64,000 nucleotides of DNA. Origin: an uncultured Candidatus Saccharibacteria bacterium (GTDB lineage Bacteria > Patescibacteriota > Minisyncoccia > Phycocordibacterales > UBA1006). Below the pieces are notes generated by a model. That model searched no databases. It was not told the DNA's origin and was given only the letters and a program-made list of their open reading frames with translations. Where the stretch lies: positions 79,541-143,540 of the forward strand of contig CAZQDL010000001.1 of the NCBI GenBank assembly GCA_964592365.1. The letters are read 5' to 3'. The position numbers were made by a program, and so were the translations under genes. Below are positions 1 to 64,000 of this stretch, piece after piece; position 1 is the stretch's first letter, and each line of letters begins with the position of its first letter.

Positions 1-1604
1 CTGATGAGGATCAATATTCTGATGTTCAAACAAGAGGAGATGATCTTGAAAAATATGTTGTTGACTATAGTCATGATGGAAATAAAAGTTTTAGTTATGA
101 CATAGATAACCTACGTGAAGATGAACGATATTACTTCCGTATTTGTGTTGAATATGATCGTAATGGAAGAGAAGAGCTTTCATGTGGTAGTGTTCGAGAT
201 TTTGAAACCAATGGGGATAGTAATGATAATGGTGATGTTGAAATTGAAACACTTTCTTTCGATGATGTCGGAAGAACCTTCGCTAGAATTTGTGGAGATC
301 TAGAAGATGATGGTGGAGACAGAAGCATTAGAACTCGAATGGAATTTAGAAGGGCTACTGGTGGACAATGGAATAACTCACAGTTTGAACAACGTGGAGA
401 AGGAAGATTCTGTGTACGGGTAAATAACCTTCAACAAGACACTCGATATGCCTTTAGAGCATGTACTGATGATGAAGTGTGTGGAAATATTCGATACTTT
501 ACCACTTTAGGAGATGATACAAATACTGAACAGATTGAGGTGAATACCTTATCGCCTTCAAATATTACAACTTCAACAGCTATTTTAAATGGACGATATC
601 AAGGTTCAGAAAATGAACCAACAGAACTTTGGTTTGAATGGGGAACAACCGCCAACCTTGGAATCAAAAAGAGAACTATTACTCGATCAGCACTTGCTGG
701 GAACTTTGTTGATGCATTTACTGGTCTACAGGCTTGTACTCAATATTTCTACCGAGCAGTAGGTCAAAACAGTTCTGGTATTGATTATGGAAACACTCTT
801 TCATTTAGAACCTCATGTATTATTAATACCGGAGGAGGACCTGATGTAATCATTAATAGAGATACAGTTGTTATTGAAGAGACCGTTGATGAAGATGAAA
901 TTAATCTTGATTTACTTGGTTTAGGTTTATCACTCATCCGTCTTGATATTGATAATAATCAGGATGTAGTCTACCGAGATCAGGTTGTAGTATATGATGT
1001 TCGTTGGGAAAATATTTCAACGATTGATCTTGATACTATTGATGTAAAAGTAACTCTTCCAGAAGAAGTTTCTGTTACCAGCGTAAGTCGTGGAAGATTT
1101 GATGCTAACGAAAATGTTCTCTTCTTTACCATCGATGAACTTGATGAGGGTGACGAAGGAGATATGCAAATTAGCGTTGTTGTATCAAATGGAAGATTAG
1201 GAGATTTAGTAACAGCAGAAGCAACTGCTGCATATGATAACCCTATCAACCAAGCAAAGGAGAATGCTACAGATTATGATGCTGACGAGTTTGTTCTTAA
1301 TACAAACTTCGGAACAGCTTCAGTATTTGGACTTTCAAATATTACCTTCTTAGGATGGCTAACTATCCTTCTTGGATTACTTATCCTCTTCCTTATTGCA
1401 CGATGGTTATATCTAGAACGTGAAGAATTACGTGCTCATGCATATGCAAGAGCATACTATCCTCCACAACCACTAGGATACCAACAGCCACCAGTACAAC
1501 CGTTACGAGCACCATACCAACAAGTGCAACAACCGTTACCTGGTACTGAAGTTTCAGAAAACACCGATGATGGATATCAACCATATCGACCAAATAGAAA
1601 CTAA
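1..1604 (+). CDS. Surface protein, 5'-truncated at the window edge, with repeated FN3-like modules. Recurring block Y(Y/A)FR(I/A)C...G...(Y/F)(E/T)T. C-terminal TM helix (FLGWLTILLGLLILFLIARWLY) and a Pro/Gln-rich tail.
   Basis: The frame starting at nt 3 stays open from the window edge into the 339..1604 ORF. There are three or more internal sequence repeats, and a hydrophobic helix precedes the PQ-rich C-terminus. Confidence 0.6.
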   Translation, partial: DEDQYSDVQTRGDDLEKYVVDYSHDGNKSFSYDIDNLREDERYYFRICVEYDRNGREELSCGSVRDFETNGDSNDNGDVEIETLSFDDVGRTFARICGDLEDDGGDRSIRTRMEFRRATGGQWNNSQFEQRGEGRFCVRVNNLQQDTRYAFRACTDDEVCGNIRYFTTLGDDTNTEQIEVNTLSPSNITTSTAILNGRYQGSENEPTELWFEWGTTANLGIKKRTITRSALAGNFVDAFTGLQACTQYFYRAVGQNSSGIDYGNTLSFRTSCIINTGGGPDVIINRDTVVIEETVDEDEINLDLLGLGLSLIRLDIDNNQDVVYRDQVVVYDVRWENISTIDLDTIDVKVTLPEEVSVTSVSRGRFDANENVLFFTIDELDEGDEGDMQISVVVSNGRLGDLVTAEATAAYDNPINQAKENATDYDADEFVLNTNFGTASVFGLSNITFLGWLTILLGLLILFLIARWLYLEREELRAHAYARAYYPPQPLGYQQPPVQPLRAPYQQVQQPLPGTEVSENTDDGYQPYRPNRN

Positions 1605-1647
1605 TTAAAAAAACACCAATATGGTGTTTTTTTGATATAGTTTGTAT

Positions 1648-2082
1648 ATGGAAATGAATATTCAAAACGAAGAGCAGTTACCTATACTTGTTGACCGTAT
1701 TATGAACATGATATCTCAATCAGATACCTTTGCTACAGTAATTTGTCTTGAAGGAGATTTAGGGGCAGGAAAGACTACCTTGAGTAAAGCATGGGCTCAA
1801 TATCTTGGAATATCAGAAACGGTAACAAGTCCTACCTTTGTTATCCTTAAAGAATATGAAACAGCTCATGATCAATACAAAAAGCTAATTCACATTGATG
1901 CGTACCGACTTTCATCAAAAGAAGAACTAGAGTATTTAGGTTGGGAACAATTACTATCTGATCGTCAAAATATTATTCTTCTTGAATGGCCAAGTATGGT
2001 TAAAGGTATATCAATGCCACATGTATACACCTTGAGTATTGAGATTAACAAAGATCATTCAAGAACTTTTAACTTTAAATGA
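1648..2082 (+). CDS. tsaE: tRNA threonylcarbamoyladenosine biosynthesis ATPase TsaE (YjeE family)
   Basis: P-loop GDLGAGKTTL followed by the SPTF motif. Size is about 145 aa. The ATG at 1648 is preferred; the TTG at 1642 in the ORF track lies inside the -10 box. Confidence 0.75.
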   Translation: MEMNIQNEEQLPILVDRIMNMISQSDTFATVICLEGDLGAGKTTLSKAWAQYLGISETVTSPTFVILKEYETAHDQYKKLIHIDAYRLSSKEELEYLGWEQLLSDRQNIILLEWPSMVKGISMPHVYTLSIEINKDHSRTFNFK

Positions 2083-2095
2083 TATACTGAGAAAT

Positions 2096-4447
2096 ATGAA
2101 GAAACCAATCATCTTACTCCTTGATGCTCATGCCATTATTCACAGGGCATATCATGCACTACCTGACTTCGCTACAAGAAGTGGTGTACCTACTGGAGCT
2201 ATTTATGGTTTTGCTACGATGGTTCTTAAAATCATAGATGATTTCAAGCCAACATATGTTGTTGCTTGTTTTGATCTTCCTGGAAAAACCTTTCGACATG
2301 AAAGTTATACCGAATACAAGGGAACTCGTTCTCAGACAGATACAGCTCTTAAGATGCAATTTGAAGCTACACGAGAGCTTTGTGATATTTTTGGTATTCC
2401 AATATATGATGCACCTGGATTTGAAGCTGATGACATGCTTGGAACAATCTGCACCCAATTAAAAGGAAAAGATTTTGATATTATCATTGCCTCAGGAGAT
2501 ATGGATACTCTTCAGTTAGTTGAGAAAAAAAGAGTGCAAGTATATACCCTAAAGAGAGGATTGAATGATACTGTGGTATATGATGAGCAAGCAGTATTTG
2601 ATAGATTTGGTTTCAAGCCAGCACAACTTATCGACTACAAAGGGTTAAGAGGAGATGCTTCTGATAATATTCCTGGGATAAAGGGTATTGGAGAAAAAAC
2701 CGCAGAGATAGCTATTCAGCATTTTGGAACCCTTGAAAATTTATATTCTTCCTTAGAAAAAGATGAGCAATTATTAATTGATGCTGGGTTAAGCAAACGA
2801 ATGGTTCAACTCATTAAAGAAGGAAAAGAAGATGCAGAATTCTCAAAGATACTTGCTACTATTCGACATGATGCCCCTATTGAGTTTTCATTACCCAAAC
2901 ACGCTTGGGGAGAACTTCTTGATATGGAAAAAGCAACCACCTTTTTTGATACATATGAATTGCGTGCCTTACCTGCTCGGTTACGAAGTTCAATGGGTAT
3001 TCAAGAAAAGATAGAAGAAAAACCAGAAGAAGTAATTGATCAAAAAGATTTTTCAAAAACTGCATTAGCGTTATGGCTACTTGATTCTGAAATGAAGGAA
3101 GCGAGTCTTGAAGATATGTTGATTTTCTCAAAGAAAAAAAGTTTTTTTGAAGCATCAGCATATATCACAGAACAGCTAAAGCATGATGAACCTTCGTACA
3201 AAATCTTTCAGCATATTGAAATACCATTGATGTCTGTAATCACTCATATGCAAGACCGAGGTATTAAGGTTGATGGAAATTTCTTTAAAAATCTTTCACG
3301 TGAATACCATCACAAACTTGATGCATTAGAAAAAGAAATTCAAGAAATGGCTGGTATGGATTTTAACCTAAGATCACCAAAACAACTCTCTGAGGTTCTG
3401 TTTGAACATATGGGTCTTTCAACAAAGGGTATTAAAAAATCAGGAAAGTCAGGAGTGTATTCAACCAATGCACAGATGCTTGAAAAATTGTTAGAAGAAC
3501 ACCCTATTATTCAACACATTCTTGATTACAGGGAATTGGATAAGCTGGTAGGTACGTACATTGATGTTATCCCTGACATGGTTTCTGATGATGGAAGATT
3601 ACATGCACAATTTATTCAGAACGGAACTACCACAGGAAGATTTTCCTCAAAGGATCCTAATATGCAAAATATTCCCACAAGAAGTGACCTAGGAAGAAAG
3701 ATACGAGAAGGATTTATCGCCGAAACAGGATATCAATTAGTTTCTTTTGACTATTCTCAAATTGAATTACGCTGTCTTGCTATGCTTTCATCAGACCAGA
3801 AACTCATTGATATTTTTAATGAAGGGAAAGATATTCATACGGCTGTTGCTTCTCTTATAGGAAATGTTCCTGAAGATGAAGTTGATAGGGAAATGAGAAG
3901 AAAAGCAAAGATTGTTAACTTTGGAATTCTCTATGGAATGGGAGTTAGTAGCCTGCGAAAGCAGATGGATACCGATAGGTTGGAAGCTCAAAAATTCCAT
4001 GATGGATTTTTCGAACAGTTCAAAGAGGCTACGGCATACCTAGAAGCAACGAAAGAGCATGCAAGAGCACATGGATACACCACAACTCTTTTTGGACGCA
4101 GAAGACAGTTTAAGAATATCAATTCAAAGCTTCCATTTATTAAAGCAATGGCAGAAAGAATGGCATTGAATGCACCTATTCAAGGAACTTCAGCAGACAT
4201 GATAAAGCTTGCAATGGTTGAGGTATATGAATATCTAAAACAAGAAACAGATATTGATGCACATTTTGTGTTGCAGATTCATGATGAAATTATTTTCGAA
4301 GTAAAAGATACAGATATTGAATTATTTACTACTAAGGTGAATGATATTATGGTTAATATATTGAGTTCTTCATATCTCTCGTATCATCCACCTATTCCTT
4401 TAGTGGTTCACTATTCAACAGGAAGACACTGGGGTGAGTTAAAATAA
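2096..4447 (+). CDS. polA: DNA polymerase I (5'-3' exonuclease plus polymerase domains)
   Basis: N-terminal 5'-nuclease motifs (LLLDAHAIIHRAYHA, GIPGIKGIGEKTA). Polymerase motif A DYSQIELR, motif B RRKAKIVNFGILYG and motif C QIHDEI. The ATG at 2096 follows the tsaE stop; the 2039 start would overlap tsaE. Confidence 0.9.
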   Translation: MKKPIILLLDAHAIIHRAYHALPDFATRSGVPTGAIYGFATMVLKIIDDFKPTYVVACFDLPGKTFRHESYTEYKGTRSQTDTALKMQFEATRELCDIFGIPIYDAPGFEADDMLGTICTQLKGKDFDIIIASGDMDTLQLVEKKRVQVYTLKRGLNDTVVYDEQAVFDRFGFKPAQLIDYKGLRGDASDNIPGIKGIGEKTAEIAIQHFGTLENLYSSLEKDEQLLIDAGLSKRMVQLIKEGKEDAEFSKILATIRHDAPIEFSLPKHAWGELLDMEKATTFFDTYELRALPARLRSSMGIQEKIEEKPEEVIDQKDFSKTALALWLLDSEMKEASLEDMLIFSKKKSFFEASAYITEQLKHDEPSYKIFQHIEIPLMSVITHMQDRGIKVDGNFFKNLSREYHHKLDALEKEIQEMAGMDFNLRSPKQLSEVLFEHMGLSTKGIKKSGKSGVYSTNAQMLEKLLEEHPIIQHILDYRELDKLVGTYIDVIPDMVSDDGRLHAQFIQNGTTTGRFSSKDPNMQNIPTRSDLGRKIREGFIAETGYQLVSFDYSQIELRCLAMLSSDQKLIDIFNEGKDIHTAVASLIGNVPEDEVDREMRRKAKIVNFGILYGMGVSSLRKQMDTDRLEAQKFHDGFFEQFKEATAYLEATKEHARAHGYTTTLFGRRRQFKNINSKLPFIKAMAERMALNAPIQGTSADMIKLAMVEVYEYLKQETDIDAHFVLQIHDEIIFEVKDTDIELFTTKVNDIMVNILSSSYLSYHPPIPLVVHYSTGRHWGELK

Positions 4448-4481
4448 ACAGCAATGCTGTTTATTTTGATATACTAAACAT

Positions 4482-5177
4482 ATGATTTTTTTAGTGTCAG
4501 GAAATAGTGAAGATAGGAAGTCTTATATTCATAAACAGATAAAAGAAGCAGGAGGAGATCCTGCAAAAGCTGTACGCATTACTGATACAGATATCAATGA
4601 GACCTGTTCCTTTAGTGATCTTGTTGTTAAGCAGGTAGGACTATTTGGTGATATTGAATACTATATTATCTCTGACCTTACTCGTTCATTGGATATAAGA
4701 AATATTCTGAATACCTTTAAAGAATCACCTCACTATTTATTCTTTTCAGAAGAAAGTGTAACAAAACCAATCATTTCAGCTTTTGAAAAAATAGATGCAA
4801 CCATACAATCTTTTGAGAAAGAGATTGTTGAAAAGAAAGAAGGAGGTAATAATATTTTTGTACTTTCTGATTTACTTGGAGCAAGGGATAAGAAAAATCT
4901 ATGGATTGCATATCATCAGGCATTGTCTTCAAGCTCCGTTGAAGAGATCATTGGGATACTCAATTGGCAGTTAAAAAATATGATACTGGTATATCAACAA
5001 CCTTCAGGGGTAGCGAGTATGAAACCTTTTGTATTTTCAAAAACACAGAGGTTTAATAAAAACTATTCTGAACATGAGGTTAGAGAATTATTAGTTTCAC
5101 TAACCAAAGCATTTCATTCACGAGATATTCATCACACACTTGAAGTTCAAGTAGAAGAAATTATTTTAGGATTATAA
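4482..5177 (+). CDS. DNA polymerase III delta subunit-like protein (HolA-like), short form
   Basis: The C-terminal helical region (LSDLLGARDKKNLWIAYHQAL...IIGILNWQLKNMILV) resembles the HolA C-domain. The gene sits next to polA. Confidence 0.4.
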   Translation: MIFLVSGNSEDRKSYIHKQIKEAGGDPAKAVRITDTDINETCSFSDLVVKQVGLFGDIEYYIISDLTRSLDIRNILNTFKESPHYLFFSEESVTKPIISAFEKIDATIQSFEKEIVEKKEGGNNIFVLSDLLGARDKKNLWIAYHQALSSSSVEEIIGILNWQLKNMILVYQQPSGVASMKPFVFSKTQRFNKNYSEHEVRELLVSLTKAFHSRDIHHTLEVQVEEIILGL

Positions 5178-5196
5178 AAAGCACAAAATGTGCTTT

Positions 5197-6165
5197 TTAT
5201 AATACGCCAACTATCTTTGCGATAAATACTGCATAGAAGAATAGCATAGCTATTCCTTCCCATGGTCGTACCTTATTATCAAACGTAACAAAGATGGCGA
5301 TAAAGGTTGCAATAACTAAAAAGGGTAGGCCAATAATGAATGTGGTGTCTGCAATTCCAAGAGGAGTTATGAGTGCTGGAATTCCTGCGATGAAAAGAAG
5401 GTTAAAAGTATTTGAACCAAGTACATTTCCAACAGCCATTCCGTGATTTCCTCTTTTTACCGCTGCAACTGAAGTAAGAATTTCAGGTAATGAAGTTCCG
5501 AGAGCAACTACGGTTATGGTGAGCATTGAAGAGGTGATGTTCAACAGTTGTGAGAGCATAAGAACACTATCAATAAGGTACTTAGCTGAAACTGAAAGTA
5601 TTCCAATACTAAGAACAATTGCTCCACTATAGATTAAGATACTCTTCTTTTTTGCTGATGGATCAGTATTTTCTTCAACAAGATCTTTCATTTCATCAAC
5701 ATCTATTAATTCAGGTTTTTGTCGAATGTTGTAAATTATGAAAATAATAAAGAATACTAACAGAGCAATTCCTTCAGGTGTTGAAATTACCTTATCAAGG
5801 GCAAAGTATCCAAATAGTGCCATCGACATAAAGAAGAAGGGAAGATCAACATCAATTAGGGATGTATTTATTTTTAATGTTTTAGCAGCAATTCCTGATA
5901 TCCCTAAAATTAATAACGCATTAGCAATATTAGAACCCACTATGTTATCAACAACAAAGGTTGTTTCACCTGCGTTAAGTGCGAATAAAGATGATACCAA
6001 TTCAGGAAGCGATGTTCCAACAGCAACGATGGTTGCCCCAATAATGAAAGAACTCATTCCAAAGAGTAATCCAATTCGCTCACTGTACTCGGTAAAGTAG
6101 TCAGCTGATTTAATTAAAAAGAATAAACTAGCGATAAGTATTCCTATCCAGATAATGATTTGCAT
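5197..6165 (-). CDS. Ca2+/Na+ antiporter, CaCA family (YrbG-like)
   Basis: Two alpha-repeat signatures GTSLPEL(V/I): GTSLPELVSS and GTSLPEILTS. About 10 predicted TM helices. Confidence 0.8.
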   Translation of the reverse strand: MQIIIWIGILIASLFFLIKSADYFTEYSERIGLLFGMSSFIIGATIVAVGTSLPELVSSLFALNAGETTFVVDNIVGSNIANALLILGISGIAAKTLKINTSLIDVDLPFFFMSMALFGYFALDKVISTPEGIALLVFFIIFIIYNIRQKPELIDVDEMKDLVEENTDPSAKKKSILIYSGAIVLSIGILSVSAKYLIDSVLMLSQLLNITSSMLTITVVALGTSLPEILTSVAAVKRGNHGMAVGNVLGSNTFNLLFIAGIPALITPLGIADTTFIIGLPFLVIATFIAIFVTFDNKVRPWEGIAMLFFYAVFIAKIVGVL

Positions 6166-6195
6166 ATGGAGGTATCATATCATTTTTTTCTCAGA

Positions 6196-6228
6196 GTAAA
6201 ATAAAAAGAAACACTAAGGTGTTTCTTT
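6196..6228 (-). terminator. Rho-independent terminator downstream of tRNA-Lys
   Basis: Hairpin AAAGAAACAC-TAAG-GTGTTTCTTT followed by a T-run on the minus strand. Confidence 0.6.
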
Positions 6229-6232
6229 CATG

Positions 6233-6305
6233 TCCCCCTGGAAGGGCTCGAACCTTCGACCGTCAGCTTAAAAGGCTGCTGCTCTACCGACTGAGCTACA
6301 GGAGG
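6233..6305 (-). tRNA. tRNA-Lys (anticodon UUU)
   Basis: Manual cloverleaf fold of the reverse complement. Acceptor stem CCTCCTG/CAGGGGG, D-arm GCTC-AGTCGGTA-GAGC, anticodon loop CTTTTAA, T-arm GAAGG-TTCGAGC-CCTTC, discriminator A. Confidence 0.8.
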
Positions 6306-6382
6306 ATGTCGATATGTAAGGCATTGCCGAACGTTGTAGATAGTATTACAGCATTGACTTAAGGTCAACACATATCTACAGT

Positions 6383-6868
6383 ATGAATATGCAATATTCA
6401 GTTCTCTTACATAATATTAGAAGCGCTCACAACGTTGGTTCTATTTTTAGAACTGCTGATGCAGCTGGTTTTTCTCATGTATATCTTTCAGGATATACCC
6501 CACTTCCCATTGACCGTTTCGGAAGAAAAAGAGCAGATATTGATAAGGTTGCACTAGGAGCACAAGAAATTGTTTCTTGGTCTGAAGTGAAAGATATTGA
6601 AATGTTTCTTCGTTCACATTATGTAGTTGCGGTTGAACAAGATGAACGTTCAATTCCATATGATAGCTTTGAAGCACCAAAAGAGGTACATGAATTAATT
6701 TTGATGATGGGCGAGGAAACTAAAGGAATTGAAAAAGAACTTCTTGTTGATGTAAGCTCTATTATTGAAATACCAATGAGGGGAGAGAAAGAATCTTTAA
6801 ACGTATCAGTCGCTTTTGCTGTTGTTGCTTATGAGATAACAAAAAACCACTTAAGAAAAAGTTCTTAA
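6383..6868 (+). CDS. SpoU/TrmH-family RNA 2'-O-methyltransferase
   Basis: SPOUT motifs (HNVGSIFRTADAAG, ESLNVSVAFAVVAYE). Size is about 160 aa, similar to TrmL. Confidence 0.7.
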   Translation: MNMQYSVLLHNIRSAHNVGSIFRTADAAGFSHVYLSGYTPLPIDRFGRKRADIDKVALGAQEIVSWSEVKDIEMFLRSHYVVAVEQDERSIPYDSFEAPKEVHELILMMGEETKGIEKELLVDVSSIIEIPMRGEKESLNVSVAFAVVAYEITKNHLRKSS

Positions 6869-6883
6869 GTGGTTGGTCTTTTG
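6846..6883. terminator. Bidirectional terminator between the convergent SpoU gene and the lipoprotein gene
   Basis: Palindrome CCACTTAAG-N8-CTTAAGTGG flanked by A- and T-runs. Confidence 0.55.
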
Positions 6884-6891
6884 ATTCAATT

Positions 6892-7449
6892 TTATTTTTT
6901 AACAAATTGAATATTTTTTAATTCGTTTTCAATTTGGTGTCCAATACCATTCCAATATCCATTCTCATATTGGTATAGGTCTGAATGGGTGAAGCAGTAC
7001 GCATCTATCTCTTCAGGAAATTCCGTTCTAGTTGTTACAATTAGTTGATATTTGCTAAATCTTTTTGGCTTAAAATGTGTAACTATTGGACTGAATTCAA
7101 TGCTCACATCTTCTCCATTAAAATCAAGATCATCAGGAAAGAAGTCATTGACGGTACCCTCCACGTTTACCAATTCCACTTTTTCGATGTAATCAGCAAC
7201 ATTTAAACTATTTTTATCTAAATGAATGTATTGCTCGATTTCTCGAACTGATGTTTTTGTCATATCGAAGACTATTTCGTAAACAACATTTCTTTTCCCT
7301 TCTTCTAAAATTGGGTCTATGTTTTGCATGTATACCTTATTAAAATACGATCCTTCCAAGGATTCTAATTCTTCAACATATGTTTCAGAGCAAGAGCTTA
7401 TTAATAAAGAGCTCAATAAGACAATCAATGGTAATAAAATTTTTTGCAT
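6892..7449 (-). CDS. Hypothetical lipoprotein
   Basis: Lipoprotein signal MQKILLPLIVLLSSLLISSC. Start trimmed to the Met that gives a canonical lipobox. A TTGACA-N16-TACTAT promoter is at 7481..7508 on the minus strand. Confidence 0.5.
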   Translation of the reverse strand: MQKILLPLIVLLSSLLISSCSETYVEELESLEGSYFNKVYMQNIDPILEEGKRNVVYEIVFDMTKTSVREIEQYIHLDKNSLNVADYIEKVELVNVEGTVNDFFPDDLDFNGEDVSIEFSPIVTHFKPKRFSKYQLIVTTRTEFPEEIDAYCFTHSDLYQYENGYWNGIGHQIENELKNIQFVKK

Positions 7450-7480
7450 GTGATATTTATTTTTTAAGTTATTTGATAAC

Positions 7481-7508
7481 ATAGTATCACTTATTTAGAA
7501 TATGTCAA
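7481..7508 (-). promoter_or_regulatory. Sigma70-like promoter (TTGACA-16nt-TACTAT) for the lipoprotein gene
   Basis: Read directly on the minus strand upstream of the 7449 start. Confidence 0.4.
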
Positions 7509-7562
7509 GTTATTTTATACATAATAAAACAGCTAATGGTCGAGCCAGAAGCTGTTTTTTGT

Positions 7563-8825
7563 TTAAAATATTTCAATTTCTTTTGATATATAAATATCGG
7601 GATCAAGTAACCTTTCATAGCTTTCTGATCCATTTTTATATTTTATTTTTTCAATGACACATTTATATTTTCCCTTAGGAAGTTGGGCAACGATTCCAAT
7701 TTGAAAATTTTCAGTTCCGTTTTGATCAATAATATAATCATTTGCATACACAAAAGCATTTGAACCCATATACACTGAAATATCCGAATCAGACACAGAA
7801 ATTTTTTGTTGAGTTCCAGTGTTAATAATCGAAAATATAATACTGCTCTTACCAACCTTTGAAATATATGCAGGTGCCTCAAAAGCTTCAATCTCTACTT
7901 GATATTCAAAGACTCCTTTGTTGTTGAAAGTAATAGCTTCACTTTTTATTAAAGCAACATCGATGCCTTTTGAGAATAAGAAATAATTTCTCATATCTGC
8001 TGATCCAGTAATATCTAAGCTTGAAAGTGTATTTGCCTCCTCATCGAATGCAACAGTTTCTTGAAGACTTTTTTCTGATACTTCAAAAGAAATTCCCTGT
8101 CCCTCTTGATAATTATTGTTCTGCTTCATATATGTTACAAAAACTTGTACATCATATATTTCACCATTACTTAAAAGCATATTTTGAGTATTGAAGATTA
8201 CAAGTTCCTTTGTGGTTCCTTGAATACTTCTATGATCCCATGCATTAAAATCTTTTCCATCAATTGATATAGACATATCAGAAATAATTAAATTAAAAGA
8301 TTTCCCATGAGTATCTACCTCAAAAGATATTTTACCTAAAAGAACATCTGCAGATTCAGCTGGCACCTCAAGACTAAAAACATATGATTCAATAGAATCT
8401 GAGATATCATTTTCATCTACCTCGTATCGAGTATATGAAATTGGGCAATTCTCTGAGCTTGAAATGATTAATTCAACCGGTAAGTTGGTCATTACCTTTT
8501 TTGAAAATAGGACTTCTCCCGTTTTTGTTTCTAAAAAAGTAATTGCTATTTCAGTTTCTGGCTCAAGCCCTGAGATAGTTTCAATTCCATTTTCTATAGA
8601 GCCTACATATTCATATGTAGTGATTTCAGTATTATTCTCGCTTTGTATTACAAGACGAGTAGTTTCTTTTTCTCCTGCCTTAATTGAAAATGTAATTTCG
8701 ATTTCTCGAGAACTTGTCTTGGTAACTTCAAATGAGGTTACTCTTGTTGGTTCTGCGATAATATCATCATCATTTTGACATGAAGATAAAAGTGAAAGGA
8801 AAAAGATGCATAAAAGTTTTTTCAT
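7563..8825 (-). CDS. Hypothetical lipoprotein (420 aa)
   Basis: Signal plus lipobox MKKLLCIFFLSLLSSC. No recognisable catalytic motifs. Confidence 0.5.
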   Translation of the reverse strand: MKKLLCIFFLSLLSSCQNDDDIIAEPTRVTSFEVTKTSSREIEITFSIKAGEKETTRLVIQSENNTEITTYEYVGSIENGIETISGLEPETEIAITFLETKTGEVLFSKKVMTNLPVELIISSSENCPISYTRYEVDENDISDSIESYVFSLEVPAESADVLLGKISFEVDTHGKSFNLIISDMSISIDGKDFNAWDHRSIQGTTKELVIFNTQNMLLSNGEIYDVQVFVTYMKQNNNYQEGQGISFEVSEKSLQETVAFDEEANTLSSLDITGSADMRNYFLFSKGIDVALIKSEAITFNNKGVFEYQVEIEAFEAPAYISKVGKSSIIFSIINTGTQQKISVSDSDISVYMGSNAFVYANDYIIDQNGTENFQIGIVAQLPKGKYKCVIEKIKYKNGSESYERLLDPDIYISKEIEIF

Positions 8826-8914
8826 GATGTTTATTATTTAATTGTTAGTGTTATTTATTTTAACAATATAATTTAATTTTAATTTGTCAATTTATATAAG
8901 GTATTAAAAAAGCC

Positions 8915-9490
8915 CTATGAATTACTTAGTATGTTCAGGGCTTCTTTTATTTTCTCATTCATTTGGGTTGTTTTAGTATCAATTTTTGCAAGAGCATTGA
9001 GTGCTTGAGCAGGACTATAGCCAAGAGCAACTAAAGCATCAATCACATCACGATCACCTTCATTTGTATGAATTTCTGTATTTCCTGCATAGTTTTTAAG
9101 CTTATCCTGTAGTTCAATACACATACGTTCTGCTGTTTTCTTTCCAATTCCTGGAACTGAACTAAGAAAATCAATATTCTTTGAAAGAATTGCTTGATAT
9201 AGGGTGTCAGTTGAAGCAAGACCAATGATGGCTAATCCTGATTTTGGTCCGATTCCAGAAACATCAATTAATTTCTTGAAAAAGAACAATTCATTTTGTG
9301 TTTCAAAACCATATAGATCAAGAGCATTTTCTCTTACCAAAGTATGAATCCAAAGAGAAATATTTTTCTGGGTTAATGCCCAAGCTAGGGTATTTTCAGT
9401 AACAAGAATTTGATACCCTACATCTCGTACATCGAGGATAATGGTTCCTTCTGTTGATTCAAATGCTTTTCCTGAGAGATATCCAATCAT
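8915..9490 (-). CDS. ruvA: Holliday junction branch-migration protein RuvA
   Basis: N-terminal OB fold (MIGYLSGK...GTIILDVRDVGYQILV), two HhH motifs (GIGPKSGLAII, VPGIGKKTAERM) and the C-terminal domain III. Confidence 0.85.
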   Translation of the reverse strand: MIGYLSGKAFESTEGTIILDVRDVGYQILVTENTLAWALTQKNISLWIHTLVRENALDLYGFETQNELFFFKKLIDVSGIGPKSGLAIIGLASTDTLYQAILSKNIDFLSSVPGIGKKTAERMCIELQDKLKNYAGNTEIHTNEGDRDVIDALVALGYSPAQALNALAKIDTKTTQMNEKIKEALNILSNS

Positions 9491-9504
9491 ATAACTAGTA
9501 TATC

Positions 9505-10455
9505 ATGGAGTATCTATGTATTATATATAATATGAACTTTAATCCAGAAAAAATTAATATTCCTGAAAAAAGGGGAATATTAGAAAATGAAAAGCATCTA
9601 AATATTCTATATGAAAGAATAGAGAAAAAACTTGCTAGTTATAAGCCAGATCTTGAAGATTTTCGGGATATCTATTTTGATGAAGTTGATAAAGATATGG
9701 TTTATGTTGAAGAAAAATTGAAACAATTTGATGAATCATTAAATAACAGAGAGGATGGAGATTTTTTTAAGAAAGAAAAAAAAATTGCTCTTATCACTGA
9801 GGGAATTCTTACAGACCAATTATCAGGAGAGTGGTTTAACTCTCTTAAAGAGGACGCTCCATATACTGTGGTTGCACATCCAACTTCAGATTTTGATGAC
9901 ATACGTAATGGGGCTGATTTGGTTCTAGAAGTTTTTAACAAAGACAAAGAGCAATCAAAACACTTGGGATTATCAATTGACGTTACTTTTTCTTCAGATA
10001 TTGAAAATCTTAACAGAAAGATGGAAAGGATAATTGGAGATATTACAGGAAAACATGGAAAACCTGCTCAAGTAAAATATTTTGAAAGTGATTTTGATGA
10101 TTACAAAGGTGCCGTAACCATCGCAAGAAGTGTTATTGTTCTTTCAAGAAATACCATAGAAGATCTCTTTAAAAAAGAATACTCAAGAGACAAAGACGGT
10201 CTTTCAAGTCACCAAGTTCAGCTTTCATTGCTCACCCAACTTCAAGAGCAAGCAGAAACTTTTTTACAGTTATGTAAGGTTCATGGAAATTCAGAACTTG
10301 GAAGTATTTATGAGGATATTTATAAAAATATCAAATATCTCAAAGACGAGAAAAAAATAAGTCATTTTGAATTAGAACAAGACCCAATATTACTTCAAGA
10401 AAAGTATGACGGTCTTAAATTACTGCATCGAGCATTACTCAATAACATAATGTAA
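9505..10455 (+). CDS. Hypothetical protein (316 aa)
   Basis: Long ORF with coding-like composition. No motifs recognised. Confidence 0.4.
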   Translation: MEYLCIIYNMNFNPEKINIPEKRGILENEKHLNILYERIEKKLASYKPDLEDFRDIYFDEVDKDMVYVEEKLKQFDESLNNREDGDFFKKEKKIALITEGILTDQLSGEWFNSLKEDAPYTVVAHPTSDFDDIRNGADLVLEVFNKDKEQSKHLGLSIDVTFSSDIENLNRKMERIIGDITGKHGKPAQVKYFESDFDDYKGAVTIARSVIVLSRNTIEDLFKKEYSRDKDGLSSHQVQLSLLTQLQEQAETFLQLCKVHGNSELGSIYEDIYKNIKYLKDEKKISHFELEQDPILLQEKYDGLKLLHRALLNNIM

Positions 10456-10457
10456 AA

Positions 10458-11222
10458 ATGAATATAGACATTCTTTTTGAAAATAAACACGTCCTCATCA
10501 TTAATAAGCCTGCTGGTTTAGTGGTCCATCCCGATGGGAAAACAACCGAACCTACTGTCGTAGATTGGGTTCTTGAAAGATACCCAGAAATCAATGGGGT
10601 AGGTGAAGATATGGAATTTGATTTCAAAGGAGAAACCATTTGTATTAAAAGACCGGGAATTGTTCATCGTATAGATAGAGATACTTCAGGTTGTTTGGTC
10701 ATCGCAAAAACTGAAGATTCATTTCAACATATCAAACAGCTTTTCAAAGACAGAAAAATATCAAAAACATATCAAGCTTTGGTATATGGTGCGATACCAA
10801 AAGATCAGGGAATTATAGATGCCCCTATTGGAAAAAGCAGAAAGGAATTTCGTTTGATGCAAGCTGGCCCTGATGCTCGCGGTTTACTTCGTGATGCTTA
10901 TACAGAGTACAAGGTACTACAGAGATTTGAAGATATACATGATATAGATAAACAAAAGCAAACAGCAAAATATACTCTTGTCTCTTTATCACCTAAAACA
11001 GGAAGAACTCACCAACTTAGGGTTCATATGAAATATATACATCACCCTATTGTTTCTGATTCTCTGTATAAGGGTAAAAGAAAGAATGTCTTGGGTATGG
11101 AACGCACAGCTCTTCACGCAATGAGCATTTCTTTTGTTGATCTTGATAATATGGAAATTAATGTTGTCTGTGATATTCCACAGGACATGCAACATTCTAT
11201 ACAAAGACTCTCTACAATGTAG
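10458..11222 (+). CDS. RluA-family pseudouridine synthase
   Basis: Catalytic motif HRIDRDTSG and the downstream HQLRVHM motif. Confidence 0.8.
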   Translation: MNIDILFENKHVLIINKPAGLVVHPDGKTTEPTVVDWVLERYPEINGVGEDMEFDFKGETICIKRPGIVHRIDRDTSGCLVIAKTEDSFQHIKQLFKDRKISKTYQALVYGAIPKDQGIIDAPIGKSRKEFRLMQAGPDARGLLRDAYTEYKVLQRFEDIHDIDKQKQTAKYTLVSLSPKTGRTHQLRVHMKYIHHPIVSDSLYKGKRKNVLGMERTALHAMSISFVDLDNMEINVVCDIPQDMQHSIQRLSTM

Positions 11223-11262
11223 AGATTTTTTGTATACTAATAGAAACAAAAAATAATCTGAC

Positions 11263-11718
11263 ATGAAAAAACTTAATACCTTTCCTCATCTGTATGGATA
11301 CAATAAATCTACACGGATATTTAATTTCAGTGAGCCAAATTGCATGAAACTAAATGAAAACTACTTCAGTAGTATTCTTGATATGATGCAACAAGAAATC
11401 AATACCATATATAAATGTAATATTATGCTTATCCACGATCTCTTTGATAGAGAATGTATTTCACAAGAGATGTATCATAATATTGTTGAAGTTCCGTTAG
11501 TTGATTTAAGTGCACAAGTAACTACATATTTTCAAGATGACTGTAATGAACAGATAACTCATTTGGTATTAGTTGTTCCACTTGAAAAAGAACATGAAAC
11601 AGTTGAGTTATTAGAAGCATATTTTCAAACATTCATCGTTGGTGTGAATAAATTTATATATGTTCCAACTGATGCAATAGAGACGCTCTTCTTTAGAGCA
11701 AAAAAGCTTATCAATTAA
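11263..11718 (+). CDS. Hypothetical protein (151 aa)
   Basis: ORF only. Confidence 0.35.
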   Translation: MKKLNTFPHLYGYNKSTRIFNFSEPNCMKLNENYFSSILDMMQQEINTIYKCNIMLIHDLFDRECISQEMYHNIVEVPLVDLSAQVTTYFQDDCNEQITHLVLVVPLEKEHETVELLEAYFQTFIVGVNKFIYVPTDAIETLFFRAKKLIN

Positions 11719-11730
11719 TGATAAGCTTTT
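11702..11730. terminator. Bidirectional terminator (12 bp perfect palindrome AAAAGCTTATCA / TGATAAGCTTTT)
   Basis: Lies between convergent genes and overlaps the stop codon of 11263..11718. Confidence 0.6.
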
Positions 11731-11733
11731 ATA

Positions 11734-11973
11734 TTACAAACGTAATAGTGAAACAATAGCAACAACCCCAAAGAAAACTTCAAGAGTTACGTTCGCCCAA
11801 TTTTTGTCAGCATATACTCTGATTCCTAATAACAAGGCTCCAATTAGGTTAATGAATGGATACCAAAAACCTAAAGAGGGAATTATTCCAAATGAATTTA
11901 ATGCATATGCCGTCATAATACAGAAGGTTCCTATCCATCCAATGACACGTAATAATGGGCTAATTTTCTTCAT
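11734..11973 (-). CDS. Small membrane protein (2 TM helices)
   Basis: Hydrophobic 79 aa ORF. Confidence 0.35.
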   Translation of the reverse strand: MKKISPLLRVIGWIGTFCIMTAYALNSFGIIPSLGFWYPFINLIGALLLGIRVYADKNWANVTLEVFFGVVAIVSLLRL

Positions 11974-12056
11974 ATTACCAATATCGTACCATGATAAGAA
12001 AAAAACCGTCTAATCTTCTTGATATTTTTACGTCCTGTGTTAATCTCAAGTTCATT

Positions 12057-12566
12057 ATGGCAACAACAGCAACACAATTTCTCCCTGCTGACGTACAAAA
12101 TCGAAAAGATTTTGATGTACGTGCAGGTGATACCGTAAAGGTGAATCTAAAGATTCAAGAAAAAGGTAAAACTAGAATTCAAACCTTCCAAGGTCTTGTT
12201 CTTGCGCGAAAGCATGGAGCAGAAAATGGAGGAACTATTACCGTTAGAAAAGTTTCAAACGGAATTGGAGTAGAAAGAATTTTCCCGTTATATTCACCTT
12301 CAATTGATTCAATCGAAGTACTACGACGAGCTAAGGTTCGACAGTCTAAACTATACTTCCTAAGAGATGTAGTATCAAAGACTCTACGATACAAACTTCG
12401 AAGAATTACTGATCTAGGAACTTCAACAGGAGATCTTGATCCAATTGAATCAATGACTCAAGGAGAAGATACAGAAATTTCAGAAGAAGATATGATGGAA
12501 GAAGCAACTGAAGAAGCAACTGAAGAAGCAACTGAAGAAGTAGCTGAAGAAGAAAAAGAAGCTTAA
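12057..12566 (+). CDS. rplS: 50S ribosomal protein L19 with an acidic repeat C-terminal extension
   Basis: L19 core (DFDVRAGDTVKV...GKTRIQTFQGLVLARKHG...ITVRKVSNGIGVERIFPLYSP). The start is trimmed to the ATG at 12057. The C-terminus carries an EEATEEATEEATEEVAEEE repeat. Confidence 0.85.
   Translation: MATTATQFLPADVQNRKDFDVRAGDTVKVNLKIQEKGKTRIQTFQGLVLARKHGAENGGTITVRKVSNGIGVERIFPLYSPSIDSIEVLRRAKVRQSKLYFLRDVVSKTLRYKLRRITDLGTSTGDLDPIESMTQGEDTEISEEDMMEEATEEATEEATEEVAEEEKEA
12498..12557 (+). repeat. 12 bp tandem repeat (GAAGAAGCAACT, about 5 units) inside the rplS 3' end
   Basis: Read directly. It encodes the EEAT repeats. Confidence 0.8.
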
Positions 12567-12580
12567 GCTTCTTTTTTTCT
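12555..12580 (+). terminator. rplS terminator (GAAGCTTAAGCTTC palindrome plus T7)
   Basis: Hairpin overlapping the stop codon, followed by a T-run. Confidence 0.6.
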
Positions 12581-12582
12581 TT

Positions 12583-12590
12583 GGTATAAT
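12583..12590 (+). promoter_or_regulatory. -10 box TATAAT lying 8 nt upstream of the ATG at 12599 (leaderless-type)
   Basis: TGGTATAAT-N8-ATG. Confidence 0.45.
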
Positions 12591-12598
12591 GTTGGTAT

Positions 12599-12850
12599 AT
12601 GACAAAAGATATATCAAACATTGAATTAAAAAAACATCTTAATCGTTTCCTTATGATCACAGAATTATTCTTTCTTGTGGTTGTTGTGCTTAATGTTTTG
12701 AATCCTAAAGAAGGAGTAAGTATTGAATTAATACAAAAGAATCTATCTGAGGGGGTAACTTTTACGATTACTATCGTAGCTCTACTCATTGCACTGATGG
12801 CTCATGTATACCGAGGATGGCTTAAAGATTTTGATTTTGTTGCAAAATAG
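12599..12850 (+). CDS. Small membrane protein (83 aa)
   Basis: Hydrophobic ORF directly downstream of a promoter-like element. Confidence 0.35.
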   Translation: MTKDISNIELKKHLNRFLMITELFFLVVVVLNVLNPKEGVSIELIQKNLSEGVTFTITIVALLIALMAHVYRGWLKDFDFVAK

Positions 12851-12887
12851 TTTTGAGTTGAGAGAAGGATAAAGGTATACTATATAT

Positions 12888-13889
12888 ATGGAACTTATTT
12901 ATACAATCATTACCCTTATTCTTAGTATCTCTGGATTTTTAATTGCAGAGAAAATTATTCTCATGAAGAAGAAACCTGAACCAATTACTTGTCCAATTGG
13001 TTATTCATGTGATGAGGTTATTAGAGGAAAGCATTCAACATTCTTTGGTATCCCTACTGTTAATATTGGAAGACTCTTTTACCTTGGTATGACATCCTTC
13101 TTTTTGGTAAATGTATTTCTTCCAATGCCTCAAGAACTTACATTTATTGCTTTGTTAATTTCTGGTTTTGCTTTGTTAACTTCATTTTACTTAACCTTTG
13201 TACAATTATTAGTAATTAAAAAGTGGTGTAGTTGGTGTTTATTCTCAGCTCTTATCAATCTATTTCTCTTTGTAATTGTTTTTCTAGGGTATTCTGAAAC
13301 CTTCGTTGAATTTCTTTTTAGTTATCGACATCTTCTTGAATGGTTATTTGTTGCATCAACACTTATCGGTACACTTGCAACAACACTCCATGCTTCACGA
13401 TTTATAATCTTCTTAAAAGATTTCAAAATTACGAAAGGTGAATACAAAAGATTAATTATGTATTCACAGACTGCTTGGGTATCCATTGCATTTGCATTTC
13501 TTTCTGGAGCTGGATTAATCCTTACTGATGTATATCGTGAGATTACTGGAAATTCTGAGTTCATGGTTATGGGTATTATCATTGGGGTACTCATCGTATA
13601 TGAATTTATCCAGAATATGATTATCGCCCCTCAACTTATTGATATTCATTTTGGTGACAAACCTAAACTTGATGATGTGGAACATAACTATCAGAGAAAA
13701 ATTGCATTTTCCTTTGTGATGGTAGGTGTAGTTTCATGGTACATGCTTCTACTGTTTTCAAACTTTTCATGGCATGAATATGAACCTCTTTTCTTACTAT
13801 GGATCTATACTGGTGTGATTATCGCATCAGTTGCACTAGCTCTTGTTTTTGAAAGACTTATCTACAAAAAATCATTGCTCGAGGAATAA
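12888..13889 (+). CDS. VKOR-family (vitamin K epoxide reductase-like) thiol oxidoreductase fused to an extra C-terminal polytopic membrane domain
   Basis: Loop cysteine pair (ITCPIGYSCDE) and a TM CXXC (KKWCSWC) in the N-terminal ~140 aa. About 4 additional TM helices follow. A TATACT -10 box sits 6 nt upstream of the ATG. Confidence 0.6.
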   Translation: MELIYTIITLILSISGFLIAEKIILMKKKPEPITCPIGYSCDEVIRGKHSTFFGIPTVNIGRLFYLGMTSFFLVNVFLPMPQELTFIALLISGFALLTSFYLTFVQLLVIKKWCSWCLFSALINLFLFVIVFLGYSETFVEFLFSYRHLLEWLFVASTLIGTLATTLHASRFIIFLKDFKITKGEYKRLIMYSQTAWVSIAFAFLSGAGLILTDVYREITGNSEFMVMGIIIGVLIVYEFIQNMIIAPQLIDIHFGDKPKLDDVEHNYQRKIAFSFVMVGVVSWYMLLLFSNFSWHEYEPLFLLWIYTGVIIASVALALVFERLIYKKSLLEE

Positions 13890-13955
13890 AAAGATGTATA
13901 CTACAAATGCCCTTATATGGGTATTTTGTTTACCGTTGGTGAATAAAAGATATAT

Positions 13956-14031
13956 GGTGACTATGGTATAACGGTTATTACTCGGGTTTGTGGTACCTGC
14001 AATCAGGGTTCGATTCCCTGTAGTCACCCCA
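13956..14031 (+). tRNA. tRNA-His (anticodon GUG) with a genome-encoded G-1 and an encoded 3' CCA
   Basis: Manual fold. G-1 at 13956. Acceptor stem GTGACTA/TAGTCAC, anticodon stem-loop CGGGT-TTGTGGT-ACCTG, T-arm CAGGG-TTCGATT-CCCTG, discriminator C, then CCA. Confidence 0.8.
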
Positions 14032-14044
14032 ATTGAGAATAAGT

Positions 14045-14070
14045 GAGGCGAAAGCCTCGCTTTTCTCTTT
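14045..14070 (+). terminator. Hairpin (GAGGC-GAAA-GCCTC) followed by a T-run, downstream of tRNA-His
   Basis: Read directly. Confidence 0.5.
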
Positions 14071-14169
14071 ATTTCCAAGCGTTTTATCCAGAGATTGCTT
14101 TTGCAAACGACCTTTTGATGATGTATAGTAATGGTATCAAATGTTAGGTTATAAATCAACGATATTTTT

Positions 14170-14367
14170 ATGAAAAATCAATCAAAGAACGATGAAAACA
14201 TTGAGTTACTGACCTTGCAAGAGGCTTGTGACGTACTCAAGGTACATCCCAACACCTTACGACAATGGGATAAAATAGGAACGCTTCCCGCTATTCGCAT
14301 TGGGACCAAGCGTATACGACGTTACAGAAAACAAGACATTATGAGTTTCCTTGAAGGTAACTCATAA
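14170..14367 (+). CDS. Small HTH DNA-binding protein of the excisionase (Xis/MerR-like) family. Possible island excisionase or R-M controller.
   Basis: LTLQEACDVLKVHPNTLRQWDKIGTLPAIRIGTKRIRRY matches the excisionase-family helix-turn-helix pattern. It is the first gene after tRNA-His and the first gene of the methyltransferase operon. Confidence 0.55.
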   Translation: MKNQSKNDENIELLTLQEACDVLKVHPNTLRQWDKIGTLPAIRIGTKRIRRYRKQDIMSFLEGNS

Positions 14368-14398
14368 GAATACCAAGACTCATCAGATTAAAATTACT

Positions 14399-15061
14399 AT
14401 GAACAATCTTACTAAATCAAAAAAACGAATACGTGACCATGGTGAAGTTTTCACCCCTGATTTTATTGTGGAAGATATGCTTGATTTGGTGAAAAATGAA
14501 ACTGAGCGTATAGAGTCACGCTTTCTTGAGCCCGCGTGTGGAGATGGAAATTTCTTGATCAAAGTACTTGAACGAAAGATGGAGGTTGTAAAAAAACGAT
14601 ACAAGAAAAGTCAATTTGATTATGAGAGAATGGTGCTCATTGCTGTGGGAAGTACATACGGAGTTGATTTACTAGATGATAACGTCAAAGATGCACGTGA
14701 TAGGTTACATGAATACTGTGCGAATGAATATATTAAACTATTCAAAAATAAGGTTCACGAAGAGGTATTAGAAAGTATGAGATACATTTTAAGTAAAAAT
14801 ATCTTACAAGGTGATGCTTTGAGTTTAAAAAACAAAAATGGCGAACCGATAACTTTTGCAGAATGGTCTCTTGTAAATGGTTCAAAAATAAAACGCAGAG
14901 ATTTCCAATTTGTAGACCTTGCTGAATTTGACCCAGCTATCCCAAGCTTGTTTTCTGTCAGTGAAGAGTCAGACACGGGTAAGGTAGTATTTTCGCCACA
15001 ACCATCAATAGATTATCCAGCAGTAAATTTTATGAAATTACATGAATCATATGAAAACTAA
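14399..15061 (+). CDS. N6-adenine methyltransferase-like protein. It has the SAM-binding motifs X and I but lacks the catalytic motif IV.
   Basis: GEVFTPDFIV (motif X) and FLEPACGDGNFL (motif I). A possible motif III is ILQGDALS. No (N/D/S)PP(Y/F/W) follows. Start trimmed to the ATG at 14399. Confidence 0.45.
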   Translation: MNNLTKSKKRIRDHGEVFTPDFIVEDMLDLVKNETERIESRFLEPACGDGNFLIKVLERKMEVVKKRYKKSQFDYERMVLIAVGSTYGVDLLDDNVKDARDRLHEYCANEYIKLFKNKVHEEVLESMRYILSKNILQGDALSLKNKNGEPITFAEWSLVNGSKIKRRDFQFVDLAEFDPAIPSLFSVSEESDTGKVVFSPQPSIDYPAVNFMKLHESYEN

Positions 15062-16565
15062 CCTTAACTACAATCCAGATGTACTTGATGCACTTGCTAA
15101 CCTTAGTAACGATGAGGTCTTTACACCACCAAAACTTGTAAATGAAGTCCTAGATATGTTACCTAGCGAACTTTGGAATGATAAGAATGCAACATTTTTA
15201 GACCCAGCAACAAAGTCAGGAGTATTTTTACGAGAAATTGCAAAACGTTTGATTGAAGGACTTGAAAAAGAAATTCCAGATCTACAAGAACGACTTAATC
15301 ATATCTATACCAAACAATTATTTGGCATTGGAATCACAGAACTGACTTCGTTACTCGCCCGCAGGAGTCTCTATTGTTCAAAAATAGCAAATCACGAAAA
15401 ATACTCGGTATGTACAGAATTTGAAAACCCAGATGGAAACATTAGATTCGAGCGCATTGAACATGCTTGGAAGAATGGAAAATGTGAAGACTGTGGAGCG
15501 AGCGAAGGTGAGTATGATCGACATGAATCGCTAGAAACCCATGCCTATGAATTTATTCATAAAAAACCAGAAGAAATTATCAGTTTATTTAATAAAAAAG
15601 ATATGAAATTTGACGTAATTATAGGAAATCCACCATACCAAATGGGTACTGGTGGTCCATCTGCTCAAGCAACGCCTTTGTACGATAAGTTCGTTCAGCA
15701 AGCAAAAAAACTAAATCCAAGATTTCTATCAATGATTATCCCCGCACGGTGGTACAGTGGAGGAATGGGTCTCAATGATTTTAGATCTGACATGTTGAAT
15801 GATCAACGTTTACGGAAGCTTGTGGATTACACAGATTCATCAGAATGTTTTCCTGGTGTTTCGATTAAGGGAGGTATTTGTTATTTTCTCTGGAATAGAG
15901 ATGACCGTGGTTTATGTAATGTTTTAAGTATTACAAATGGACAAAAAAAAGAATCAGATAGATTTCTAGTTGAAGAAGGAAGTGATATTTTTATTAGATT
16001 CAATGAAGCAATATCAATCTTAAGAAAAGTTAAAGATAAGAAAGAGAAATTATTTTATGAATTTGTTTCTTCACAAAAACCATTTGGATTCCCAACAAAT
16101 TTTAGAGGAAAATCAAAACCATTTAAAGACTCAATTAAAATTTATGTAACAAAAGGCATTAACTATATTGATCGCAACCTTGTTGAGAAAAACATTGATT
16201 TAATTGATAGTTATAAAATCTTGAATACAAAAGGATATGGAGCTGGAGAATCTTTTCCACATCAAATTTTAAATAAACCAATCTTAGCTGAACCAGGAAC
16301 TTGCTGTTCGGAGACATACATTGTATTAGGTATTTATAAAAATAGAGAAGAAGCTGAAAATGCAATTTCTTATATAAAAACCAAATTTTTTAGATTTCTT
16401 GTTATGCTACAAAAGAACACTCAGGATTCCTTAAAAAGGGTTTATAAATTTGTTCCAATACAAGATTTTTCAGAAGAATGGACAGACGAAAAGTTATATA
16501 AAAAATACAAACTAACCAAAGAAGAAATTGATTTTATCGAATCAATGATTCGACCAATGGAATAA
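15042..16565 (+). CDS. Gamma-class N6-adenine DNA methyltransferase (Eco57I/TaqI-like motif order X-I-IV) with a 4-Cys insertion
   Basis: DEVFTPPKLV (X), FLDPATKSGVFL (I) and FDVIIGNPPYQ (IV). A CxxxxxxxxC...CxxC zinc-ribbon-like insert lies between motifs I and IV. Confidence 0.75.
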   Translation: MNHMKTNLNYNPDVLDALANLSNDEVFTPPKLVNEVLDMLPSELWNDKNATFLDPATKSGVFLREIAKRLIEGLEKEIPDLQERLNHIYTKQLFGIGITELTSLLARRSLYCSKIANHEKYSVCTEFENPDGNIRFERIEHAWKNGKCEDCGASEGEYDRHESLETHAYEFIHKKPEEIISLFNKKDMKFDVIIGNPPYQMGTGGPSAQATPLYDKFVQQAKKLNPRFLSMIIPARWYSGGMGLNDFRSDMLNDQRLRKLVDYTDSSECFPGVSIKGGICYFLWNRDDRGLCNVLSITNGQKKESDRFLVEEGSDIFIRFNEAISILRKVKDKKEKLFYEFVSSQKPFGFPTNFRGKSKPFKDSIKIYVTKGINYIDRNLVEKNIDLIDSYKILNTKGYGAGESFPHQILNKPILAEPGTCCSETYIVLGIYKNREEAENAISYIKTKFFRFLVMLQKNTQDSLKRVYKFVPIQDFSEEWTDEKLYKKYKLTKEEIDFIESMIRPME

Positions 16566-16566
16566 T

Positions 16567-19071
16567 ATGTCTGACAAATACTTTTCACAACGGCCAGATG
16601 TATCGCCGATAATATATGTATATGAACTCCCAACTGCAGAGGACAGAAAGGGTCTCTTGAAGGTGGGTTACACCACTCGAAATGCCAGCGACCGAATCAA
16701 GGAACAAGTTGGGACCGCAGGGATTGGATATAATATCCTTTTGGAAGAAAGTGCAATTCGCAGTGATGGATCTACCTTTGACGATCATGAGGTACACCAT
16801 TATTTACGCAAAAAGAAATATCCTAACCCTGACGGTGAATGGTTTGAGTGTGGTTTGGATGATGTAAAAGCAGCTATTTATTCTATAAAGAATCGAAAAG
16901 AAAATACCGAAAATCGTACGCTTGATTTCAGAATGAGACCAGAACAAGAAATGGCTATGAATAAAGCATATAGCCATTTCACATCCATGAATGAAACTTC
17001 TCATTTTTTGTGGAATGCAAAAATGCGTTTTGGTAAAACATTTGCTTCGTATCAACTTGCAAAGAAAATGAAATCAAAAAAGGTCCTGGTATTAACCTTC
17101 AAGCCAGCAGTAGAGACCGCTTGGGAGGAAGATCTTTTGACGCATATAGATTTTGAAGGATGGCAATTCTATTCACGTAAAAGTACAGCAGAGTTTGAAG
17201 ATCTTGACATGAATAAACCAATCGTTTGTTTTGGATCATTGCAGGATTATCTAGGGAAAAGTTCAGGAGGAGGAATCAAGGCTCGAAACAAATGGGTTCA
17301 TGATACCCATTGGGATTTAGTTATTTTTGATGAATACCACTTTGGTGCATGGAATGATAAAACAAAAGATCTTTTTGATGAGACCGATAAGGATGATCAG
17401 AATACTGAAGAGAAAAAAAACGACAGTATCGCCAAAGAAGCATTTGCTGAGGGTTTGAAAAACGCTGAGGCAATAATGCCTATAACCACGGATAATTATC
17501 TGTATCTTTCAGGTACTCCATTTCGTGCTATAAATACGGGTGAATTTATAGAAGAGCAGATATTTAATTGGACGTATTCTGACGAACAGCGTGCAAAAGA
17601 AGAATGGAAGGGTTCCAATAATCCATATGAATCATTGCCAAAAATGATTATGATGACCTATCAAATGCCTGATTCTATCAAGCATATAGCGGAAGGGGGC
17701 GAATTTAATGAATTTGATTTGAATGTTTTTTTCTCTGCAAAAAAGAATGATACTGGCATGTATGAATTCGTGTATAAAGATTATGTTCAAAAGTGGCTAG
17801 ATTTATTGCGAGGTAATTTCATGCCAACGGCAGTTGATGATTTGAAACTAAGTAAGCAGAAACCGCCTTTCCCATTTTCTGATTCACGAATGTTGAGTAT
17901 CTTAACGCATACGTTTTGGTTTATGCCTTCAGTGGCCTCTTGTCACGCCATGAAGAATCTTATTGACGAGCGACAAAATGCATTCTATCAAGATTATAAA
18001 TTGATCGTCGCTGCTGGAAATCAAGCTGGAATGGGAGTAGAGGCTCTTGGTCCAGTACAAAAAGCAATGGGCGATCCATTAAAAACAAAAACTATTACAC
18101 TATCTACGGGAAAACTTACAACAGGAGTTACTGTGAAGCCTTGGACTGGTGTCTTGATGCTTCGTAATTTGAAAAGCCCTGAAACATATTTTCAGACGGC
18201 TTTTCGTGGTCAAAGTCCATGGGTGATTGATAATCCAGATGGAAAATCGCCTAATAAAAAAGAGATTTTGAAAAAACAATGTTATATCTTTGACTTTGCT
18301 CCCAATCGTGCACTTTCTCAAGTTGCAGATTATAGTTCAAATCTAAATGTTACCGAGAAAGATCCAGAGAAAAAAGTTGCAGAGTTTATAAAATTCCTTC
18401 CCATTCTTGCATATGATGGAAGCTCGATGAAAGAGATTGATGCAGGTGGAGTTCTGGATATTGCATTAAGTGGTACCACAGCTACCTTGCTTGCACGTCG
18501 ATGGGAGAGCGCATTATTGGTAAATGTAGATAATGAGACTCTTGCACGCCTTATGTCAAGTGATGAGGCGATGAGAGTTTTAATGAGTATTGAAGGCTTT
18601 CGTTCTTTGAACCAAGACATTGAGACGATCATCAACAAATCTGAATCGGTAAAAAAGACAAAGCAGGAAGCAAGTGAGCGTGAGTTAACCAAAAAAGAAA
18701 AGAAAGAGCTTAGCGATGATGAAAAAGAATATAAGAGTAAAAGGAAAGAGATTCAGGAAAAACTGATCAAGTTTGCAACACGTATTCCCGTATTCATGTA
18801 CCTAACTGATTATCGTGAACGCACACTAAAGGATGTCATCACAAAGCTTGAACCGTCGTTATTCAAAAAAGTAACAGGACTAGAGGTGAAAGATTTTGAA
18901 CTTTTAATGAGCTTGAATATCTTTAATAATGCCCTAATGAATGATGCAGTGTATAAATTTAAACGCTACGAGGATTCCAGTCTTGAGTATACTGGTGTTA
19001 ATCGACATGAAGGCGAAGATGTTGGGGGATTCGATACCGTAACTACAGAAAAAGAATACAAGCAAATGTAA
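16567..19071 (+). CDS. SF2 helicase of the type III Res (ResIII)-like family, with an N-terminal T5orf172/GIY-YIG-like domain. Putative restriction or defence ATPase-nuclease.
   Basis: N-terminus YVYELPTAEDRKGLLKVGYTTRNASDRI...GEWFEC. Helicase motifs: Q-like RPEQEMA, motif I RFGKTFAS, motif II DEYHFG, motif III LSGTPF, and C-terminal RecA-like motifs (LTTG, FRGQS). There is only a 1 nt gap after the methyltransferase stop. Confidence 0.65.
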   Translation: MSDKYFSQRPDVSPIIYVYELPTAEDRKGLLKVGYTTRNASDRIKEQVGTAGIGYNILLEESAIRSDGSTFDDHEVHHYLRKKKYPNPDGEWFECGLDDVKAAIYSIKNRKENTENRTLDFRMRPEQEMAMNKAYSHFTSMNETSHFLWNAKMRFGKTFASYQLAKKMKSKKVLVLTFKPAVETAWEEDLLTHIDFEGWQFYSRKSTAEFEDLDMNKPIVCFGSLQDYLGKSSGGGIKARNKWVHDTHWDLVIFDEYHFGAWNDKTKDLFDETDKDDQNTEEKKNDSIAKEAFAEGLKNAEAIMPITTDNYLYLSGTPFRAINTGEFIEEQIFNWTYSDEQRAKEEWKGSNNPYESLPKMIMMTYQMPDSIKHIAEGGEFNEFDLNVFFSAKKNDTGMYEFVYKDYVQKWLDLLRGNFMPTAVDDLKLSKQKPPFPFSDSRMLSILTHTFWFMPSVASCHAMKNLIDERQNAFYQDYKLIVAAGNQAGMGVEALGPVQKAMGDPLKTKTITLSTGKLTTGVTVKPWTGVLMLRNLKSPETYFQTAFRGQSPWVIDNPDGKSPNKKEILKKQCYIFDFAPNRALSQVADYSSNLNVTEKDPEKKVAEFIKFLPILAYDGSSMKEIDAGGVLDIALSGTTATLLARRWESALLVNVDNETLARLMSSDEAMRVLMSIEGFRSLNQDIETIINKSESVKKTKQEASERELTKKEKKELSDDEKEYKSKRKEIQEKLIKFATRIPVFMYLTDYRERTLKDVITKLEPSLFKKVTGLEVKDFELLMSLNIFNNALMNDAVYKFKRYEDSSLEYTGVNRHEGEDVGGFDTVTTEKEYKQM

Positions 19072-19094
19072 AAGAGCCCAAGAAGGCTCTTTTA
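19072..19094. terminator. Bidirectional terminator (AAAAGAGCC-N6-GGCTCTTTT) between convergent genes
   Basis: Read directly. Confidence 0.6.
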
Positions 19095-19104
19095 ATATGA
19101 CTAA

Positions 19105-19710
19105 TTAAATATCTTTTTCATCCATGAGTTCGCGAATAGTCTTATCTTTGTAGGTCCAGAATATTGAACCCTGAACCGCTTTCCAGTTTTTCTTGAATTT
19201 TTCCTTGAGGATTATTTTAGCCGACTTTGATAAAGATGTTTCTTTACCTTTATAAATAATACTATTTCCATTACCTACTGTTGCGATGATATCAGAGTAT
19301 ATTTCATCTCCTTCTTTAAATTTTAAAATCTCTCCTTTTTGGATATTTAATTTAGTGAACTTACCAAGGATTTTTTTATCTTCTTCTTTTCTAATCTTTT
19401 TGTTGTCTTCGATAAAGTCACATATCCTTTCTGGGTGTTCTTCAAAGAACTCTCGTTTTCTATTTACTCTCTTTTTTGCAAAATGTTGAAAGATTTCTTG
19501 TTCAAGAACCTCAGCATTCTTCATGTCAAATTTCTCATATACTTGAAATCTGGTAGGTAGTGATGTCCTATTAAGACTTTTAAGTCTCTGCTCTATATCA
19601 TTCGTCACTCCCACCTTGCATATATTTGGCATAGATATGTTGGTGATAATGTATAAGGTGCTTTTCATGTAGATAGTATAGCTTAATTTAATAAAATTTA
19701 TATTATTCAC
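19105..19710 (-). CDS. T5orf172 (MUG113/GIY-YIG-like) domain protein with a C-terminal extension
   Basis: YIITNISMPNICKVGVTNDIEQRLKSLN...RVNRKREFF matches the T5orf172 pattern. Confidence 0.55.
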   Translation of the reverse strand: MNNINFIKLSYTIYMKSTLYIITNISMPNICKVGVTNDIEQRLKSLNRTSLPTRFQVYEKFDMKNAEVLEQEIFQHFAKKRVNRKREFFEEHPERICDFIEDNKKIRKEEDKKILGKFTKLNIQKGEILKFKEGDEIYSDIIATVGNGNSIIYKGKETSLSKSAKIILKEKFKKNWKAVQGSIFWTYKDKTIRELMDEKDI

Positions 19711-19809
19711 ACTTCTTATCGAGATGTCATTAAATAAATTAAAAAATTTTTGAAGAAGCTTAGTATAAAAACTTGTTAAGGGATAGTAAAAAACTGATAT
19801 AATTTAGCT

Positions 19810-20376
19810 ATGGAAAATATTACTACTGAAGAATATGTCTTGCTTTTAGAAAAAGTTAATCAGCAATTAAATTTATTATCTAACCCTTACGGGGTTATGG
19901 TTATGGTACTCACTCTTTTAGTAGCTATTTTAGCTATAATAACCACTTTTATTATTTACAGGCAAGGGGTAGATTATAAAAATACATTAAAAAAATCACT
20001 CGAATCTCACCAAGAAATATTAGAGAAGAAACTCATAGAAATAGGAAATGAAGCAGAGCAGACCCTACAGTCTTATATTGATCAGAAAAATGAAGAGATT
20101 AGTGGATTAGCTGGTGAGGCAAAAGAGGAGGTAACAAAAGCGATTAGTAAATTGGAAGCCGAGAAGAATAGCATAACCTCAAGAATTAAATTTAATTCCA
20201 TAGATCATTTTAACAGTGTTGATAATAGATTAAGTGCTCATAACAGCCTGTTGCTACAAAATAATACAAATGCCCTAAGGACATGCTCATCTTGTTACAG
20301 GTCCTTAGGTGTTACAGATTCTTTAATTACAGGAAGGTGTAGTGACTGTGCTAGCCAAAAAATATTTCAGATATGA
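19810..20376 (+). CDS. Hypothetical protein with an N-terminal TM helix, a coiled coil and a C-terminal CxxC...CxxC zinc ribbon
   Basis: TM helix MVMVLTLLVAILAIITTFIIY. C-terminus CSSCYRS...CSDCASQ. Confidence 0.4.
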   Translation: MENITTEEYVLLLEKVNQQLNLLSNPYGVMVMVLTLLVAILAIITTFIIYRQGVDYKNTLKKSLESHQEILEKKLIEIGNEAEQTLQSYIDQKNEEISGLAGEAKEEVTKAISKLEAEKNSITSRIKFNSIDHFNSVDNRLSAHNSLLLQNNTNALRTCSSCYRSLGVTDSLITGRCSDCASQKIFQI

Positions 20377-20836
20377 AAAGAGATATAGTTAAAGAAGATA
20401 TTTTTCTTCAAAAGAAAGAGATGTTAAGCATCAGATTAATAACCTAAATCAAGAGAATTGGAAATCAAATATTCTAAATATAGGAGAATTGAGCAGATTT
20501 GGTTTCCTGCTGTTGGTTTTTATGATATTAGTGTTTATTGCTACTATTATTAATTTTCATTCTAAAAAATTGTATACTATTCAAATTTAGACGGTTACTT
20601 TAATGAAGAAGGTGATCATAAAAAAGATGGTCTCGACTCTACTTATTTTAATATAGTGAAGCTTTACGGACAAAGGTTTTTTTTGAATAAAACTGCTTCT
20701 ATTTTTGATTGGGGTAGTTATGGTATTTCTGATAATATCTAAAATATGAATAGTTTAGAAAAAGAGTTTGGTATAAGAGAGCCTGAAAGAGGCCCAAAGC
20801 AAAAGAAGAATTTAGCTTGATAGATAAGATATTTTT

Positions 20837-21391
20837 ATGACAAGAGAGGCAATATTAAACCATATAGATTTACAAGTATTTATTTTGAGTATTTTTGATA
20901 ATACCTTCCTCGGAAGTCTTTTTGCTGGTTTAATATTAGGATACATAGCATTTGAAACTTATAAAAAGCAAAAAAAAGTAGATCTTGAATTCTATTTTAA
21001 AAAGGAAAAAGAAATAGCTAAACGTACTTTTATTAATAAAATTAAGGCTTTTAGGAGAGAAGCAGTTCCTACACTTAAATCTTTTTTGTCACAAGAGAAA
21101 CACACAATTGATTATATTGAAGTAACGATGAGCGAACTAGGGGAAATTGAGGTTTTAAATAACTTTCAAAATATATACGATAAACACCGTGATGAAATTA
21201 ATAGAGCTTATGAGGAACTATGTACTCATTTTGAAATAGAATCTCTTAGTTCGCATATGGCCACTATTCAATTTTGCTTAATGCAAATGAGGTTAGTTTC
21301 AAAAACGAGCAATGAGGGTTTAAAGCTGACATTAAAAAATATTGAGAATGAAACCGAAGCCATTATAAAACATCTTGAATTTAAAGAATGA
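20837..21391 (+). CDS. Hypothetical protein (184 aa), N-terminal TM helix
   Basis: ORF only. Confidence 0.35.
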   Translation: MTREAILNHIDLQVFILSIFDNTFLGSLFAGLILGYIAFETYKKQKKVDLEFYFKKEKEIAKRTFINKIKAFRREAVPTLKSFLSQEKHTIDYIEVTMSELGEIEVLNNFQNIYDKHRDEINRAYEELCTHFEIESLSSHMATIQFCLMQMRLVSKTSNEGLKLTLKNIENETEAIIKHLEFKE

Positions 21392-21648
21392 AGATAAATA
21401 TGTTTATTCACCAAAAAGAAAACGAGAAAAAATATCTAACAAAAAAAGAAGAAATATATGATAAAGCCTCAATATGGGGTCAGTTTCATGGTTGGTTCTT
21501 GCTAGTGACATCTATAGGATTATATGTTTACGGACTTGTAGCCAATAACACCTTAAGTCAATCTATTAGTATAAGTTTCATTGATTTAGTACTAAATATT
21601 ATTGTTGCAATCATAATGATTCAGATTTCATCGAGAATTGACCAATAA
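21388..21648 (+). CDS. Small membrane protein (86 aa), overlapping the upstream gene by 4 nt
   Basis: ATGA overlap. Two TM helices. Confidence 0.35.
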   Translation: MKINMFIHQKENEKKYLTKKEEIYDKASIWGQFHGWFLLVTSIGLYVYGLVANNTLSQSISISFIDLVLNIIVAIIMIQISSRIDQ

Positions 21649-21841
21649 AATATCCAAAGAAAAAACCGATTAAAGTCGCACTAGTTTTTTGGTTAATATT
21701 ATTACTTATTTTAATGTTGACGGGAGCCTCTGTTATACAGAAGTTTTTTTGTTTCGTGGTTTTATATAAATTAGTGAACGCAAATACCAGTTTGAGAGAA
21801 ACTAAAACCTAGAGAATGAGTATTCTTATATTAAGTTAAGA

Positions 21842-22069
21842 TTATAAAAATGGTATTTCAGAATTAATTTCTTTCCAATTTAGAGTTCTGAAATCATCCA
21901 GCCATTGACCCATTAAGGGACATATACCCTCCAAACCTTGAAAAGGTCCTTGTTTATCAAGGGCTTTTTCTAGTTCGATTACAGGATACTTAGATTTAAT
22001 AGAATTTACTAATAATCGAACTTCTTTATAGGTAGGTTTTAGCTCAATAGTTATCTCCTTATCTTTCAT
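21842..22069 (-). CDS. Hypothetical protein. The frame is open further upstream with no ATG, so the true start is uncertain.
   Basis: Stop-to-stop frame extends to about 22235. Only the 75 aa segment is Met-initiated. Confidence 0.25.
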   Translation of the reverse strand: MKDKEITIELKPTYKEVRLLVNSIKSKYPVIELEKALDKQGPFQGLEGICPLMGQWLDDFRTLNWKEINSEIPFL

Positions 22070-22242
22070 GCTGTATTTGGTCCCAATTTGCCTTACAAGA
22101 AAACGCTTTTCAGTATCATCACCTGTTTCAAGAGCTTCTTCATATAATTCATTAAAATTAAATGCTTTCTCAATATCTTTATATAAATCATTCGAAGTTT
22201 CTGCTTCAATAAAATCAATAAATAATATAAACTTAAGATATT

Positions 22243-22980
22243 ATGATGAACTTTTTTACAAAATTATTAACTCCAGTATTTATTGCTCTGGGAATGGTTA
22301 ATCCTGCTCCTGTCATAGAAACACCAACACCTGATATACAAGTACAACAAGAGCTTATTGAATTACGTCAAAGAGTCCAAGAGTTTGAAAACCGAAATGA
22401 TCAAGAAGCGGAATTAGAGCCAAAATCACAAGAGACTAAAGAAAAAGTTATTGAAATAAAACCAGCAGAAGTGAAAAAGGAAAACCTTAATACCTTAACT
22501 ATTTTTAAACCTGAGTCGAAACCCACAGAGACTTTAATAGATGCTTCTTATCTAGATAAATTAGAGCTTTTCAATGTTAAAGTAGCCAAGCTAGATGAGG
22601 AATCTAGTAAGGAATTAGATGCATTAGATTTAAAATATGACTCAAAAATTGCGAAGGTTAAACAGGAGATTATTGAAATTAACAAAATGTTTGATGATTA
22701 CGAACAATCCATAACCTTAGGTTTTGTTCCTGGATTTTCGGGCGGCGGTAACGGTGCACCATCTTCAGTTACAAACAGTAAAATGCAAGTTGAATTGAAT
22801 CGAAGGTCTCAATGGCTTTTATCTACCTATCCAGTAGAGTTTGAAGCTTTAAAGTTAGAAATGCAGGGATATCTTGATGAAAAGATGGAAGCGATTAATA
22901 AATCAGAATCCAATTTAATTAAAGAGATTAAAGAATTGCAAACACAGTGGAATATAAAGACAGAAGATTGGTTATATTAA
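22243..22980 (+). CDS. Secreted or anchored coiled-coil protein (245 aa)
   Basis: N-terminal hydrophobic segment followed by a charged helical repeat region. Confidence 0.4.
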   Translation: MMNFFTKLLTPVFIALGMVNPAPVIETPTPDIQVQQELIELRQRVQEFENRNDQEAELEPKSQETKEKVIEIKPAEVKKENLNTLTIFKPESKPTETLIDASYLDKLELFNVKVAKLDEESSKELDALDLKYDSKIAKVKQEIIEINKMFDDYEQSITLGFVPGFSGGGNGAPSSVTNSKMQVELNRRSQWLLSTYPVEFEALKLEMQGYLDEKMEAINKSESNLIKEIKELQTQWNIKTEDWLY

Positions 22981-22981
22981 T

Positions 22982-23287
22982 ATGAAAAAACTAATAATAT
23001 TAATACTTATCATTTTTGTAGGGCGATATCTATATATAAATAATTTTAGAAAAGAAGAATGGACAGGATTTTTTTATCCTAATGCTGAAGATCTTTCAGG
23101 GTGGATCAAGTCAGATAGATTATTTGATAGCATTGAATCGTGTAGGGACTGGATTGATTATCAGGTTGATGTATCTATGTTAGAGAATCCAGAGTTTTAT
23201 GAAGAAGGCGGTGATTATGATTATGAATGTGGACTTAACTGCAGATTGAAATCAGGAATGAATGTTTGTGAAGAAACTATTCAATAA
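22982..23287 (+). CDS. Small secreted Cys-containing protein (101 aa)
   Basis: Signal-like N-terminus, four Cys residues. The start lies 2 nt after the upstream stop. Confidence 0.35.
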   Translation: MKKLIILILIIFVGRYLYINNFRKEEWTGFFYPNAEDLSGWIKSDRLFDSIESCRDWIDYQVDVSMLENPEFYEEGGDYDYECGLNCRLKSGMNVCEETIQ

Positions 23288-23288
23288 A

Positions 23289-23318
23289 TAAACGACTTGA
23301 TTGCTCTAGTCGTTTTTT
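23289..23318. terminator. Bidirectional terminator (AAACGACT-N10-AGTCGTTTTTT)
   Basis: Lies between convergent genes. Confidence 0.5.
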
Positions 23319-23321
23319 AGA

Positions 23322-23894
23322 TTATTTTTCATTAACGATCAACTTATGCTTTCCTGTAATTATAAAGAAATAAATATATCGAATACCAATCAGAATTATA
23401 GATACTATAAGAAGATGTAACAGTAAGTTTGTTGACCATTTTATCCACGACCCTTCTACAACCTTGTTTTCTATTGAAAGACTGAAATTTTTATCTTTAG
23501 GGATAATTATTTTTGATGGAGTATTCTCGCCGCCAATTGTTAAGTTGATGTCTTTTAGAAGTAATCTTTGAGCTAACTCATTAGCCTCAGTGTTGTTATT
23601 GCTATTATAATGAGATTTATGTATGTCTGTATTTTCACAAAAATATTTAACCGTTTTTTCTATGTACTCATCTTCGAATCCTTTCTTGTCGTAATTTAAA
23701 GTTGATCCACTGAATGAGCCAAAAGTATATTTATTTGAATTACATTCTACTATGTATGTACTTTCATATTCATTTATGTATGGAACTCTCTCAGAATAAA
23801 AGAAACCTATTAAGGTTAAGACCACTAGCACAATTAATACATAAATAACCATAAATAGCCTATGCCACCATTTATTTTTTATCCCGCTTTTCAT
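23322..23894 (-). CDS. Membrane-anchored hypothetical protein (190 aa)
   Basis: N-terminal TM helix, a second TM helix near the C-terminus. Confidence 0.4.
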   Translation of the reverse strand: MKSGIKNKWWHRLFMVIYVLIVLVVLTLIGFFYSERVPYINEYESTYIVECNSNKYTFGSFSGSTLNYDKKGFEDEYIEKTVKYFCENTDIHKSHYNSNNNTEANELAQRLLLKDINLTIGGENTPSKIIIPKDKNFSLSIENKVVEGSWIKWSTNLLLHLLIVSIILIGIRYIYFFIITGKHKLIVNEK

Positions 23895-23949
23895 GAACTT
23901 ATTATATAGTAGAATTACTGTGTTTTAAAGATTATTTATTGGAATTATT

Positions 23950-23988
23950 TTTACAAAAAGTTCCGTATCCTAACCACAAACTGACCCT
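23950..23988 (+). repeat. Intergenic repeat copy A (TTTACAAAAAGTTCCGTATCCTAACCACAAACTGACCCT)
   Basis: A member of the family that occurs at least 9 times between 23.9 and 33.9 kb. Confidence 0.85.
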
Positions 23989-24037
23989 ATTTAGTGCTAG
24001 CACGAGAAGGTTCGTTTTCTCTGGTCTCAGCACAAAT

Positions 24038-24064
24038 AAAAAGCACTATTTTGAGTGCTTTTTG
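24038..24064 (+). terminator. Terminator hairpin (AAAAGCACT-N6-AGTGCTTTTT) downstream of repeat A
   Basis: Read directly. Confidence 0.55.
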
Positions 24065-24077
24065 TGATACTTAATAT

Positions 24078-24644
24078 ATGAAAATATTAGATAATATAAA
24101 CTATATTTTGGAAAAAAATCTACTAGAAATTGAAGATGTCGTTTTTTTGCTCAATAGAGTTCGAATTATTATAGAAAATAACTCTCAAAAAGATAAATAT
24201 GAGTTGTTGCATTTTTATGGTAATTGGATCTCACATTCTAATATAGAGAATCTACCTAATAAGATCATTGATGAAATAGAAAATGCTAGCAAAACCAATA
24301 GAATACAGGATCACTGGATGCTCCGTTCAGAGTTGTGTATTTTTTTTCAAGAGTATTCTTTAGATAAGTCATTATTAAACAATAGGGATAAATGGTATAA
24401 ATTTTCAACCTCACTTTATAATATTTTAATCGATACTCCGTTGATACCTAAAAATAAAAGCTTTAGTTTTATTTTTAATAAAACGAATCAAAAAGAAAAT
24501 AGAACTTTTTCTTGCTCGTTTGTTATTGAATATAAAAACGCACTAAATGATATTAGAAAAATTTCAGGCACATACTCCGTTCAAGATTCATTAAACGAAG
24601 ACAAAAAAGCCAAATGGCTTACTCAACAGGGTATTTGTATATAG
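24078..24644 (+). CDS. Hypothetical protein (188 aa)
   Basis: ORF only. Confidence 0.4.
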   Translation: MKILDNINYILEKNLLEIEDVVFLLNRVRIIIENNSQKDKYELLHFYGNWISHSNIENLPNKIIDEIENASKTNRIQDHWMLRSELCIFFQEYSLDKSLLNNRDKWYKFSTSLYNILIDTPLIPKNKSFSFIFNKTNQKENRTFSCSFVIEYKNALNDIRKISGTYSVQDSLNEDKKAKWLTQQGICI

Positions 24645-24916
24645 TTATTCTTTCTGCATTGGAAGATATGGTTAAACAAGGAGTAAAGGTATTTTTTGTA
24701 AACAAAGAAGTGTATGAACAAATTATGAATGCTCCTGACCATGGTGAATCTATCGTAAATAATCTCGTAGCATATACAGGATAAATTTTGTTTGAGATAA
24801 GTTATTCAATATTTATTTAAAATAAATTTAAATTAAAACTGATGGAGGTTCAAACATCATTTTTAACAGCCATAGCTATAAACAACATCAAAATCTATAT
24901 TCTTTTTATATTTTGA

Positions 24917-24922
24917 TATACT
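24917..24922 (+). promoter_or_regulatory. -10 box TATACT (within TTTTGATATACT), 6 nt upstream of the ATG at 24929
   Basis: Conserved motif; see the leaderless-promoter finding. Confidence 0.45.
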
Positions 24923-24928
24923 TAATTA

Positions 24929-25564
24929 ATGAAAAAAATAAAGTATATAATTACTATTTTAGTTGTATTACTATCATTCATTTCTACACTCTTCGTAGAA
25001 AATGGAATAAGTTATGGCAACTGTTTTCACCATGAAGATAAGAAAGATTTATATAGAGATATACCTCATAGGTACTGTATAAGCGAAAGTATTGATATTT
25101 TATCGTTTATAAAATCAAAAAGAAGTATTAACCACAATCATGGATATGTAAATATACATATACAATATCAAAATATACTCCCTTATATTTTACTACCAAT
25201 ATTTGGCTTAATTACCTTTTTTGCTTTTTCAAGAAAACAAATTTATAAAATAAATGGATGGCTTGTATTTGCTTTAATAGTATTCCCTCTGCTGGCACCA
25301 TTTGGTTGGGCAGTATTTTTAACTAATAATTTTGCATTAGGGAATTCAATTGCATGGGGTTTGTATTTAGGTTTGTTAATTGCTCTTATTTATTCATTGT
25401 TTAATAAGCAGGGAAATAAGAAATTAGTAATTATTTATATTGTTATGGGAATCACCTCGGTGTTGTTATATTCGTTTATAAACAGTGCCATAAAAGGTGC
25501 ATTTTATAATTATGGTGGTCCTCCGATGCCACAAGAAAATATACCTCAACTAAGTTTCGATTAA
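24929..25564 (+). CDS. Polytopic membrane protein (211 aa)
   Basis: About 5 TM helices. Confidence 0.45.
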   Translation: MKKIKYIITILVVLLSFISTLFVENGISYGNCFHHEDKKDLYRDIPHRYCISESIDILSFIKSKRSINHNHGYVNIHIQYQNILPYILLPIFGLITFFAFSRKQIYKINGWLVFALIVFPLLAPFGWAVFLTNNFALGNSIAWGLYLGLLIALIYSLFNKQGNKKLVIIYIVMGITSVLLYSFINSAIKGAFYNYGGPPMPQENIPQLSFD

Positions 25565-25576
25565 CTATAATTATTA

Positions 25577-25623
25577 AAAGTTCCGCATCCTAACCACAAA
25601 CTGACCCTAACGGGTTAGGATAC
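25577..25623 (+). repeat. Intergenic repeat copy B, full palindromic form (…GCATCCTAACC-ACAAACTGACCCTAACG-GGTTAGGATAC)
   Basis: 9 bp inverted arms ATCCTAACC/GGTTAGGAT flanking a 17 nt spacer. Sits directly after the stop of 24929..25564. Confidence 0.85.
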
Positions 25624-25633
25624 ACTACTTATT

Positions 25634-25659
25634 AAAAGCTTTATTCATATAAGGCTTTT
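25634..25659 (+). terminator. Terminator-like hairpin (AAAAGCTTTA-N6-TAAGGCTTTT)
   Basis: Read directly. Duplicated at 33235..33260. Confidence 0.45.
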
Positions 25660-25719
25660 AATATAGTCAAAACTATTCTTATTGTCTCTATAACCATTAC
25701 CTATTACAATGTAATTATT

Positions 25720-26268
25720 ATGAACAACACTCATAAATCAAAAGGATTCACCCTCATAGAACTCCTCGTAGTAGTAGCCATCATTGGAATACTAGCTACG
25801 GTTGTGTTGGCTTCGCTTGGAGCAGCAAGAGATAGAGCAAGAATAGCAAAATTAACAAGTGACTTTAAAACTATTGAAAAAGCCTTAGTAATGACTCTTC
25901 TTGATGAGGGAAGAACTACTTTCTGGCTAGAATCAGAAATTGGATTAGGTGGCAATCCTACTTTTGATGCTATTCATGCAAAAACTTCAGGAGCCATGGC
26001 AACCTTTTCAGATAATTTAGCAACGGTTCCAGATAATCCATTTACCACCGATAGTTATCGCTACGACGGAGATGAAATAACTACCGCAACTTGTGGTTGG
26101 GCACCGGGTATTAATATCCTTATGTATGGCTGGGATTTTGATCTTGCATCTGATATTGACACTTATATTGATGGTTCAGCCTCAGCCACTTGTGGTAAGT
26201 TTAGATATAATACAAATAATACTGCAGGAGATGGTGGGTACCATATTTCAAACGGTGCTGACTTCTAG
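25720..26268 (+). CDS. Type IV pilin-like protein (prepilin-type N-terminal cleavage/methylation domain), paralogue 1
   Basis: MNNTHKSKGFTLIELLVVVAIIGILATVVLASL gives a class III signal with G|FTLIEL. The C-terminus has the CGKFRY motif. Confidence 0.8.
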   Translation: MNNTHKSKGFTLIELLVVVAIIGILATVVLASLGAARDRARIAKLTSDFKTIEKALVMTLLDEGRTTFWLESEIGLGGNPTFDAIHAKTSGAMATFSDNLATVPDNPFTTDSYRYDGDEITTATCGWAPGINILMYGWDFDLASDIDTYIDGSASATCGKFRYNTNNTAGDGGYHISNGADF

Positions 26269-26284
26269 CTTAGTATAATGGTAA

Positions 26285-26313
26285 GGTTCCGTATACTATT
26301 TACAAACTGACCT
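26285..26313 (+). repeat. Intergenic repeat copy C (variant GGTTCCGTATACTATTTACAAACTGACCT)
   Basis: Lies 17 nt after the pilin stop. A hairpin and T-run terminator follow at 26317..26348. Confidence 0.75.
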
Positions 26314-26316
26314 AAA

Positions 26317-26348
26317 ATAAAATCCACATGTTAAATGAGGATTTTTTT
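26317..26348 (+). terminator. Terminator (AAAATCC-N13-GGATTTTTTT)
   Basis: Read directly. Confidence 0.55.
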
Positions 26349-26372
26349 ATGGAGTCACTAAAACTAATTTAC

Positions 26373-26798
26373 TTATGCCTTTATATTTTCTCTACTCTTT
26401 GCAACCCCAATAGTAATCAATGACACAAAACTAATAACAGCAATAGAGCCAAGTGTTTTATTAATAGCATCACCAGAAAGAAATTCCCAGATTGAAAGTA
26501 CACCAACGAGAGCGAGTATCACAAGTGCAATAATTAAAACTGTTCCAGTTATTTTTCTAAGAAAAACAAAAACAGAATCATCTTTAATGTAGTTCTCTTC
26601 ATTTTTGCTCGCCATTGATTTTTCAGCTATTAAAATAATTATTGTTACAACCAGCAAAAAACCAACTGTCCACATTGATTTTATTAGTGAGTCACCACTA
26701 ATAAAATCCCAAATTGAAAAAATAGATATCAATCCTAAGATCATATTTGAGAAAATAAAAATCATTGCTGTTATATCTGATATTTTTGTAAATTTCAT
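26373..26798 (-). CDS. Small membrane protein with an internal ~60 aa duplication
   Basis: Two homologous halves (…SIWDFISGDSLIKS… / …SIWEFLSGDAINKT…). It overlaps the long-start version of the next ORF, so one of the two models is wrong. Confidence 0.35.
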   Translation of the reverse strand: MKFTKISDITAMIFIFSNMILGLISIFSIWDFISGDSLIKSMWTVGFLLVVTIIILIAEKSMASKNEENYIKDDSVFVFLRKITGTVLIIALVILALVGVLSIWEFLSGDAINKTLGSIAVISFVSLITIGVAKSRENIKA

Positions 26799-26835
26799 AG
26801 TGCTAATTATATTATATGTATTGTATAATTACTAC

Positions 26836-28065
26836 ATGATTGAAACTATTGAAAAAACTTTCTCGTATATATTCGTCATTCTGTTATTGATAGGCTCTTA
26901 CTACATTGCTTATTCCTCTTATAATAATTCATCTGCTAGAACTGAAAGCATATATTCTCTAATGGAAAATCATTTTATTAACAACAGCCAGCAGCAAGTA
27001 TCTTCTAAAAACAATATTGAATTGGGTTCTTTTAAGGTAAGTGCAAGGGATATGAATGAACTTATCTTGAGAATAACTAACAAACACCCAGAAATAACAG
27101 TCTCAATTTCTGAAACTGATTTAGGGGAAAAAATCATGTTCAACTTAATATTTGAAGGATCACCCGATTCAATCCGGTTGGATGAAATGGACCTATTTTT
27201 AAAAAATCTTGCCCTTGAGTATAACGCTGAATATGTTTCACCTATTTCTGATAGTGTCCATACCGATATTCAAGATAATAAGGTCGTGGAAGATGTGGCT
27301 GTAGTTAGTACTCAACACGTGCAGAGTGTTTATGATAATAGCGCAATAGTATGGGCAGAAGTAAAAATAAATGAAAGTAAAAGCGCAGATATATACTTCC
27401 TTTTGAGCATAAATGAAGAAAAAATTAAAGAAGCTATATCTTCAAAAAGCCTTGATGAACTCAATTCTTTGGGGAATGATTTAACATTGAAATTTGTTGA
27501 TGTAATTTATGAAGATAATTATTTAAATACTAAACTCACTGATTTAGAGAGTAGTAGAAAGTACTACTATGTAGCATGTATTAAAAATGCTCAAGGATTG
27601 TTGATTTGTGATCAAACTATTAATACTTTTGAAACACTCCATGCAAAAGACAAAAATTATCTCCCTCATGTAGTAACCGGGAACAGTTATTATAACGAAA
27701 CTGGTTTGAATCTTTATTCTCCAATACTTACAGGGTCTTTTGCTAATGATGCTCCTTATCCTGGATACACAGTACTGGCTTCATTTGTGATAGCAAATCA
27801 AAAATCATCTCTCGAAGATACAGATAGACTCTTTGATCGTAACAGGAAAAATGACATCGAGTGGCTTGGGGTTGTTGGATCAATAACAGATTTTAAAAGT
27901 GGTGATTCATTTGAAGAGATGGCACATGCTCAGCGCGAAACATCATTTTATTACAGGGCATGTCTTCATTACGATGTAGACGCTAGTGGCTCAGGTTATA
28001 GTTCAGATACCTATGTCTGCGGCAACATTAATTATAACCAAGCGAAGATGAATTTTTTTAACTAA
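26836..28065 (+). CDS. Hypothetical membrane-anchored protein (start trimmed to the ATG at 26836)
   Basis: N-terminal TM helix (FSYIFVILLLIGSYYIAY). No motifs recognised. The ORF-track start at 26605 overlaps the minus-strand ORF. Confidence 0.4.
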   Translation: MIETIEKTFSYIFVILLLIGSYYIAYSSYNNSSARTESIYSLMENHFINNSQQQVSSKNNIELGSFKVSARDMNELILRITNKHPEITVSISETDLGEKIMFNLIFEGSPDSIRLDEMDLFLKNLALEYNAEYVSPISDSVHTDIQDNKVVEDVAVVSTQHVQSVYDNSAIVWAEVKINESKSADIYFLLSINEEKIKEAISSKSLDELNSLGNDLTLKFVDVIYEDNYLNTKLTDLESSRKYYYVACIKNAQGLLICDQTINTFETLHAKDKNYLPHVVTGNSYYNETGLNLYSPILTGSFANDAPYPGYTVLASFVIANQKSSLEDTDRLFDRNRKNDIEWLGVVGSITDFKSGDSFEEMAHAQRETSFYYRACLHYDVDASGSGYSSDTYVCGNINYNQAKMNFFN

Positions 28066-28083
28066 TTCTTAACTTGTATATCA

Positions 28084-28110
28084 AAAAGAATCACGAAGGT
28101 GATTCTTTTT
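28084..28110 (+). terminator. Terminator (AAGAATCAC-GAAG-GTGATTCTTTTT)
   Basis: Read directly. Confidence 0.6.
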
Positions 28111-28118
28111 GATATAAT
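28110..28118 (+). promoter_or_regulatory. Perfect extended -10 box TGATATAAT, 6 nt upstream of the ATG at 28125
   Basis: Matches the TGnTATAAT consensus. Implies a leaderless start. Confidence 0.55.
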
Positions 28119-28124
28119 TACTCC

Positions 28125-30362
28125 ATGAAAAGCATTTTAAAAATTATTATCTTTACTTCAGTTTTGGTTACTATTTTTTTACCAGAAACCCTTTTATATA
28201 AAAGATGTGAATTGAATGTAGAGGAAGAACATCAAACAAGTTATGCTTTAAATTTACTTGAGAGAAAATGCCCAGAGGGTTACAGCATAGATTATCGTAA
28301 TAGAAAACGTGATTCAAGTCTTTTTGAGTACCTTATTTCGATTAGTGAATTGTCTGATGAATATAAAGATGTTCCTCTTGATTTTGATTTTCTACTATTG
28401 GGAAAATATTTATTAATTAATCTTATCTTTATGACCCCATCTTTATTTCTAATAAGATTTATAAAGAAGAATAAAGTAAAAAGATTTAAAAGGGGAAACA
28501 ATGTATTATTTTTCATAATTACTACTCTTACTGTTCTTGCTCTAAGCTTCTTATCGATACTTGATTCAGTAAAATCTTTTTGCATATCTGCTCCCTGCCC
28601 TCAGCCTGCGACACCTTTTAATGGTAAATTTTATGATTTAGTTAGTGAAATGTACCCAAGTATTCTTAGCTTTATTCCTGCTATAACTATTGGTATTCTT
28701 CTCGCTTCTTTGATTATCTATCGTAAATCAGTGACCTTCACACAAGAAGAAAAAACTTTGAGACTAGAGAAGAAAAAACTTTTTAAAAAGAGAGTTGGAA
28801 AGGTTATCGCATGGATACTTAGTATTATGATGCTCCTTCATGTCATTAATATTATCTATTTAGGTCTTGAGAAAAAAGAAAAAAATAAGCTTCTGATCCA
28901 ATTTGATGAAATTGAAGTTCTACATAAAGAAGTTTCTTTTAAAAATTGTTACGATAGCGTTTCTACAGAGACTACTTTATTTTATTATTTCCAAGATGGA
29001 GATATAAATAGAATCGTAGCAAATAGAACCGCTTCTTGCTCCTATATACCAGGAGTCGATTTATCAAGTGGAACATTACTTACAAATAGCGAAAAGATAT
29101 TTTTTCAGATAAAAGTTCATCCAGATTTAAATAACCCTAAGTTGCTTAGTTATAGGGGTGAAGAGTACCAAGTGGAAAAGATTGAAACCAGTGTTAATTT
29201 TGACTCTTTGTTATCATCAGCAAGTAAGTATTTGATCGGTATAGAAGATTCATTGCAAAATGATGTAAAAGAGTCTTATAAGGTCGCTTTGATAGATAAA
29301 TGTCTTGGTCTTGAGAGTGAACAAAAAAGACAGGATTGTCTGGCTTTGGGTTCAGTGTTTTTTGTTGATTATGAGTTTTGTGAATACAGTAGTGATTCAC
29401 TACGTTGCGGTAATTTATATCAAGGAAAAAAGAGTATTGTCCTTGAGGAAATTAATAAAGAAGAGATTAAGAAGAGTGACCAAGAAAATCGAAGGAGAGC
29501 AACAGAAGAAAAAGATCTAAGCTACTGCTATGATATTGTTGATGATAATATTCGATTTGATTGCTTTGAGTATTTACCAAACGAAGTTTTTATAGATATT
29601 TTTTCAGATCTTAATGATGACGGTGAGCTTAGACCACTTGAAGAAATACTAAAAAACATTGAAGATACTCGTAAGGTCTGTTCAGATTTTGATAGTCATT
29701 TATGCTATGTTTTAGGAAGAGAAAAAGTGCTTACGCCTTACGAGTGTACGGTCAACAGTAATCAAAAAAATTATTCAATCTCAACTTGTATTCCAATCTC
29801 AGTCATTCTTTATTCTACAACCGGTGATATATGTAATGATGTAAAAGATAATGCTGCTCAAAATTCTTGCTACCATGACTTATATCGATTTGAAGAAATG
29901 AATATAGATATTTCTCTTGGGGAACCATATACTAATTCTGAAATTCGCGATGAGTACATAGATAAAACAACGTCTTTACTTGATGATTCTTTTTATAAAA
30001 AAGAGATCATAAACGATTCACCTTCCATGGGTATATATGAAATACTTGAAAGCGAAAATAATAATATAGAAAATTTAAGAGGAACAAAAACAGAAGATCT
30101 CACACCTCGTGTTATGTATTGGTCAGGTAAGGTAAATCAGTATGTTGATTTGGAGTTTAGGGAATGGAGATCAGATCCTGACGGATCAAGTGGTGCGAGT
30201 ATCGACCTTCTTGATTATTGTAGAGAAAAATATCTAGATTTAAATATAGTTGATATTAAGGAGTATAAAATGGAAAGTATTAATACTTGGCGTGATTCAG
30301 GGAATGTGAATAGTTATTCAGGAACAAAACAGTCTTACGAGTGCGTCTTGTATAAAAACTGA
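28125..30362 (+). CDS. Large hypothetical Cys-rich protein (745 aa) with N-terminal TM segments
   Basis: Signal/TM helix at the N-terminus, about 4 TM helices between aa 90 and 240, and more than 30 Cys residues in the C-terminal 450 aa. Confidence 0.45.
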   Translation: MKSILKIIIFTSVLVTIFLPETLLYKRCELNVEEEHQTSYALNLLERKCPEGYSIDYRNRKRDSSLFEYLISISELSDEYKDVPLDFDFLLLGKYLLINLIFMTPSLFLIRFIKKNKVKRFKRGNNVLFFIITTLTVLALSFLSILDSVKSFCISAPCPQPATPFNGKFYDLVSEMYPSILSFIPAITIGILLASLIIYRKSVTFTQEEKTLRLEKKKLFKKRVGKVIAWILSIMMLLHVINIIYLGLEKKEKNKLLIQFDEIEVLHKEVSFKNCYDSVSTETTLFYYFQDGDINRIVANRTASCSYIPGVDLSSGTLLTNSEKIFFQIKVHPDLNNPKLLSYRGEEYQVEKIETSVNFDSLLSSASKYLIGIEDSLQNDVKESYKVALIDKCLGLESEQKRQDCLALGSVFFVDYEFCEYSSDSLRCGNLYQGKKSIVLEEINKEEIKKSDQENRRRATEEKDLSYCYDIVDDNIRFDCFEYLPNEVFIDIFSDLNDDGELRPLEEILKNIEDTRKVCSDFDSHLCYVLGREKVLTPYECTVNSNQKNYSISTCIPISVILYSTTGDICNDVKDNAAQNSCYHDLYRFEEMNIDISLGEPYTNSEIRDEYIDKTTSLLDDSFYKKEIINDSPSMGIYEILESENNNIENLRGTKTEDLTPRVMYWSGKVNQYVDLEFREWRSDPDGSSGASIDLLDYCREKYLDLNIVDIKEYKMESINTWRDSGNVNSYSGTKQSYECVLYKN

Positions 30363-30374
30363 TATATTAATCCA

Positions 30375-30403
30375 AGTTCCATATCCTAACCACAAACTGA
30401 CCT
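30375..30403 (+). repeat. Intergenic repeat copy D (AAGTTCCATATCCTAACCACAAACTGACC)
   Basis: Lies 13 nt after the stop. A terminator follows at 30408..30437. Confidence 0.8.
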
Positions 30404-30407
30404 AGAA

Positions 30408-30437
30408 TAAAAAGTCCTTATTTATAAGGGCTTTTTT
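30408..30437 (+). terminator. Terminator (AAGTCCTTA-N4-TAAGGGCTTTTTT)
   Basis: Read directly. Confidence 0.5.
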
Positions 30438-30534
30438 CCCTAGAAAATGATATCCCTTTCGAAACATATATATTGACATAAACATAATATGGTGTATTAT
30501 AAATAAAACAATTTAATAAACTAAATTCTAAAAT

Positions 30535-30944
30535 ATGAACTTAAATGTAGTATCCCCAGAAGTACCAATTTTTACTAATACTAAGAATGAAGCACTAAGC
30601 CTTAATAAGATTATTGAAGATAAAAAAATTACTTCAGTAACTATTGCTTATCTTTCGAAAGAAAAGAAGGTAAAAGTAAAAGGTATCAAAGGTTATTTCG
30701 GATTAAAAGAAATAAAACAGGAGGAAAAAAACTAACTATTCTTGATCCCAAGGGAATCATTCTTAATTTTGAAAAAGGAGCTGAATCTGCTTCTATTAGA
30801 TTCTGGGATAAAAATGAATTTGAAAAATTATCCGATGAAAATTATGATAAGGATACCTTATGGAAAAGATATGTAATGAGCATAGTTTGCCCGTATCAGA
30901 TTAATTTCCATATTGGGAATCTTATTTATGTTGATTGGAACTAA
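30535..30944 (+). pseudogene. Hypothetical gene interrupted by a +1 frameshift in an A7 homopolymer (30725..30731)
   Basis: The 66 aa ORF ends at 30735. The adjacent frame stays open for another 70 codons to 30944 with no start codon, and the reading-frame junction lies in the GGAAAAAAAC run. Confidence 0.5.
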
Positions 30945-30984
30945 TACCTCCACCTATAGAGAAATCTATTTAGGTGGATTTTTC

Positions 30985-31022
30985 TTTACAAAAAGTTCCG
31001 TATCCTAACCACAAACTGACCC
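30985..31022 (+). repeat. Intergenic repeat copy E (TTTACAAAAAGTTCCGTATCCTAACCACAAACTGACCC)
   Basis: Identical to copy A over 38 bp. A terminator-like hairpin follows at 31024..31055. Confidence 0.85.
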
Positions 31023-31154
31023 AGAAAAAATCCCCTTACTAAAAGCGGATTTTTGTATACTTTCTTTGGAAGAATATAGGGTTTATATTTGACATATTAT
31101 AAATTTATATACATAATATATTTAGATTATGTTTAACAATTAAATTATATAAAA

Positions 31155-31835
31155 ATGACAAAAAAAAATTCAAAATCAGAATTAAAAGCGATCGAAGGGT
31201 TTTCCGCAGGAGAAGTACAATCAGCAGAAGAAACCTTCGATAATTTATGTTTCTTTTTAGAAAATCTATTAAAAGTTTTTCCAGACAATGAGTTTGGAAG
31301 GTTGAATTCATTTTATTCAATCCCTTCAATTCGTAAATATCTGTATAACATAAATCGAGAATGGGGTTATTGTAGTCCAGCTGATCTTTCTCAAGGAGAA
31401 CTTGCTGATTTGAAGTTTACCTTGCATGTACTCGAGAATTTTATGGTAGAAGAGGCAACGGAATATATATCTGGTGTAGTAACTGAAGCAGCAACTTATT
31501 TTGCTTCAATTAATTTAAGCATTAATTTGTCTGGTAAAATTAATTTCAGATTAAATGAAGATGGAGATCTCGCGCCCTTACATTGCCAAGATGCCTTATA
31601 TTATGAAATGTATTTAAATAATATTGCACCTATAATAAAAAGCATTGAGCTTTCTCCTGATTCATTTTTGGAATATAAAGCGGCTCGAAAATCTATGTTC
31701 TTTAATCGTAACCGCAATACTAAATCATTAATAGAAGGAACGTTAACATTAAGTGACACACTTTTAGTTATGAAGACAATTCACACAACAGGTTTTGTTA
31801 TTGGAAGTTTTCCAAAAGTACAAGTTAGTTCTTAG
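31155..31835 (+). CDS. Hypothetical protein (226 aa)
   Basis: ORF only. Confidence 0.4.
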   Translation: MTKKNSKSELKAIEGFSAGEVQSAEETFDNLCFFLENLLKVFPDNEFGRLNSFYSIPSIRKYLYNINREWGYCSPADLSQGELADLKFTLHVLENFMVEEATEYISGVVTEAATYFASINLSINLSGKINFRLNEDGDLAPLHCQDALYYEMYLNNIAPIIKSIELSPDSFLEYKAARKSMFFNRNRNTKSLIEGTLTLSDTLLVMKTIHTTGFVIGSFPKVQVSS

Positions 31836-31858
31836 TCTGAATTAAAATTTAAAATAGT

Positions 31859-31896
31859 ATAACCCTTAGCATATATGTTAAGGGTTATTTATATTT
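31859..31896 (+). terminator. Terminator (ATAACCCTTA-N10-TAAGGGTTAT plus a T-rich tract)
   Basis: Read directly. Confidence 0.5.
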
Positions 31897-31901
31897 CAAA
31901 A

Positions 31902-31932
31902 TTCGTATCTTATTTATAAACTGATCTTAGCG
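31902..31932 (+). repeat. Degenerate repeat copy H (TTCGTATCTTATTTATAAACTGATCTTAGCG)
   Basis: Shares TTCGTATC…AAACTGA(C/T)C…TAGCG with copies F and B. Confidence 0.55.
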
Positions 31933-32024
31933 TGTTAAAAACCTCATGCATATTGAACCTTGAATTCTTATTTCGAGATTATAAAGGTATTATTTCATCT
32001 CTATCGTATCAAATACTGCATCTA

Positions 32025-32045
32025 ATCGTATCATTATGATACGAT
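32025..32045. promoter_or_regulatory. Perfect palindrome ATCGTATCA-TTA-TGATACGAT upstream of the RhuM/Fic gene (candidate operator). A further TCGTATC half-site lies at 32004.
   Basis: Read directly. The GTATC/GATAC half-sites also form the arms of the intergenic repeat family. Confidence 0.4.
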
Positions 32046-32052
32046 TTTGATA

Positions 32053-32076
32053 TATGTCCTATTTATAAACTGAATC
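32053..32076 (+). repeat. Degenerate repeat copy I (TATGTCCTATTTATAAACTGAATC)
   Basis: Similar to copies C and H. Confidence 0.4.
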
Positions 32077-32176
32077 AAAATAACAATGTTTATTTATATT
32101 CTGTATAACGGATATCCAGCTTCATATCGATAAAAACTTCCTACCTGCACATGATTTCTTCTGATATAGTAGGAAT

Positions 32177-33160
32177 ATGAAGGATGGAAACGTAAAAAAT
32201 AATCTTATTATTTACCAAGCGGAAAACGGAGCTATCGAGTTTCGTAGTGATGTTGATGCAGAAACGATATGGGCTACACAACAGCAAATTGCTGATGTTT
32301 TTGATGTAACAATTCCTACCATTAACGAACATATTAAAAATATCTATAGAACAGAAGAACTACAAGAAGATTCAACTATTAGGAAATTCCGAATAGTTCG
32401 AAATGAAAGTAATCGCGAGGTAGAGAGAGAAATTAATCACTACAATCTTGATATGATTATTTCTATTGGATACAGAGTAAATTCAAAAGTTGCTACTAAT
32501 TTCCGAACATGGGCAACCCAAACGATCAAGCAACACATCACCAAGGGATACACTATAAACGAGAAACTCCTCTCTCAGAAAAAAGATCTCTATCTTAAAG
32601 TTCTTGATGATATAAAGATACTTAATGCACAGGGAGACTTACTTGCAAGTGATGATATTATAAACCTTATCAAATCATTTTCAGAAACTTGGTTTAGCTT
32701 ACAATCATATGATGCTGGAACCATACCGGGTACAGGATTTACTAAAAAAGACCTCACTCTCTCAAGCAGTGAATTATATCTAGATATACAGACCCTTAAG
32801 TCTGAGCTTATGAAAAAAGGGGAAGCAACTGATATCTTTGCACAAGAAAAAACGACAGATTCATTGAAAGGTATCTTTGGAAATATTATGCAATCGGTTT
32901 TTGGTAATGATGTTTATCCAACGCTCGAAGAAAAAGCAGCTCACTTTCTCTATTTCATTATCAAAAATCACCCATTTAATGATGGAAATAAGCGAACGGG
33001 AGCTTTTACTTTTCTTTGGTTCTTGAAGAAATCAGGGCTTGATACAAGTATTACAATTACTCCAAATGCACTAACCACCTTAACTTTGTTGATCGCCCAA
33101 TCTGACCCTGCTGACAAAGACCGTATTATTGGTTTAATTTTGTTAATGTTTCATAAATAG
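32177..33160 (+). CDS. RhuM-family virulence protein (Fic/Doc-type domain)
   Basis: The N-terminal region (IIYQAENGAIEFRSDVDAETIWATQQQIADVF...NEHIKNIY) is RhuM-like. A Fic-like motif, HPFNDGNKRTGAF, is at the C-terminus. Confidence 0.65.
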   Translation: MKDGNVKNNLIIYQAENGAIEFRSDVDAETIWATQQQIADVFDVTIPTINEHIKNIYRTEELQEDSTIRKFRIVRNESNREVEREINHYNLDMIISIGYRVNSKVATNFRTWATQTIKQHITKGYTINEKLLSQKKDLYLKVLDDIKILNAQGDLLASDDIINLIKSFSETWFSLQSYDAGTIPGTGFTKKDLTLSSSELYLDIQTLKSELMKKGEATDIFAQEKTTDSLKGIFGNIMQSVFGNDVYPTLEEKAAHFLYFIIKNHPFNDGNKRTGAFTFLWFLKKSGLDTSITITPNALTTLTLLIAQSDPADKDRIIGLILLMFHK

Positions 33161-33182
33161 TGTTTATTTCAAATATGTAATT

Positions 33183-33224
33183 TTCGTATCCCATTCATGA
33201 ACTGACCCTAGCGGGTTAGGATAC
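33183..33224 (+). repeat. Intergenic repeat copy F, palindromic variant (TTCGTATCCCATTCATGAACTGACCCTAGCGGGTTAGGATAC)
   Basis: GTATCC…GGATAC arms. The following ~200 bp are about 93% identical to 25624..25830. Confidence 0.8.
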
Positions 33225-33320
33225 ACTACTTATTAAAAGCTTTATTCATATAAGGCTTTTAATATAATCAAAACCATTCTCATTGCCTCTATAACTATTA
33301 CCTATTACAATGTAATTATT

Positions 33321-33809
33321 ATGAACAACACTCATAAATCAAAAGGATTTACCTTAATTGAACTCCTCGTAGTAGTAGCCATCATTGGAATACTAGCTAC
33401 GGTGGTGTTGGCATCATTAGAAGGTGCACGAAGTAAAGCAAGAGATGCAAAAAGACTTTCTGATTTAAAACAAATTCAAATTGCATTAGAGATGTACTAT
33501 GGTGATAACGGTTCATATCCTAATAATGGTGGTGGTTGGTGGGGAAATTGCTCGACTTTTGGGTCTCGTGGGGTAACAGGTCCAACTGGGTATATTCCTA
33601 ACCTAGCTCCTAATTATATTTCAGTTTTACCACTAGATCCTAAACCCTCAAACGGAGCATGTTATTTGTATAGATCTTCTGATCCAAATTCATATATGTT
33701 TTTAATTTATCAAACCGTCGAAGGGGTTGTTCCAGATTCATTAAAAAGACCAAACTACCCAAATGAAAAGAACTACGCTGTTTATGCGGGGAACGGTTCT
33801 AGTTACTAA
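33321..33809 (+). CDS. Type IV pilin-like protein, paralogue 2 (its first 35 aa are nearly identical to paralogue 1)
   Basis: MNNTHKSKGFTLIELLVVVAIIGILATVVLASL, then a divergent globular part. Confidence 0.8.
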   Translation: MNNTHKSKGFTLIELLVVVAIIGILATVVLASLEGARSKARDAKRLSDLKQIQIALEMYYGDNGSYPNNGGGWWGNCSTFGSRGVTGPTGYIPNLAPNYISVLPLDPKPSNGACYLYRSSDPNSYMFLIYQTVEGVVPDSLKRPNYPNEKNYAVYAGNGSSY

Positions 33810-33872
33810 CCTCTATGCCACTTTTGTAAAAAAGATATCTATTTTCAGCTCAAAAATACTTTCTTTAAATTT

Positions 33873-33901
33873 GGTTCCGTATCCTAATCACAAACTGACC
33901 C
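33873..33901 (+). repeat. Intergenic repeat copy G (GGTTCCGTATCCTAATCACAAACTGACCC)
   Basis: Lies downstream of the pilin stop. A strong terminator follows at 33905..33937. Confidence 0.8.
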
Positions 33902-33904
33902 AGA

Positions 33905-33937
33905 TAAAAATCCCCTTAGCGAAAAGGGGATTTTTAT
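33905..33937 (+). terminator. Terminator (AAAATCCCCTT-AGCG-AAAAGGGGATTTTT)
   Basis: 11 bp stem plus a T-run. Confidence 0.65.
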
Positions 33938-34060
33938 CTATACTTTTCGGTAAAATAACCTTGATATATTACACAATACTATTTACAAATAGCAAGTATA
34001 TGTTAGTATTATAAAAAATTGAATTAATTTTCACATATACTAACAATTAAAACATAAATA

Positions 34061-34498
34061 ATGACAGGAAAAATTCCGATTACCCAAAAAATTGAACTAA
34101 GATCTAGTACTGACCAATGGAAAATGGTTGAACACAAACTAATCAACGAACTATCATGTTCAGGTTTGATTGAGATTCACAAAAACACAAAAGTTAGAAT
34201 TAATATCGTTATTAACTCCGTTAGAAGCCCACATAGCCATCATTTTGAAAGTGTTACTGAGGTGACTGGAGATAGTAAGAATTCAATGATTAATAAAGGT
34301 CTTGAAAGAATAACTGATTATTTCCAAGATCTTTGTAATAAAAAGACTTGGATACTAATTGGGTATATTCGTGGAAGTAATCTAGTTCCGATAATGATAG
34401 TTTATTATGAGTCATTTGATATCTCAATATATACAATTAAATTCAAAAAAGAATCGTATCTTGATTTTCTGCCAGAGGGAGTTTCACCTTCAGAATAG
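34061..34498 (+). CDS. Hypothetical protein (145 aa)
   Basis: ORF only. Confidence 0.35.
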   Translation: MTGKIPITQKIELRSSTDQWKMVEHKLINELSCSGLIEIHKNTKVRINIVINSVRSPHSHHFESVTEVTGDSKNSMINKGLERITDYFQDLCNKKTWILIGYIRGSNLVPIMIVYYESFDISIYTIKFKKESYLDFLPEGVSPSE

Positions 34499-34512
34499 AA
34501 TGCTAATTTGAT

Positions 34513-34538
34513 AAAAACCTACTAATGTAGGTTTTTTT
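34513..34538. terminator. Bidirectional terminator (AAAAACCTAC-TAAT-GTAGGTTTTTTT)
   Basis: Read directly. Confidence 0.6.
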
Positions 34539-34705
34539 AATATGTCTCGCATTCTCTCCCTAAGTTGACTCAATCCTTTTTGTTTAGATAAAGGGTGTAT
34601 CCTTAAAATTTTCATGTTGGAAATTGAAATACTATAAATACCATGCCATTCTATTTAGTTTATAGTAAACATAAGTATATGAACTTGAGTTTACATACAT
34701 AAGTT

Positions 34706-34732
34706 AAAAGCACTACTTTAAGTAGTGCTTTT
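34706..34732 (-). terminator. Terminator of the DEAD-box helicase gene (AAAAGCACTAC-TTTA-AGTAGTGCTTTT)
   Basis: Perfect 11 bp stem. Confidence 0.6.
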
Positions 34733-34780
34733 AACATCAGAACAAATACAGACTAGATATTCAAAAATTCTTACCGTCTC

Positions 34781-36307
34781 TTATTTATTCTTTGAGATAT
34801 ATGCATTCTTACCCCTCTTTTTACTCTTAAGGTTCTTACTATTCCCACTTCCTTTTTTTGGTGTTCGCTCTTGTGATCCACGAGATTGAGTTTTAGGTTT
34901 TGAACTACGGTTACTACTATCTTTAGGTCTACGGCGGTGAGTTTCTTCTGTTGGTTCGTGACTAATGTTTTCTTTGATAAACGTAGGGTCAAATTGTCCG
35001 CGATATGCGTCTTTCAGGAGAGCTGCAACAACATTATGTGCTTCTCCTTCGTCCAATAACATCTTTGCAATATCTTGAACCTGACTAAGATCTTCATTAT
35101 CAATAATATGTTCAATACGTTCTATAATCGAAGTTTGTCTTCTTTGTAAAATATTTTGAGCATCAGGTAGTGTTCCTTGTTCCATGGTTACTCTGAGATT
35201 TTTTTCAAAAAAGCGTAATTTACCTATTTCATCACGTGATACAAAGGTAATAGCTGTACCTTTTTTTCCAGCTCGTCCTGTTCGGCCGATACGGTGTGTA
35301 TACGTTTCAAATGTTTCTGGGATGGTGAAATTCACAACAAAATTTAAATTAGATACATCAATTCCACGAGCTGCGACATCAGTTGCAACAAGGATTCTTA
35401 ATGAACCTTCTTTGAAACTTCCTAGAATTCGCTGTCGTTTTTTCTGATCAATGTCTCCGTGAATTGCACCAACTGAAAGACCCTTAAGTTCAAGTTCTTT
35501 GGCAACCTTTTTTGTTTCATGTCGAGTTCGACAGAATACGATTGCGTAAAAATCTTCTTCAACTGACATGATTCTCATAAGGGAATCAATACGCTGACTT
35601 TTTTCTACAGTGAAATATTTCTGTGTGATACTTTCATTAGTCATTTCATTTGAAGCAACCTTCACCACGTCATATTCTTTCATGTGCTTTTGTGCAATAT
35701 CAATAATACTTTTTGGCATCGTAGCAGAAAACAGTAAAATTCTTCTCTGTTTTGGTGTGAGTTCTAGGATACTTTCAATTTCTTTTCGGAAACCAAAATT
35801 CAACATCTCATCAGCTTCATCAAGGATAAAATATTTTACCGTTCCTAATTTCAGAACATTAGTTCGAATGTGGTGTTGGATACGTCCAGGTGTCCCAACG
35901 ATAATTGTTGGCCGTTCTTTGATTCCTTGAATTTCAGTTCGCATTGGATTTCCTCCGTAAATAACTTGTACGGTTGCAGGATGTTCAAGAGCAAAGGATT
36001 GAATTTCTTCAGCGACTTGGATCGCAAGTTCACGTGTAGGTGTCATGATGATGGCCTGAATTTCTTTTTGTTTTGGATTGATAAGGTCTAGCAGTGGAAG
36101 AGCAAAGGCTGCAGTTTTACCTGTTCCTGTTTGTGCTTGGCCTATAATATCCTTCTTTCCTTTTAAAAGAAGGGGAATAACCCCAACTTGAATTGGGCTT
36201 GGTGTTGTAAATCCTTTGTCTGTAACAGCTTTTAGTATTTCAGCTGAAAGCCCAAGATTATTAAATGTACCTGATGCTTCAGGATTTTCTTTTGTTTGTT
36301 GTTTCAT
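34781..36307 (-). CDS. DEAD-box ATP-dependent RNA helicase with a basic C-terminal tail
   Basis: Q motif region, motif I AQTGTGKTAAF, motif II DEADEM, motif III SAT and motif VI HRIGRTGRAG. The C-terminus is K/R/S-rich. Confidence 0.9.
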   Translation of the reverse strand: MKQQTKENPEASGTFNNLGLSAEILKAVTDKGFTTPSPIQVGVIPLLLKGKKDIIGQAQTGTGKTAAFALPLLDLINPKQKEIQAIIMTPTRELAIQVAEEIQSFALEHPATVQVIYGGNPMRTEIQGIKERPTIIVGTPGRIQHHIRTNVLKLGTVKYFILDEADEMLNFGFRKEIESILELTPKQRRILLFSATMPKSIIDIAQKHMKEYDVVKVASNEMTNESITQKYFTVEKSQRIDSLMRIMSVEEDFYAIVFCRTRHETKKVAKELELKGLSVGAIHGDIDQKKRQRILGSFKEGSLRILVATDVAARGIDVSNLNFVVNFTIPETFETYTHRIGRTGRAGKKGTAITFVSRDEIGKLRFFEKNLRVTMEQGTLPDAQNILQRRQTSIIERIEHIIDNEDLSQVQDIAKMLLDEGEAHNVVAALLKDAYRGQFDPTFIKENISHEPTEETHRRRPKDSSNRSSKPKTQSRGSQERTPKKGSGNSKNLKSKKRGKNAYISKNK

Positions 36308-36539
36308 AGTATTTGGAATACATATATAAAACTATCCGTTTGATGGATGTTTTGTTAAAGATGTATTGTGTTTAGATTGATCGTGATAACAATCATGATC
36401 GTAGTAATGTCGCAAAGCGACCATACCTACAAGGAGAGTACATGTAACTTCGTTGGGTGAACAATACCACGGAAGGGATACAATGTAAATGAATAATCTT
36501 TAAATTCCATGAACACTAACTCAATATAGATATGATAGT

Positions 36540-39500
36540 ATGTATAGTATGTTTAATATTAAAATATCAACTTTAGTTGTCCTTAGTATGTGTATACTAA
36601 CAGGTATATTTCTTTCTGCTTCAGTAGCAAAAGCAAATACATCTAAAACAATTTCAATAACCTTTGATATAAATCCAAGTAGCCTTTCTGTTAGTAAGGC
36701 CCCTTTAAAATATAATAAAGAATTTGCCTTCAGTATGAATGCTGATGATGGAGTTAAAGATTCATATACTATCTTCTACAAAGCACTTAATGGAGGTCGT
36801 ATTGCTGACAGTGATATTTTTTCGAAGGGTGCATATTTTACAGATGGAGCAGGAAATAAAATTCCTTTTCGTGGTGATTTTCAACTTTCTGAAATGAGTC
36901 CTAACATCACCGATACTTTTGTAAATATCAGAAACATTGGAAATACAGGTTACGTTGATTGGGCTGAGGCAACGGAAGTTTCTGAAAAAGGGTGGGGAAT
37001 AACAAACCATGGATGGTCACAAAATGGATTTCCTGATCCTATCGATAGAATTTTTCCATATCCAGCTCCTCATAATCCATCCACAATCGATTATGATTAT
37101 GAAATTTCACAAAACCAAGATGCTATTGAACTAAACGTGGGGGTAAGACCAATCATTTTTGGAGCACCTGATGCTGATCCGGGTTACGAACCTTTTATCT
37201 TTACCGATCATGGTCTTTTTGCACAGTTTAAGAGTTTTAATAATACGAGATATTCAAGTTTTGGTGTAGATATTAATCAAATACTTGATCTTAGTTCATA
37301 TACTATTTTGGGATATGTGTTTATTCCTTTTGAAGATACTGTGTCTGATTTAATTAATTATGTAGATGGTATCAGTGAAAGTAGTACTAATGGAGCTAAT
37401 CATTGGGGTCGCTTAACCATGCATAGATTTTATGAAACAGAAGGTCAGAATGGTTTGGGTTACCAATCACTCAAACAATTTATTGAGCATATTGAAAGTG
37501 AATATGGTCACACAGGAGCAGATAACGGATGGATTGCTTCATCACAAGAAGTTTATGAATATTTATATGCTGAAGAAAATCTCACAATTGGTGAAAGTAT
37601 AGTTGGGAACACACTTACTTTAGATTTAGATTTCGGGAACTATCCAGAGCAATTTAAATTCCAGTCAATTAGTTTGTTAATTGATTCTAACGCAGAAATT
37701 GTTAGCGTTACTTCATCTGATATTGGATCAAATATTAGTTTTAATCCTGAAACAGGACTTATCAATGCAGACTTCAGATTCTCTAACAATGATGCTTTTG
37801 TTGAAGATGCTATTGAGCTTGTTGAGCTGGTAGAAGAAACAAAAAATCAAAATGACTATAACGAGGCAGATGCATATGTTAGTGCAATGGATCCTGGTGA
37901 TGTAAAAACAAGCTTAAGGACAAGATTAGACAATGTCGAACTCTTTGCTCGTGAGTGGTATATAACTTTTGGAACGAGTACAACTCTTTCAAGAGGTGAT
38001 ATCTGGAACTCAGTGAATACCTCCGCTGTCGTTACTAACAAGACATTAAATGAAGCAAGTGGGGTTGCTAGTTCACTTTTGTACAATACAGTGAGTCCTT
38101 TTGCTGGAATAGCTTCAAACGGAAAAACTCCAGAACCATCAGGGTCTGGAATATATGATGACAATATTGTTAAGGCTGGAGGATTTACTTCAGCTAGTCA
38201 AGCAAGTTATAAAATAAGTAATTTAGAGGAAGGTAAGGTCTATGATATTGAATTATTTGCATCTAATAGTTTTCCTGGAACATCTAATTTTTCTGTAGTG
38301 GGTGATCAAGCGAGTGACATTCAATCACTAAATATATTTGGAAATACAAATAACACTGTTATTTTTTACAGAGTTAAACCTAGCGAAAGCAATGATATCC
38401 AAGTTAACATTGCTCCAAATGGTCGAATGGGGGTACTTCATCTAACGGAGCGACCTGAAGTTTCTACTCCTTTGGCATCATCACCTAGTGGAACATACAA
38501 TACAACCCAAAACATAAATCTAAGTTCTACATATAGTGATTATATTAAGTACTCTACATCATCATTACCTGATACATGTGATGATGGACTTTTGTATAAC
38601 GATGTAATTTCAATTTCAAGTTCTGAAACACTGTACGTAAGAGCATGTGATGATGAAGGTAATTCTGCCACAGCAACGTTCTCATATGTTATTGATAGTG
38701 TTCCCTCAAACGTAACTATTAATCAAAAATCAGGAACAAACGATCCTTCAAACGTAGACGCTGTATTTACCGTTGTTTTTGATAATGCTGTATTGGCAGG
38801 AACGTTTACTAAAACTGATATCAGCACAGTAGGGTCTACTGCTACAGGTATCGATATTTCTTCAATCACTGAGATTGAACCTAATGATGGCACAACCTTT
38901 GAAGTTGTAATTACTACAACAGGAGACGGAATTGTTGTTGCATCAGTTCTTCCAGATGGTATCGCTGATTCACTGGGTAACACAAACAATGCTTCAACAT
39001 CAGATGATAATAGTATTACCATTGATACATCATCGAATGATACTGACGGAGATGGTATCTTAGATTCTGCTGAAAATTCTGGATTTAATGGAGGTGATGG
39101 AAATGGAGACAATATTCTTGATTCAGCACAGCAAGAAGTTTCAACGACACTCAATTCTGTTACCGGAGATTATTCAACTCTAGAAGCAACTGGTGACTGT
39201 TCAATCATTACTGAAAATGAATTTATTGCAGAAGGGTCACTTATCGTGTCTGATTCTACTTCTGAATACCCACTAGGCCTTGTAGATTTTCAAGTTGAAT
39301 GTGGTGTACCAGGACAAAGTTCAGATATCGTTATCTATTACTCACAAGAGTATGATACGTCAGGTTGGTCATACAAAAAATTCAACAGCTCTGGTAATGC
39401 TTATTCAGATATTACTGATTTAGTTACTTTCGGAACTCATACCTACACTACAGGACCAGAAACAGGAAATACCGTTACCACAATATCATTTACGGTTACT

Positions 39501-39935
39501 GATGGAGACCCTAGAACAGATGAAGATGCTACAGCTGATGGAATTATTAATGATCCATCAGGACCAGCAACATCAACTCCCCTTGTTGTAAAAACAAATA
39601 CAAGAAGAAGTTCAAAAAAACTTTCTTTTGATGAAATACTAAAAATATTTGGACCAAAAGATTCTGCTACTGACGACACAATTCAAGACGAAAAGAAACC
39701 TAATTGTTCTATTAGTTATAGTCGGTTGATTAGAAAAGGAATATCTGGAGCAGATGTAAAACAAGTACAAACATGTCTTAATTCAATAGGTTATGCATCA
39801 GGTCCTGAAGATGGAATATATGGTCCTTTAACTTTTATTGGAGTTACCTTATATCAAACTTATATGAAACTGAAATATATTGATGGTATCGTTGGTCCGG
39901 AAACATCTGCCTCATTAAATTTACTTTCAAGATAA
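36540..39935 (+). CDS. Very large secreted or surface protein (1131 aa) with a C-terminal peptidoglycan-binding (PG_binding_1-like) domain
   Basis: N-terminal signal or TM helix (LVVLSMCILTGIFLSASVAKA). Ser/Thr-rich repeats and a DTDGDGILDS calcium-binding-like motif. C-terminus GISGADVKQVQTCLNSIGYASGPEDGIYGPLTFIGVTLYQ. Confidence 0.55.
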   Translation: MYSMFNIKISTLVVLSMCILTGIFLSASVAKANTSKTISITFDINPSSLSVSKAPLKYNKEFAFSMNADDGVKDSYTIFYKALNGGRIADSDIFSKGAYFTDGAGNKIPFRGDFQLSEMSPNITDTFVNIRNIGNTGYVDWAEATEVSEKGWGITNHGWSQNGFPDPIDRIFPYPAPHNPSTIDYDYEISQNQDAIELNVGVRPIIFGAPDADPGYEPFIFTDHGLFAQFKSFNNTRYSSFGVDINQILDLSSYTILGYVFIPFEDTVSDLINYVDGISESSTNGANHWGRLTMHRFYETEGQNGLGYQSLKQFIEHIESEYGHTGADNGWIASSQEVYEYLYAEENLTIGESIVGNTLTLDLDFGNYPEQFKFQSISLLIDSNAEIVSVTSSDIGSNISFNPETGLINADFRFSNNDAFVEDAIELVELVEETKNQNDYNEADAYVSAMDPGDVKTSLRTRLDNVELFAREWYITFGTSTTLSRGDIWNSVNTSAVVTNKTLNEASGVASSLLYNTVSPFAGIASNGKTPEPSGSGIYDDNIVKAGGFTSASQASYKISNLEEGKVYDIELFASNSFPGTSNFSVVGDQASDIQSLNIFGNTNNTVIFYRVKPSESNDIQVNIAPNGRMGVLHLTERPEVSTPLASSPSGTYNTTQNINLSSTYSDYIKYSTSSLPDTCDDGLLYNDVISISSSETLYVRACDDEGNSATATFSYVIDSVPSNVTINQKSGTNDPSNVDAVFTVVFDNAVLAGTFTKTDISTVGSTATGIDISSITEIEPNDGTTFEVVITTTGDGIVVASVLPDGIADSLGNTNNASTSDDNSITIDTSSNDTDGDGILDSAENSGFNGGDGNGDNILDSAQQEVSTTLNSVTGDYSTLEATGDCSIITENEFIAEGSLIVSDSTSEYPLGLVDFQVECGVPGQSSDIVIYYSQEYDTSGWSYKKFNSSGNAYSDITDLVTFGTHTYTTGPETGNTVTTISFTVTDGDPRTDEDATADGIINDPSGPATSTPLVVKTNTRRSSKKLSFDEILKIFGPKDSATDDTIQDEKKPNCSISYSRLIRKGISGADVKQVQTCLNSIGYASGPEDGIYGPLTFIGVTLYQTYMKLKYIDGIVGPETSASLNLLSR

Positions 39936-40211
39936 TGCCTGAATCTTTCGTCTAATATAAAACTTTTCCTTATAAGTATTATTAATACACAATTAATTTC
40001 TTTTGGGGTAAGAACAAAGTATGGATATACGTTGAAGCAATGGCAGGTTATCACTAATACTTAAGCTAAAGCAGTGATAATGGATTCAGAAGGGAATTAT
40101 TTAAGTAAATTAAAATCTGAAAATCAGGTTTTTATTTTTTCCTCCTTATCTATTTTTTGCTATTTTAATTTTACATAGTATAAATGTAAAAAATAACTAA
40201 ATATATAAAAA

Positions 40212-40817
40212 ATGAGCGACAAAAAAGTTTTTATTCTCGACAGAAATGTCATCACGAATGATGCACATGTAATTTTTAATTTTGGAAACAATAATGATAT
40301 TGTTATTCCACTTCCAGTACTTAAAGAACTTGATAATCATAAGTCTGGAAGCAGACCTATAAATTACCAAGTAAGACAATTCCATACCCTCTTAGATAAG
40401 TTAAGCAGTAACAAAGATGACTCCCAAAGATTGTTTAATGGAGGTGTCGATTTAATTTATGAAGGTAAAAAAACAGGTGGAAAAATTTCGGTTAAATTCT
40501 TTGATCTCCATCCAGACTTAAAAGATAAGCTATCTGAAAAAAATGATTATCAAATTATTAATATTGCATATTGCCTTCAAAAAGAAGGCAGAAATGTTGA
40601 ATTGATATCAGAAGATCTTAATGTTCGGCTAATTGCCCGCACCTTAGATATTATTGCTAGTGGATCAAGATTTAATAGCACCTCAGAAGAAAATTTGAAT
40701 TATACAGGGGTCAAAGAAATAACTGATAATGAAGTTTTGGATAAACTTTTTGGTTCAGATTCAAAAACAATTATTTCTGAAAATCTAGTTGAAAAATCTT
40801 TCTCCTTCTCAAAATGA
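40212..40817 (+). pseudogene. PIN domain, N-terminal part of a YlaK-type PIN-PhoH protein, separated from the PhoH part by a frameshift
   Basis: PIN-like N-terminus (KVFILDRNVI…IPLPVLKELD). The ORF ends at 40817 inside the overlap with the next frame. Confidence 0.5.
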
Positions 40818-41544
40818 ATATTTTTATTCAGGAAATGAATTATTCTCATATAAAGGAAATAACAAATTCCAGAGAAAAGAATTTCAAAAAAGTGTCTATG
40901 GTATTTCTTCAAGAAATATTGAGCAAAGAGTTTTACTTGATTTACTTCTTGATGACAGCATTTCTGTAATAACAGCTTCAGGCCCAGCGGGAACAGGTAA
41001 AACACTTCTTGGATTAGCGGCAGGTTTTGAGAAACTTAGTAAAAAAGTATTTGAAAATATATTAGTTTCTAGACGTGAAATTGGAGCTGATCAAGAAGAG
41101 CAAGGTTTTCTTCCTGGTGATTCCAATGCAAAATCAGCCCCTTATATGGCACCATTCATTGATAACTTAAAGGTTATTAAAAATGCAAAAGCATCTAATG
41201 TTAACAACCTTAAGAAAATGAGTGGAGAGAATACATACCCGTTTGAGATACTATCCATGATGTATTTACGAGGAAGAACATTATCAAATTCTTTCATCAT
41301 CATAGATGAAGCTCAAAATCTTACCCCTAGTCTTGTAAAGACTATTATCACAAGAGCAGGTGAGGGAACTAAGATACTTTTTTGCGGAGATTTAGATCAG
41401 GTAGATGATAAGTATTTACGTAAAAACTTAAATGGCTTGTCCTATTTAATGGAAAATTTAAAAAATCATTCAATATATGGGCATATTGCATTACGAGAAA
41501 TTGAACGTTCTCCGTTAGCAAAATTAGGAACACTGCTTCCATAA
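40789..41544 (+). pseudogene. PhoH-family ATPase domain (second half of the split PIN-PhoH gene). The frame begins at a TTG, with no ATG.
   Basis: Walker A SGPAGTGKTLLGLAAG, Walker B IIIDEAQNL, and the motif GDLDQVD. Adjacent to and co-oriented with the PIN ORF. Confidence 0.6.
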
Positions 41545-41546
41545 GA

Positions 41547-41574
41547 TAAAAACCAGTAGAGATACTGGTTTTTT
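41547..41574. terminator. Bidirectional terminator (AAAACCAGTA-GAGA-TACTGGTTTT)
   Basis: Lies between convergent genes. Confidence 0.6.
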
Positions 41575-41578
41575 ATAG

Positions 41579-43183
41579 TTACCACGATCCACCTCCTCCT
41601 CCACCTGAACCACCACCTGATGAACCTCCACCACCAGAACCAGAGCTTTGAGTACTAGTATTTGACATAACCGTATGTGTTATATTTCTCAAAGAATTAG
41701 CAAGTAACAGACTTTCGTGTGACGAACCTCTGTACCAACTAGTGTCATCAATGGTGATATGTTTAAACTGAAGTGCCCATTTTTTTTCTACCCCGAAGGC
41801 AATAGCATATGGAAGATATTCCATAAATTCTTCGCCCTTCATCTCCGTTGGGTTGTTGAAGAATGCATAACGTTCTTTTTCAGTCATAGAAAGAAATCTT
41901 CTGAATCCTTTTAGGTAGTAGTGAATATTCCAACCTTCTTTTGTTAACCGATGCGTACTGAATCCTAGGAAACTTATTTTCTCAAGAAAATTCTTTTCCA
42001 TTAATTCATTTACTATATATTTCTTCGCTTCTTCTTTTTCATAGATTTTATTCCCACGCTTTTTTCTAATGTCACTGAGCTTTCTGTGTGGAATTACAGC
42101 AGAAGAAGTATCTTCTTGAAAAAGGATTGAAATGATAAACTCCATATCTTTAGGAAGAGGTTCATTTTGTTCATATACATCAGTATTCAAATCAAAAAGA
42201 AAATCTTCAGCTGAAAACATATTCTCTTTGGGTATATGAGTGATTGTTAAATATCCTTGCTGTGCCATATAGATGATACCAGCTGAAATATCACGGGGAT
42301 CAAAAGAGGTATCCATCAAATAACCGGTAAAAATCGGATTTAGATTTTTTAAAGGTTCAAATTCTGTAACTACTGGTTGATTATAGAAATGTTTTCTTTT
42401 TTTAATTTCAATTCCTATTTTCAATAGAAATGCAAATATAAAAGGAAAAATAAAGATAAACATCATAGACTGATTACCACCTCTATTTTGAACAATTGGC
42501 ACCAAACCCTTATCAAAACTTGATGCTACCGTGAGCCCTTCTCCTATAGATAAATTATTCTCAGAAAATATAATTTCAGTATCACCTTGTTTTATACGCT
42601 CACAGGTATTTACCGAACCAAATTCTCCTGCATAGCATGCACTGTTCTTGAATTGTATGGTTGACGTGGAAATTGATGCAGAAGCTTTATTGATAGGAAC
42701 TTCCCATTCGTTTCCAGTAACATTCCAATATAGTTCATCGTAATCATCAAAATATCTGAGCGCACCAGTTACCATGTAGGTAATTTCGTAGGTATGTAAA
42801 TCAGAAATAAATATATTTTCATTTCCAATTCTTACTGAAAAATACCCAGGCTTATTTTCTAATTGATAATTTTCTTCTAAGCCGTTTCTAGTAACAGAAA
42901 TAAGTTCAATATCCATCTGATAGACAGCATCTTTGTTATTCATATCAATTACATTGAAGGTATAGGGAATGTTTCTAAAGATTCCTCTTTTTTGATTATC
43001 TTCAAAATTATATTCAATCGTTTCTGTTACGATAATTGAAGCATCTGAGTTAATAACTAGATCACTATGAAAGGTATTAATTTCTTCTGCATGAATTAGT
43101 TGAGCTGAAAGAAATAGGATTGATGTGATAAGTATTTTAAGGAAGGTTTTAATCATGGTGGAGAAGAATGAAATCTTATACAA
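41579..43183 (-). CDS. DUF2207-family membrane protein with a poly-Gly/Ser C-terminal tail ending in W
   Basis: Signal peptide, a large extracytoplasmic domain and central TM helices. C-terminus [21 protein letters not shown]. Confidence 0.55.
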
Positions 43184-43252
43184 TTAGATTGTATAATGTA
43201 ATTTCAATTATCTCTAATTGAAAAAGAGCTTGTATATTGTTACAATGCATTT

Positions 43253-43762
43253 ATGAATATATCCAAATCAAAAGGATTCACCTTAATTGAACTATTGGTG
43301 GTAGTTGCCATCATTGGAATATTAGCAACTGTGGTGTTAGCGTCATTAGGTAGTGCTCGTGATAGGGCAAGATATACGAAGGTGCTTGCTTCATTGAAAC
43401 AATTGGAAACTGAATTACATATTCAAAATCCAGGATCATGGTGGCCAGAAACTTCTGGTGGAGGAATTCCTACAAGTAGCAATATTAGCTTATCTAAATA
43501 TAATTTTGGTTGGACCATTCATTATGATAATGATGGGGATGTTCTTCCTATCGTAGGAGATTGTGTCTTTACAGAAGGTGTTAGAGGCTACGGAGTTAAC
43601 ATATTCCTCGTATCATTATCTGCAGCAGATTTTGATACCCTCAATGATTATATCGATCCAGAAGAAAAAGGTGATACTGATACTAATAAACAATCTTGTG
43701 GAAAATTTAGATATGCTGGTACTACAGGAATATATAGCATAGCCAAAGATGCGAATAGTTAA
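43253..43762 (+). CDS. Type IV pilin-like protein, paralogue 3
   Basis: MNISKSKGFTLIELLVVVAIIGILATVVLASLGSARDRARY. The C-terminus has CGKFRY, as in paralogue 1. Confidence 0.8.
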   Translation: MNISKSKGFTLIELLVVVAIIGILATVVLASLGSARDRARYTKVLASLKQLETELHIQNPGSWWPETSGGGIPTSSNISLSKYNFGWTIHYDNDGDVLPIVGDCVFTEGVRGYGVNIFLVSLSAADFDTLNDYIDPEEKGDTDTNKQSCGKFRYAGTTGIYSIAKDANS

Positions 43763-43801
43763 AGTAATCAAAATACCTAGAATTCTTTTTTAGGTATTTT
43801 T

Positions 43802-43810
43802 TGATATACT
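43802..43810 (+). promoter_or_regulatory. Extended -10 box TGATATACT, 8 nt upstream of the ATG at 43819
   Basis: See the leaderless-promoter finding. The TTG at 43801 in the ORF track lies inside this box. Confidence 0.5.
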
Positions 43811-43818
43811 ACTACCTG

Positions 43819-45030
43819 ATGAAAAAAATAATTATTGCCTTATTCGCACTTCTTTCTCCTGTATTGTCATATGCACAAGAAATACCAAATCAAGAAATTC
43901 CCGATGCTCATGCTTACATCTTTGTAAGAGATGATTGTTCTCATTGTATAGACCTAAAAGAATTTATAGAGAAACATGATATTGAAACTGAAGATTTCGC
44001 TATTCACTATATTGATATTCAAACTCCAAATGGAGAAATACTCTTCAATGATGCAACAACAAAGCTTAGTACCGGAAAGGTTACTCCAATTACCTTAGTG
44101 AACAAAGAGGTGTTTGTTGGTTTTTCTGAAAAGGTATTAGGTAAGGTTCTTCTTGATGGTTCACAAAACGGTAGTGTAGAAAAAACTCCATACTATGAAT
44201 ACATGAACCTCGATACCTATCATCCTGGAGTAGGATGTACTGAAGAATCTGAAGTTTGTGAGGAAGATCTAAAAAGTACAGAAATGGTACTTCCTGTTGT
44301 TGGAACTATTAACCCACAAAATGTATCACTTTCTTTCCTAGCAATTGCTTTAGGTTTTGTTGACGGATTTAATCCGTGTGCCATGTGGGTACTTCTAACC
44401 TTCCTCGTTATTTTGTCTCAAATAGGTGACAGAAAAAAGATGATACAGGTAGCTGGATTATTCATGCTTGCTGAAGCGGTAATGTATTATCTAATTCTCA
44501 ATGTTTGGTATCAAACATGGGATTTTATCGCATTAGATAGGGTAGTAACACCAGCTGTAGGTGCTTTGGCATTAGGGTCAGGAATTTTCTTTCTGTATAA
44601 ATATATTAAGAGTAGAAATGAAGCATTAACTTGTGATGTAACGAGTTTGGAACATCAAGAAAAAACACAAAGTAAGATAAAAAATCTTATTTCAAGACCT
44701 ATGAGTTTTGTTGTAGCTGCTGGTATTATTGGGCTTGCTCTTTCTGTTAATGTTATTGAATTTGCTTGTTCTGTAGGTATTCCTCAAGCCTTTACCAAGG
44801 TACTTGAATTGAATAATTTATCTTTCCTACAATATCAAGCATATACCTTACTTTATACTGTATTTTATATGGTAGATGATCTTATCGTTTTTGGTTTGGC
44901 TATCTGGGGTTACAAAAAATTCTATGCAGTTGGTCAAAAGTATTCAAAAATATCAACAGGTATTGCTGGTATCCTTATGCTTATTTTAGGTGCAATACTA
45001 ATCTTTAATCCAAACATTCTTTCTTTCTAA
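43819..45030 (+). CDS. Thioredoxin/glutaredoxin-like CxxC domain fused to a CcdA/DsbD-like membrane thiol-disulfide transporter
   Basis: Signal peptide. Periplasmic domain DCSHC (CxxC). TM domain with a Cys in TM1 (GFNPCAMW) and in a later TM helix (EFACSVG). Confidence 0.5.
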   Translation: MKKIIIALFALLSPVLSYAQEIPNQEIPDAHAYIFVRDDCSHCIDLKEFIEKHDIETEDFAIHYIDIQTPNGEILFNDATTKLSTGKVTPITLVNKEVFVGFSEKVLGKVLLDGSQNGSVEKTPYYEYMNLDTYHPGVGCTEESEVCEEDLKSTEMVLPVVGTINPQNVSLSFLAIALGFVDGFNPCAMWVLLTFLVILSQIGDRKKMIQVAGLFMLAEAVMYYLILNVWYQTWDFIALDRVVTPAVGALALGSGIFFLYKYIKSRNEALTCDVTSLEHQEKTQSKIKNLISRPMSFVVAAGIIGLALSVNVIEFACSVGIPQAFTKVLELNNLSFLQYQAYTLLYTVFYMVDDLIVFGLAIWGYKKFYAVGQKYSKISTGIAGILMLILGAILIFNPNILSF

Positions 45031-45062
45031 TTTTTGTAGAGAAAGTCTGAACATAGTAGAAT

Positions 45063-47420
45063 GTGTTTATGAACTCAACAGAAGATCAATTACGATCATT
45101 ACAGGAATTTACACGACTTACTAATTATTTATCAGCAGCACAAATATTCTTGCGTGATAATATTTATCTTGAAAATCCACTAACTTTTCAAGATTTAAAA
45201 AGAAACTTACTCGGTCACTGGGGAACTTGCCCAGGTATTAATCTTATCTATGCTCATACCAATCGTTTGATTGTGAAAAATGAGGATAGGGATTTTTTAC
45301 TGGTTGTAGGTCCTGGTCATGGTTTTCCTGCATATCAAGCAGGTATCTTTGTCGATGGGGCGGTTTCTGAAATGAATGAGAACATTCCCTATTCCAAAAA
45401 AGGTTTGGAAGAGTTGGTTAAAAAATTCTCAATTCCTTATGGTTTTCCTTCTCACTTAAACCCTGAAGCACCGGGAGTAATTTTAGAAGGTGGAGAACTT
45501 GGATATTCACTTTCTGTTTCTGCAGGATCAGTACTTGATAATCCGAAGTTAATAACTGTCTGTATCGTGGGTGATGGTGAAGCAGAAACAGGAACCCTTG
45601 CTTCTTCTTGGCATATTAATAAATTTATCTCACCACTTACTGACGGAGCTGTATTACCAGTACTTCATCTCAATGGTTACAAAATATCAGGGCCTACCAT
45701 ATTTGGAAGAATGTCTAATGAAGATCTCTACAGTCATTTTAGTTCTTTGGGGTATGAACCACTATTTATCGAAGCAGATGCTTTTCCTGATATGCATAGT
45801 CATGCATTACCAGCTTTTGATATGGCCTATGAAATGATTGTTTCTATTCAAGAAAATTATAGAAAGGAAATAGATACAGCCTTTCCTCGATGGCCACTTA
45901 TCATTTTAAAAACTCCAAAGGGGCTTACTGCACCAACTGATGTATCAGGAAAGAGAATCGTAGGAAATCATTTCTCACATCAGGTAGTGTTTGATGATTT
46001 GCAAACTAATGAAAGTAATCTTTCTTTGTTAGAAGGATGGTTATCTTCATATCAACTTCATGAACTCATTAGCTTCAATGAAGATGGGGGAATAGTATTA
46101 AGTGATTCAATTCAAAAACTTATTCCAAGAAAAGAACGTTCGTTAGGTTGTTCTCCTTATGCTCATGGGAAATTTACCAAAGAAGCAAAAGTACCATCTT
46201 TTGATGAGGTATATACCGATCAAGAACCTGTGTTTGAGCATGGAGATAATGCTATGAAAGAAACAGGGAAGTATATGAAATCACTTATCGAACTCGGAAA
46301 TGATTTCAGACTTTTCTCCCCTGACGAAACGTATTCAAATCGTTTAGAAGATATTTTTGGAGCAACAAAACGAGTATGGCTTCTTCCTCAAAAAGATTTT
46401 GATATGGATATGGCAAAATCTGGTCGGGTGATAGAAATGCTATCTGAAAATGTTCTGTTTGGAATGATGTGGGGATATTCGTTAACAGGAAGACGTGGTT
46501 ACTTTGTTAGTTACGAGGCCTTTGCTCAAATTATTAGTTCAATGGCAAATCAATACGTAAAGTTCATTAAAATTGCTCGTAACGTACCTTTCAGAGAACA
46601 TGTCCCTTCAGTAAATATTATCCTTTCTTCATTATTGGAACGACAAGATCATAATGGATTTTCACATCAAAGCCCCTCACTTATTTCTTCCCATACAGAT
46701 TATGATTTAGATATTAGACATATCTATTTCCCAGCAGATAAGAATCTTATGAAATGTGCTATGGAAAAAACAATGACTTCGTATAATAAATTGAATGTTA
46801 TTGTTTGCGGGAAAAAGATGACGAGAACATGGTTAACAAAGGAAGAAACAATACAACAAGCAGATGATGGAATTATGATATGGAATAGTTACTCTGATGA
46901 AAATCCAGATGTAGTTGTGGTAACTGCTGGTGACTATGTTACCGAAGAAGCCATTGCAGGAATGAAAATTATCAAAGAAAAAATTCCAGAAGTTAAGGTA
47001 AGATTTATCAATCTCTTTGATCTCAATGTACTTTCAGAAACTGACGAACGTTTTAGTACCCAGGAATTGATTGAAAAATTTTTTACTGCAGATAAAGGGA
47101 TTGTATTTAATTTCCATGGATATCCTTCTACCATTAAAAAATTGTTATTCAATTATGGAATTTCAGAAAGAATAATTATTAACGGATATAAAGAAGAGGG
47201 CTCAACAACTTCACCGTTTGATATGAAGGCGCGAAATAATCTATCTCGATTCCATTTACTTGCAGATGTTTCTACCCTTGCTTGTAAGTTTGGTGATGTA
47301 TCTCAAAATACATGTAACCTTATGGTGGATTACGCAGAAGAACTATTAGGTTGGGAAAAACGATGTATTGTTGAAAATGCAGTTGATCCAGATTCAATTC
47401 AACAGTGGGATAAAGCATAA
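45063..47420 (+). CDS. xfp: Xylulose-5-phosphate/fructose-6-phosphate phosphoketolase
   Basis: LLGHWGTCPGINLIYAH signature. About 785 aa, with TPP-enzyme-like regions. Confidence 0.85.
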   Translation: MFMNSTEDQLRSLQEFTRLTNYLSAAQIFLRDNIYLENPLTFQDLKRNLLGHWGTCPGINLIYAHTNRLIVKNEDRDFLLVVGPGHGFPAYQAGIFVDGAVSEMNENIPYSKKGLEELVKKFSIPYGFPSHLNPEAPGVILEGGELGYSLSVSAGSVLDNPKLITVCIVGDGEAETGTLASSWHINKFISPLTDGAVLPVLHLNGYKISGPTIFGRMSNEDLYSHFSSLGYEPLFIEADAFPDMHSHALPAFDMAYEMIVSIQENYRKEIDTAFPRWPLIILKTPKGLTAPTDVSGKRIVGNHFSHQVVFDDLQTNESNLSLLEGWLSSYQLHELISFNEDGGIVLSDSIQKLIPRKERSLGCSPYAHGKFTKEAKVPSFDEVYTDQEPVFEHGDNAMKETGKYMKSLIELGNDFRLFSPDETYSNRLEDIFGATKRVWLLPQKDFDMDMAKSGRVIEMLSENVLFGMMWGYSLTGRRGYFVSYEAFAQIISSMANQYVKFIKIARNVPFREHVPSVNIILSSLLERQDHNGFSHQSPSLISSHTDYDLDIRHIYFPADKNLMKCAMEKTMTSYNKLNVIVCGKKMTRTWLTKEETIQQADDGIMIWNSYSDENPDVVVVTAGDYVTEEAIAGMKIIKEKIPEVKVRFINLFDLNVLSETDERFSTQELIEKFFTADKGIVFNFHGYPSTIKKLLFNYGISERIIINGYKEEGSTTSPFDMKARNNLSRFHLLADVSTLACKFGDVSQNTCNLMVDYAEELLGWEKRCIVENAVDPDSIQQWDKA

Positions 47421-47440
47421 TCACCGAAAGGTGATTTTTG
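47419..47440 (+). terminator. Terminator (AATCACC-GAAA-GGTGATTTTTG)
   Basis: Read directly. Confidence 0.55.
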
Positions 47441-47458
47441 TTATATACTAAAGAACGT

Positions 47459-48475
47459 ATGAATACCCTTGTAATCAATCCAGGATCAACTGGAATTAAA
47501 TACAAAATCTTTGATGCAAATGCTCAGGTTTTGGACGCAAAAAAGATAAGTCTTGTCACTTTAAATCAAGAACATCCCTTTGATCAGTATTCAGAGACTA
47601 TTAGCAAAATTGTTGTGAGAGTTGTTCATGGTGGAAACCTTAGCTCCCCTCAACTTCTTAGTGATGAAAATGAAAAGATCGTAACTGAGTTTTTAGATTT
47701 TGCCCCTATACACAATAAATTATCTCTTGAGGTGATTAATTTCTTGAAAAAAGAATTTACCAATATTCCTATTTATCTATATTTTGATACTTCATTTCAT
47801 ACTAATATCCCACTTCATATAAGAAGCTACGCTATTCCAAAAGAGTTAGCCTTGAAACATAAACTATACCGCTATGGCTTCCATGGAATTGCAATTGAAT
47901 CAGCTTTATCTCAAGTACAAGAAGATAATGATAGTTTACCTGAACATATTATCTGTGTTCACTTAGGAGGGGGTTCATCGGTAACAGGGGTTTTAGAAGG
48001 AAAATCTATATATACCAGTATGGGTTTAACACCTCTTTCAGGGTTGATGATGGTAACTCGCTCAGGAGATGTTGATCCTGATATGCCACGCATCATATCG
48101 CAAAAAGAAAACCTTGACATGCAATCAGTTTCAGAATTACTAAATTACAAAAGTGGATTTCTTGGCCTAACAGGAAGTACTGATACACTTGAAATATTTT
48201 CTGAAGCACAGGAGGGTAACAGTGAAGCAAAACTTTCATTTGATATGTATGTATCAGCAATAGTGCGAGAAATATTTTCAGCTTATGCTGAGCTCCAAAA
48301 AGTCGATGCTATTACCTTCTCGGGTGGTATTGGGTATGGAAATGAATATTTAAGATCATCAGTGATGCAAAAAATTTCACCACTTAATATACCTTCAGAT
48401 AATATATTTGTGGTTGATGTAGATGAAGAGCTACTCATGTATGAAAAGGTACAAAACTATGAAAAAGAGCGTTAG
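47459..48475 (+). CDS. ackA: Acetate kinase
   Basis: N-terminus LVINPGSTGIKYKIF. Motifs VVHGG and HLGGGSSV. The ATG at 47459 lies 9 nt downstream of TATACT; the TTG at 47438 in the ORF track is an artefact. Confidence 0.75.
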   Translation: MNTLVINPGSTGIKYKIFDANAQVLDAKKISLVTLNQEHPFDQYSETISKIVVRVVHGGNLSSPQLLSDENEKIVTEFLDFAPIHNKLSLEVINFLKKEFTNIPIYLYFDTSFHTNIPLHIRSYAIPKELALKHKLYRYGFHGIAIESALSQVQEDNDSLPEHIICVHLGGGSSVTGVLEGKSIYTSMGLTPLSGLMMVTRSGDVDPDMPRIISQKENLDMQSVSELLNYKSGFLGLTGSTDTLEIFSEAQEGNSEAKLSFDMYVSAIVREIFSAYAELQKVDAITFSGGIGYGNEYLRSSVMQKISPLNIPSDNIFVVDVDEELLMYEKVQNYEKER

Positions 48476-48486
48476 CTCTTTTTATA

Positions 48487-48858
48487 TTGCAGGGATATAA
48501 TATGGGTATGGCAGGAATATATGGAAAAAGAATACTCTTTATTTTTTTCAGTACTATTCTGCTTGGTAATTTTTTCTCCACCTTTTCTATCTATACATCA
48601 GTTAATGATGAAGCTTGTACCATTAAAAAAGCACACACTAATCCTTGTTCCTTTGTTCAGGTAGAAGGAGTACTCTATGAAATTCCAGAGGAAATTGATG
48701 CATCCTTCGATAGCTATCACATACCTACTATTCATACAGCGTACGTACCTATTACCCAACTTGTTATACAACCCTTCTTTCTTGATGAAGCTTATGTTCC
48801 ATATAAAACAAGGCCTCCATCTGAAACTGAATTAGCACGAAGTCATTTATTATCATAG
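48487..48858 (+). CDS. Hypothetical protein with an N-terminal TM helix (123 aa)
   Basis: ORF only. Confidence 0.35.
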   Translation: MQGYNMGMAGIYGKRILFIFFSTILLGNFFSTFSIYTSVNDEACTIKKAHTNPCSFVQVEGVLYEIPEEIDASFDSYHIPTIHTAYVPITQLVIQPFFLDEAYVPYKTRPPSETELARSHLLS

Positions 48859-48897
48859 GAAATATCAATTGTTATTAACCTATTAATTAATGAATAT

Positions 48898-49272
48898 ATG
48901 TATTTATCAAACGAACAAAAAAACTTTATCCTTTCTTGTGATGCAAAAGCACTAGGTACCTACGGTGATGAAATCAACGTTGTTCCTGTATCATCAATTT
49001 TTATACGAGAAGAAAACATCGTACTGTGTGACTATTTTATGAACAAAACAGCTAAAAATATTTTGGATAATCCAAATGTGAGTATCAGTTGTTGGTCAGG
49101 AATATCAGGTATTCAGATAAAGGGGGAAGCAAGTTATCATGAATCCGGTTTTCTCTTTCAGGAAATACAAGAGGAAATAAAAACAATGCATCCAAACAGG
49201 ATACTAAAAGGAATTATTATTATCTCCCCTCAGATTATTTACGACACTTCTTTGAACCCAGCACTTATTTAA
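48898..49272 (+). CDS. Hypothetical protein, possibly a PNPOx-like FMN-binding split-barrel fold
   Basis: Weak resemblance only. Confidence 0.3.
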   Translation: MYLSNEQKNFILSCDAKALGTYGDEINVVPVSSIFIREENIVLCDYFMNKTAKNILDNPNVSISCWSGISGIQIKGEASYHESGFLFQEIQEEIKTMHPNRILKGIIIISPQIIYDTSLNPALI

Positions 49273-49275
49273 ACT

Positions 49276-50259
49276 ATGAAAACAATACTTACCTTACTTC
49301 TTGGAATAATTACACTTCTTCCTAAAAATGCACTAGCCCATGTTCGATATCTTTCAAGTGAATTAGAACAACGTAACTATGGACAATCAAACTTTGATAT
49401 CTTTTTTGCACCACTTCAGGATCCTAAATATGTGGTTATGATCTTAGCAACAATATTTATTATCATCCTTGTATATTGGTACTGTGATCATAATAGGTAT
49501 ATCCATAAGTGGACAGACCATATGACAAAGATAGGGGAATCATACAAACAGTTCATCCCTTGGATTACCAGATTGTCATTGGGTATTCTTCTTATCAGTG
49601 GTGCAACCAATGCATTCCTTATTTCTCCAGTAGTTGAAAATGGATCGACGTTCATTTCATTGGTTCAGCTTGTCACTGGATTCTTCTTAATGGCTGGCTT
49701 CCTTACCGGAATATCAGCAGTTGTAGCTTTATTCTTGTTCACCTATGCACTTTTCCAAGATCCATACCTTATCGGATCATTTGATATTCTTGCCCTTATC
49801 TTATCCCTCTTCGCTTTAGATAGTAGAAGACCAGGAGTTGATGATATTCTTGATATACCAGATTGGTTACATGAAAAAAAGATACGAGAATATCTCCCTA
49901 CGATTTTAAGGGTTGGAGTAGGTATAGGAATGAGTTATCTTGCCTTTGTTGAAAAAATCCTTACCCCAGAATTAGCATCACTCGTTGTTGAACGATCAGG
50001 ACTTATTGAAGTTATTCCAGTTTCTTCTGGTATGTGGACTTTCTCAGCAGGAATTATTGAACTTCTTGTTGGGTTAATGTTGATTGTCGGTTGGAAAACA
50101 AGAATTGCATCAGTTGCAGCTTTAGTTATCCTTTCACTATCCTTCTTCTATTTTGGTGAAGATGTAAGTTCCCATGTAACTCTCTTTGGAATTCTTTCCG
50201 CTGTATTTATTCTGGGAGTTGGAAAGTTAGGTATTGATGCTCCTCATACGGTGAAGTAA
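49276..50259 (+). CDS. Polytopic membrane protein (DoxX-like?)
   Basis: Signal peptide plus about 7 TM helices. Confidence 0.4.
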   Translation: MKTILTLLLGIITLLPKNALAHVRYLSSELEQRNYGQSNFDIFFAPLQDPKYVVMILATIFIIILVYWYCDHNRYIHKWTDHMTKIGESYKQFIPWITRLSLGILLISGATNAFLISPVVENGSTFISLVQLVTGFFLMAGFLTGISAVVALFLFTYALFQDPYLIGSFDILALILSLFALDSRRPGVDDILDIPDWLHEKKIREYLPTILRVGVGIGMSYLAFVEKILTPELASLVVERSGLIEVIPVSSGMWTFSAGIIELLVGLMLIVGWKTRIASVAALVILSLSFFYFGEDVSSHVTLFGILSAVFILGVGKLGIDAPHTVK

Positions 50260-50312
50260 AAAGCGATGCTAAAAGCATGGCTTTTTATATAGGGTAATGA
50301 AGACATATCTTG

Positions 50313-50318
50313 TATAAT
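50313..50318 (+). promoter_or_regulatory. -10 box TATAAT (preceded by TG), 6 nt upstream of the ATG at 50325
   Basis: The TTG start at 50310 in the ORF track falls inside this box. Confidence 0.5.
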
Positions 50319-50324
50319 TTAAGT

Positions 50325-50663
50325 ATGAAATCATTTGATGAATTACGAGATCAGATTAAAGAATTTTGTGACAACAGAGATTGGGCTTCGTTCCACGACC
50401 CTAAAAATCTAGCACTATCATTGCAGCTGGAATCTTCAGAAGTACTTGAATTATTCCAATGGACAAAAGATAACGAAATTAATCCTGAAAAATTAAGTGA
50501 ACTTCCTTCAGAACTAGCTGATGTCTTTTATTGGCTTATTCTTCTTTCAGAGAAATATAACATTAATCTTTTTGAGGCACTTGAGGAAAAGATGAAGCAA
50601 AATGAATTAAAATACCCAATTGAAAAATCAAAAGGGGTAAGTACCAAGTACACTGATTTATAG
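50325..50663 (+). CDS. MazG-like nucleotide pyrophosphohydrolase (small YpjD-type)
   Basis: ELRDQIKEFCDNRDW…HDPKNLALSLQLESSEVLELFQW…ELADVFYWLILLSEKYNINL matches the all-alpha NTP-PPase pattern. Confidence 0.65.
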   Translation: MKSFDELRDQIKEFCDNRDWASFHDPKNLALSLQLESSEVLELFQWTKDNEINPEKLSELPSELADVFYWLILLSEKYNINLFEALEEKMKQNELKYPIEKSKGVSTKYTDL

Positions 50664-50664
50664 T

Positions 50665-52230
50665 ATGTCTCATATAAAAAAATTTAAATTTGATAAGCAA
50701 TATTTTAACGAAATTAGATCTTATCGTTTTGGAAAGAATTGGCCGGTTGTATATTTGTTATCAAATAAAAAAGAATTATATGTCGGAGAAACAATTAATG
50801 CTTTTTTGAGAAGTAAACAACACTATGAGAGAGAAGAACGGGCTAAATTAGATGATATACATATCATAACTGATGAGGAATATAACAAATCAGCTGCACG
50901 TGATATTGAATCATTGCTTATTCAAAATTTTGTAGCAGATGGAAAATATCTTATTCAAAATGGTAATGCAGGTTTACAAAATCACAATTACTATGAACGT
51001 GAAAAATACCTTGCAAAGTTTGAGGTAATTTGGGAGGAATTACGGAAGCTTGATATGGCTCATAAGAGCTTACATGAGATAAAGAATTCAGACCTTTTTA
51101 AATATTCACCATACAAATCACTTACCGATGATCAAATGTCTGTTGTGAATAATATTTTTCATGATTTGGTTCATGAGAATTCAGATACCTATATCGTTCA
51201 CGGTAGACCAGGAACAGGAAAAACTATTGTTGCTGTTTATCTCATGAAATTTCTTAAGGAACATAAGAAAACAAAAAATCTATCTATAGCACTTGTTGTT
51301 CCTATGACAGGACTACGAAAAACCTTAAAAAAAGTTTTTAGAAATGTAGCTGGATTATCATCCTCAATGATTATCGGTCCAAGTGATGTAATAAGAAATA
51401 AATATGATGTCTTGTTGGTAGATGAAGCACATAGATTAAAGAAAAGAAAAAATATCACGAATTTTCAATCGTTTGATCTAACGAATAAATATTTTAATTT
51501 AGGGAATGACGGTACTGAACTTGATTGGATTATGAGATCTTCGTCACATCAAATATTTTTCTATGATGAATTTCAAAGTATCAGACCTTCAGATATTGGG
51601 CACCAAGCTTTTAAAGAACTATCAGCAAAGAATATTGAATTAAATTCTCAAATGAGAGTTCAAGCTGATGGTGATTATATTCAGTTCATTGAAGATCTCT
51701 TTGATCCTGAATCTAAAAGGCAACATCACTTTAATGAATATGAAATACGAATGTTTGATGATATTTCAGAAATGTATCAAACCATTAAAGAAAAAGATAA
51801 AGAACATGGACTTTCACGAATGGTTGCGGGGTATGCATGGCCGTGGAAAACCAAGAAAGATAGGAATGCATATGATATTGAAATAGATGGCCTTAATATG
51901 CGATGGAATAGTACAACAGGGGATTGGGTCAATTCAGCAAATGCACTTAATGAAATTGGATGTATTCACACTGTTCAAGGATATGACCTTAATTATGTGG
52001 GGGTAATAATTGGATCAGAAATTTCATTTGATGAAGAACAACGAAAGATAGTTGTTGATAAGAGTAAATATTTTGATGCAAATGGAAAACGTTCAATTGA
52101 GAATAAAGAAGAGTTGCAAAGATATATCATTAATATTTATAAAACTTTGTTAACTCGTGGAATTAGAGGAACATACATCTATGTTATCGATGAGAAATTA
52201 AAAAAGTTTTTTAGGGAAACATTAAAATAA
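50665..52230 (+). CDS. GIY-YIG nuclease domain fused to a DUF2075-type P-loop ATPase
   Basis: N-terminus VVYLLSNKKELYVGETINAFLRSKQH (GIY-YIG). Walker A HGRPGTGKT, Walker B LLVDEAHRL. About 520 aa. Only a 1 nt gap after the MazG-like gene. Confidence 0.6.
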   Translation: MSHIKKFKFDKQYFNEIRSYRFGKNWPVVYLLSNKKELYVGETINAFLRSKQHYEREERAKLDDIHIITDEEYNKSAARDIESLLIQNFVADGKYLIQNGNAGLQNHNYYEREKYLAKFEVIWEELRKLDMAHKSLHEIKNSDLFKYSPYKSLTDDQMSVVNNIFHDLVHENSDTYIVHGRPGTGKTIVAVYLMKFLKEHKKTKNLSIALVVPMTGLRKTLKKVFRNVAGLSSSMIIGPSDVIRNKYDVLLVDEAHRLKKRKNITNFQSFDLTNKYFNLGNDGTELDWIMRSSSHQIFFYDEFQSIRPSDIGHQAFKELSAKNIELNSQMRVQADGDYIQFIEDLFDPESKRQHHFNEYEIRMFDDISEMYQTIKEKDKEHGLSRMVAGYAWPWKTKKDRNAYDIEIDGLNMRWNSTTGDWVNSANALNEIGCIHTVQGYDLNYVGVIIGSEISFDEEQRKIVVDKSKYFDANGKRSIENKEELQRYIINIYKTLLTRGIRGTYIYVIDEKLKKFFRETLK

Positions 52231-52257
52231 ACCTCAAAGCGAAAGCCTTGAGGTTTA
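52229..52257. terminator. Bidirectional terminator (AACCTCAA-N10-TTGAGGTT)
   Basis: Lies between convergent genes. Confidence 0.55.
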
Positions 52258-52845
52258 TTTTTTCTTCTTAACAGAACTAAGAAGGGATACAGATATTGAT
52301 ATGATAACAATAGCAACAACAACAAGTATCAAGTTGTCACCAAATAGTGATGATAGATAGTTTCCACCCCAGATTCCACCAATAGCCCAGAGGTATGAAG
52401 CAATAATAGTATATGATAAATATTTTAATGTATTCATTTTTCGAGCTCCTGCGAATAGGGAAGGAGTTGATCTAATTACTGGAAGTAATTTTCCTAAAAT
52501 GATAACGAGAGCCGCATGCCTATCAAAAAGATCCCACTTCTTAGCATGTTTTTCATGATAAACCATATCGTGTACCCATTTAATGTGAAGCATTTTTTTT
52601 CCAAAGAAGAATCCTACAAAGTCACCAATGGTACTTCCAATCGCTATGATATGTATAGCAAGCCAAGGATTGATAACACCTTCTTTAGATAGACCACCAA
52701 TAAGGATAGCAATAGTTCCCCCAGGAAGAAACGAACCAATGATTGGTAAACCTTCTCCAAAAGCTAGAAGGAAAATCATAATGTTTCTCCATATAGGAGA
52801 AACAGAGAGAAATATTTCGATGATACTATTATTTAGAGATTCCAT
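52255..52845 (-). CDS. DedA/SNARE-associated family membrane protein
   Basis: LLAFGEGLPIIGSFLPGGTIAILIGGL matches the DedA signature. Confidence 0.7.
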   Translation of the reverse strand: MESLNNSIIEIFLSVSPIWRNIMIFLLAFGEGLPIIGSFLPGGTIAILIGGLSKEGVINPWLAIHIIAIGSTIGDFVGFFFGKKMLHIKWVHDMVYHEKHAKKWDLFDRHAALVIILGKLLPVIRSTPSLFAGARKMNTLKYLSYTIIASYLWAIGGIWGGNYLSSLFGDNLILVVVAIVIISISVSLLSSVKKKK

Positions 52846-52913
52846 AGATACATCCAGAATATACTAGCTATGACTATTTGTATACTTATTTACTTTTTAG
52901 CTATACTAGGGAT

Positions 52914-53759
52914 ATGAAATTACTCAAAAATATAATTCTTTATGGTTCTCTTGTAGCTTCACTACTTCTGTACTATCACGTTGATAGCAAAAAACCATGT
53001 AACAGTGTAATAACCTATGACATAGGTCAATTTGATGAAGAGTATGGTATGACAAGGGATAGTTTCCTTACCTACATTGCACTAGCTGAAATACCTTGGG
53101 AAGAAGTAGCCCAAAAACAACTCTTTCGGTATGAAGAAGGTGCTGATTTTAAGGTTAATCTGATTTTCTCTGACAAACAAGAAAAAATTCAAAAAGGTAA
53201 TGAATTAGAGAATAGATTAGATGAAAAGGAACGATCATTAAGTTCAACAAAACAACAGTATGAAGATGCTGTAGAAAAATATGAGCGTGATAAATCAAAC
53301 TATGAAAGAAAACTAGCACGATATCAAAAAGAGGTTGATCGTTGGAATCAGCAAGGGGGTGCGCCTTCTTCTGTATTTAACCAACTTGAGAAAGACTTTG
53401 AAGAACTTCAAAAAGAGGCTGAATCTTTAAATAGTAGTATTACGAGAATTAATGATTTAGCAAGACAGAGTAATAGTAAGGTATTGGAATTCAATCAAAA
53501 TGCTGATGAGTATAATAATCTTTTTGATGGTACTGCGTTTGATGCTGGAAACACTGATGGAACTGAAATAAATGTATATAGTTTTTCTAATACTAAAGAA
53601 CTTGTTACCCTCCTTACCCATGAATTTGGTCATGTTCTTGGTATTGATCATATTGAAGATGAAGCATCAGTTATGCACTATCTTTTACATGATGAAAATG
53701 TTTCAGGTGAGTTGAGTTCTTTTGATAAAGAAGCGTTAATGACAAGTTGCCGTATATGA
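52914..53759 (+). CDS. Membrane-anchored zinc metalloprotease (matrixin-like HEXXHXXGXXH) with a coiled-coil linker
   Basis: HEFGHVLGIDH. N-terminal TM helix. Start trimmed to the ATG 6 nt downstream of TATACT. Confidence 0.65.
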   Translation: MKLLKNIILYGSLVASLLLYYHVDSKKPCNSVITYDIGQFDEEYGMTRDSFLTYIALAEIPWEEVAQKQLFRYEEGADFKVNLIFSDKQEKIQKGNELENRLDEKERSLSSTKQQYEDAVEKYERDKSNYERKLARYQKEVDRWNQQGGAPSSVFNQLEKDFEELQKEAESLNSSITRINDLARQSNSKVLEFNQNADEYNNLFDGTAFDAGNTDGTEINVYSFSNTKELVTLLTHEFGHVLGIDHIEDEASVMHYLLHDENVSGELSSFDKEALMTSCRI

Positions 53760-54886
53760 CCTCTATCTATGAACACCTTCTTACTCGACCAACATATTTA
53801 GAAATAGATTTAGGTGCTATTTCTCAAAATCTGAAAACGATAAGAAAATATATTGGAGATACTAAAATACTTTGCATTGTAAAAGGAAATGCATATGGTC
53901 ATGGAAGTATTGAGATTTCCCGAATCTTAGAAAGGGAACACGTAGATTATCTTGGAGTAGCAATCCCAGAGGAAGGAGTTGAATTAAGGAAAGCTGGTAT
54001 AACTACACCTATACTTGTACTTTCAGGGATTGTTGATCAGCAAATACCAGTATGTTTGGAATACAATTTAAGTATTACGATTCCTTCAGATATGAAACTG
54101 AAACGAGTAATCAACTATGCAGAATCTGTTGGAAAAAAAGCTCGCATTCATCTAAAAGTTGATACAGGAATGTCACGTATTGGAGTCAATTATACGCGAA
54201 TAGAAAAATTCTTTCCTTTTCTTGATTCAGAATATATTCATCTTGAAGGTCTGTATTCACACTTCGCATGTTCTGATGAAGATCATGAAATGAATATGTT
54301 ACAAATTGAACGTTTTCATGAAGTGATTAATCAGTTTAAAAAACACGGACATAGTTTTGATATCATTCATATGGCAAACTCAGGTGGAATTCTATTTCAT
54401 CCTTCATCTCATTTTGATATGGTTCGATTGGGAATGTCCTTGTATGGTTTATTTGAAGGAAAAGAATTGCCAAAGGAGATACATCTTATCCCGGCTATGA
54501 GTTGGAAAACAGAAGTAGTTTACTTCAAATATGTGGAACAAGGAGTAGGCATTGGTTATGGTCAAAAAGCTGTTACCGACAAACCAACAAGGATAGTTAC
54601 CTTACCAGTTGGATATGCAGATGGGTATCAACGTGCCATGGGTGAACAAGGAAAGGTACTTATTCACGGAAAGAAATATCCTATAATAGGGAAGGTTTGT
54701 ATGGATCAAATGATGGTTGATATTGGAATAACTGGTGAAGCATATCAGGGTGATGAAGTAGTACTTCTTGGAAATTCAGGTTATGAATGTATTAGTTTCT
54801 ATGATATTGCTAGATGGAGTAATACGAGTATCTATGAATTAATGTGTCAGATAAGTTACAGGGTTCCAAGAAAATATAAAGAATAA
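53747..54886 (+). CDS. alr: Alanine racemase
   Basis: PLP-lysine motif VKGNAYGHG. Size about 380 aa, plus the C-terminal beta domain. Confidence 0.85.
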   Translation: MPYMTSIYEHLLTRPTYLEIDLGAISQNLKTIRKYIGDTKILCIVKGNAYGHGSIEISRILEREHVDYLGVAIPEEGVELRKAGITTPILVLSGIVDQQIPVCLEYNLSITIPSDMKLKRVINYAESVGKKARIHLKVDTGMSRIGVNYTRIEKFFPFLDSEYIHLEGLYSHFACSDEDHEMNMLQIERFHEVINQFKKHGHSFDIIHMANSGGILFHPSSHFDMVRLGMSLYGLFEGKELPKEIHLIPAMSWKTEVVYFKYVEQGVGIGYGQKAVTDKPTRIVTLPVGYADGYQRAMGEQGKVLIHGKKYPIIGKVCMDQMMVDIGITGEAYQGDEVVLLGNSGYECISFYDIARWSNTSIYELMCQISYRVPRKYKE

Positions 54887-54909
54887 AACACCTGTATCCA
54901 GGTGTTTTA
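54885..54909. terminator. Bidirectional terminator (AAACACCTG-TATC-CAGGTGTTTT)
   Basis: Read directly. Confidence 0.6.
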
Positions 54910-56637
54910 TTCTTGCCACAGGGAATAATACAATCCCTTCTTTTCAAGAAGCTCATCGTGCTTTCCTGATTCAGATATCACACCGTGTTTCAATACATAG
55001 ATAGTATCTGCATGCTTAACCGTCGTTAGTCTGTGAGCAATTATTATCATTATCAAGTGAGGATATTCTTCTCTGATATGTCGTATTGTTTCTGTAATAT
55101 CAGCTTCCGTTTTTACATCAAGACTAGAACTTGCTTCATCGAAGATAAGGACATCTGGTTTTCGTAACAAAGCACGAGCAATTGCAATTCGTTGTCGTTC
55201 ACCACCAGATAATTTGATGCCGTGTTCTCCTAGTACCGTATCTAAACCATCAGCACTTCTGTTAAGAATGTCTTGAGCTTGAGCTTTTGTAAGTGCATCA
55301 ATACATTCTTCATCACTGGCGTGAGGTGATACAAAAAGAAGATTCTCTCTGATAGTTCCAGCAAAAACTTGTGTATCTTGAGGTACATAACCAACATTTT
55401 CTCTAATTGATGTCATATCAAGATCATCTGTTGATATGTTATTAAAACGTACCTCACCTGAAGTAGGGGAATACAGACCTAAGATAAGTTTAATAATAGT
55501 TGATTTTCCAGCACCACTTCTTCCTACGATAGCGATGGTCTTTCCTGATTGGATATTCATATTAATACCACTTAAGGTTTCATGATTGCCGTAATTGAAA
55601 TGTAGATTTTCTAATGCAATATTACTAATTCCTTCAGCTTTTATACCACCACCAATTCTCAGTTGAATATTAGGTACTTGCTTCTGGAGTATCTTCGTTA
55701 CTTCTTGAATTGAAGCCATAGATTCTTGGTAACTTGAAACCAATATTGATATTTGAGACAGCGGACCAAAAACAAAGAAGCCATAAAACCAAAGGGTAAG
55801 GAATTCTCCTAAGCTAATTGATGCTTGTGCAATGAGAATCATCGATACAAGAATGATAAGAGAGCTAATGGTATTAACTAAGGTACCTTGAATGAAACTT
55901 AATCTTCTTAAAATAACAACTTTTTTGATTTCAAGATCAAGTATTTTTTTATTAACTTCATTTAAGCGATTTATTTCTTGATTTTCTAATCCAAGTGATT
56001 TTACTAATCCCACATTACTTAAAGTCTCAGTTGTCGATGCTGCAAGCTCCGCGGATGTTCTTACAATATTTTCTTGTGCTTTCTTTACTCCCTTACCTAC
56101 ATATGAAATGACTATACTTATGACAGGGATAGCAAGAACAAATACTAAAGCGATAAGTGGATGAACAGAAACGGCATAGATAAGTACAAAGATAATTCCG
56201 ATAAGTGAAAAGAAACCTATATTAATTAAATCAGTAATGAAATTCTTTGTAGTATCACGTGCTTTTTGCATCTTTTGAAGAAGTGAACCTGATTGTTCAT
56301 CTTCAAATACTTTGTAGGGTAATTCAAAAACTTTCTTAACATAGTTTGCATACAGAGAAGTTCCAATTTTTTCTGAAACTACGCTTACAAGATAATCTTG
56401 AAAAGCTTTTGCAATTCGTGAAATTAAAGCAAATGCAATGTATATAATTAGTAATATACTTACTCCTACGATAAATTCTCTTTCAGTAAATTGGGAAATA
56501 TTTGAAGCATAATCATCAATTATTTTTCCAAAAACTTGTGGATTTAGAAGGGAGAATATTTGATTTATACTTGCTGCAAGTAAAGCAAGTCCGAGAGCTA
56601 ATTTTTCTGTCTTAAAAAAGGAAAGTATATTTTTCAT
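54907..56637 (-). CDS. ABC transporter, fused permease/ATPase (MsbA-like exporter)
   Basis: Six TM helices at the N-terminus. Walker A GRSGAGKST, signature LSGGERQRIAIARAL, Walker B LIFDEASSSLD. Confidence 0.85.
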   Translation of the reverse strand: MKNILSFFKTEKLALGLALLAASINQIFSLLNPQVFGKIIDDYASNISQFTEREFIVGVSILLIIYIAFALISRIAKAFQDYLVSVVSEKIGTSLYANYVKKVFELPYKVFEDEQSGSLLQKMQKARDTTKNFITDLINIGFFSLIGIIFVLIYAVSVHPLIALVFVLAIPVISIVISYVGKGVKKAQENIVRTSAELAASTTETLSNVGLVKSLGLENQEINRLNEVNKKILDLEIKKVVILRRLSFIQGTLVNTISSLIILVSMILIAQASISLGEFLTLWFYGFFVFGPLSQISILVSSYQESMASIQEVTKILQKQVPNIQLRIGGGIKAEGISNIALENLHFNYGNHETLSGINMNIQSGKTIAIVGRSGAGKSTIIKLILGLYSPTSGEVRFNNISTDDLDMTSIRENVGYVPQDTQVFAGTIRENLLFVSPHASDEECIDALTKAQAQDILNRSADGLDTVLGEHGIKLSGGERQRIAIARALLRKPDVLIFDEASSSLDVKTEADITETIRHIREEYPHLIMIIIAHRLTTVKHADTIYVLKHGVISESGKHDELLEKKGLYYSLWQE

Positions 56638-56701
56638 ATGGTCATCATAGCCTAATAGCTGTTTATAGGAAATAAAAAGAAGCTCTCATGAGCTCCTTTT
56701 C

Positions 56702-56905
56702 TTATTCCCATTCGTCTTCTTCGTCTTCGTCTAGGTCATCAAAATCCTCTAGATCATTATCTTCTTCTTCATCATCATCAAACTCATCCTCCATGTCCTC
56801 GTCATATTCTTCTTCAATAGGGTATCCATCTTCATCGTACTGCATTGTTAAGAAGGCATTCCCCCAAAGATTAATGTCTAATATATTCATCATGGTAATT
56901 GTCAT
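56702..56905 (-). CDS. Small highly acidic protein (67 aa, D/E-rich)
   Basis: GAA/GAT-rich codons read in the minus sense, and a terminator hairpin at 56676..56695 placed for the minus strand. The overlapping plus-strand Ser-rich ORF (56688..56930) is rejected. Confidence 0.35.
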   Translation of the reverse strand: MTITMMNILDINLWGNAFLTMQYDEDGYPIEEEYDEDMEDEFDDDEEEDNDLEDFDDLDEDEEDEWE

Positions 56906-57037
56906 AATGGTATTACGTAATTCAATATAAATAAGATTAATAACCTAGAAACTAGGTTGAGGGAATTATTTCAGATTTCAGGAAAAAATACAAATAGTTT
57001 TACTTGGTTTTTTCTATTCTGTTGGTAAACTCAATGT

Positions 57038-58186
57038 ATGAAAAAAAAACTTGTAATTGTAGGTGCTGGTTTTGCTGGCAGATTTACCTATCTTTCTCTT
57101 TCAAAAGCTGTTCGTAATCACTATTCAATTACTATCATTGATAATGATGATCATTTCCTATTCACTCCTCTCCTCCATGAAGTTGCTGTAGGAGGAATCA
57201 CTAAAGAAAGTGTTTGTCAGGATATCCATAGTTTCGTTGATTCATCTACGACTGTTTTAGTTGATAGGGTAGTTGCCTTTGATCATGTAAATCAGTTAGT
57301 AACCCTAGAACAAGGTGAAACTATCAACTATGACTGTCTTGTTTTTGCTATCGGTTCAAAAACTAATTTCTTTAGTACAAAAGGAGCTGAAGAGCATAGT
57401 AGTGTTCTAAAAAATGTACAAAATGCTTTGGATATAAAAGCAAAGGTTACTCAACTTATCGCATCTCAAAGAAAAGGAGTAATTAATGTTATTGGTGGTG
57501 GACCAACAGGAATAGAGCTTGCCTGTGAACTCGCTGACTGGCTACATCAAAAAAACTCTATTTTAGAAGTTAAGGTATACAACGGCGGTCCATCAATATT
57601 AGGTCCTTTTAGTGAAACATCTCAACAATATGCACAAGAAGTTTTAAAGAAGAAAGGTGTTTTTGTTTTTAACAATATACGTATCACTGAACTTTCTGAA
57701 GATACTATTTACTCAAGTGAAGGTGATGCATTCCCAAGCTCCTTAACCATTTGGGCTGCTGGAGTTCAACCAGAAGTTGTTGATAGCAAACATGATATTT
57801 TACATGTAAACCATCGACTTCAGGTAAATGAATGTTTAACCCTTCCTGATAATGAAAAGGTGTTTGTTTTAGGAGATGTTGCTTTAGCTCCTACCTCAGA
57901 TCAAAAGGGATTCCCAATGCTTGCACAAGTTGCAAAACAACAGGGGATACATACTGCTAAAAATATTGAACGTCAAATATTGAATAAACCACTTATTCCT
58001 TTTAAATATGTTCATAGAGGAAGTCTAGCTTCCTTAGGCCACTATCATGCAATTGTTGAAATTGGAAATATCAAAATATATGGTTTCTTTGCTTGGTTAA
58101 TTTGGAAAGCTCTCTACCTTATTACTTTCAATTCAATGAAGCACAGATTCACCCTCTTAAAAGAGTGGAATAAAAAACGATCCTAG
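57038..58186 (+). CDS. ndh: Type II NADH dehydrogenase (NDH-2), an FAD-dependent pyridine nucleotide-disulfide oxidoreductase
   Basis: FAD-binding GxGxxG motif KLVIVGAGFAG, NAD-binding VIGGGPTGIELA, and a C-terminal amphipathic or membrane segment. Confidence 0.75.
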   Translation: MKKKLVIVGAGFAGRFTYLSLSKAVRNHYSITIIDNDDHFLFTPLLHEVAVGGITKESVCQDIHSFVDSSTTVLVDRVVAFDHVNQLVTLEQGETINYDCLVFAIGSKTNFFSTKGAEEHSSVLKNVQNALDIKAKVTQLIASQRKGVINVIGGGPTGIELACELADWLHQKNSILEVKVYNGGPSILGPFSETSQQYAQEVLKKKGVFVFNNIRITELSEDTIYSSEGDAFPSSLTIWAAGVQPEVVDSKHDILHVNHRLQVNECLTLPDNEKVFVLGDVALAPTSDQKGFPMLAQVAKQQGIHTAKNIERQILNKPLIPFKYVHRGSLASLGHYHAIVEIGNIKIYGFFAWLIWKALYLITFNSMKHRFTLLKEWNKKRS

Positions 58187-58197
58187 GATCGTTTTTT
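58173..58197. terminator. Bidirectional terminator (AAAAACGATCC-TA-GGATCGTTTTT)
   Basis: Perfect palindrome. Confidence 0.6.
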
Positions 58198-58199
58198 AT

Positions 58200-59111
58200 T
58201 TAGTGGTCATGGTGATCTTCTTCAACATGATCTTCATGAAAATCATGTTCATGCTCTTCTTCGGTATGATATACCTCGTCATGAGCATGGTCATGTCCTT
58301 CTCCTCCATGTTCATGTCCGAAGCTTTGGCTAATTGTTAGCATAATGAGAATTCCTATAACAAAGGCAGCAGACATCGAAGCTCGCTTCTTTGACTGGAT
58401 AACTTCTTTCAGTGGGAATAGATCAGTAAATACGATTCCTAGGAAAAAAGTTGATGTCGCTCCAAGCATATATGCTTGAATAGACTCAGTTGTTATTAAT
58501 GCTAATCCTAAACCAATTCCTACGAATATAGAAAGTGCTGTAGCAACATTTCTATATACTGCTTCAGTATTGGTATATCCTGATTTTTTTAGAACAATAA
58601 ATTCAGAAATTTCTTGAGGAATCTCATGTAAGGCAATTGAAATTGCATTTGAGATACCGATACCGATTCCAAAACCAAAGGAACTTACGAGAAGTAACCC
58701 ATCTGCAATATTATGAAGGGTATCCCCAATTAATATTTTCCAAGCAGATTGCTTTTTATGCTCATGATGATGATCACTATTATCTCCATGACGATGGTGA
58801 TTAAATATTTCATGGATCAAAAGATAGAGGAGAAGTCCTATGGCGAAAGCCATGAGGGCTTGTTGAAGAGGAAGTAGTTTTAATGTTTCGAACATTAGAA
58901 GTACACTCGTTACGATAAATACTCCTCCACTGAGAGCTGAAAGTGATAGTAAATTGTTATTAACGAAGTTAGCTAAACGCTTAGAACTTTTTATAACGGC
59001 AATCCCTGCCATTGAAGCTGATGCAATAACAAGGGCACTTAATATAATATAATGTAATGCTGACATGCATCTAATATACGATAGAAACATATTTTTGCAA
59101 ATATTTTGCAA
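58200..59111 (-). CDS. zupT: ZIP-family zinc transporter (ZupT-like) with a His-rich C-terminus
   Basis: ZIP motifs HNIADGL and HEIPQEISEF. C-terminus HEHGGEGHDHAHDE…HDH. The exact start is uncertain; alternative Mets lie 8 and 16 codons in. Confidence 0.7.
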   Translation of the reverse strand: MQNICKNMFLSYIRCMSALHYIILSALVIASASMAGIAVIKSSKRLANFVNNNLLSLSALSGGVFIVTSVLLMFETLKLLPLQQALMAFAIGLLLYLLIHEIFNHHRHGDNSDHHHEHKKQSAWKILIGDTLHNIADGLLLVSSFGFGIGIGISNAISIALHEIPQEISEFIVLKKSGYTNTEAVYRNVATALSIFVGIGLGLALITTESIQAYMLGATSTFFLGIVFTDLFPLKEVIQSKKRASMSAAFVIGILIMLTISQSFGHEHGGEGHDHAHDEVYHTEEEHEHDFHEDHVEEDHHDH

Positions 59112-59112
59112 A
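59086..59112. promoter_or_regulatory. Candidate Zur (Fur-family) operator: tandem palindromes TTTTGCAAA-TATT-TTGCAAAA in the zupT/zur divergent region
   Basis: The 21 bp near-palindrome was read directly. It lies between, and overlaps, the -10 regions of the zupT and zur promoters. Confidence 0.45.
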
Positions 59113-59129
59113 AATATATACTACCCTAT

Positions 59130-59525
59130 ATGAAGGAATTATTAAAAAGAAACAAGCTTTCAGCTACATCAGCACGGATTGAAATGCTTCAATCATTAAA
59201 GGAAGCACATATTCCAATGACTATAGAAATGATTCGAGATGTTATGAAACAGCAAGTGAGCCCCTCAACCTTGTACCGTAGTCTGAAGGCTATGGTTGAT
59301 GCTGGTATTATATATCAAACTGATTTCAGAGAAGGTGTGTCATACTATGAATATCAAGGAACATCGCATCATCACCATGTAACCTGCACATCGTGTAAAC
59401 AACAAGAAGAGGTACCCTTGTGCTTTGTTGCTGATATACAATCACTTAAACAACACACATCATTTACCATTACTAGCCATATCATAGAATTTTTTGGATT
59501 ATGCAAAAATTGCTCACAACATTAA
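59130..59525 (+). CDS. zur: Fur-family transcriptional regulator (probably Zur)
   Basis: Winged helix (ARIEMLQSLKEAHIPMTIEMI), metal-site motifs HHHH…C..C…C..C, divergent from zupT. The ATG at 59130 lies 7 nt after TATACT. Confidence 0.7.
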   Translation: MKELLKRNKLSATSARIEMLQSLKEAHIPMTIEMIRDVMKQQVSPSTLYRSLKAMVDAGIIYQTDFREGVSYYEYQGTSHHHHVTCTSCKQQEEVPLCFVADIQSLKQHTSFTITSHIIEFFGLCKNCSQH

Positions 59526-60574
59526 TAATTGGAATTTACTTTTTTCTACCTAACCTTATTCACGCTCAGAATGTTGAAGGATTTCAAAGCGAATATGTAA
59601 AAATTGAAATTACCGGAAAGGAGCAAACTGATACTTATTCAGATCTCTTTTATTATCAGGGGGTAAATAGAAAAGGGGAGGTTATTGAATTTGAAGCGGT
59701 AGAGGATCATATTACTATTGGTTCAGAAGTGTACCTAGAACATTTTATTGATGCTGATGAGTATGTATTTGTTACTACAGATAGAACAGAAGTTATTATT
59801 GCTTTGGTACTTCTCTTTATACTTCTTGTTTTGTGGTTTACTGGAAAAAAAGGTGTTCGTGCATTGGTATCTTTGTTAGGTTCTTTTCTTCTTCTCATCT
59901 TTGGTTTAATTCCATTACTTCTTAAGGGTTATGACCCATTATTGATTTCACTAGGATTTGGTACCTTAATTCTTTTTTTGAGCATTTTTGTGACTCATGG
60001 ATTTACTCGACAAAGTGCGATCTCTTTCATCGGATCTGGTTTTTCAATTGTAATTGCAACCTTACTCGTTGTTGCTCTAACTAATTTTGGTTCTTTTAGT
60101 GGTATTACTGATCACAGTGCTTTTTTCCTCTCACAATATTCTGATGTTCAAATAAATTTCATACGTCTCTTTAGTGCCGCTGTTATTATTGGTACCTTAG
60201 GAGTTCTTGATGATATTACTATCACTCAAGTTTCAATTGTTCGTGAACTTGCACATTCATCAAATGAAAAAAGATCAGTTATGTTTGCTCGAGCCCTTCG
60301 TGTAGGAAAAGATCATATTAGTTCTTTGGTAAACACTCTTGTGTTCGCGTATGTTGGTTCTGCGCTTCCCTTAATTATGTTTGCAACTGAAGTTGATACT
60401 CCTTTTATGATATTAATTTCTCAAGAATTTATTGCCGCTGAAATAGTGAGAACTTTCGTGGGAGCAATAGCTCTTATCATTGCCGTACCTATCACTACTT
60501 GGTGTGCATGTTACCCATTCTTCTCATATCTAAAAAAGGATAGTTCTCGTCATGAGCATCATCACCATCATTAA
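59501..60574 (+). CDS. YibE/F-family membrane protein with a His-rich C-terminus
   Basis: Signal peptide, a ~90 aa extracellular domain, then about 8 TM helices. C-terminus HEHHHHH. Confidence 0.5.
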   Translation: MQKLLTTLIIGIYFFLPNLIHAQNVEGFQSEYVKIEITGKEQTDTYSDLFYYQGVNRKGEVIEFEAVEDHITIGSEVYLEHFIDADEYVFVTTDRTEVIIALVLLFILLVLWFTGKKGVRALVSLLGSFLLLIFGLIPLLLKGYDPLLISLGFGTLILFLSIFVTHGFTRQSAISFIGSGFSIVIATLLVVALTNFGSFSGITDHSAFFLSQYSDVQINFIRLFSAAVIIGTLGVLDDITITQVSIVRELAHSSNEKRSVMFARALRVGKDHISSLVNTLVFAYVGSALPLIMFATEVDTPFMILISQEFIAAEIVRTFVGAIALIIAVPITTWCACYPFFSYLKKDSSRHEHHHHH

Positions 60575-60600
60575 TAAATTTACTAAGTGAGTAGCTTAGG

Positions 60601-60606
60601 TATACT
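60601..60606 (+). promoter_or_regulatory. -10 box TATACT, 6 nt upstream of the tyrS ATG
   Basis: AGGTATACT-N6-ATG. Confidence 0.45.
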
Positions 60607-60612
60607 GTTATT

Positions 60613-61800
60613 ATGAATTATGATCAGCAACTTATCGAAACAATAGTTAGCCGCGGTGTTGAAAGAGTTTTTCCTAATGAGGATTTTCTTCGTTCTCGTC
60701 TATCTTCTGGTGAACAGCTAAAGATATATCTAGGAATTGATCCAACGGGGCCAACCTTACATATGGGGCATGTAATTCCTTTGATAAAACTTAGCCAATT
60801 ACAAAAAGCAGGGCATAAGATCATTCTCCTTATCGGGGATTTTACTGCTCGTATTGGTGATCCAGATAAGAATAGTGTACGAAAGCAGCTTAGTCACCAA
60901 GAAGTATTAGAGAATGCAAAGCTATATCAAAAACAGGCATCACGATTTTTAGATTTTGAAGGTGAAAATAAAGCAGAACTTAAATACAACGGAGAATGGT
61001 TAGATGCTATGAATTTCCAAGATGTTCTGAAGCTATCTTCTCAGATGACCGTACAAAGAATGCTAGATAGGGATATGTTTAGAAGAAGAATGGAAGAAGG
61101 ATCTCCTATTTATCTTCATGAATTTATGTACCCTTTGATGCAAGGATATGATTCTGTTGCCATGGAAGTTGATGGTGAGGTCGGAGGAAATGATCAAACT
61201 TTTAATATGCTCGTAGGGAGAGATTTATTAAAAAACATTGAACCACCCAAAGAAAAGTTTGTAATACCAATGAAACTTCTTGTGGATGAAAAAGGAGAAA
61301 AAATGGGAAAGACTACTGGAAACATGATTTCTTTTCTCGATGGAGCAGAACTTATGTTCAAGAAAATCATGACATGGTCAGATGACATGATTCTTCTTGG
61401 TTTTGAACTATTAACTGATGTTGATTTAAATAGTGTAAGTAAGCGTCTTGCTTCAGAAGAAAATCCACGAGATATAAAGTTTGATCTAGCCTCTGCAATT
61501 GTTGCTAGATTCCATGGAGAAGAATCAGCTTCAAGTGCAAAAGAAATTTGGATTAATGATGTTCAGCAAGATGCTGTTCCTCTTGATATTCCACAGATTG
61601 ATGATCAAGGAGAGATCATTGATACCTTAGTTTCTGCAAGCAACGAAAGCCGCTCACAAATAAAAAGACTATTTGATGAAGGAGCAGTTAAGGTAAATGG
61701 TGAAAAAGTTACAACAGAATATATATTAGTTTCAGGTGATATTATCCAATTAGGAAAGAAACGTTGGTATCAAATTGTAGGTAATAACTTGCAGAAATAA
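60613..61800 (+). CDS. tyrS: Tyrosyl-tRNA synthetase
   Basis: HIGH motif (HMGH in PTLHMGHVIPL), KMSKS motif (KMGKT), and a C-terminal S4-like domain. Confidence 0.9.
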   Translation: MNYDQQLIETIVSRGVERVFPNEDFLRSRLSSGEQLKIYLGIDPTGPTLHMGHVIPLIKLSQLQKAGHKIILLIGDFTARIGDPDKNSVRKQLSHQEVLENAKLYQKQASRFLDFEGENKAELKYNGEWLDAMNFQDVLKLSSQMTVQRMLDRDMFRRRMEEGSPIYLHEFMYPLMQGYDSVAMEVDGEVGGNDQTFNMLVGRDLLKNIEPPKEKFVIPMKLLVDEKGEKMGKTTGNMISFLDGAELMFKKIMTWSDDMILLGFELLTDVDLNSVSKRLASEENPRDIKFDLASAIVARFHGEESASSAKEIWINDVQQDAVPLDIPQIDDQGEIIDTLVSASNESRSQIKRLFDEGAVKVNGEKVTTEYILVSGDIIQLGKKRWYQIVGNNLQK

Positions 61801-61825
61801 GAGTGCAGTCATATACTTCATACAT

Positions 61826-62482
61826 ATGGGAAATACATCAAAAAAATACAGAAATAAAAAGTTAGCGAACATTGGTATCGCTGCTATCATTATCATATTA
61901 GTAGTTTCATTCTTTGTTTCACAATCAAGTAAAACCGTTGATCCATCAACTTTTGCAGATGTTGAAGTTCAAGCAATTGAACCAAGACTACGTGGTAACG
62001 AAGCATCAGAAATTGTTCTTACTAAATATTCTGACTTTCAATGTCCAGCTTGTGCTCAAGCATCAGTTGCCATTAAGAGTCTAAATGAACAATTTGGAGA
62101 TCAATTTGTACTTGAATACAAACACCTTCCTTTACGTTCAATTCACCCAAATGCTCAGATTGCAGCACAGGCTTCAGAAGCAGCTGGAATGCAGGGGAAA
62201 TTCTGGGAAATGCATGATCTTCTTTTTGAAAAACAATCAGAATGGTCACGAGCTCTAAATCCTAAAAAGGTATTTAACGAATATGCGGTAGAACTAGGTT
62301 TGAATCCAGATCGATTCGATTTTGATTTAGATTCTGAAGAAGTGAAAGAAAAAGTTAATAGTGATGCAGAAGAAGCTCAGGCTCTTGGATTCAGTGGAAC
62401 ACCATCATTCACGGTAAATGGAGAAGTATCAAGCTTCGATGAATTCTTTGGAATGTTAGATGTTGAAGTAGTAGAAGAATAA
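61826..62482 (+). CDS. DsbA-like thioredoxin-fold protein, membrane-anchored
   Basis: N-terminal TM helix and the CxxC motif FQCPACAQ. Confidence 0.65.
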   Translation: MGNTSKKYRNKKLANIGIAAIIIILVVSFFVSQSSKTVDPSTFADVEVQAIEPRLRGNEASEIVLTKYSDFQCPACAQASVAIKSLNEQFGDQFVLEYKHLPLRSIHPNAQIAAQASEAAGMQGKFWEMHDLLFEKQSEWSRALNPKKVFNEYAVELGLNPDRFDFDLDSEEVKEKVNSDAEEAQALGFSGTPSFTVNGEVSSFDEFFGMLDVEVVEE

Positions 62483-62506
62483 AAACCCGTTATGGGTTTT
62501 TTTCGT
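62483..62506 (+). terminator. Terminator (AAAAACCCGT-TA-TGGGTTTTTTT)
   Basis: Read directly. Confidence 0.6.
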
Positions 62507-62539
62507 GACAGGAATATTTGATTTGTGTAGAGTATTAGT

Positions 62540-63544
62540 ATGTTGATTCAACGAGATGTAGAACTAAGTACTTTTAGTACCTTTATGGTACAAGCACGTG
62601 CCTTATATTTTGCCACTATTACAAAAAAAGAAGATTTTTCTGAATTAATAGATTCTTCAGAATGGCAAGAAGTTGATCATTACTTTTTAGGAGAAGGGAG
62701 CAATACTTTGTTCATCGGAACAATTGAAAAGCTATTAATTAAAAATGAAATAAAAGGATTAGAAGTCTTAGAGGAAAATGATTCAGAAGTTATTCTTCGA
62801 GTTGGAGGAGGTGAATTATGGAATGACTTTGTGATTTTTTGTATAGATCAACATTATTGGGGAGTAGAAAATCTTATTCTCATTCCCGGAACCGTTGGTG
62901 CTGCTCCAGTTCAAAATATTGGAGCATATGGAGCTGAAGTTTCAGATACCATTGTTGGAATAGAATATATTGATACTAAATCAGGAAGTGATGGTTTTTT
63001 TGAGAATGAACAATGTATGTTTGGGTATAGGGATTCAATTTTCAAAAAATACCCTGGTGATTTTTTTATCACTCACGTACATTTCAAACTTTCTAAAAAA
63101 GCTAATCCAAAGGTACATTATGACAGAGTAGAAGAGGTACTTGGATCAAAGGAACATAGCATTGAAAATATTGCTGAATCAATTGTTTCTATACGTGATT
63201 CAAAACTACCAAGAATTGGTAGCCTTGGAACGGTAGGAAGTTTTTTCAAGAATCCAGTTGTATCAAAAGAGGATGCACAGAAGATGTTGGAAAAATACCC
63301 GCAGATGAAACAATTTCAAGTAGAAGCAGGAGTAAAAATATCTGCAGCTTGGTTACTTGATTATCTTGGTTACAAAGGAAAAAAGGAAAAACATGTAGGG
63401 ATGTATGAAAAGCATGCAATGGTTGTGGTTAATTATGGTGGTGCAACAGGAGAAGAAGTTGAGCATTTCTATCAAGGTGCCATTTCAGATGTATATGCTG
63501 AATTTGGAATTATTCTGGAACCAGAGATTAATATTGTGAGATAA
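62540..63544 (+). CDS. murB: UDP-N-acetylenolpyruvoylglucosamine reductase
   Basis: FAD-binding region (LGEGSNTLF) and the C-terminal MurB motifs (AAWLLDYLGYKG…KHAMVVVN). Confidence 0.75.
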   Translation: MLIQRDVELSTFSTFMVQARALYFATITKKEDFSELIDSSEWQEVDHYFLGEGSNTLFIGTIEKLLIKNEIKGLEVLEENDSEVILRVGGGELWNDFVIFCIDQHYWGVENLILIPGTVGAAPVQNIGAYGAEVSDTIVGIEYIDTKSGSDGFFENEQCMFGYRDSIFKKYPGDFFITHVHFKLSKKANPKVHYDRVEEVLGSKEHSIENIAESIVSIRDSKLPRIGSLGTVGSFFKNPVVSKEDAQKMLEKYPQMKQFQVEAGVKISAAWLLDYLGYKGKKEKHVGMYEKHAMVVVNYGGATGEEVEHFYQGAISDVYAEFGIILEPEINIVR

Positions 63545-63570
63545 GCGTTGCTTATCTTTTTTGATATACT
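63541..63570 (+). promoter_or_regulatory. Terminator hairpin (ATAAGC-GTT-GCTTAT plus T6) fused to an extended -10 box TGATATACT, 6 nt upstream of the ATG at 63577
   Basis: The canonical terminator/leaderless-promoter junction in this genome. Confidence 0.5.
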
Positions 63571-63576
63571 TTAAGT

Positions 63577-64000
63577 ATGATACTTCCTTCGTTATCTCAA
63601 TATACACACACGCGACCAGAACGTTATGATTTTGAACCCCCCTATTTAATTCCTGATATGAGAGAGTATGCTTCCTTTTGGAATACGATATATCATCGTT
63701 TGAATAGTCTTTCGTATTCGTCACCACTTGATACTGATGTTTTTGATTATATTAATACTGATATTGGATTTTATGGACCTAGACCTCATCCTAATAATCC
63801 TGCAAGAAAATATTTTCATATTGGTATCCAACTTGATATCCCTAAGGGAGCCAAGGTTACTCCAGTACTTGATGGAATATTAGAGTATTCTGGATATGGA
63901 GCAATTAACGGCTATTATGTTTTGCTTTCTCATCCTGATATACGAACTGAAGATGGTTATATTCTTCATACGATGTACTGCCACCTTAAAAAACCAGCAA
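63577..64000 (+). CDS. M23-family (LytM-like) metallopeptidase, 3'-truncated at the window edge
   Basis: HIGIQLD…GYGAINGYYVLLSHPD…LHTMYCHL matches the M23 signature. The ORF runs off the window, which is why the ORF track lacks it. Confidence 0.65.
   Translation, partial: MILPSLSQYTHTRPERYDFEPPYLIPDMREYASFWNTIYHRLNSLSYSSPLDTDVFDYINTDIGFYGPRPHPNNPARKYFHIGIQLDIPKGAKVTPVLDGILEYSGYGAINGYYVLLSHPDIRTEDGYILHTMYCHLKKPA

Follow-up and report, generated by a model that had tools for sequence, protein, structure and literature searches.

Two pilin genes with a near-identical front end in a putative stack of small modules behind a tRNA-His gene of a Patescibacteria bacterium

Results

The window, that is the whole stretch of 64,000 nucleotides analysed here, contains two pilin genes, called A and B, which share an almost identical front end and then diverge, and a third pilin:

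25720..26268, + strand: pilin A, 182 aa; N_methyl (Pfam); leader MNNTHKSKG, cleavage before FTLIE
33321..33809, + strand: pilin B, 162 aa, with a T2SSG-like body (Pfam) and the same leader as pilin A
43253..43762, + strand: third pilin, 169 aa, outside the array described below; TTGAAA-17-TACAAT promoter 6 nt before the ATG

Type IV pili are needed by Patescibacteria for host attachment and DNA uptake, and these bacteria carry many pilin paralogues. At least 11 further pilin genes are found elsewhere in the present genome, many of them inside ribosomal-protein operons, while no prepilin peptidase or assembly machinery is encoded in the window or in the genome loci read. Both pilin A and pilin B are full-length genes that possess a promoter, a start codon and a signal peptide of their own. 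Pfam detects N_methyl (PF07963) in both, with E about 8e-10, and both feature a class III signal peptide, MNNTHKSKG followed by FTLIELLVVVAIIGILATVVLASL, with G at -1, a hydrophobic residue at +1, E at +5 and a hydrophobic helix. All 13 paralogues examined, and many pilins from other sources, have the same mature N-terminus, GFTLIELLVVVAIIGILATVVLASL. The alignment of the A and B proteins covers only 29 aa of the helix. The body of pilin A (C-terminal domain) matches L014_12197 with 41% identity over 148 aa (E=3e-35), and the pilin B body falls within the subfamily of L012_10001 and L014_6452m, with 53% identity over 60 aa to L012_10001 by BLASTP; by these comparisons the two bodies belong to different pilin subfamilies, and for either of them a closer paralogue exists at another place in the genome. 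The leader MNNTHKSKG does not recur among the listed best matches of either protein search, and a circulating family of pilin cassettes is therefore unsupported. The contigs of distant pilin relatives (L009-L011, L017), A-like or with a similar leader, carry neither the repeat described below nor the shared upstream block.

The block common to the two loci occupies the following segments:

25599..25809, + strand: shared block, copy A, comprising junction, inverted arm, hairpin 2, promoter and codons 1-30; 200/211 identical to copy B
33200..33410, + strand: shared block, copy B (ungapped comparison, breakpoint test)

An ungapped comparison at offset 7601 gives 94.8% identity for the block. The non-coding part, 25607-25719, is identical to block B at 107 of 113 positions and is better conserved than the coding part; within codons 1-33 the amino acids are the same and all nucleotide differences are synonymous. 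Identity begins inside a 27-nt repeat, at AACTGACC, and ends at codon 30/31: upstream of the repeat the two loci are 24% identical, the left 19 nt of the repeat match at 11 positions only, and past 25830 identity drops to 60% and then to about 30%. The drop is abrupt: by a maximum-chi-square test (P=0.0002) the right-hand breakpoint falls at codon 30/31, after 25809; in the 18 nt beyond it, pilin B matches other paralogues (L012_10001, L014_6452m) at 16 positions and pilin A at 11. Since the mature N-terminus is the same in all paralogues, the coding identity is generic in part. Nevertheless, A and B agree at 50 of the 51 positions of codons 14-30, whereas neither agrees with any of 11 other paralogues at more than 44 of 51. 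The A/B-specific tract reaches codon 30, and A has 4 clustered changes at codons 10-13 within it. Of the 11 mismatches between the blocks, 8 are transitions and 3 transversions, and no bias towards adenines is seen. When the 13 regions upstream of pilin genes are compared, an 18-nt promoter motif is the most that any pair has in common, except for A and B, which share more. Purifying selection, rather than recency, could partly account for the strong conservation of the non-coding block.

An earlier note, made on these letters, had described the block as a duplicate of ~250 bp with ~93% identity, beginning exactly at an intergenic repeat. The duplication is real, but the full range 25577-25830 is only ~89% identical, so that the quoted 93% fits the core and not the whole; the block does start at the repeat, more exactly inside it, its left 19 nt being degenerate in copy F. 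The note's picture of a near-identical upstream and N-terminal signal region followed by divergence is borne out by the breakpoint and by the different subfamilies of the bodies, and identity is not restricted to the coding N-terminus, because the non-coding part is the better conserved one. Likewise, its suggestion of a shared promoter cassette agrees with what is found, one promoter and leader module being joined to unrelated bodies.

The front end of the pilin genes contains the following elements:

25613..25628, + strand: inverted partial copy of the repeat's left arm (GGTTAGGATACACTAC)
25630..25663, + strand: hairpin 2, terminator-like, with an AT-rich 15-bp stem (TATTAAAAGCTTTAT/ATAAGGCTTTTAATA); invariant between A and B
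25682..25710, + strand: sigma-70-type promoter TTGTCT-17-TACAAT of pilin A (promoter scan; compared with 10 other pilin genes and window genes)
33283..33311, + strand: promoter TTGCCT-17-TACAAT of pilin B (promoter scan)

Together with the second repeat copy, the inverted arm forms a 49-67-nt imperfect palindrome (25571-25637) centred near 25604, with 25-nt arms, 72% complementary, and a 17-nt spacer. Hairpin 2 is loosely alignable with the family of tRNA-His terminators described below. The -10 box TACAAT lies within TTACAATGTAA, which had been read as a palindrome; it is the -10 hexamer and no motif peculiar to pilins, and just 3 of the 13 pilin genes have this form. The window contains TTACAATGYA 4 times where 0.63 would be expected, and three of these sites lie just ahead of pilin ATGs; the same -10 position is occupied in 9 of the other 10 pilin genes by a GATATAAT-type box (in one case GATATACT). 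The third pilin, reported to carry a related motif, does have a TACAAT -10 box, but apart from this its upstream sequence bears no relation to those of A and B. As the -10 box of pilin A ends 9 nt ahead of the ATG, the mRNA would be leaderless or nearly so; judging from the predicted boxes, a leaderless-type promoter is the normal start architecture in this genome.

The 27-nt repeat is found in eight copies, all on the + strand and all within 23960-33900, and has 0 copies in the other ~94 kb of the same genome examined:

23960..23986, + strand: repeat copy 1 (GTTCCGTATCCTAACCACAAACTGACC), at the position of the 19-nt tRNA-His 3'-end duplicate of L001
23988..24017, + strand: 30-nt non-coding element ATTTAGTGCTAGCACGAGAAGGTTCGTTTT, left end of module M1; 100% identical in L001 (alignment)
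25580..25606, + strand: repeat copy 2 (copy B of the earlier note); its left 19-23 nt are the right end of M1, and from AACTGACC on it belongs to the pilin A module
26286..26312, + strand: repeat copy 3, right end of the pilin A module
Pilin A module ends: right end GGTTCCGTATACTATTTACAAACTG; left end TAACGGGTTAGGATAC; a circular junction would join them through ACCC
30376..30402, + strand: repeat copy 4
30995..31021, + strand: repeat copy 5; copy, terminator, promoter and gene 31155-31835 align with the tRNA-His 3' end, terminator, promoter and gene of L020
31900..31926, + strand: eighth repeat copy, decayed (AATTCGTATCTTATTTATAAACTGATC); behind it, TTAGCGTGTTAAAAAC is similar to the pilin-type left end
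33181..33207, + strand: repeat copy 6 (copy F of the earlier note); left 19 nt degenerate, 12/19 to consensus, AACTGACC intact
33874..33900, + strand: repeat copy 7, where the pilin B module and the array as a whole end on the right

Every copy is directly followed by a hairpin and a U-run, resembling a terminator. The repeat is composite: it consists of a 23-nt motif, GTTCCGTATCCTAACCACAAACTG, found at the right end of a module, and of ACC(C/T) contributed by the next module, after which the terminator-like hairpin begins. Flanks are shared in a mosaic fashion, copies 1 and 5 having a common left flank, copies 5 and 7 a common right flank, and copies 2 and 6 another common right flank. Exact-pattern scans of genome and metagenome collections detected the motif in one other organism, as L001 and L002; with contig look-ups included, it has been seen in only two other organisms. 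It is conserved at 25 of 27 positions in L001, though the neighbouring VKOR protein is only ~52% identical. In viral contigs there is no real match, the 15 matches to a looser pattern being attributable to chance, with neither left arm nor terminator, and searching the literature for the motif string returned matches to unrelated primers only.

The repeats lie downstream of a tRNA gene, and the region between is delimited as follows:

13957..14031, + strand: tRNA-His gene, anchor of the putatively inserted array (ARAGORN, Rfam; VKOR - tRNA-His synteny in L001, L019 and L020)
14032..23959, + strand: island 1, ending in repeat copy 1 (Pfam); absent from L019 and L020
33902..33939, + strand: predicted ancestral tRNA-His terminator, a 38-nt hairpin with core AAAATCCCCTTAGCGAAAAGGGGATTTT at 33907-33934; stems identical to those of L019

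Three relatives, as independent cases, have a tRNA-His 3' end at the position of the repeat. L019 has an empty site, tRNA-His being directly followed by a terminator homologous to the one located, in the window, 19.9 kb downstream, after copy 7; the match is unique in the window, with 0 expected. L020 contains a single module: tRNA-His and a terminator are followed by a homologue of gene 31155-31835 with its own terminator and by a 27-nt copy, behind which a near-identical copy of the first terminator directly follows. The decayed copy at 31900 is the positional homologue of this L020 copy, located there at 2385, the same gene and the same terminator preceding both, and the module holds a different rank in the array of L020. 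L001 carries, behind a 19-nt duplicate of its own tRNA-His 3' end, the 30-nt flank found after copy 1; its M1-type left end is joined to a different gene.

From these tRNA-His 3' ends at the position of the repeat, and from the empty site, comparison with the relatives shows 14032-33900 (~19.9 kb) to be a predicted tandem stack of eight inserted modules, lying between tRNA-His and the ancestral terminator, with the repeat as their junction. The earlier proposal that the repeat serves as a recombination boundary fits these relatives and the mosaic flanks. Insertions lie directly 3' of the tRNA gene, with direct repeats at every boundary in the orientation of the tRNA (both +). Island 1 opens with its own terminator and an HTH_17 (excisionase-type) ORF, 14170-14367, its further cargo consisting of restriction-modification methylase genes, T5orf172/ResIII genes and unannotated ORFs. 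The modules after island 1 are small, 0.6-4 kb, mostly with one to three genes and with their own promoter-like sites and terminators; several have a G+C content of 27.5-31%, against 33.9% in the rest of the window. The two pilin modules span about 25603-26308 and 33204-33896, each ~0.7 kb, and their left ends are homologous: the duplicated block starts at the repeat because a pilin module starts there. Pfam returned nothing for the unannotated module ORFs, and PHROGs nothing for module ORFs except weak matches to families of unknown function for 19810-20376, in island 1. Apart from the excisionase-type ORF, Pfam detected no integrase or recombinase in the 64-kb window, neither near the pilins nor elsewhere. 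For this reason, and since the locus is invariant in seven assemblies, present-day mobility is only putative, and the modules may be fixed relics.

Possible identities of the repeat with known elements were also evaluated. Compared with the tRNA-His 3' end, the motif gives P about 0.055, and within the window the two have just ACCC and a terminator homologue in common. A tRNA-derived repeat is not favoured for the window: the alignment is non-significant, ARAGORN finds only two tRNAs, and no fold into T-arm and acceptor stem is seen; L001, on the other hand, has a true 19-nt duplicate of the tRNA-His 3' end at the homologous place. Rfam reports no family at gathering thresholds and, with E up to 5 on 23800-34100, only sub-threshold matches at chance level. 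A CRISPR-like or tandem array is not compatible with copies 0.6-4 kb apart, nor a DNA-uptake sequence with a motif that is restricted to 10 kb and missing from ~94 kb of other sequence from this genome. A dif/Xer site was rejected too: cumulative GC skew rises monotonically across the window, which therefore contains no terminus; to our knowledge, the motif is also unlike known dif arms. An integron or CALIN was discarded as well: five of the eight copies have no inverted partner and only the terminator hairpin, the cores misfit RYYYAAC/GTTRRRY on direct reading, no tyrosine recombinase is found in the window, and the modules are not promoterless.

The earlier note had likened the two genes to pilE/pilS systems of antigenic variation and proposed looking for silent C-terminal cassettes. 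A tblastn search with the C-terminal domains over ~104 kb of the genome (window, L012 and L014) returned no pilin genes other than full-length ones, and no G-quadruplex (G3+N1-7 x4) is present on either strand of the 64-kb window. Both blocks and the gene order are identical in seven independent assemblies from different samples, at the consensus level, which minority variants could escape. With both genes complete and under their own promoters, no silent copies or G4, and no recombinase in the window, the likeness finds no support, and on present evidence Neisseria-like switching is highly improbable. A shufflon or an invertible promoter switch was also rejected: all eight copies are direct, which makes shufflon-type inversion impossible, and the sole inverted arm, 17 nt from copy 2, does not bracket the promoter. 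Mismatches without adenine bias and the lack of a reverse transcriptase domain in the window speak against a diversity-generating retroelement.

Discussion

In this work, we describe a pair of pilin genes whose front end, in the reading we hold to be the probable one, is the common left end of two pilin modules stacked behind tRNA-His, resulting from island accretion and from recombination between paralogues. The front ends would be nearly identical because each gene sits in a small inserted module behind the tRNA gene. Site-specific integration and accretion at tRNA-His would have left the 27-nt repeat as an att-type junction, and homologous recombination or gene conversion would have joined the common front end to different pilin bodies, the right-hand crossover probably lying inside the 84-nt segment, common to all pilin paralogues, which encodes the N-terminal helix. 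The order of events may have been either duplication of a whole module with subsequent replacement of the body, or copying of the front end alone. The two products would be accessory pilins, independently transcribed with the same promoter strength and regulation, with the same predicted 9-residue leader peptide and apparently no Shine-Dalgarno sequence, while the hairpin may shield each promoter from read-through from the neighbouring module.

Programmed variation of the pilE/pilS or shufflon type, in which bodies would be swapped at high frequency behind one promoter by means of the repeat and the front end, might be suggested by a promoter and N-terminus common to two pilins with unrelated bodies, by direct repeats on both sides of each gene, and by the conserved N-terminal coding segment, which could act as a homology arm. 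It is nonetheless highly improbable: no promoterless or 5'-truncated copies are found in ~104 kb, both loci being complete genes of the expressed type, the G4 motif and a nearby recombinase are missing from the window, the repeats are direct, and the 11 differences between the blocks are fixed, with sequence and order the same in all seven assemblies. In a plain segmental duplication, one pilin gene would have been copied along with its upstream region, the bodies having diverged past recognition under diversifying selection while selection kept promoter and signal peptide, and the repeat being incidental. Rapid evolution is indeed usual for pilin globular domains, every paralogue shows an extremely constrained N-terminus, and the non-coding block contains functional-looking elements; yet each body is much closer to a paralogue elsewhere (A to L014_12197, B to L012_10001) than to the other copy, the 16/18 against 11/18 matches of B past the breakpoint indicate a mosaic and not a gradual decay, identity drops abruptly (P=0.0002), and the left boundary coincides with a junction which three relatives reveal as an insertion boundary. 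We consider this explanation quite unlikely.

The repeat might instead act at the RNA level, as a 3'-UTR motif before a terminator (a site for processing, stability or protein binding), the array being a set of co-regulated units and the pilin duplication an unrelated gene conversion. This would account for a motif always on the + strand and directly ahead of a hairpin and U-run, placed behind a + strand ORF in seven of eight copies, predicted as single-stranded in most, and conserved across genera. It would leave unexplained, however, the tRNA-His 3' ends at homologous positions in the relatives; moreover, the motif is limited to 10 kb beside tRNA-His, with none in the other ~94 kb, copy 1 follows the start of the minus-strand ORF 23322-23894 and not the 3' end of a + strand gene, and no Rfam family matches, so that we give this possibility very little credit. 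A dedicated gene-capture platform, where a hypothetical unlinked recombinase inserts, excises and reshuffles small promoter-bearing cassettes at the 23-nt end motif and terminator beside tRNA-His, is unlikely too. It is in keeping with eight modules, small after the first (0.6-4 kb), each with its own terminator and promoter, with end types that stay constant while the cargo varies (the pilin-type left end is found on two pilins and at the decayed copy at 31900, and the M1-type left end with a different gene in L001), with the other rank of one module in the L020 array, and with the mosaic sharing of flanks. Against it stand the lack of a recombinase in the window and of variation among assemblies, the decay of several junctions (copies at 31900 and 33181), the rarity of the motif in public data, and the absence of integron attC architecture. 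If true, such a platform would amount to an integron-like diversification of the cell surface of an episymbiont, the common front end of the pilin cassettes (att site, promoter, leader and helix) accepting different pilin bodies.

Accretion behind tRNA-His with recombination between paralogues, the reading we prefer, involves no new mechanism. The supposed palindrome is corrected to a -10 box. The locus would illustrate how new pilin genes get built and placed, by the stacking of small modules behind a tRNA gene, with an ultra-conserved N-terminal coding segment that allows a promoter-and-leader unit to be joined to unrelated pilin bodies. It also supplies an exact candidate att sequence, ...CTG, the junction, then ACCC plus terminator.

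Tandem accretion is exemplified by the Streptococcus thermophilus ICESt1/3 cis-mobilizable elements. In Dehalococcoides, tandem genomic islands have accreted at the tmRNA gene ssrA, and a conserved 15-bp motif, borne by the elements and not aligning with the RNA gene, is found just upstream of the repeat (PMC3146451). The present array resembles such tRNA/tmRNA islands in that insertions lie immediately downstream of a small RNA gene, in the same orientation and with a direct repeat at every boundary, an element-borne motif precedes the repeat, some members have no integration module, and the sites of relatives are empty or differently filled. It differs in its host, a Patescibacteria (CPR) bacterium, in the very small size of the modules (0.6-4 kb after the first), none of which carries an integrase, and in the identity segment, which seems to comprise just the last 4 nt of the tRNA and the downstream terminator; the conspicuous repeat would therefore be mostly element-derived. 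With integrons and CALINs the array shares small gene units in the same orientation, split by a recurring site, hybrid junctions and, as in CALINs, no integrase nearby; in contrast, R''/R' inverted core pairs are missing, most copies show no imperfect palindrome of 55-141 nt, the cassettes have their own promoters and terminators, and the array is anchored at a tRNA gene. We found no paper on Patescibacteria integrons or attC bearing on this locus.

Among known systems of pilin diversity, the R64 shufflon features inverted 19-bp repeats within or after the coding region, an adjacent rci gene and exchangeable C-terminal segments of PilV. Short repeats and pilin diversity are found here too, but the repeats, in direct orientation, lie in intergenic DNA upstream, and the window encodes no recombinase. 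Neisseria pilE/pilS is characterized by silent copies, a G4 element and variation in populations. Several pilin sequences per genome, a conserved 5' coding sequence as recombination substrate and mosaic products are common to both; unlike in Neisseria, no silent copies, G4 or population variation were found at the present locus, both genes are complete with a promoter, and the exchange, with 5% divergence, is an evolutionary event that has become fixed. Pseudomonas aeruginosa has one pilA locus per genome, beside tRNA-Thr, with alternative alleles in different strains. In both cases divergent pilin bodies lie in a tRNA-linked variable region, the N-terminal coding sequence being conserved and the bodies exchangeable; here, however, two modules coexist in one array, in a genome with at least 11 more pilin genes elsewhere.

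Extent of the duplicated block

The block duplicated at pilin genes A and B starts inside a copy of a 27-nt direct repeat and extends into the two coding regions. Its elements, in the coordinates of the A copy, and the two ORFs are:

25613-25628: inverted partial copy of the left arm of the repeat, GGTTAGGATACACTAC (folding and repeat finding)
25630-25663: hairpin 2, AT-rich, 15 bp, perfectly conserved between A and B (folding)
25682-25710: predicted pilin A promoter, TTGTCT-17-TACAAT
25720-26268, + strand: pilin A ORF, 182 aa, Pfam N_methyl match, reading MNNTHKSKG/FTLIELL...
33321-33809, + strand: pilin B ORF, 162 aa, Pfam N_methyl match, with the same start

A duplication of about 250 bp (25577-25830), claimed in an earlier note, was confirmed and its boundaries refined: in an ungapped comparison, 25599-25809 and 33200-33410 are identical at 200 of 211 positions (94.8%), at a constant offset of 7601 nt. 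The note's claim would have been refuted had the similarity stopped at the coding N-terminus; it does not, 107 of the 113 non-coding bases (25607-25719) being the same in the two blocks. Codons 1-33 specify the same residues, and all nucleotide differences within them are synonymous. Upstream of the repeat, identity between A and B is 24%, the background level; within the repeat (copies 2 and 6), the left 19 nt match at 11 positions, and AACTGACC at 8 out of 8. Past 25830 identity drops to 60%, then to about 30%. By a maximum-chi-square test (P=0.0002, permutation), the breakpoint on the right side falls just past position 25809, at the border of codons 30 and 31.

Sequences GGTTAGGATACACTAC and copy 2 together make up an imperfect palindrome of 49-67 nt, centred near 25604; the inverted arm probably belongs to the junction and does not regulate the pilin. 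Homology of hairpin 2 to the tRNA-His terminator family is only suggestive.

Pilin paralogues and mosaic bodies

The genome holds at least 13 pilin paralogues, 3 in the window, 8 in L014 and 2 in L012, both further loci of the same genome. Several of the at least 10 genes outside the window (L014 5373-18625; L012 10001-12219) sit within ribosomal-protein operons, in the order S19...L5, pilin, NUDIX, pilins, S14...SecY, pilin. In L012 4300-10000, directly in front of a pilin gene, two LAGLIDADG ORFs are the only protein genes called; this region is probably a rRNA gene with homing-endonuclease introns.

The mature N-terminus GFTLIELLVVVAIIGILATVVLASL (25 residues) is identical in all 13 paralogues, with 74-99% nucleotide identity across 84 nt, and is present, with few substitutions at most, in nearly all of the best 120 matches of pilin A elsewhere; a search with the first 40 residues gave 15,693 matching cluster representatives (E up to 0.001). 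Amino-acid identity in this peptide, common to the paralogues and to outside pilins, is thus uninformative by itself. At the nucleotide level, A and B agree at 50/51 positions in codons 14-30, and neither exceeds 44/51 with any other paralogue; just past 25809, B matches paralogues L12_10001 and L14_6452m at 16/18 positions, but matches A at only 11/18. The leader MNNTHKSKG occurs on no pilin besides A and B among the matches listed in both protein searches. The A/B-specific block therefore really does extend from AACTGACC to codon 30. As no other pilin among these matches carries the A/B front end, a circulating family of pilin cassettes provided with it is not supported by the sequences compared.

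The bodies of pilins A and B are unrelated to one another, the two proteins being alignable only across 29 residues of helix. Over the whole of its C-terminal 148 residues, pilin A has 41% identity (E=3e-35) to the paralogue at 12197 in L014; for the body of pilin B, the nearest match is L012_10001, with 53% over 60 residues. When the upstream regions of the 13 genes are compared, A and B are the sole pair to share more than an 18-nt promoter motif. Pilins A and B are therefore mosaics, in which one front end is joined to bodies from two old subfamilies. The junction falls within the segment common to all paralogues, the place at which one would expect homologous recombination between them to be resolved. 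The present arrangement may have arisen through duplication of the module and later replacement of the body, or through copying of just the front end.

Eleven pilins from other sources (P0015, P0023, P0024, P0026, P0030, P0031, P0038, P0040, P0050, P0060 and P0099) start with MNTKSKGFTLYPRA(Y/S)SLHKKSGFTLIELL, in which the leader and the first residues are partly repeated in tandem; this resembles a scar left behind by unequal recombination within the conserved 5' segment.

Probable insertions at the tRNA-His gene

Copies of the repeat, GTTCCGTATCCTAACCACAAACTGACC, are distributed as follows:

23960, 25580, 26286, 30376, 30995, 33181, 33874, + strand: seven clear copies (1 to 7)
31900, + strand: eighth copy, decayed

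The repeat is absent from the remaining window and from about 40 kb elsewhere in the same genome, and has no Rfam family; by folding, a hairpin with a U-run follows every copy. At 32050-32078 lies CCTATTTATAAACTGAATC, which is similar to the right-hand portion of the repeat and may be another decayed copy within the RhuM/Fic module.

In itself, the similarity of the 27-nt motif to the end of tRNA-His is not significant. Relatives, reached via the neighbouring VKOR gene and via pattern scans, provide three independent comparisons, all of which place the repeat at the position of the tRNA-His 3' end. In the contig L019 (VKOR 59% identical), VKOR and an identical tRNA-His are immediately followed by the terminator AAAATCCCCTTAGAAATAAGGGGATTTT, with no island; this terminator, with identical stems, directly follows copy 7 in the window (33902-33939), where it is unique. 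In the window, 19.9 kb separate the tRNA from its ancestral terminator downstream. In L020 (VKOR 87% identical), tRNA-His is followed by a terminator T, then by a promoter and a gene for 221 aa, a homologue of window 31155-31835 that ends before the terminator found in the window at 31859-31888; next come a 27-nt copy (ATTCCGCATCCTATCCATAAACTGACC) and a near-identical second terminator T. In this alignment, window copy 5 takes the position of the tRNA-His 3' end. In L001, a Patescibacteria MAG contig (VKOR about 52%), tRNA-His is followed, after 186 nt, by a 19-nt duplicate of its 3' end, by the 30 nt that in the window come after copy 1 (23988-24017; 100% identical), and then by an unrelated gene and a 27-nt copy (25/27) with terminator.

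The 30-nt non-coding sequence, ATTTAGTGCTAGCACGAGAAGGTTCGTTTT (L001 1270-1299), includes a 10-bp palindrome, GTGCTAGCAC, and is followed by the same terminator stem in both genomes; it could be the end of a module, or else a binding site. The 186 nt of L001 (1059-1244), G+C-richer and located between the tRNA-His terminator and the duplicated 3' end, are possibly what is left of an integrated element since lost, or else a gene for a small RNA.

On sequence grounds, the simplest reading of 14032-33900 is a stack of insertions at the tRNA-His 3' end, which would comprise one 9.95-kb island, bearing HTH_17, T5orf172 and restriction-modification methylase genes, and seven small modules of 0.6-4.1 kb. 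The repeat would be made up of about 23 nt with which every module ends on the right, in conserved form, and of ACCC, where the segment in common with the tRNA flank begins, so that its left part would belong to the left-hand module and the sequence from about ACCC on to the right-hand one. Flanks are shared in a mosaic fashion, on the left by copies 1 and 5, on the right by copies 5 and 7 and by copies 2 and 6, as expected for hybrid junctions. Copy 6 fits such module boundaries: the 19 nt on its left, with which the RhuM/Fic module would end, are decayed (12/19), and from AACTGACC onward it is 95% identical to the pilin A module. The two pilin modules, both closed by the right-end motif (26286 and 33874), would accordingly have homologous left ends; a decayed left end of the same type, TTAGCGTGTTAAAAAC, comes after the decayed repeat at 31900. 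That the block begins exactly at the repeat, as the note had it, is consistent with a module left end starting around ACCC.

The same architecture is known from Dehalococcoides, where tandem islands lie behind the small RNA gene ssrA, with a direct repeat per boundary and, just upstream of it, an element-borne motif not alignable to the RNA gene; some of these islands lack integration genes (PMC3146451).

Region 14170-19710, adjoining tRNA-His, is probably a defence island: it contains a HTH_17 (excisionase-type) ORF, an Eco57I/MmeI-like methylase broken up into two ORFs that overlap (14351-15061 and 15042-16565), an 834-aa T5orf172+ResIII protein and, on the opposite strand, a second T5orf172/MUG113 protein. 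ORF 31155-31835 (226 aa; L020 1654-2319), sole gene of the single tRNA-His-adjacent module of L020, has no Pfam or PHROGs match, and only four proteins out of 5.8 billion clustered ones make up its family; one of the four is encoded on a 636-kb JGI contig. In a 745-aa cysteine-rich membrane or surface protein (28125-30362), the last 80 residues gave a Pfam match above the cut-off (E=2e-9) to APP_N, the amyloid A4 N-terminal heparin-binding domain, which is unusual in a bacterium.

No sign of programmed variation

The note had likened the two loci to pilE/pilS systems. No silent or truncated pilin copies were found in about 104 kb of this genome, and no G4 motif in the window; A/B mismatches have no adenine bias, repeat finding detected no inverted repeats bracketing the promoter, and no recombinase is encoded in the 64-kb window. 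Both blocks and the gene order are identical in 7 assemblies from different samples, although assemblies can miss minority variants. There is thus no sign of programmed variation, and the analogy is not sustained. The related proposal of the repeat as a recombination boundary is supported, in the form of an att-type junction of tRNA-His-linked modules. Known processes, island accretion at a tRNA gene and mosaicism of pilin paralogues, find here a new example in a little-studied phylum.

Promoters and start codons

The supposed palindrome upstream of the ATG, TTACAATGTAA, holds the -10 hexamer, 9 nt ahead of the start codon. Pilin B has TTGCCT in place of TTGTCT. The third pilin (43253) features TTGAAA-17-TACAAT, 6 nt ahead of its ATG. 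Nine of 10 other pilin genes have a (TG)nGATATAAT-type -10 box 6-9 nt before the start codon; one of these boxes is GATATACT, and one precedes an upstream in-frame ATG. The pattern TTACAATGYA occurs 4 times in the window (0.63 expected), and GATAYAMT-N6-ATG 7 times (0.35 expected):

4468-4484
9488-9504, - strand
19796-19812
24915-24931
28111-28127
48494-48510
63563-63579

In six of the 7, the ATG is the one with which a listed ORF starts; the seventh ATG, at 48508, is internal to ORF 48487-48858. A Shine-Dalgarno-like motif, a weak AAGG, was seen at only one of 34 surveyed gene starts in the window. Given this near-absence and the excess of GATAYAMT-N6-ATG, the -10-before-ATG layout is not pilin-specific; as far as these motifs indicate, leaderless-type starts are evidently the rule in this organism and seem to be so genome-wide.

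A 12-nt tandem repeat (GAAGAAGCAACT, about 5 units; 12486-12557) lies within the gene of ribosomal protein L19 (11991-12566), in the part for its C-terminal extension.

Follow-up and report, generated by a model that had tools for sequence, protein, structure and literature searches.

Organization of the locus

The window analysed here, a stretch of 64,000 nucleotides from an uncultured Candidatus Saccharibacteria bacterium, contains two adjacent genes on its plus strand. Gene 1 (50325-50663) starts with an ATG at 50325, ends with a TAG at 50661-50663, and encodes a MazG-like protein of 112 aa. Gene 2 (50665-52230) extends from an ATG at 50665 to a stop codon at 52228-52230 and encodes a protein of 521 aa, in which a GIY-YIG domain is fused to a DUF2075/Schlafen-group-3 SF1B helicase domain. 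The gap between the two genes is one base (50664), and the same genes were called independently by JGI on the same contig.

A terminator-like hairpin followed by a U-run lies on the plus strand at 50256-50288 (RNA fold of -16.2 kcal/mol, z=-6.0 versus shuffles). As judged from its sequence, this hairpin terminates the preceding gene (49276-50259) and is the upstream limit of the two-gene unit. An extended -10-like element, TGTATAAT (50311-50318, plus strand), ends 6 nt before the start codon of gene 1. It is a candidate promoter that might give rise to a leaderless or near-leaderless transcript, and Shine-Dalgarno sequences are absent upstream of both gene 1 and gene 2. The second hairpin (52228-52257), with flanking T- and A-runs, folds on both strands (-15.1 kcal/mol, z=-5.4 on the plus strand; -17.8 kcal/mol, z=-5.2 on the minus strand). 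It is common to gene 2 and a convergent DedA-family gene (52255-52845, minus strand) and is probably a bidirectional terminator that forms the downstream limit of the unit. A consensus promoter/terminator scan did not list TGTATAAT because a -35 match is absent, and it missed both hairpins as well; all three elements were found by sequence reading and folding. The tight coupling pointed out in an earlier note on this DNA was thus borne out by the terminator-like hairpins on either side of the pair in the window and by the conservation of the two-gene unit across phyla described below, and the layout indicates that gene 1 and gene 2 form a single operon.

The surrounding genes in the window are housekeeping genes (phosphoketolase, acetate kinase, alanine racemase, and ABC transporter), and no meaningful PADLOC matches were obtained among them. 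The locus is clonal over many samples, with 0-4 mismatches in 8.3 kb in five further contigs, and no presence/absence polymorphism of the pair was seen among them.

A DCTPP1-like pyrophosphatase encoded by gene 1

The gene 1 product matched PF12643 MazG-like with an E-value of 1.2e-13 and 51.5 bits (cut-off 27). When it was compared with PDB sequences, 4qgp (3.5e-22), mouse RS21-C6/DCTPP1 (2a3q, 3.3e-20), and human DCTPP1 (7mu5, 2.1e-14) were matched. The MazG-type NTP pyrophosphohydrolase that had been proposed earlier was thereby specified more precisely as DCTPP1-like, and by homology the protein is an all-alpha NTP pyrophosphohydrolase of the MazG-like, DCTPP1/RS21-C6 type. Its predicted metal ligands, E36, E39, E63, and D66, form an EXXE...EXXD pattern, and a KY..L motif is present at the C-terminus. 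These four residues align with E63, E66, E95, and D98 of the mouse protein, the metal ligands of mouse DCTPP1. E36, E39, E42, W46, E63, D66, K89, Y97, G104, K108, and Y109 were 100% conserved in 100 partner sequences. The homology suggests that the enzyme likely prefers dCTP and 5-modified dCTPs as substrates.

A GIY-YIG nuclease fused to an SF1B-type helicase in gene 2

The GIY-YIG core of the gene 2 product spans residues 28-110 (50746-50994, plus strand) and comprises Y30, Y39-V-G41, R49, H53, E82, and N99. The motif block on which the GIY-YIG assignment had originally been based, VVYLLSNKKELYVGET...R49...H53...E82, is present in the protein. The window protein by itself scored 17.6 bits against PF01541 (cut-off 22.6 bits), whereas its relatives L116, L119, L120, and L124 (24.9-30.2 bits) and L016 (26.7 bits) exceeded the cut-off, and PF01541 is assigned to many fragments in the precomputed annotation. 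Over 33 relatives of 33-58% identity, Y39, G41, R49, H53, E82, and N99 are invariant and Y30 is nearly so. A profile of the domain gave weak matches to T4 endonuclease II, I-TevI, and UvrC. In the AlphaFold model of residues 1-140 (pLDDT 90.4), strands at 28-33, 37-43, and 64-69 and helices at 46-54 and 75-92 are arranged in a beta-beta-alpha-beta-alpha order. Foldseek found the N-terminal domain of UvrC to be the nearest structural match, and its comparison with the UvrC GIY-YIG domain gave a probability of 0.90-0.96, a target-normalised TM of 0.64-0.67, and an rmsd of 2.6-2.9 A, with an E-value of only ~0.1. Because of the scores of the relatives, the invariant residues, the weak profile matches, and the fold, the GIY-YIG assignment holds despite the sub-cut-off score, and the domain is predicted to be a nuclease capable of metal-dependent DNA cleavage. 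The earlier note had made its proposal dependent on profile support for GIY-YIG; support from both profiles and fold was found.

The helicase core occupies residues 175-509 (51187-52191), which matched PF09848 SLFN-g3_helicase (=DUF2075) with an E-value of 1e-72 and 245.8 bits over model positions 3-354 of 354. The two motifs by which the fusion had first been recognised were found again in the sequence, namely Walker A, GRPGTGKT (residues 180-187; 51202-51225), and Walker B, DEAH (51421-51432) within LLVDEAHRL (residues 250-258), all on the plus strand, and R498 is assigned as the arginine finger. G180, G183, G185, K186, D253, E254, H256, Q329, R331, and R498 are invariant in 33 relatives. 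The AlphaFold model of the full-length protein had a pLDDT of 87.5 and a pTM of 0.83, and its best Foldseek matches were RecD2, nsp13, SLFN11, Dda, and Upf1 with E-values of 1e-10 to 1e-8; SLFN14 was also matched. Since the best fold matches are RecD2, Dda, nsp13, Upf1, and SLFN11, the DUF2075 domain is not the AAA-like ATPase that it had been called but, on the evidence of profile and model, an SF1B-type helicase with the two-RecA fold of SF1, for which ATP-dependent unwinding and its polarity are predicted. PDB searches with the gene 2 sequence and with a family profile retrieved only the P-loops of RecG and myosin for the helicase part and no sequence-level match to solved SLFN structures. 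In NCBIfam, neither of the two proteins came near any curated cut-off.

Most relatives of the gene 2 product are longer and end in a LexA-type domain, a feature that adds to the original description of the locus. The GDSM signature of this C-terminal domain was present in 63/111 members (~57%). The long-form C-terminus aligned with residues 71-199 of E. coli LexA (E=8e-17), and the cleavage region, Ser, and Lys are conserved; the predicted point of cleavage is a Cys-Gly site. The window protein is a short form without the LexA-type (S24) domain; it ends at residue 521 and is followed by the terminator. Since it is naturally short and ends where the linker would start, it is expected to lack the self-cleavage switch.

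Conservation and spread of the gene pair

The MazG-like gene adjoins the helicase gene in all 26 genome loci; in 25 of them it immediately precedes the helicase gene on the same strand, and in one it immediately follows. Of 80 metagenome loci (41-59% identity), 66 have it upstream and 6 downstream, 3 have it nearby, 2 lack it, and 3 were untestable, so that the two genes are adjacent in 72 of the 77 testable loci and near each other in 3 more. When the search was started from the MazG-like side, a DUF2075 helicase followed in 3/3 independent relatives. One subclade has the gene order reversed with adjacency retained. The distance matrices of the two proteins are correlated (r=0.53, Mantel p<=0.001, 94 loci). 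In CPR-type loci the small gene comes first and the gap is 0-5 nt. Because it recurs in ~100 independent loci, the adjacency is not due to chance. The helicase gene was seen without an intact partner in L096, L102, a copy on a Paenibacillus plasmid, and one assembly with a split MazG-like gene. The MazG-like partner was also found beside a second DUF2075 subtype that has another N-terminal domain (represented by L130), the ~260 N-terminal residues of which gave no PDB or Pfam matches.

These two genes are the only ones common to 112 loci, and the flanks vary. Hosts include Saccharibacteria, Paceibacteria/Nomurabacteria, and Peribacteria (CPR), Bacteroidota, Clostridiales, and other Firmicutes including Bacillus megaplasmids, and the survey of distribution proposed with the first description thus showed that pairing with MazG-like genes is conserved across CPR, Bacteroidota, and Firmicutes. 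The best homologues also point to a CPR/Patescibacteria bacterium as the source of the window. A relative is held by 109 plasmid records, 70 of which are Bacillus cereus-group plasmids; in pIS56-233 of B. thuringiensis the pair lies among HNH, zeta-toxin, and ImmA/IrrE genes, and another relative is carried by a 54-kb mobilizable Lactiplantibacillus plasmid. Because of the differing flanks and the plasmid occurrence, the pair is not part of a syntenic core, the context that the earlier note had taken as pointing to housekeeping. The distribution indicates that the pair behaves as a horizontally mobile cassette that is transferred as a unit between distant bacteria. The identity of ~59% between deep CPR lineages is a high conservation for a defence gene. 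Clustering at 50% identity divides the family into 502 clusters (E<=1e-30), and at 90% identity the candidates scored form nearly 8,000. Phage-borne relatives are few and mostly distant (4/50,697 phage records and 9 IMG/VR contigs), and on these numbers the idea of a phage-borne pair was rejected.

Genomic neighbours and matches to defence models

The pair is associated with type IV restriction genes. In 5-6 loci it lies beside a NUDIX gene and a gene for a PLD-SF2-helicase-DUF3427 protein, which is the architecture of SauUSI. On the Lactiplantibacillus plantarum plasmid NZ_CP028230, the pair, the NUDIX gene, and the SauUSI-like gene form one four-gene array on the same strand, and the large SauUSI-like protein of this array matched PADLOC mREase_IV over its full length (1.6e-262). 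In raw tallies, other neighbours are an MrcB_N-HNH protein, GmrSD_N, EVE, NOV_C, and C5 methylases, and further ones are PemK/MazF, Fic/RhuM, AlbA_2, and Panacea. Enzymes of nucleotide metabolism or DNA repair (Pur_DNA_glyco, Ham1, NUDIX) are also found next to the pair in some loci, and there are occasional methionine sulfoxide reductases (PMSR, SelR); the context of L028 is housekeeping, as in the window. A modified-base reader (SRA, EVE/PUA, DUF3427, or MrcB_N) was not found in the gene 2 product by Pfam, and reader domains are confined to the neighbouring genes of some loci. Since a discrete reader domain was not detected in the gene 2 product, a dependence on DNA modification is suggested purely by the neighbours.

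In the PADLOC check recommended for this locus, the N-terminal half of the helicase core was matched by the models of Nhi (PDLC02372; 3.2e-18) and AbiO (3.2e-16). The Nhi match is partial, covering residues 142-381 of the protein and positions 173-377 of the 470 of the model, and matches of the relatives are likewise partial. No PADLOC v2 model covered the gene 2 product over its full length, and no PADLOC model matched the MazG-like protein. Membership in PD-T4-3, PD-Lambda-1, and other GIY-YIG defence proteins was rejected in view of absent PADLOC matches.

Possible functions of the pair

We favour, with somewhat better than even confidence, the reading that the pair is a mobile two-gene module against phages or other foreign DNA. 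The question of defence or housekeeping raised at the outset is narrowed rather than settled; the neighbours in the window are housekeeping genes. The gene 2 product would be a nuclease-helicase powered by ATP, with the same general layout as Nhi and Nhi-like, which are anti-phage proteins. Its DUF2075 motor, of the SF1B type, would engage DNA that is probably single-stranded or undergoing replication and would move along it, and nicking or cutting would be the task of the GIY-YIG domain at the N-terminus. The gene 1 product, as a DCTPP1-type pyrophosphatase, would convert (d)NTPs to (d)NMP and pyrophosphate and thereby control the pool of non-canonical cytosine nucleotides. This control may serve defence by one or both of two routes: the enzyme may starve phages that build modified DNA, or it may prevent modified nucleotides that are salvaged when foreign DNA is degraded from entering the host chromosome, so that the host is spared as a target. 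The same logic would apply to the NUDIX partner that has long been noted for SauUSI, a type IV restriction enzyme. In the long forms (~57%), RecA on single-stranded DNA probably switches the enzyme via LexA-type self-cleavage.

A DNA-damage response or repair module is a possible but less probable reading of the same features. The DCTPP1-like enzyme would then clear damaged or non-canonical dCTP (oxidised, halogenated, or methylated) from the pool, and the GIY-YIG helicase would incise DNA and unwind it where there are lesions or stalled forks, in the manner of the GIY-YIG domain of UvrC in excision repair. The LexA-type domain would tie the long forms to the SOS signal, and the module could replace missing repair in small CPR genomes. 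The structural match to the N-terminal domain of UvrC, the homology of gene 1 to DCTPP1, and the intact LexA-type autocleavage module in 63/111 relatives are consistent with this reading, and a LexA-type domain combined with a house-cleaning dNTPase would fit a damage role equally well. The high sequence conservation, the housekeeping context in the window and L028, and the occasional Pur_DNA_glyco, Ham1, NUDIX, PMSR, and SelR neighbours point in the same direction, and the helicase domain of eukaryotic SLFN11, one of the fold matches, works at stressed replication forks (PMC6765204). On the other hand, the pair is patchy across phyla with non-syntenic flanks, it occurs on plasmids including Bacillus megaplasmids and the 54-kb mobilizable Lactiplantibacillus plasmid, and type IV restriction enzymes, methylases, toxins, and Fic/RhuM are repeatedly adjacent. 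Moreover, both nuclease-DUF2075 proteins studied by experiment are anti-phage.

The plasmid relatives are also compatible with a selfish or addiction-type module of mobile elements, as are the CPR-type arrangement with the small gene first and a gap of 0-5 nt, and the PemK/MazF, zeta toxin, Fic, and Panacea neighbours. The nuclease-helicase would be a toxin-like effector, with the MazG-like enzyme as antidote or regulator, for instance through hydrolysis of a nucleotide needed to activate the nuclease. The module would stabilise plasmids or islands or act in competition between mobile elements instead of shielding the host itself. The occurrence of the MazG-like gene also beside the DUF2075 subtype with a different N-terminal domain suggests a partnership with the helicase module, which would suit such an arrangement. 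We nevertheless consider this reading improbable, since helicase genes without an intact partner, as in L096, L102, the Paenibacillus plasmid, and the split-gene assembly, are unexpected for an essential antidote, and since the strictly conserved catalytic site argues that the MazG-like protein acts as an enzyme rather than as a binding antitoxin. In addition, the population of the window carries the locus stably on the chromosome. That two unrelated housekeeping genes are adjacent here by accident has a negligible probability; its sole point is the housekeeping neighbourhood in the window, and it is refuted by the adjacency in 26/26 genome and 72/77 metagenome loci, which is kept in ~100 loci across phyla despite changing flanks and changed gene order.

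If the pair is the anti-foreign-DNA module that we favour, its logic may extend further, although we put this forward as a doubtful generalisation. NTP-driven nuclease-helicases against foreign DNA would generally be accompanied by a dedicated dNTP pyrophosphatase that destroys the modified dCTPs of phages, and in most members the nuclease-helicase would be armed by RecA-dependent LexA-type self-cleavage. SauUSI with its NUDIX enzyme, and GIY-YIG or other-N-terminal DUF2075 proteins with a DCTPP1-like MazG enzyme, would act on two layers, the nucleotide pool and the polymer, and the pyrophosphatase would ensure that the host genome does not acquire the marks that the nuclease attacks. Arming by the LexA-type domain would be the bacterial counterpart of the coupling of a related helicase to replication stress in Schlafen-11. 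Such a pairing logic, if true, would explain a 15-year-old loose end, the NUDIX neighbour of SauUSI, and would provide a general rule linking nucleotide-pool sanitation to modified-DNA restriction. The family may offer a bacterial model for the coupling of Schlafen-type helicases to single-stranded-DNA or damage signals, and the pair is experimentally accessible because versions exist on Bacillus and Lactiplantibacillus plasmids. In CPR/Patescibacteria, whose defence repertoires are poorly known, few candidate defence modules are widespread, and the pair is among them.

Comparison with known systems

A published description of a MazG-like and GIY-YIG-DUF2075 pair was not found in literature searches. 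The gene 1 product is alignable end to end with mammalian dCTP pyrophosphatase 1 (DCTPP1/RS21-C6) and with 4qgp of Archaeoglobus, and it has the EXXE...EXXD ligands, the tryptophans W20 and W46, and the C-terminal KYTDL. It differs from DCTPP1 in that it is bacterial, is 112 aa long, has I11 in place of mouse H38, and is encoded in an operon with a nuclease-helicase, an arrangement not known for DCTPP1.

The helicase domain shares PF09848 with the Schlafen group III proteins (SLFN11, SLFN5, SLFN14), and SLFN11 and SLFN14 are fold matches, but the gene 2 product lacks the AlbA_2 RNase domain. Recent work on Schlafen defence proteins of bacteria deals with the nuclease domain and not with this helicase. 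The C-terminal domain of the long-form relatives resembles LexA/UmuD (peptidase S24) in its cleavage-site region, Ser, and Lys; its fusion partner is a nuclease-helicase rather than a DNA-binding domain, and the window protein is without it.

The nuclease-DUF2075 helicases Nhi and Nhi-like are reported to be anti-phage, their helicase is a bacterial relative of the human Schlafen helicase domain, and the gene 2 family is a large sister family to them. In Nhi (Staphylococcus epidermidis SERP2475) and AbiO, too, a nuclease at the N-terminus is joined to a DUF2075 helicase of the SF1B type, and Nhi, which consists of PD-(D/E)XK and DUF2075, reportedly blocks the accumulation of phage DNA (Bari et al. 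2022). The nuclease of the gene 2 product is, in contrast, of the GIY-YIG type, and while Nhi is described as a single-component system, the MazG-like partner is almost obligatory here and a LexA-type domain is present in most relatives. Nhi-like, which was anti-phage in the screen of Millman et al. (2022), also combines a predicted N-terminal nuclease with DUF2075, but this nuclease is NERD (PF08378), and a MazG-like partner or S24 domain is not in its description. The almost obligatory DCTPP1-like partner, the LexA-type domain in most members, and the repeated placement beside SauUSI-type enzymes are the new features of the present family.

SauUSI itself has a PLD nuclease, an SF2 helicase, and the DUF3427 reader of modified cytosine, whereas the gene 2 product has GIY-YIG, SF1B, and no recognisable reader; SauUSI is partnered by a NUDIX enzyme, the gene 2 product by an all-alpha enzyme of the MazG type. 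Linkage to a MutT/NUDIX gene, the role of which is unexplained, is on record for at least 60 genes of the SauUSI-like kind (PMC3141236). The two systems share an NTP-dependent nuclease-helicase beside a gene for a small nucleotide pyrophosphohydrolase.

A conserved two-gene unit

The earlier note had described a MazG-like gene followed, after a 1-nt gap, by a gene for a GIY-YIG-DUF2075 protein. Both open reading frames were found on the plus strand, at 50325 (ATG) to 50663 (TAG at 50661-50663; 112 codons) and at 50665 (ATG) to 52230 (521 codons), and independent JGI gene calls for this contig contain the same two genes. The two form a conserved unit. In the survey of neighbourhoods proposed in the note, a MazG-like gene adjoined the relative of the GIY-YIG-DUF2075 gene at 26 of 26 loci in one-genome-per-species contigs, directly upstream on the same strand at 25 and directly downstream at one. 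The hosts were Saccharibacteria, Nomurabacteria/Paceibacteria, Peribacteria, several Bacteroidota, and a Clostridiales MAG. At 80 further metagenome loci (41-59% identity), the MazG-like gene was upstream at 66 and downstream at 6 (72 of 77 testable loci), within ~1-2 kb at 3, absent from 2 and untestable at 3. One subclade has the reversed gene order and keeps the adjacency. When the MazG-like relatives were taken as the starting point, a DUF2075 helicase was next in 3 of 3 cases, and the matrices of pairwise distances for the two proteins were correlated (r=0.53, Mantel p<=0.001). Chance adjacency of the two genes was excluded.

The same arrangement was detected on Bacillus cereus-group megaplasmids at 35% identity and, in a few viral-collection contigs, beside still more distant DUF2075 helicases; relatives are rare in phage genomes. 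A second DUF2075 subtype (L130:4351-6645, L118:4275-6161, L121:4281-6152, L120:2755-4542, L090:2541-4910; L-numbers denote loci carrying relatives of the helicase) has an unannotated N-terminal domain of ~260 residues, which had no match in Pfam or PDB, and also a MazG-like neighbour, which at L130 is 66% identical to the MazG-like protein of the window. This subtype stands in tandem with the GIY-YIG subtype at L090, L103, and L120. Helicase genes without a MazG-like partner were rare: the one at L032 (Paenibacillus plasmid NZ_CP145893, 4522-7581) adjoins a gene for an MrcB_N and HNH protein, a predicted methylcytosine-dependent nuclease, and those at L096 and L102 have an aldo-keto reductase upstream. 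Of two assemblies of the same population (L030:7654-7997 and L029:7641-7997), one has the MazG-like gene broken into two frames and the helicase gene intact; the break is a frameshift or else an error in assembly.

Domains and conserved residues of the two proteins

The 112-aa product scored above the cut-off for Pfam MazG-like PF12643 (1.2e-13), which agrees with the earlier assignment as an NTP pyrophosphohydrolase. Its nearest solved structures, the Archaeoglobus pyrophosphatase 4qgp (3.5e-22) and then dCTP pyrophosphatase 1 (RS21-C6/DCTPP1; mouse 3.3e-20, human 2.1e-14), aligned with it over the full length, the C-terminal KYTDL included. The family metal ligands (E36, E39, E63, D66) as well as E42, W46, K89, Y97, G104, K108, and Y109 showed no variation across 100 partner proteins of related loci. 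The metal ligands and the homology to DCTPP1 thus identify a predicted intact DCTPP1-type (d)NTP pyrophosphohydrolase, whose substrate preference is presumed.

In the 521-aa protein, residues 175-509 matched PF09848 (Schlafen group 3 helicase, formerly DUF2075) at 1e-72, and Walker A, Walker B, Q329/R331, and R498 were invariant among relatives. The full-length AlphaFold model was confident (pLDDT 87.5, pTM 0.83) and best matched the SF1B helicases RecD2, Dda, coronavirus nsp13, and Upf1, and also human SLFN11, so that the domain is, judging from the model, a helicase-type motor and not the AAA-like ATPase of the earlier note. The N-terminal domain scored 17.6 bits against GIY-YIG in Pfam, below the 22.6-bit cut-off. 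Nevertheless, relatives exceed the cut-off; Y39, G41, R49, H53, E82, and N99 are invariant and Y30 nearly so in relatives of 33-58% identity; a profile of the domain weakly recovered T4 endonuclease II, I-TevI, and UvrC; and residues 1-140, modelled on their own (pLDDT 90.4), showed the canonical strand-strand-helix-strand-helix order and superposed on the UvrC GIY-YIG domain (TM 0.64-0.67, 2.6-2.9 A). The predicted GIY-YIG nuclease domain therefore holds.

About half of the closest homologues, ~675 aa long, carry an additional Peptidase_S24 domain. Among 111 family members in the loci set, 63 have a GDSM signature past residue 500; lengths below 600 aa were recorded for 43. The extra domain aligns with E. 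coli LexA residues 71-199 (8e-17) and keeps the cleavage-site region (PLVGSAPCGNPLL vs PLVGRVAAGEPLL), the catalytic Ser, and the catalytic Lys. Self-cleavage of LexA and UmuD is stimulated by RecA on single-stranded DNA, and by analogy this implies that the long form would cleave itself under the same stimulus. The window protein ends about where the linker to this domain would start, and is thus an unswitched short form.

Genomic setting

The pair is flanked on both sides by stable hairpins with U-runs, one directly past the preceding gene (50256-50288; -16.2 kcal/mol, z=-6.0 in RNA folding) and one shared with a convergent DedA-family gene (52228-52257; -15.1 kcal/mol, z=-5.4). With nothing in between, the two genes are most naturally read as one transcription unit. 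An extended -10-like box, TGTATAAT (50311-50318), ends 6 nt upstream of the first ATG, and no Shine-Dalgarno sequence was read before either gene; together with the 1-nt gap, this suggests a leaderless message with coupled translation. The base composition is unremarkable. Window neighbours encode phosphoketolase, acetate kinase, a PNPOx-like protein, a membrane protein, DedA, alanine racemase, and an ABC transporter. The phosphoketolase (XFP)-acetate kinase tandem a little upstream (45063-48475) and the best homologues fit a fermentative CPR/Patescibacteria bacterium. An 8.3-kb stretch of the window recurs almost unchanged (0-4 mismatches) in contigs of at least five further samples.

Elsewhere in the window, low-complexity ORFs overlap on opposite strands, one serine-rich (56688-56930, +, 80 aa) and one acidic and D/E-rich (56702-56905, -, 67 aa), the latter called as a gene by JGI. 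Rfam at the gathering threshold found only two tRNA genes in the whole 64 kb, at 6233-6305 (-) and 13957-14028 (+).

A universally syntenic core context, which the note took as pointing to housekeeping, was not observed: flanks vary, and when all ORFs of 112 loci were clustered, only the two pair genes were common denominators. At L033, L051, L068, L076, and L089, the pair adjoins a NUDIX gene and a PLD-SF2 helicase-DUF3427 protein gene (SauUSI architecture). On the mobilizable Lactiplantibacillus plantarum plasmid NZ_CP028230 (L124, 3595-8990), NUDIX, type IV enzyme, MazG-like, and GIY-YIG-DUF2075 genes form one same-strand array, and the type IV enzyme matches PADLOC mREase_IV over its full length (1.6e-262). 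Such loci carry two parallel pairs of pyrophosphatase and nuclease-helicase side by side. Other neighbours were MrcB_N-HNH, GmrSD_N, EVE, NOV_C, C5 cytosine methylases, PemK/MazF, zeta toxin, Fic/RhuM, a Schlafen AlbA_2 protein, Panacea antitoxins, and the repair or sanitising enzymes methylpurine glycosylase, Ham1, and NUDIX; all these neighbour tallies are raw counts, suggestive and not statistical.

A gene for a TspO/MBR-family membrane protein of ~135 aa is found no more than 5 kb from the pair at 12 CPR-type loci (L003-L006, L009, L010, L025, L034, L035, L042, L049, L050), in varying position and side. At 8-10 Bacteroidota-type loci with otherwise different flanks (L016:2654-4636, L053, L061, L075, L082, L092, L095, L097; also L090, L103), a TPR-repeat protein gene is directly upstream of the MazG-like gene and may encode a third component of this subtype.

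Possible function of the pair

We lean towards a mobile two-gene anti-foreign-DNA module. The domains, conserved residues, pairing, mobile contexts, and neighbours are observations; the defence phenotype is presumed. With the above refinements, the earlier note's reading of the pair as a candidate two-gene defence or stress module is supported. A DNA-damage or SOS-linked repair module, the main rival, is less probable; it draws support from a nuclease domain resembling that of UvrC, the LexA-type domain in relatives, the house-cleaning enzyme, the high sequence conservation, and the housekeeping context in the window. That the pair is a selfish toxin/antidote-like module is improbable, because a few loci have helicase genes without an intact MazG-like partner.

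In the anti-foreign-DNA function that we infer, the ATP-driven GIY-YIG nuclease-helicase would nick or degrade target DNA, as in Nhi, and the DCTPP1-type pyrophosphatase would work on the pool of cytosine nucleotides, its presumed substrate. It might withhold modified dCTPs from phages, stop salvaged modified nucleotides from becoming marks in host DNA, or do both. The putative modification dependence is weakened by the finding that no modified-base reader domain was detectable in the nuclease-helicase.

Comparison with known systems

The NUDIX-SauUSI pair, often beside the present one, would offer a parallel to this proposed mechanism. Xu et al. 2011 (PMC3141236) reported linkage to a gene for a MutT/NUDIX pyrophosphohydrolase, its function unknown, for at least 60 SauUSI-like genes. 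In the literature searched, GIY-YIG-DUF2075 fusions were mentioned only in one sentence of Lutz et al. 2019 (PMC6765204), which also reports DUF2075 genes adjoining DUF3427 restriction proteins, and nothing was found on MazG-like genes linked to DUF2075.

Nhi and Nhi-like, both reported to be anti-phage (Bari et al.; Millman et al.), likewise join an N-terminal nuclease to a DUF2075 helicase, but their nucleases are PD-(D/E)XK and NERD, respectively, whereas that of the present family is GIY-YIG. In the PADLOC check suggested earlier, matches to the Nhi and AbiO models were confined to the first half of the helicase, and those to PDC-S14 and PDC-S41, two candidate models, to the GIY-YIG region or the C-half of the helicase. 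The MazG-like protein matched no model, and the window neighbours had no meaningful match. By these partial profile matches, the family is not a member of Nhi and lies outside PADLOC v2.0.0 coverage. Beyond the known Nhi-type nuclease-helicases, it brings a pyrophosphatase as an undescribed, almost obligatory partner and a putative LexA-type switch in relatives.
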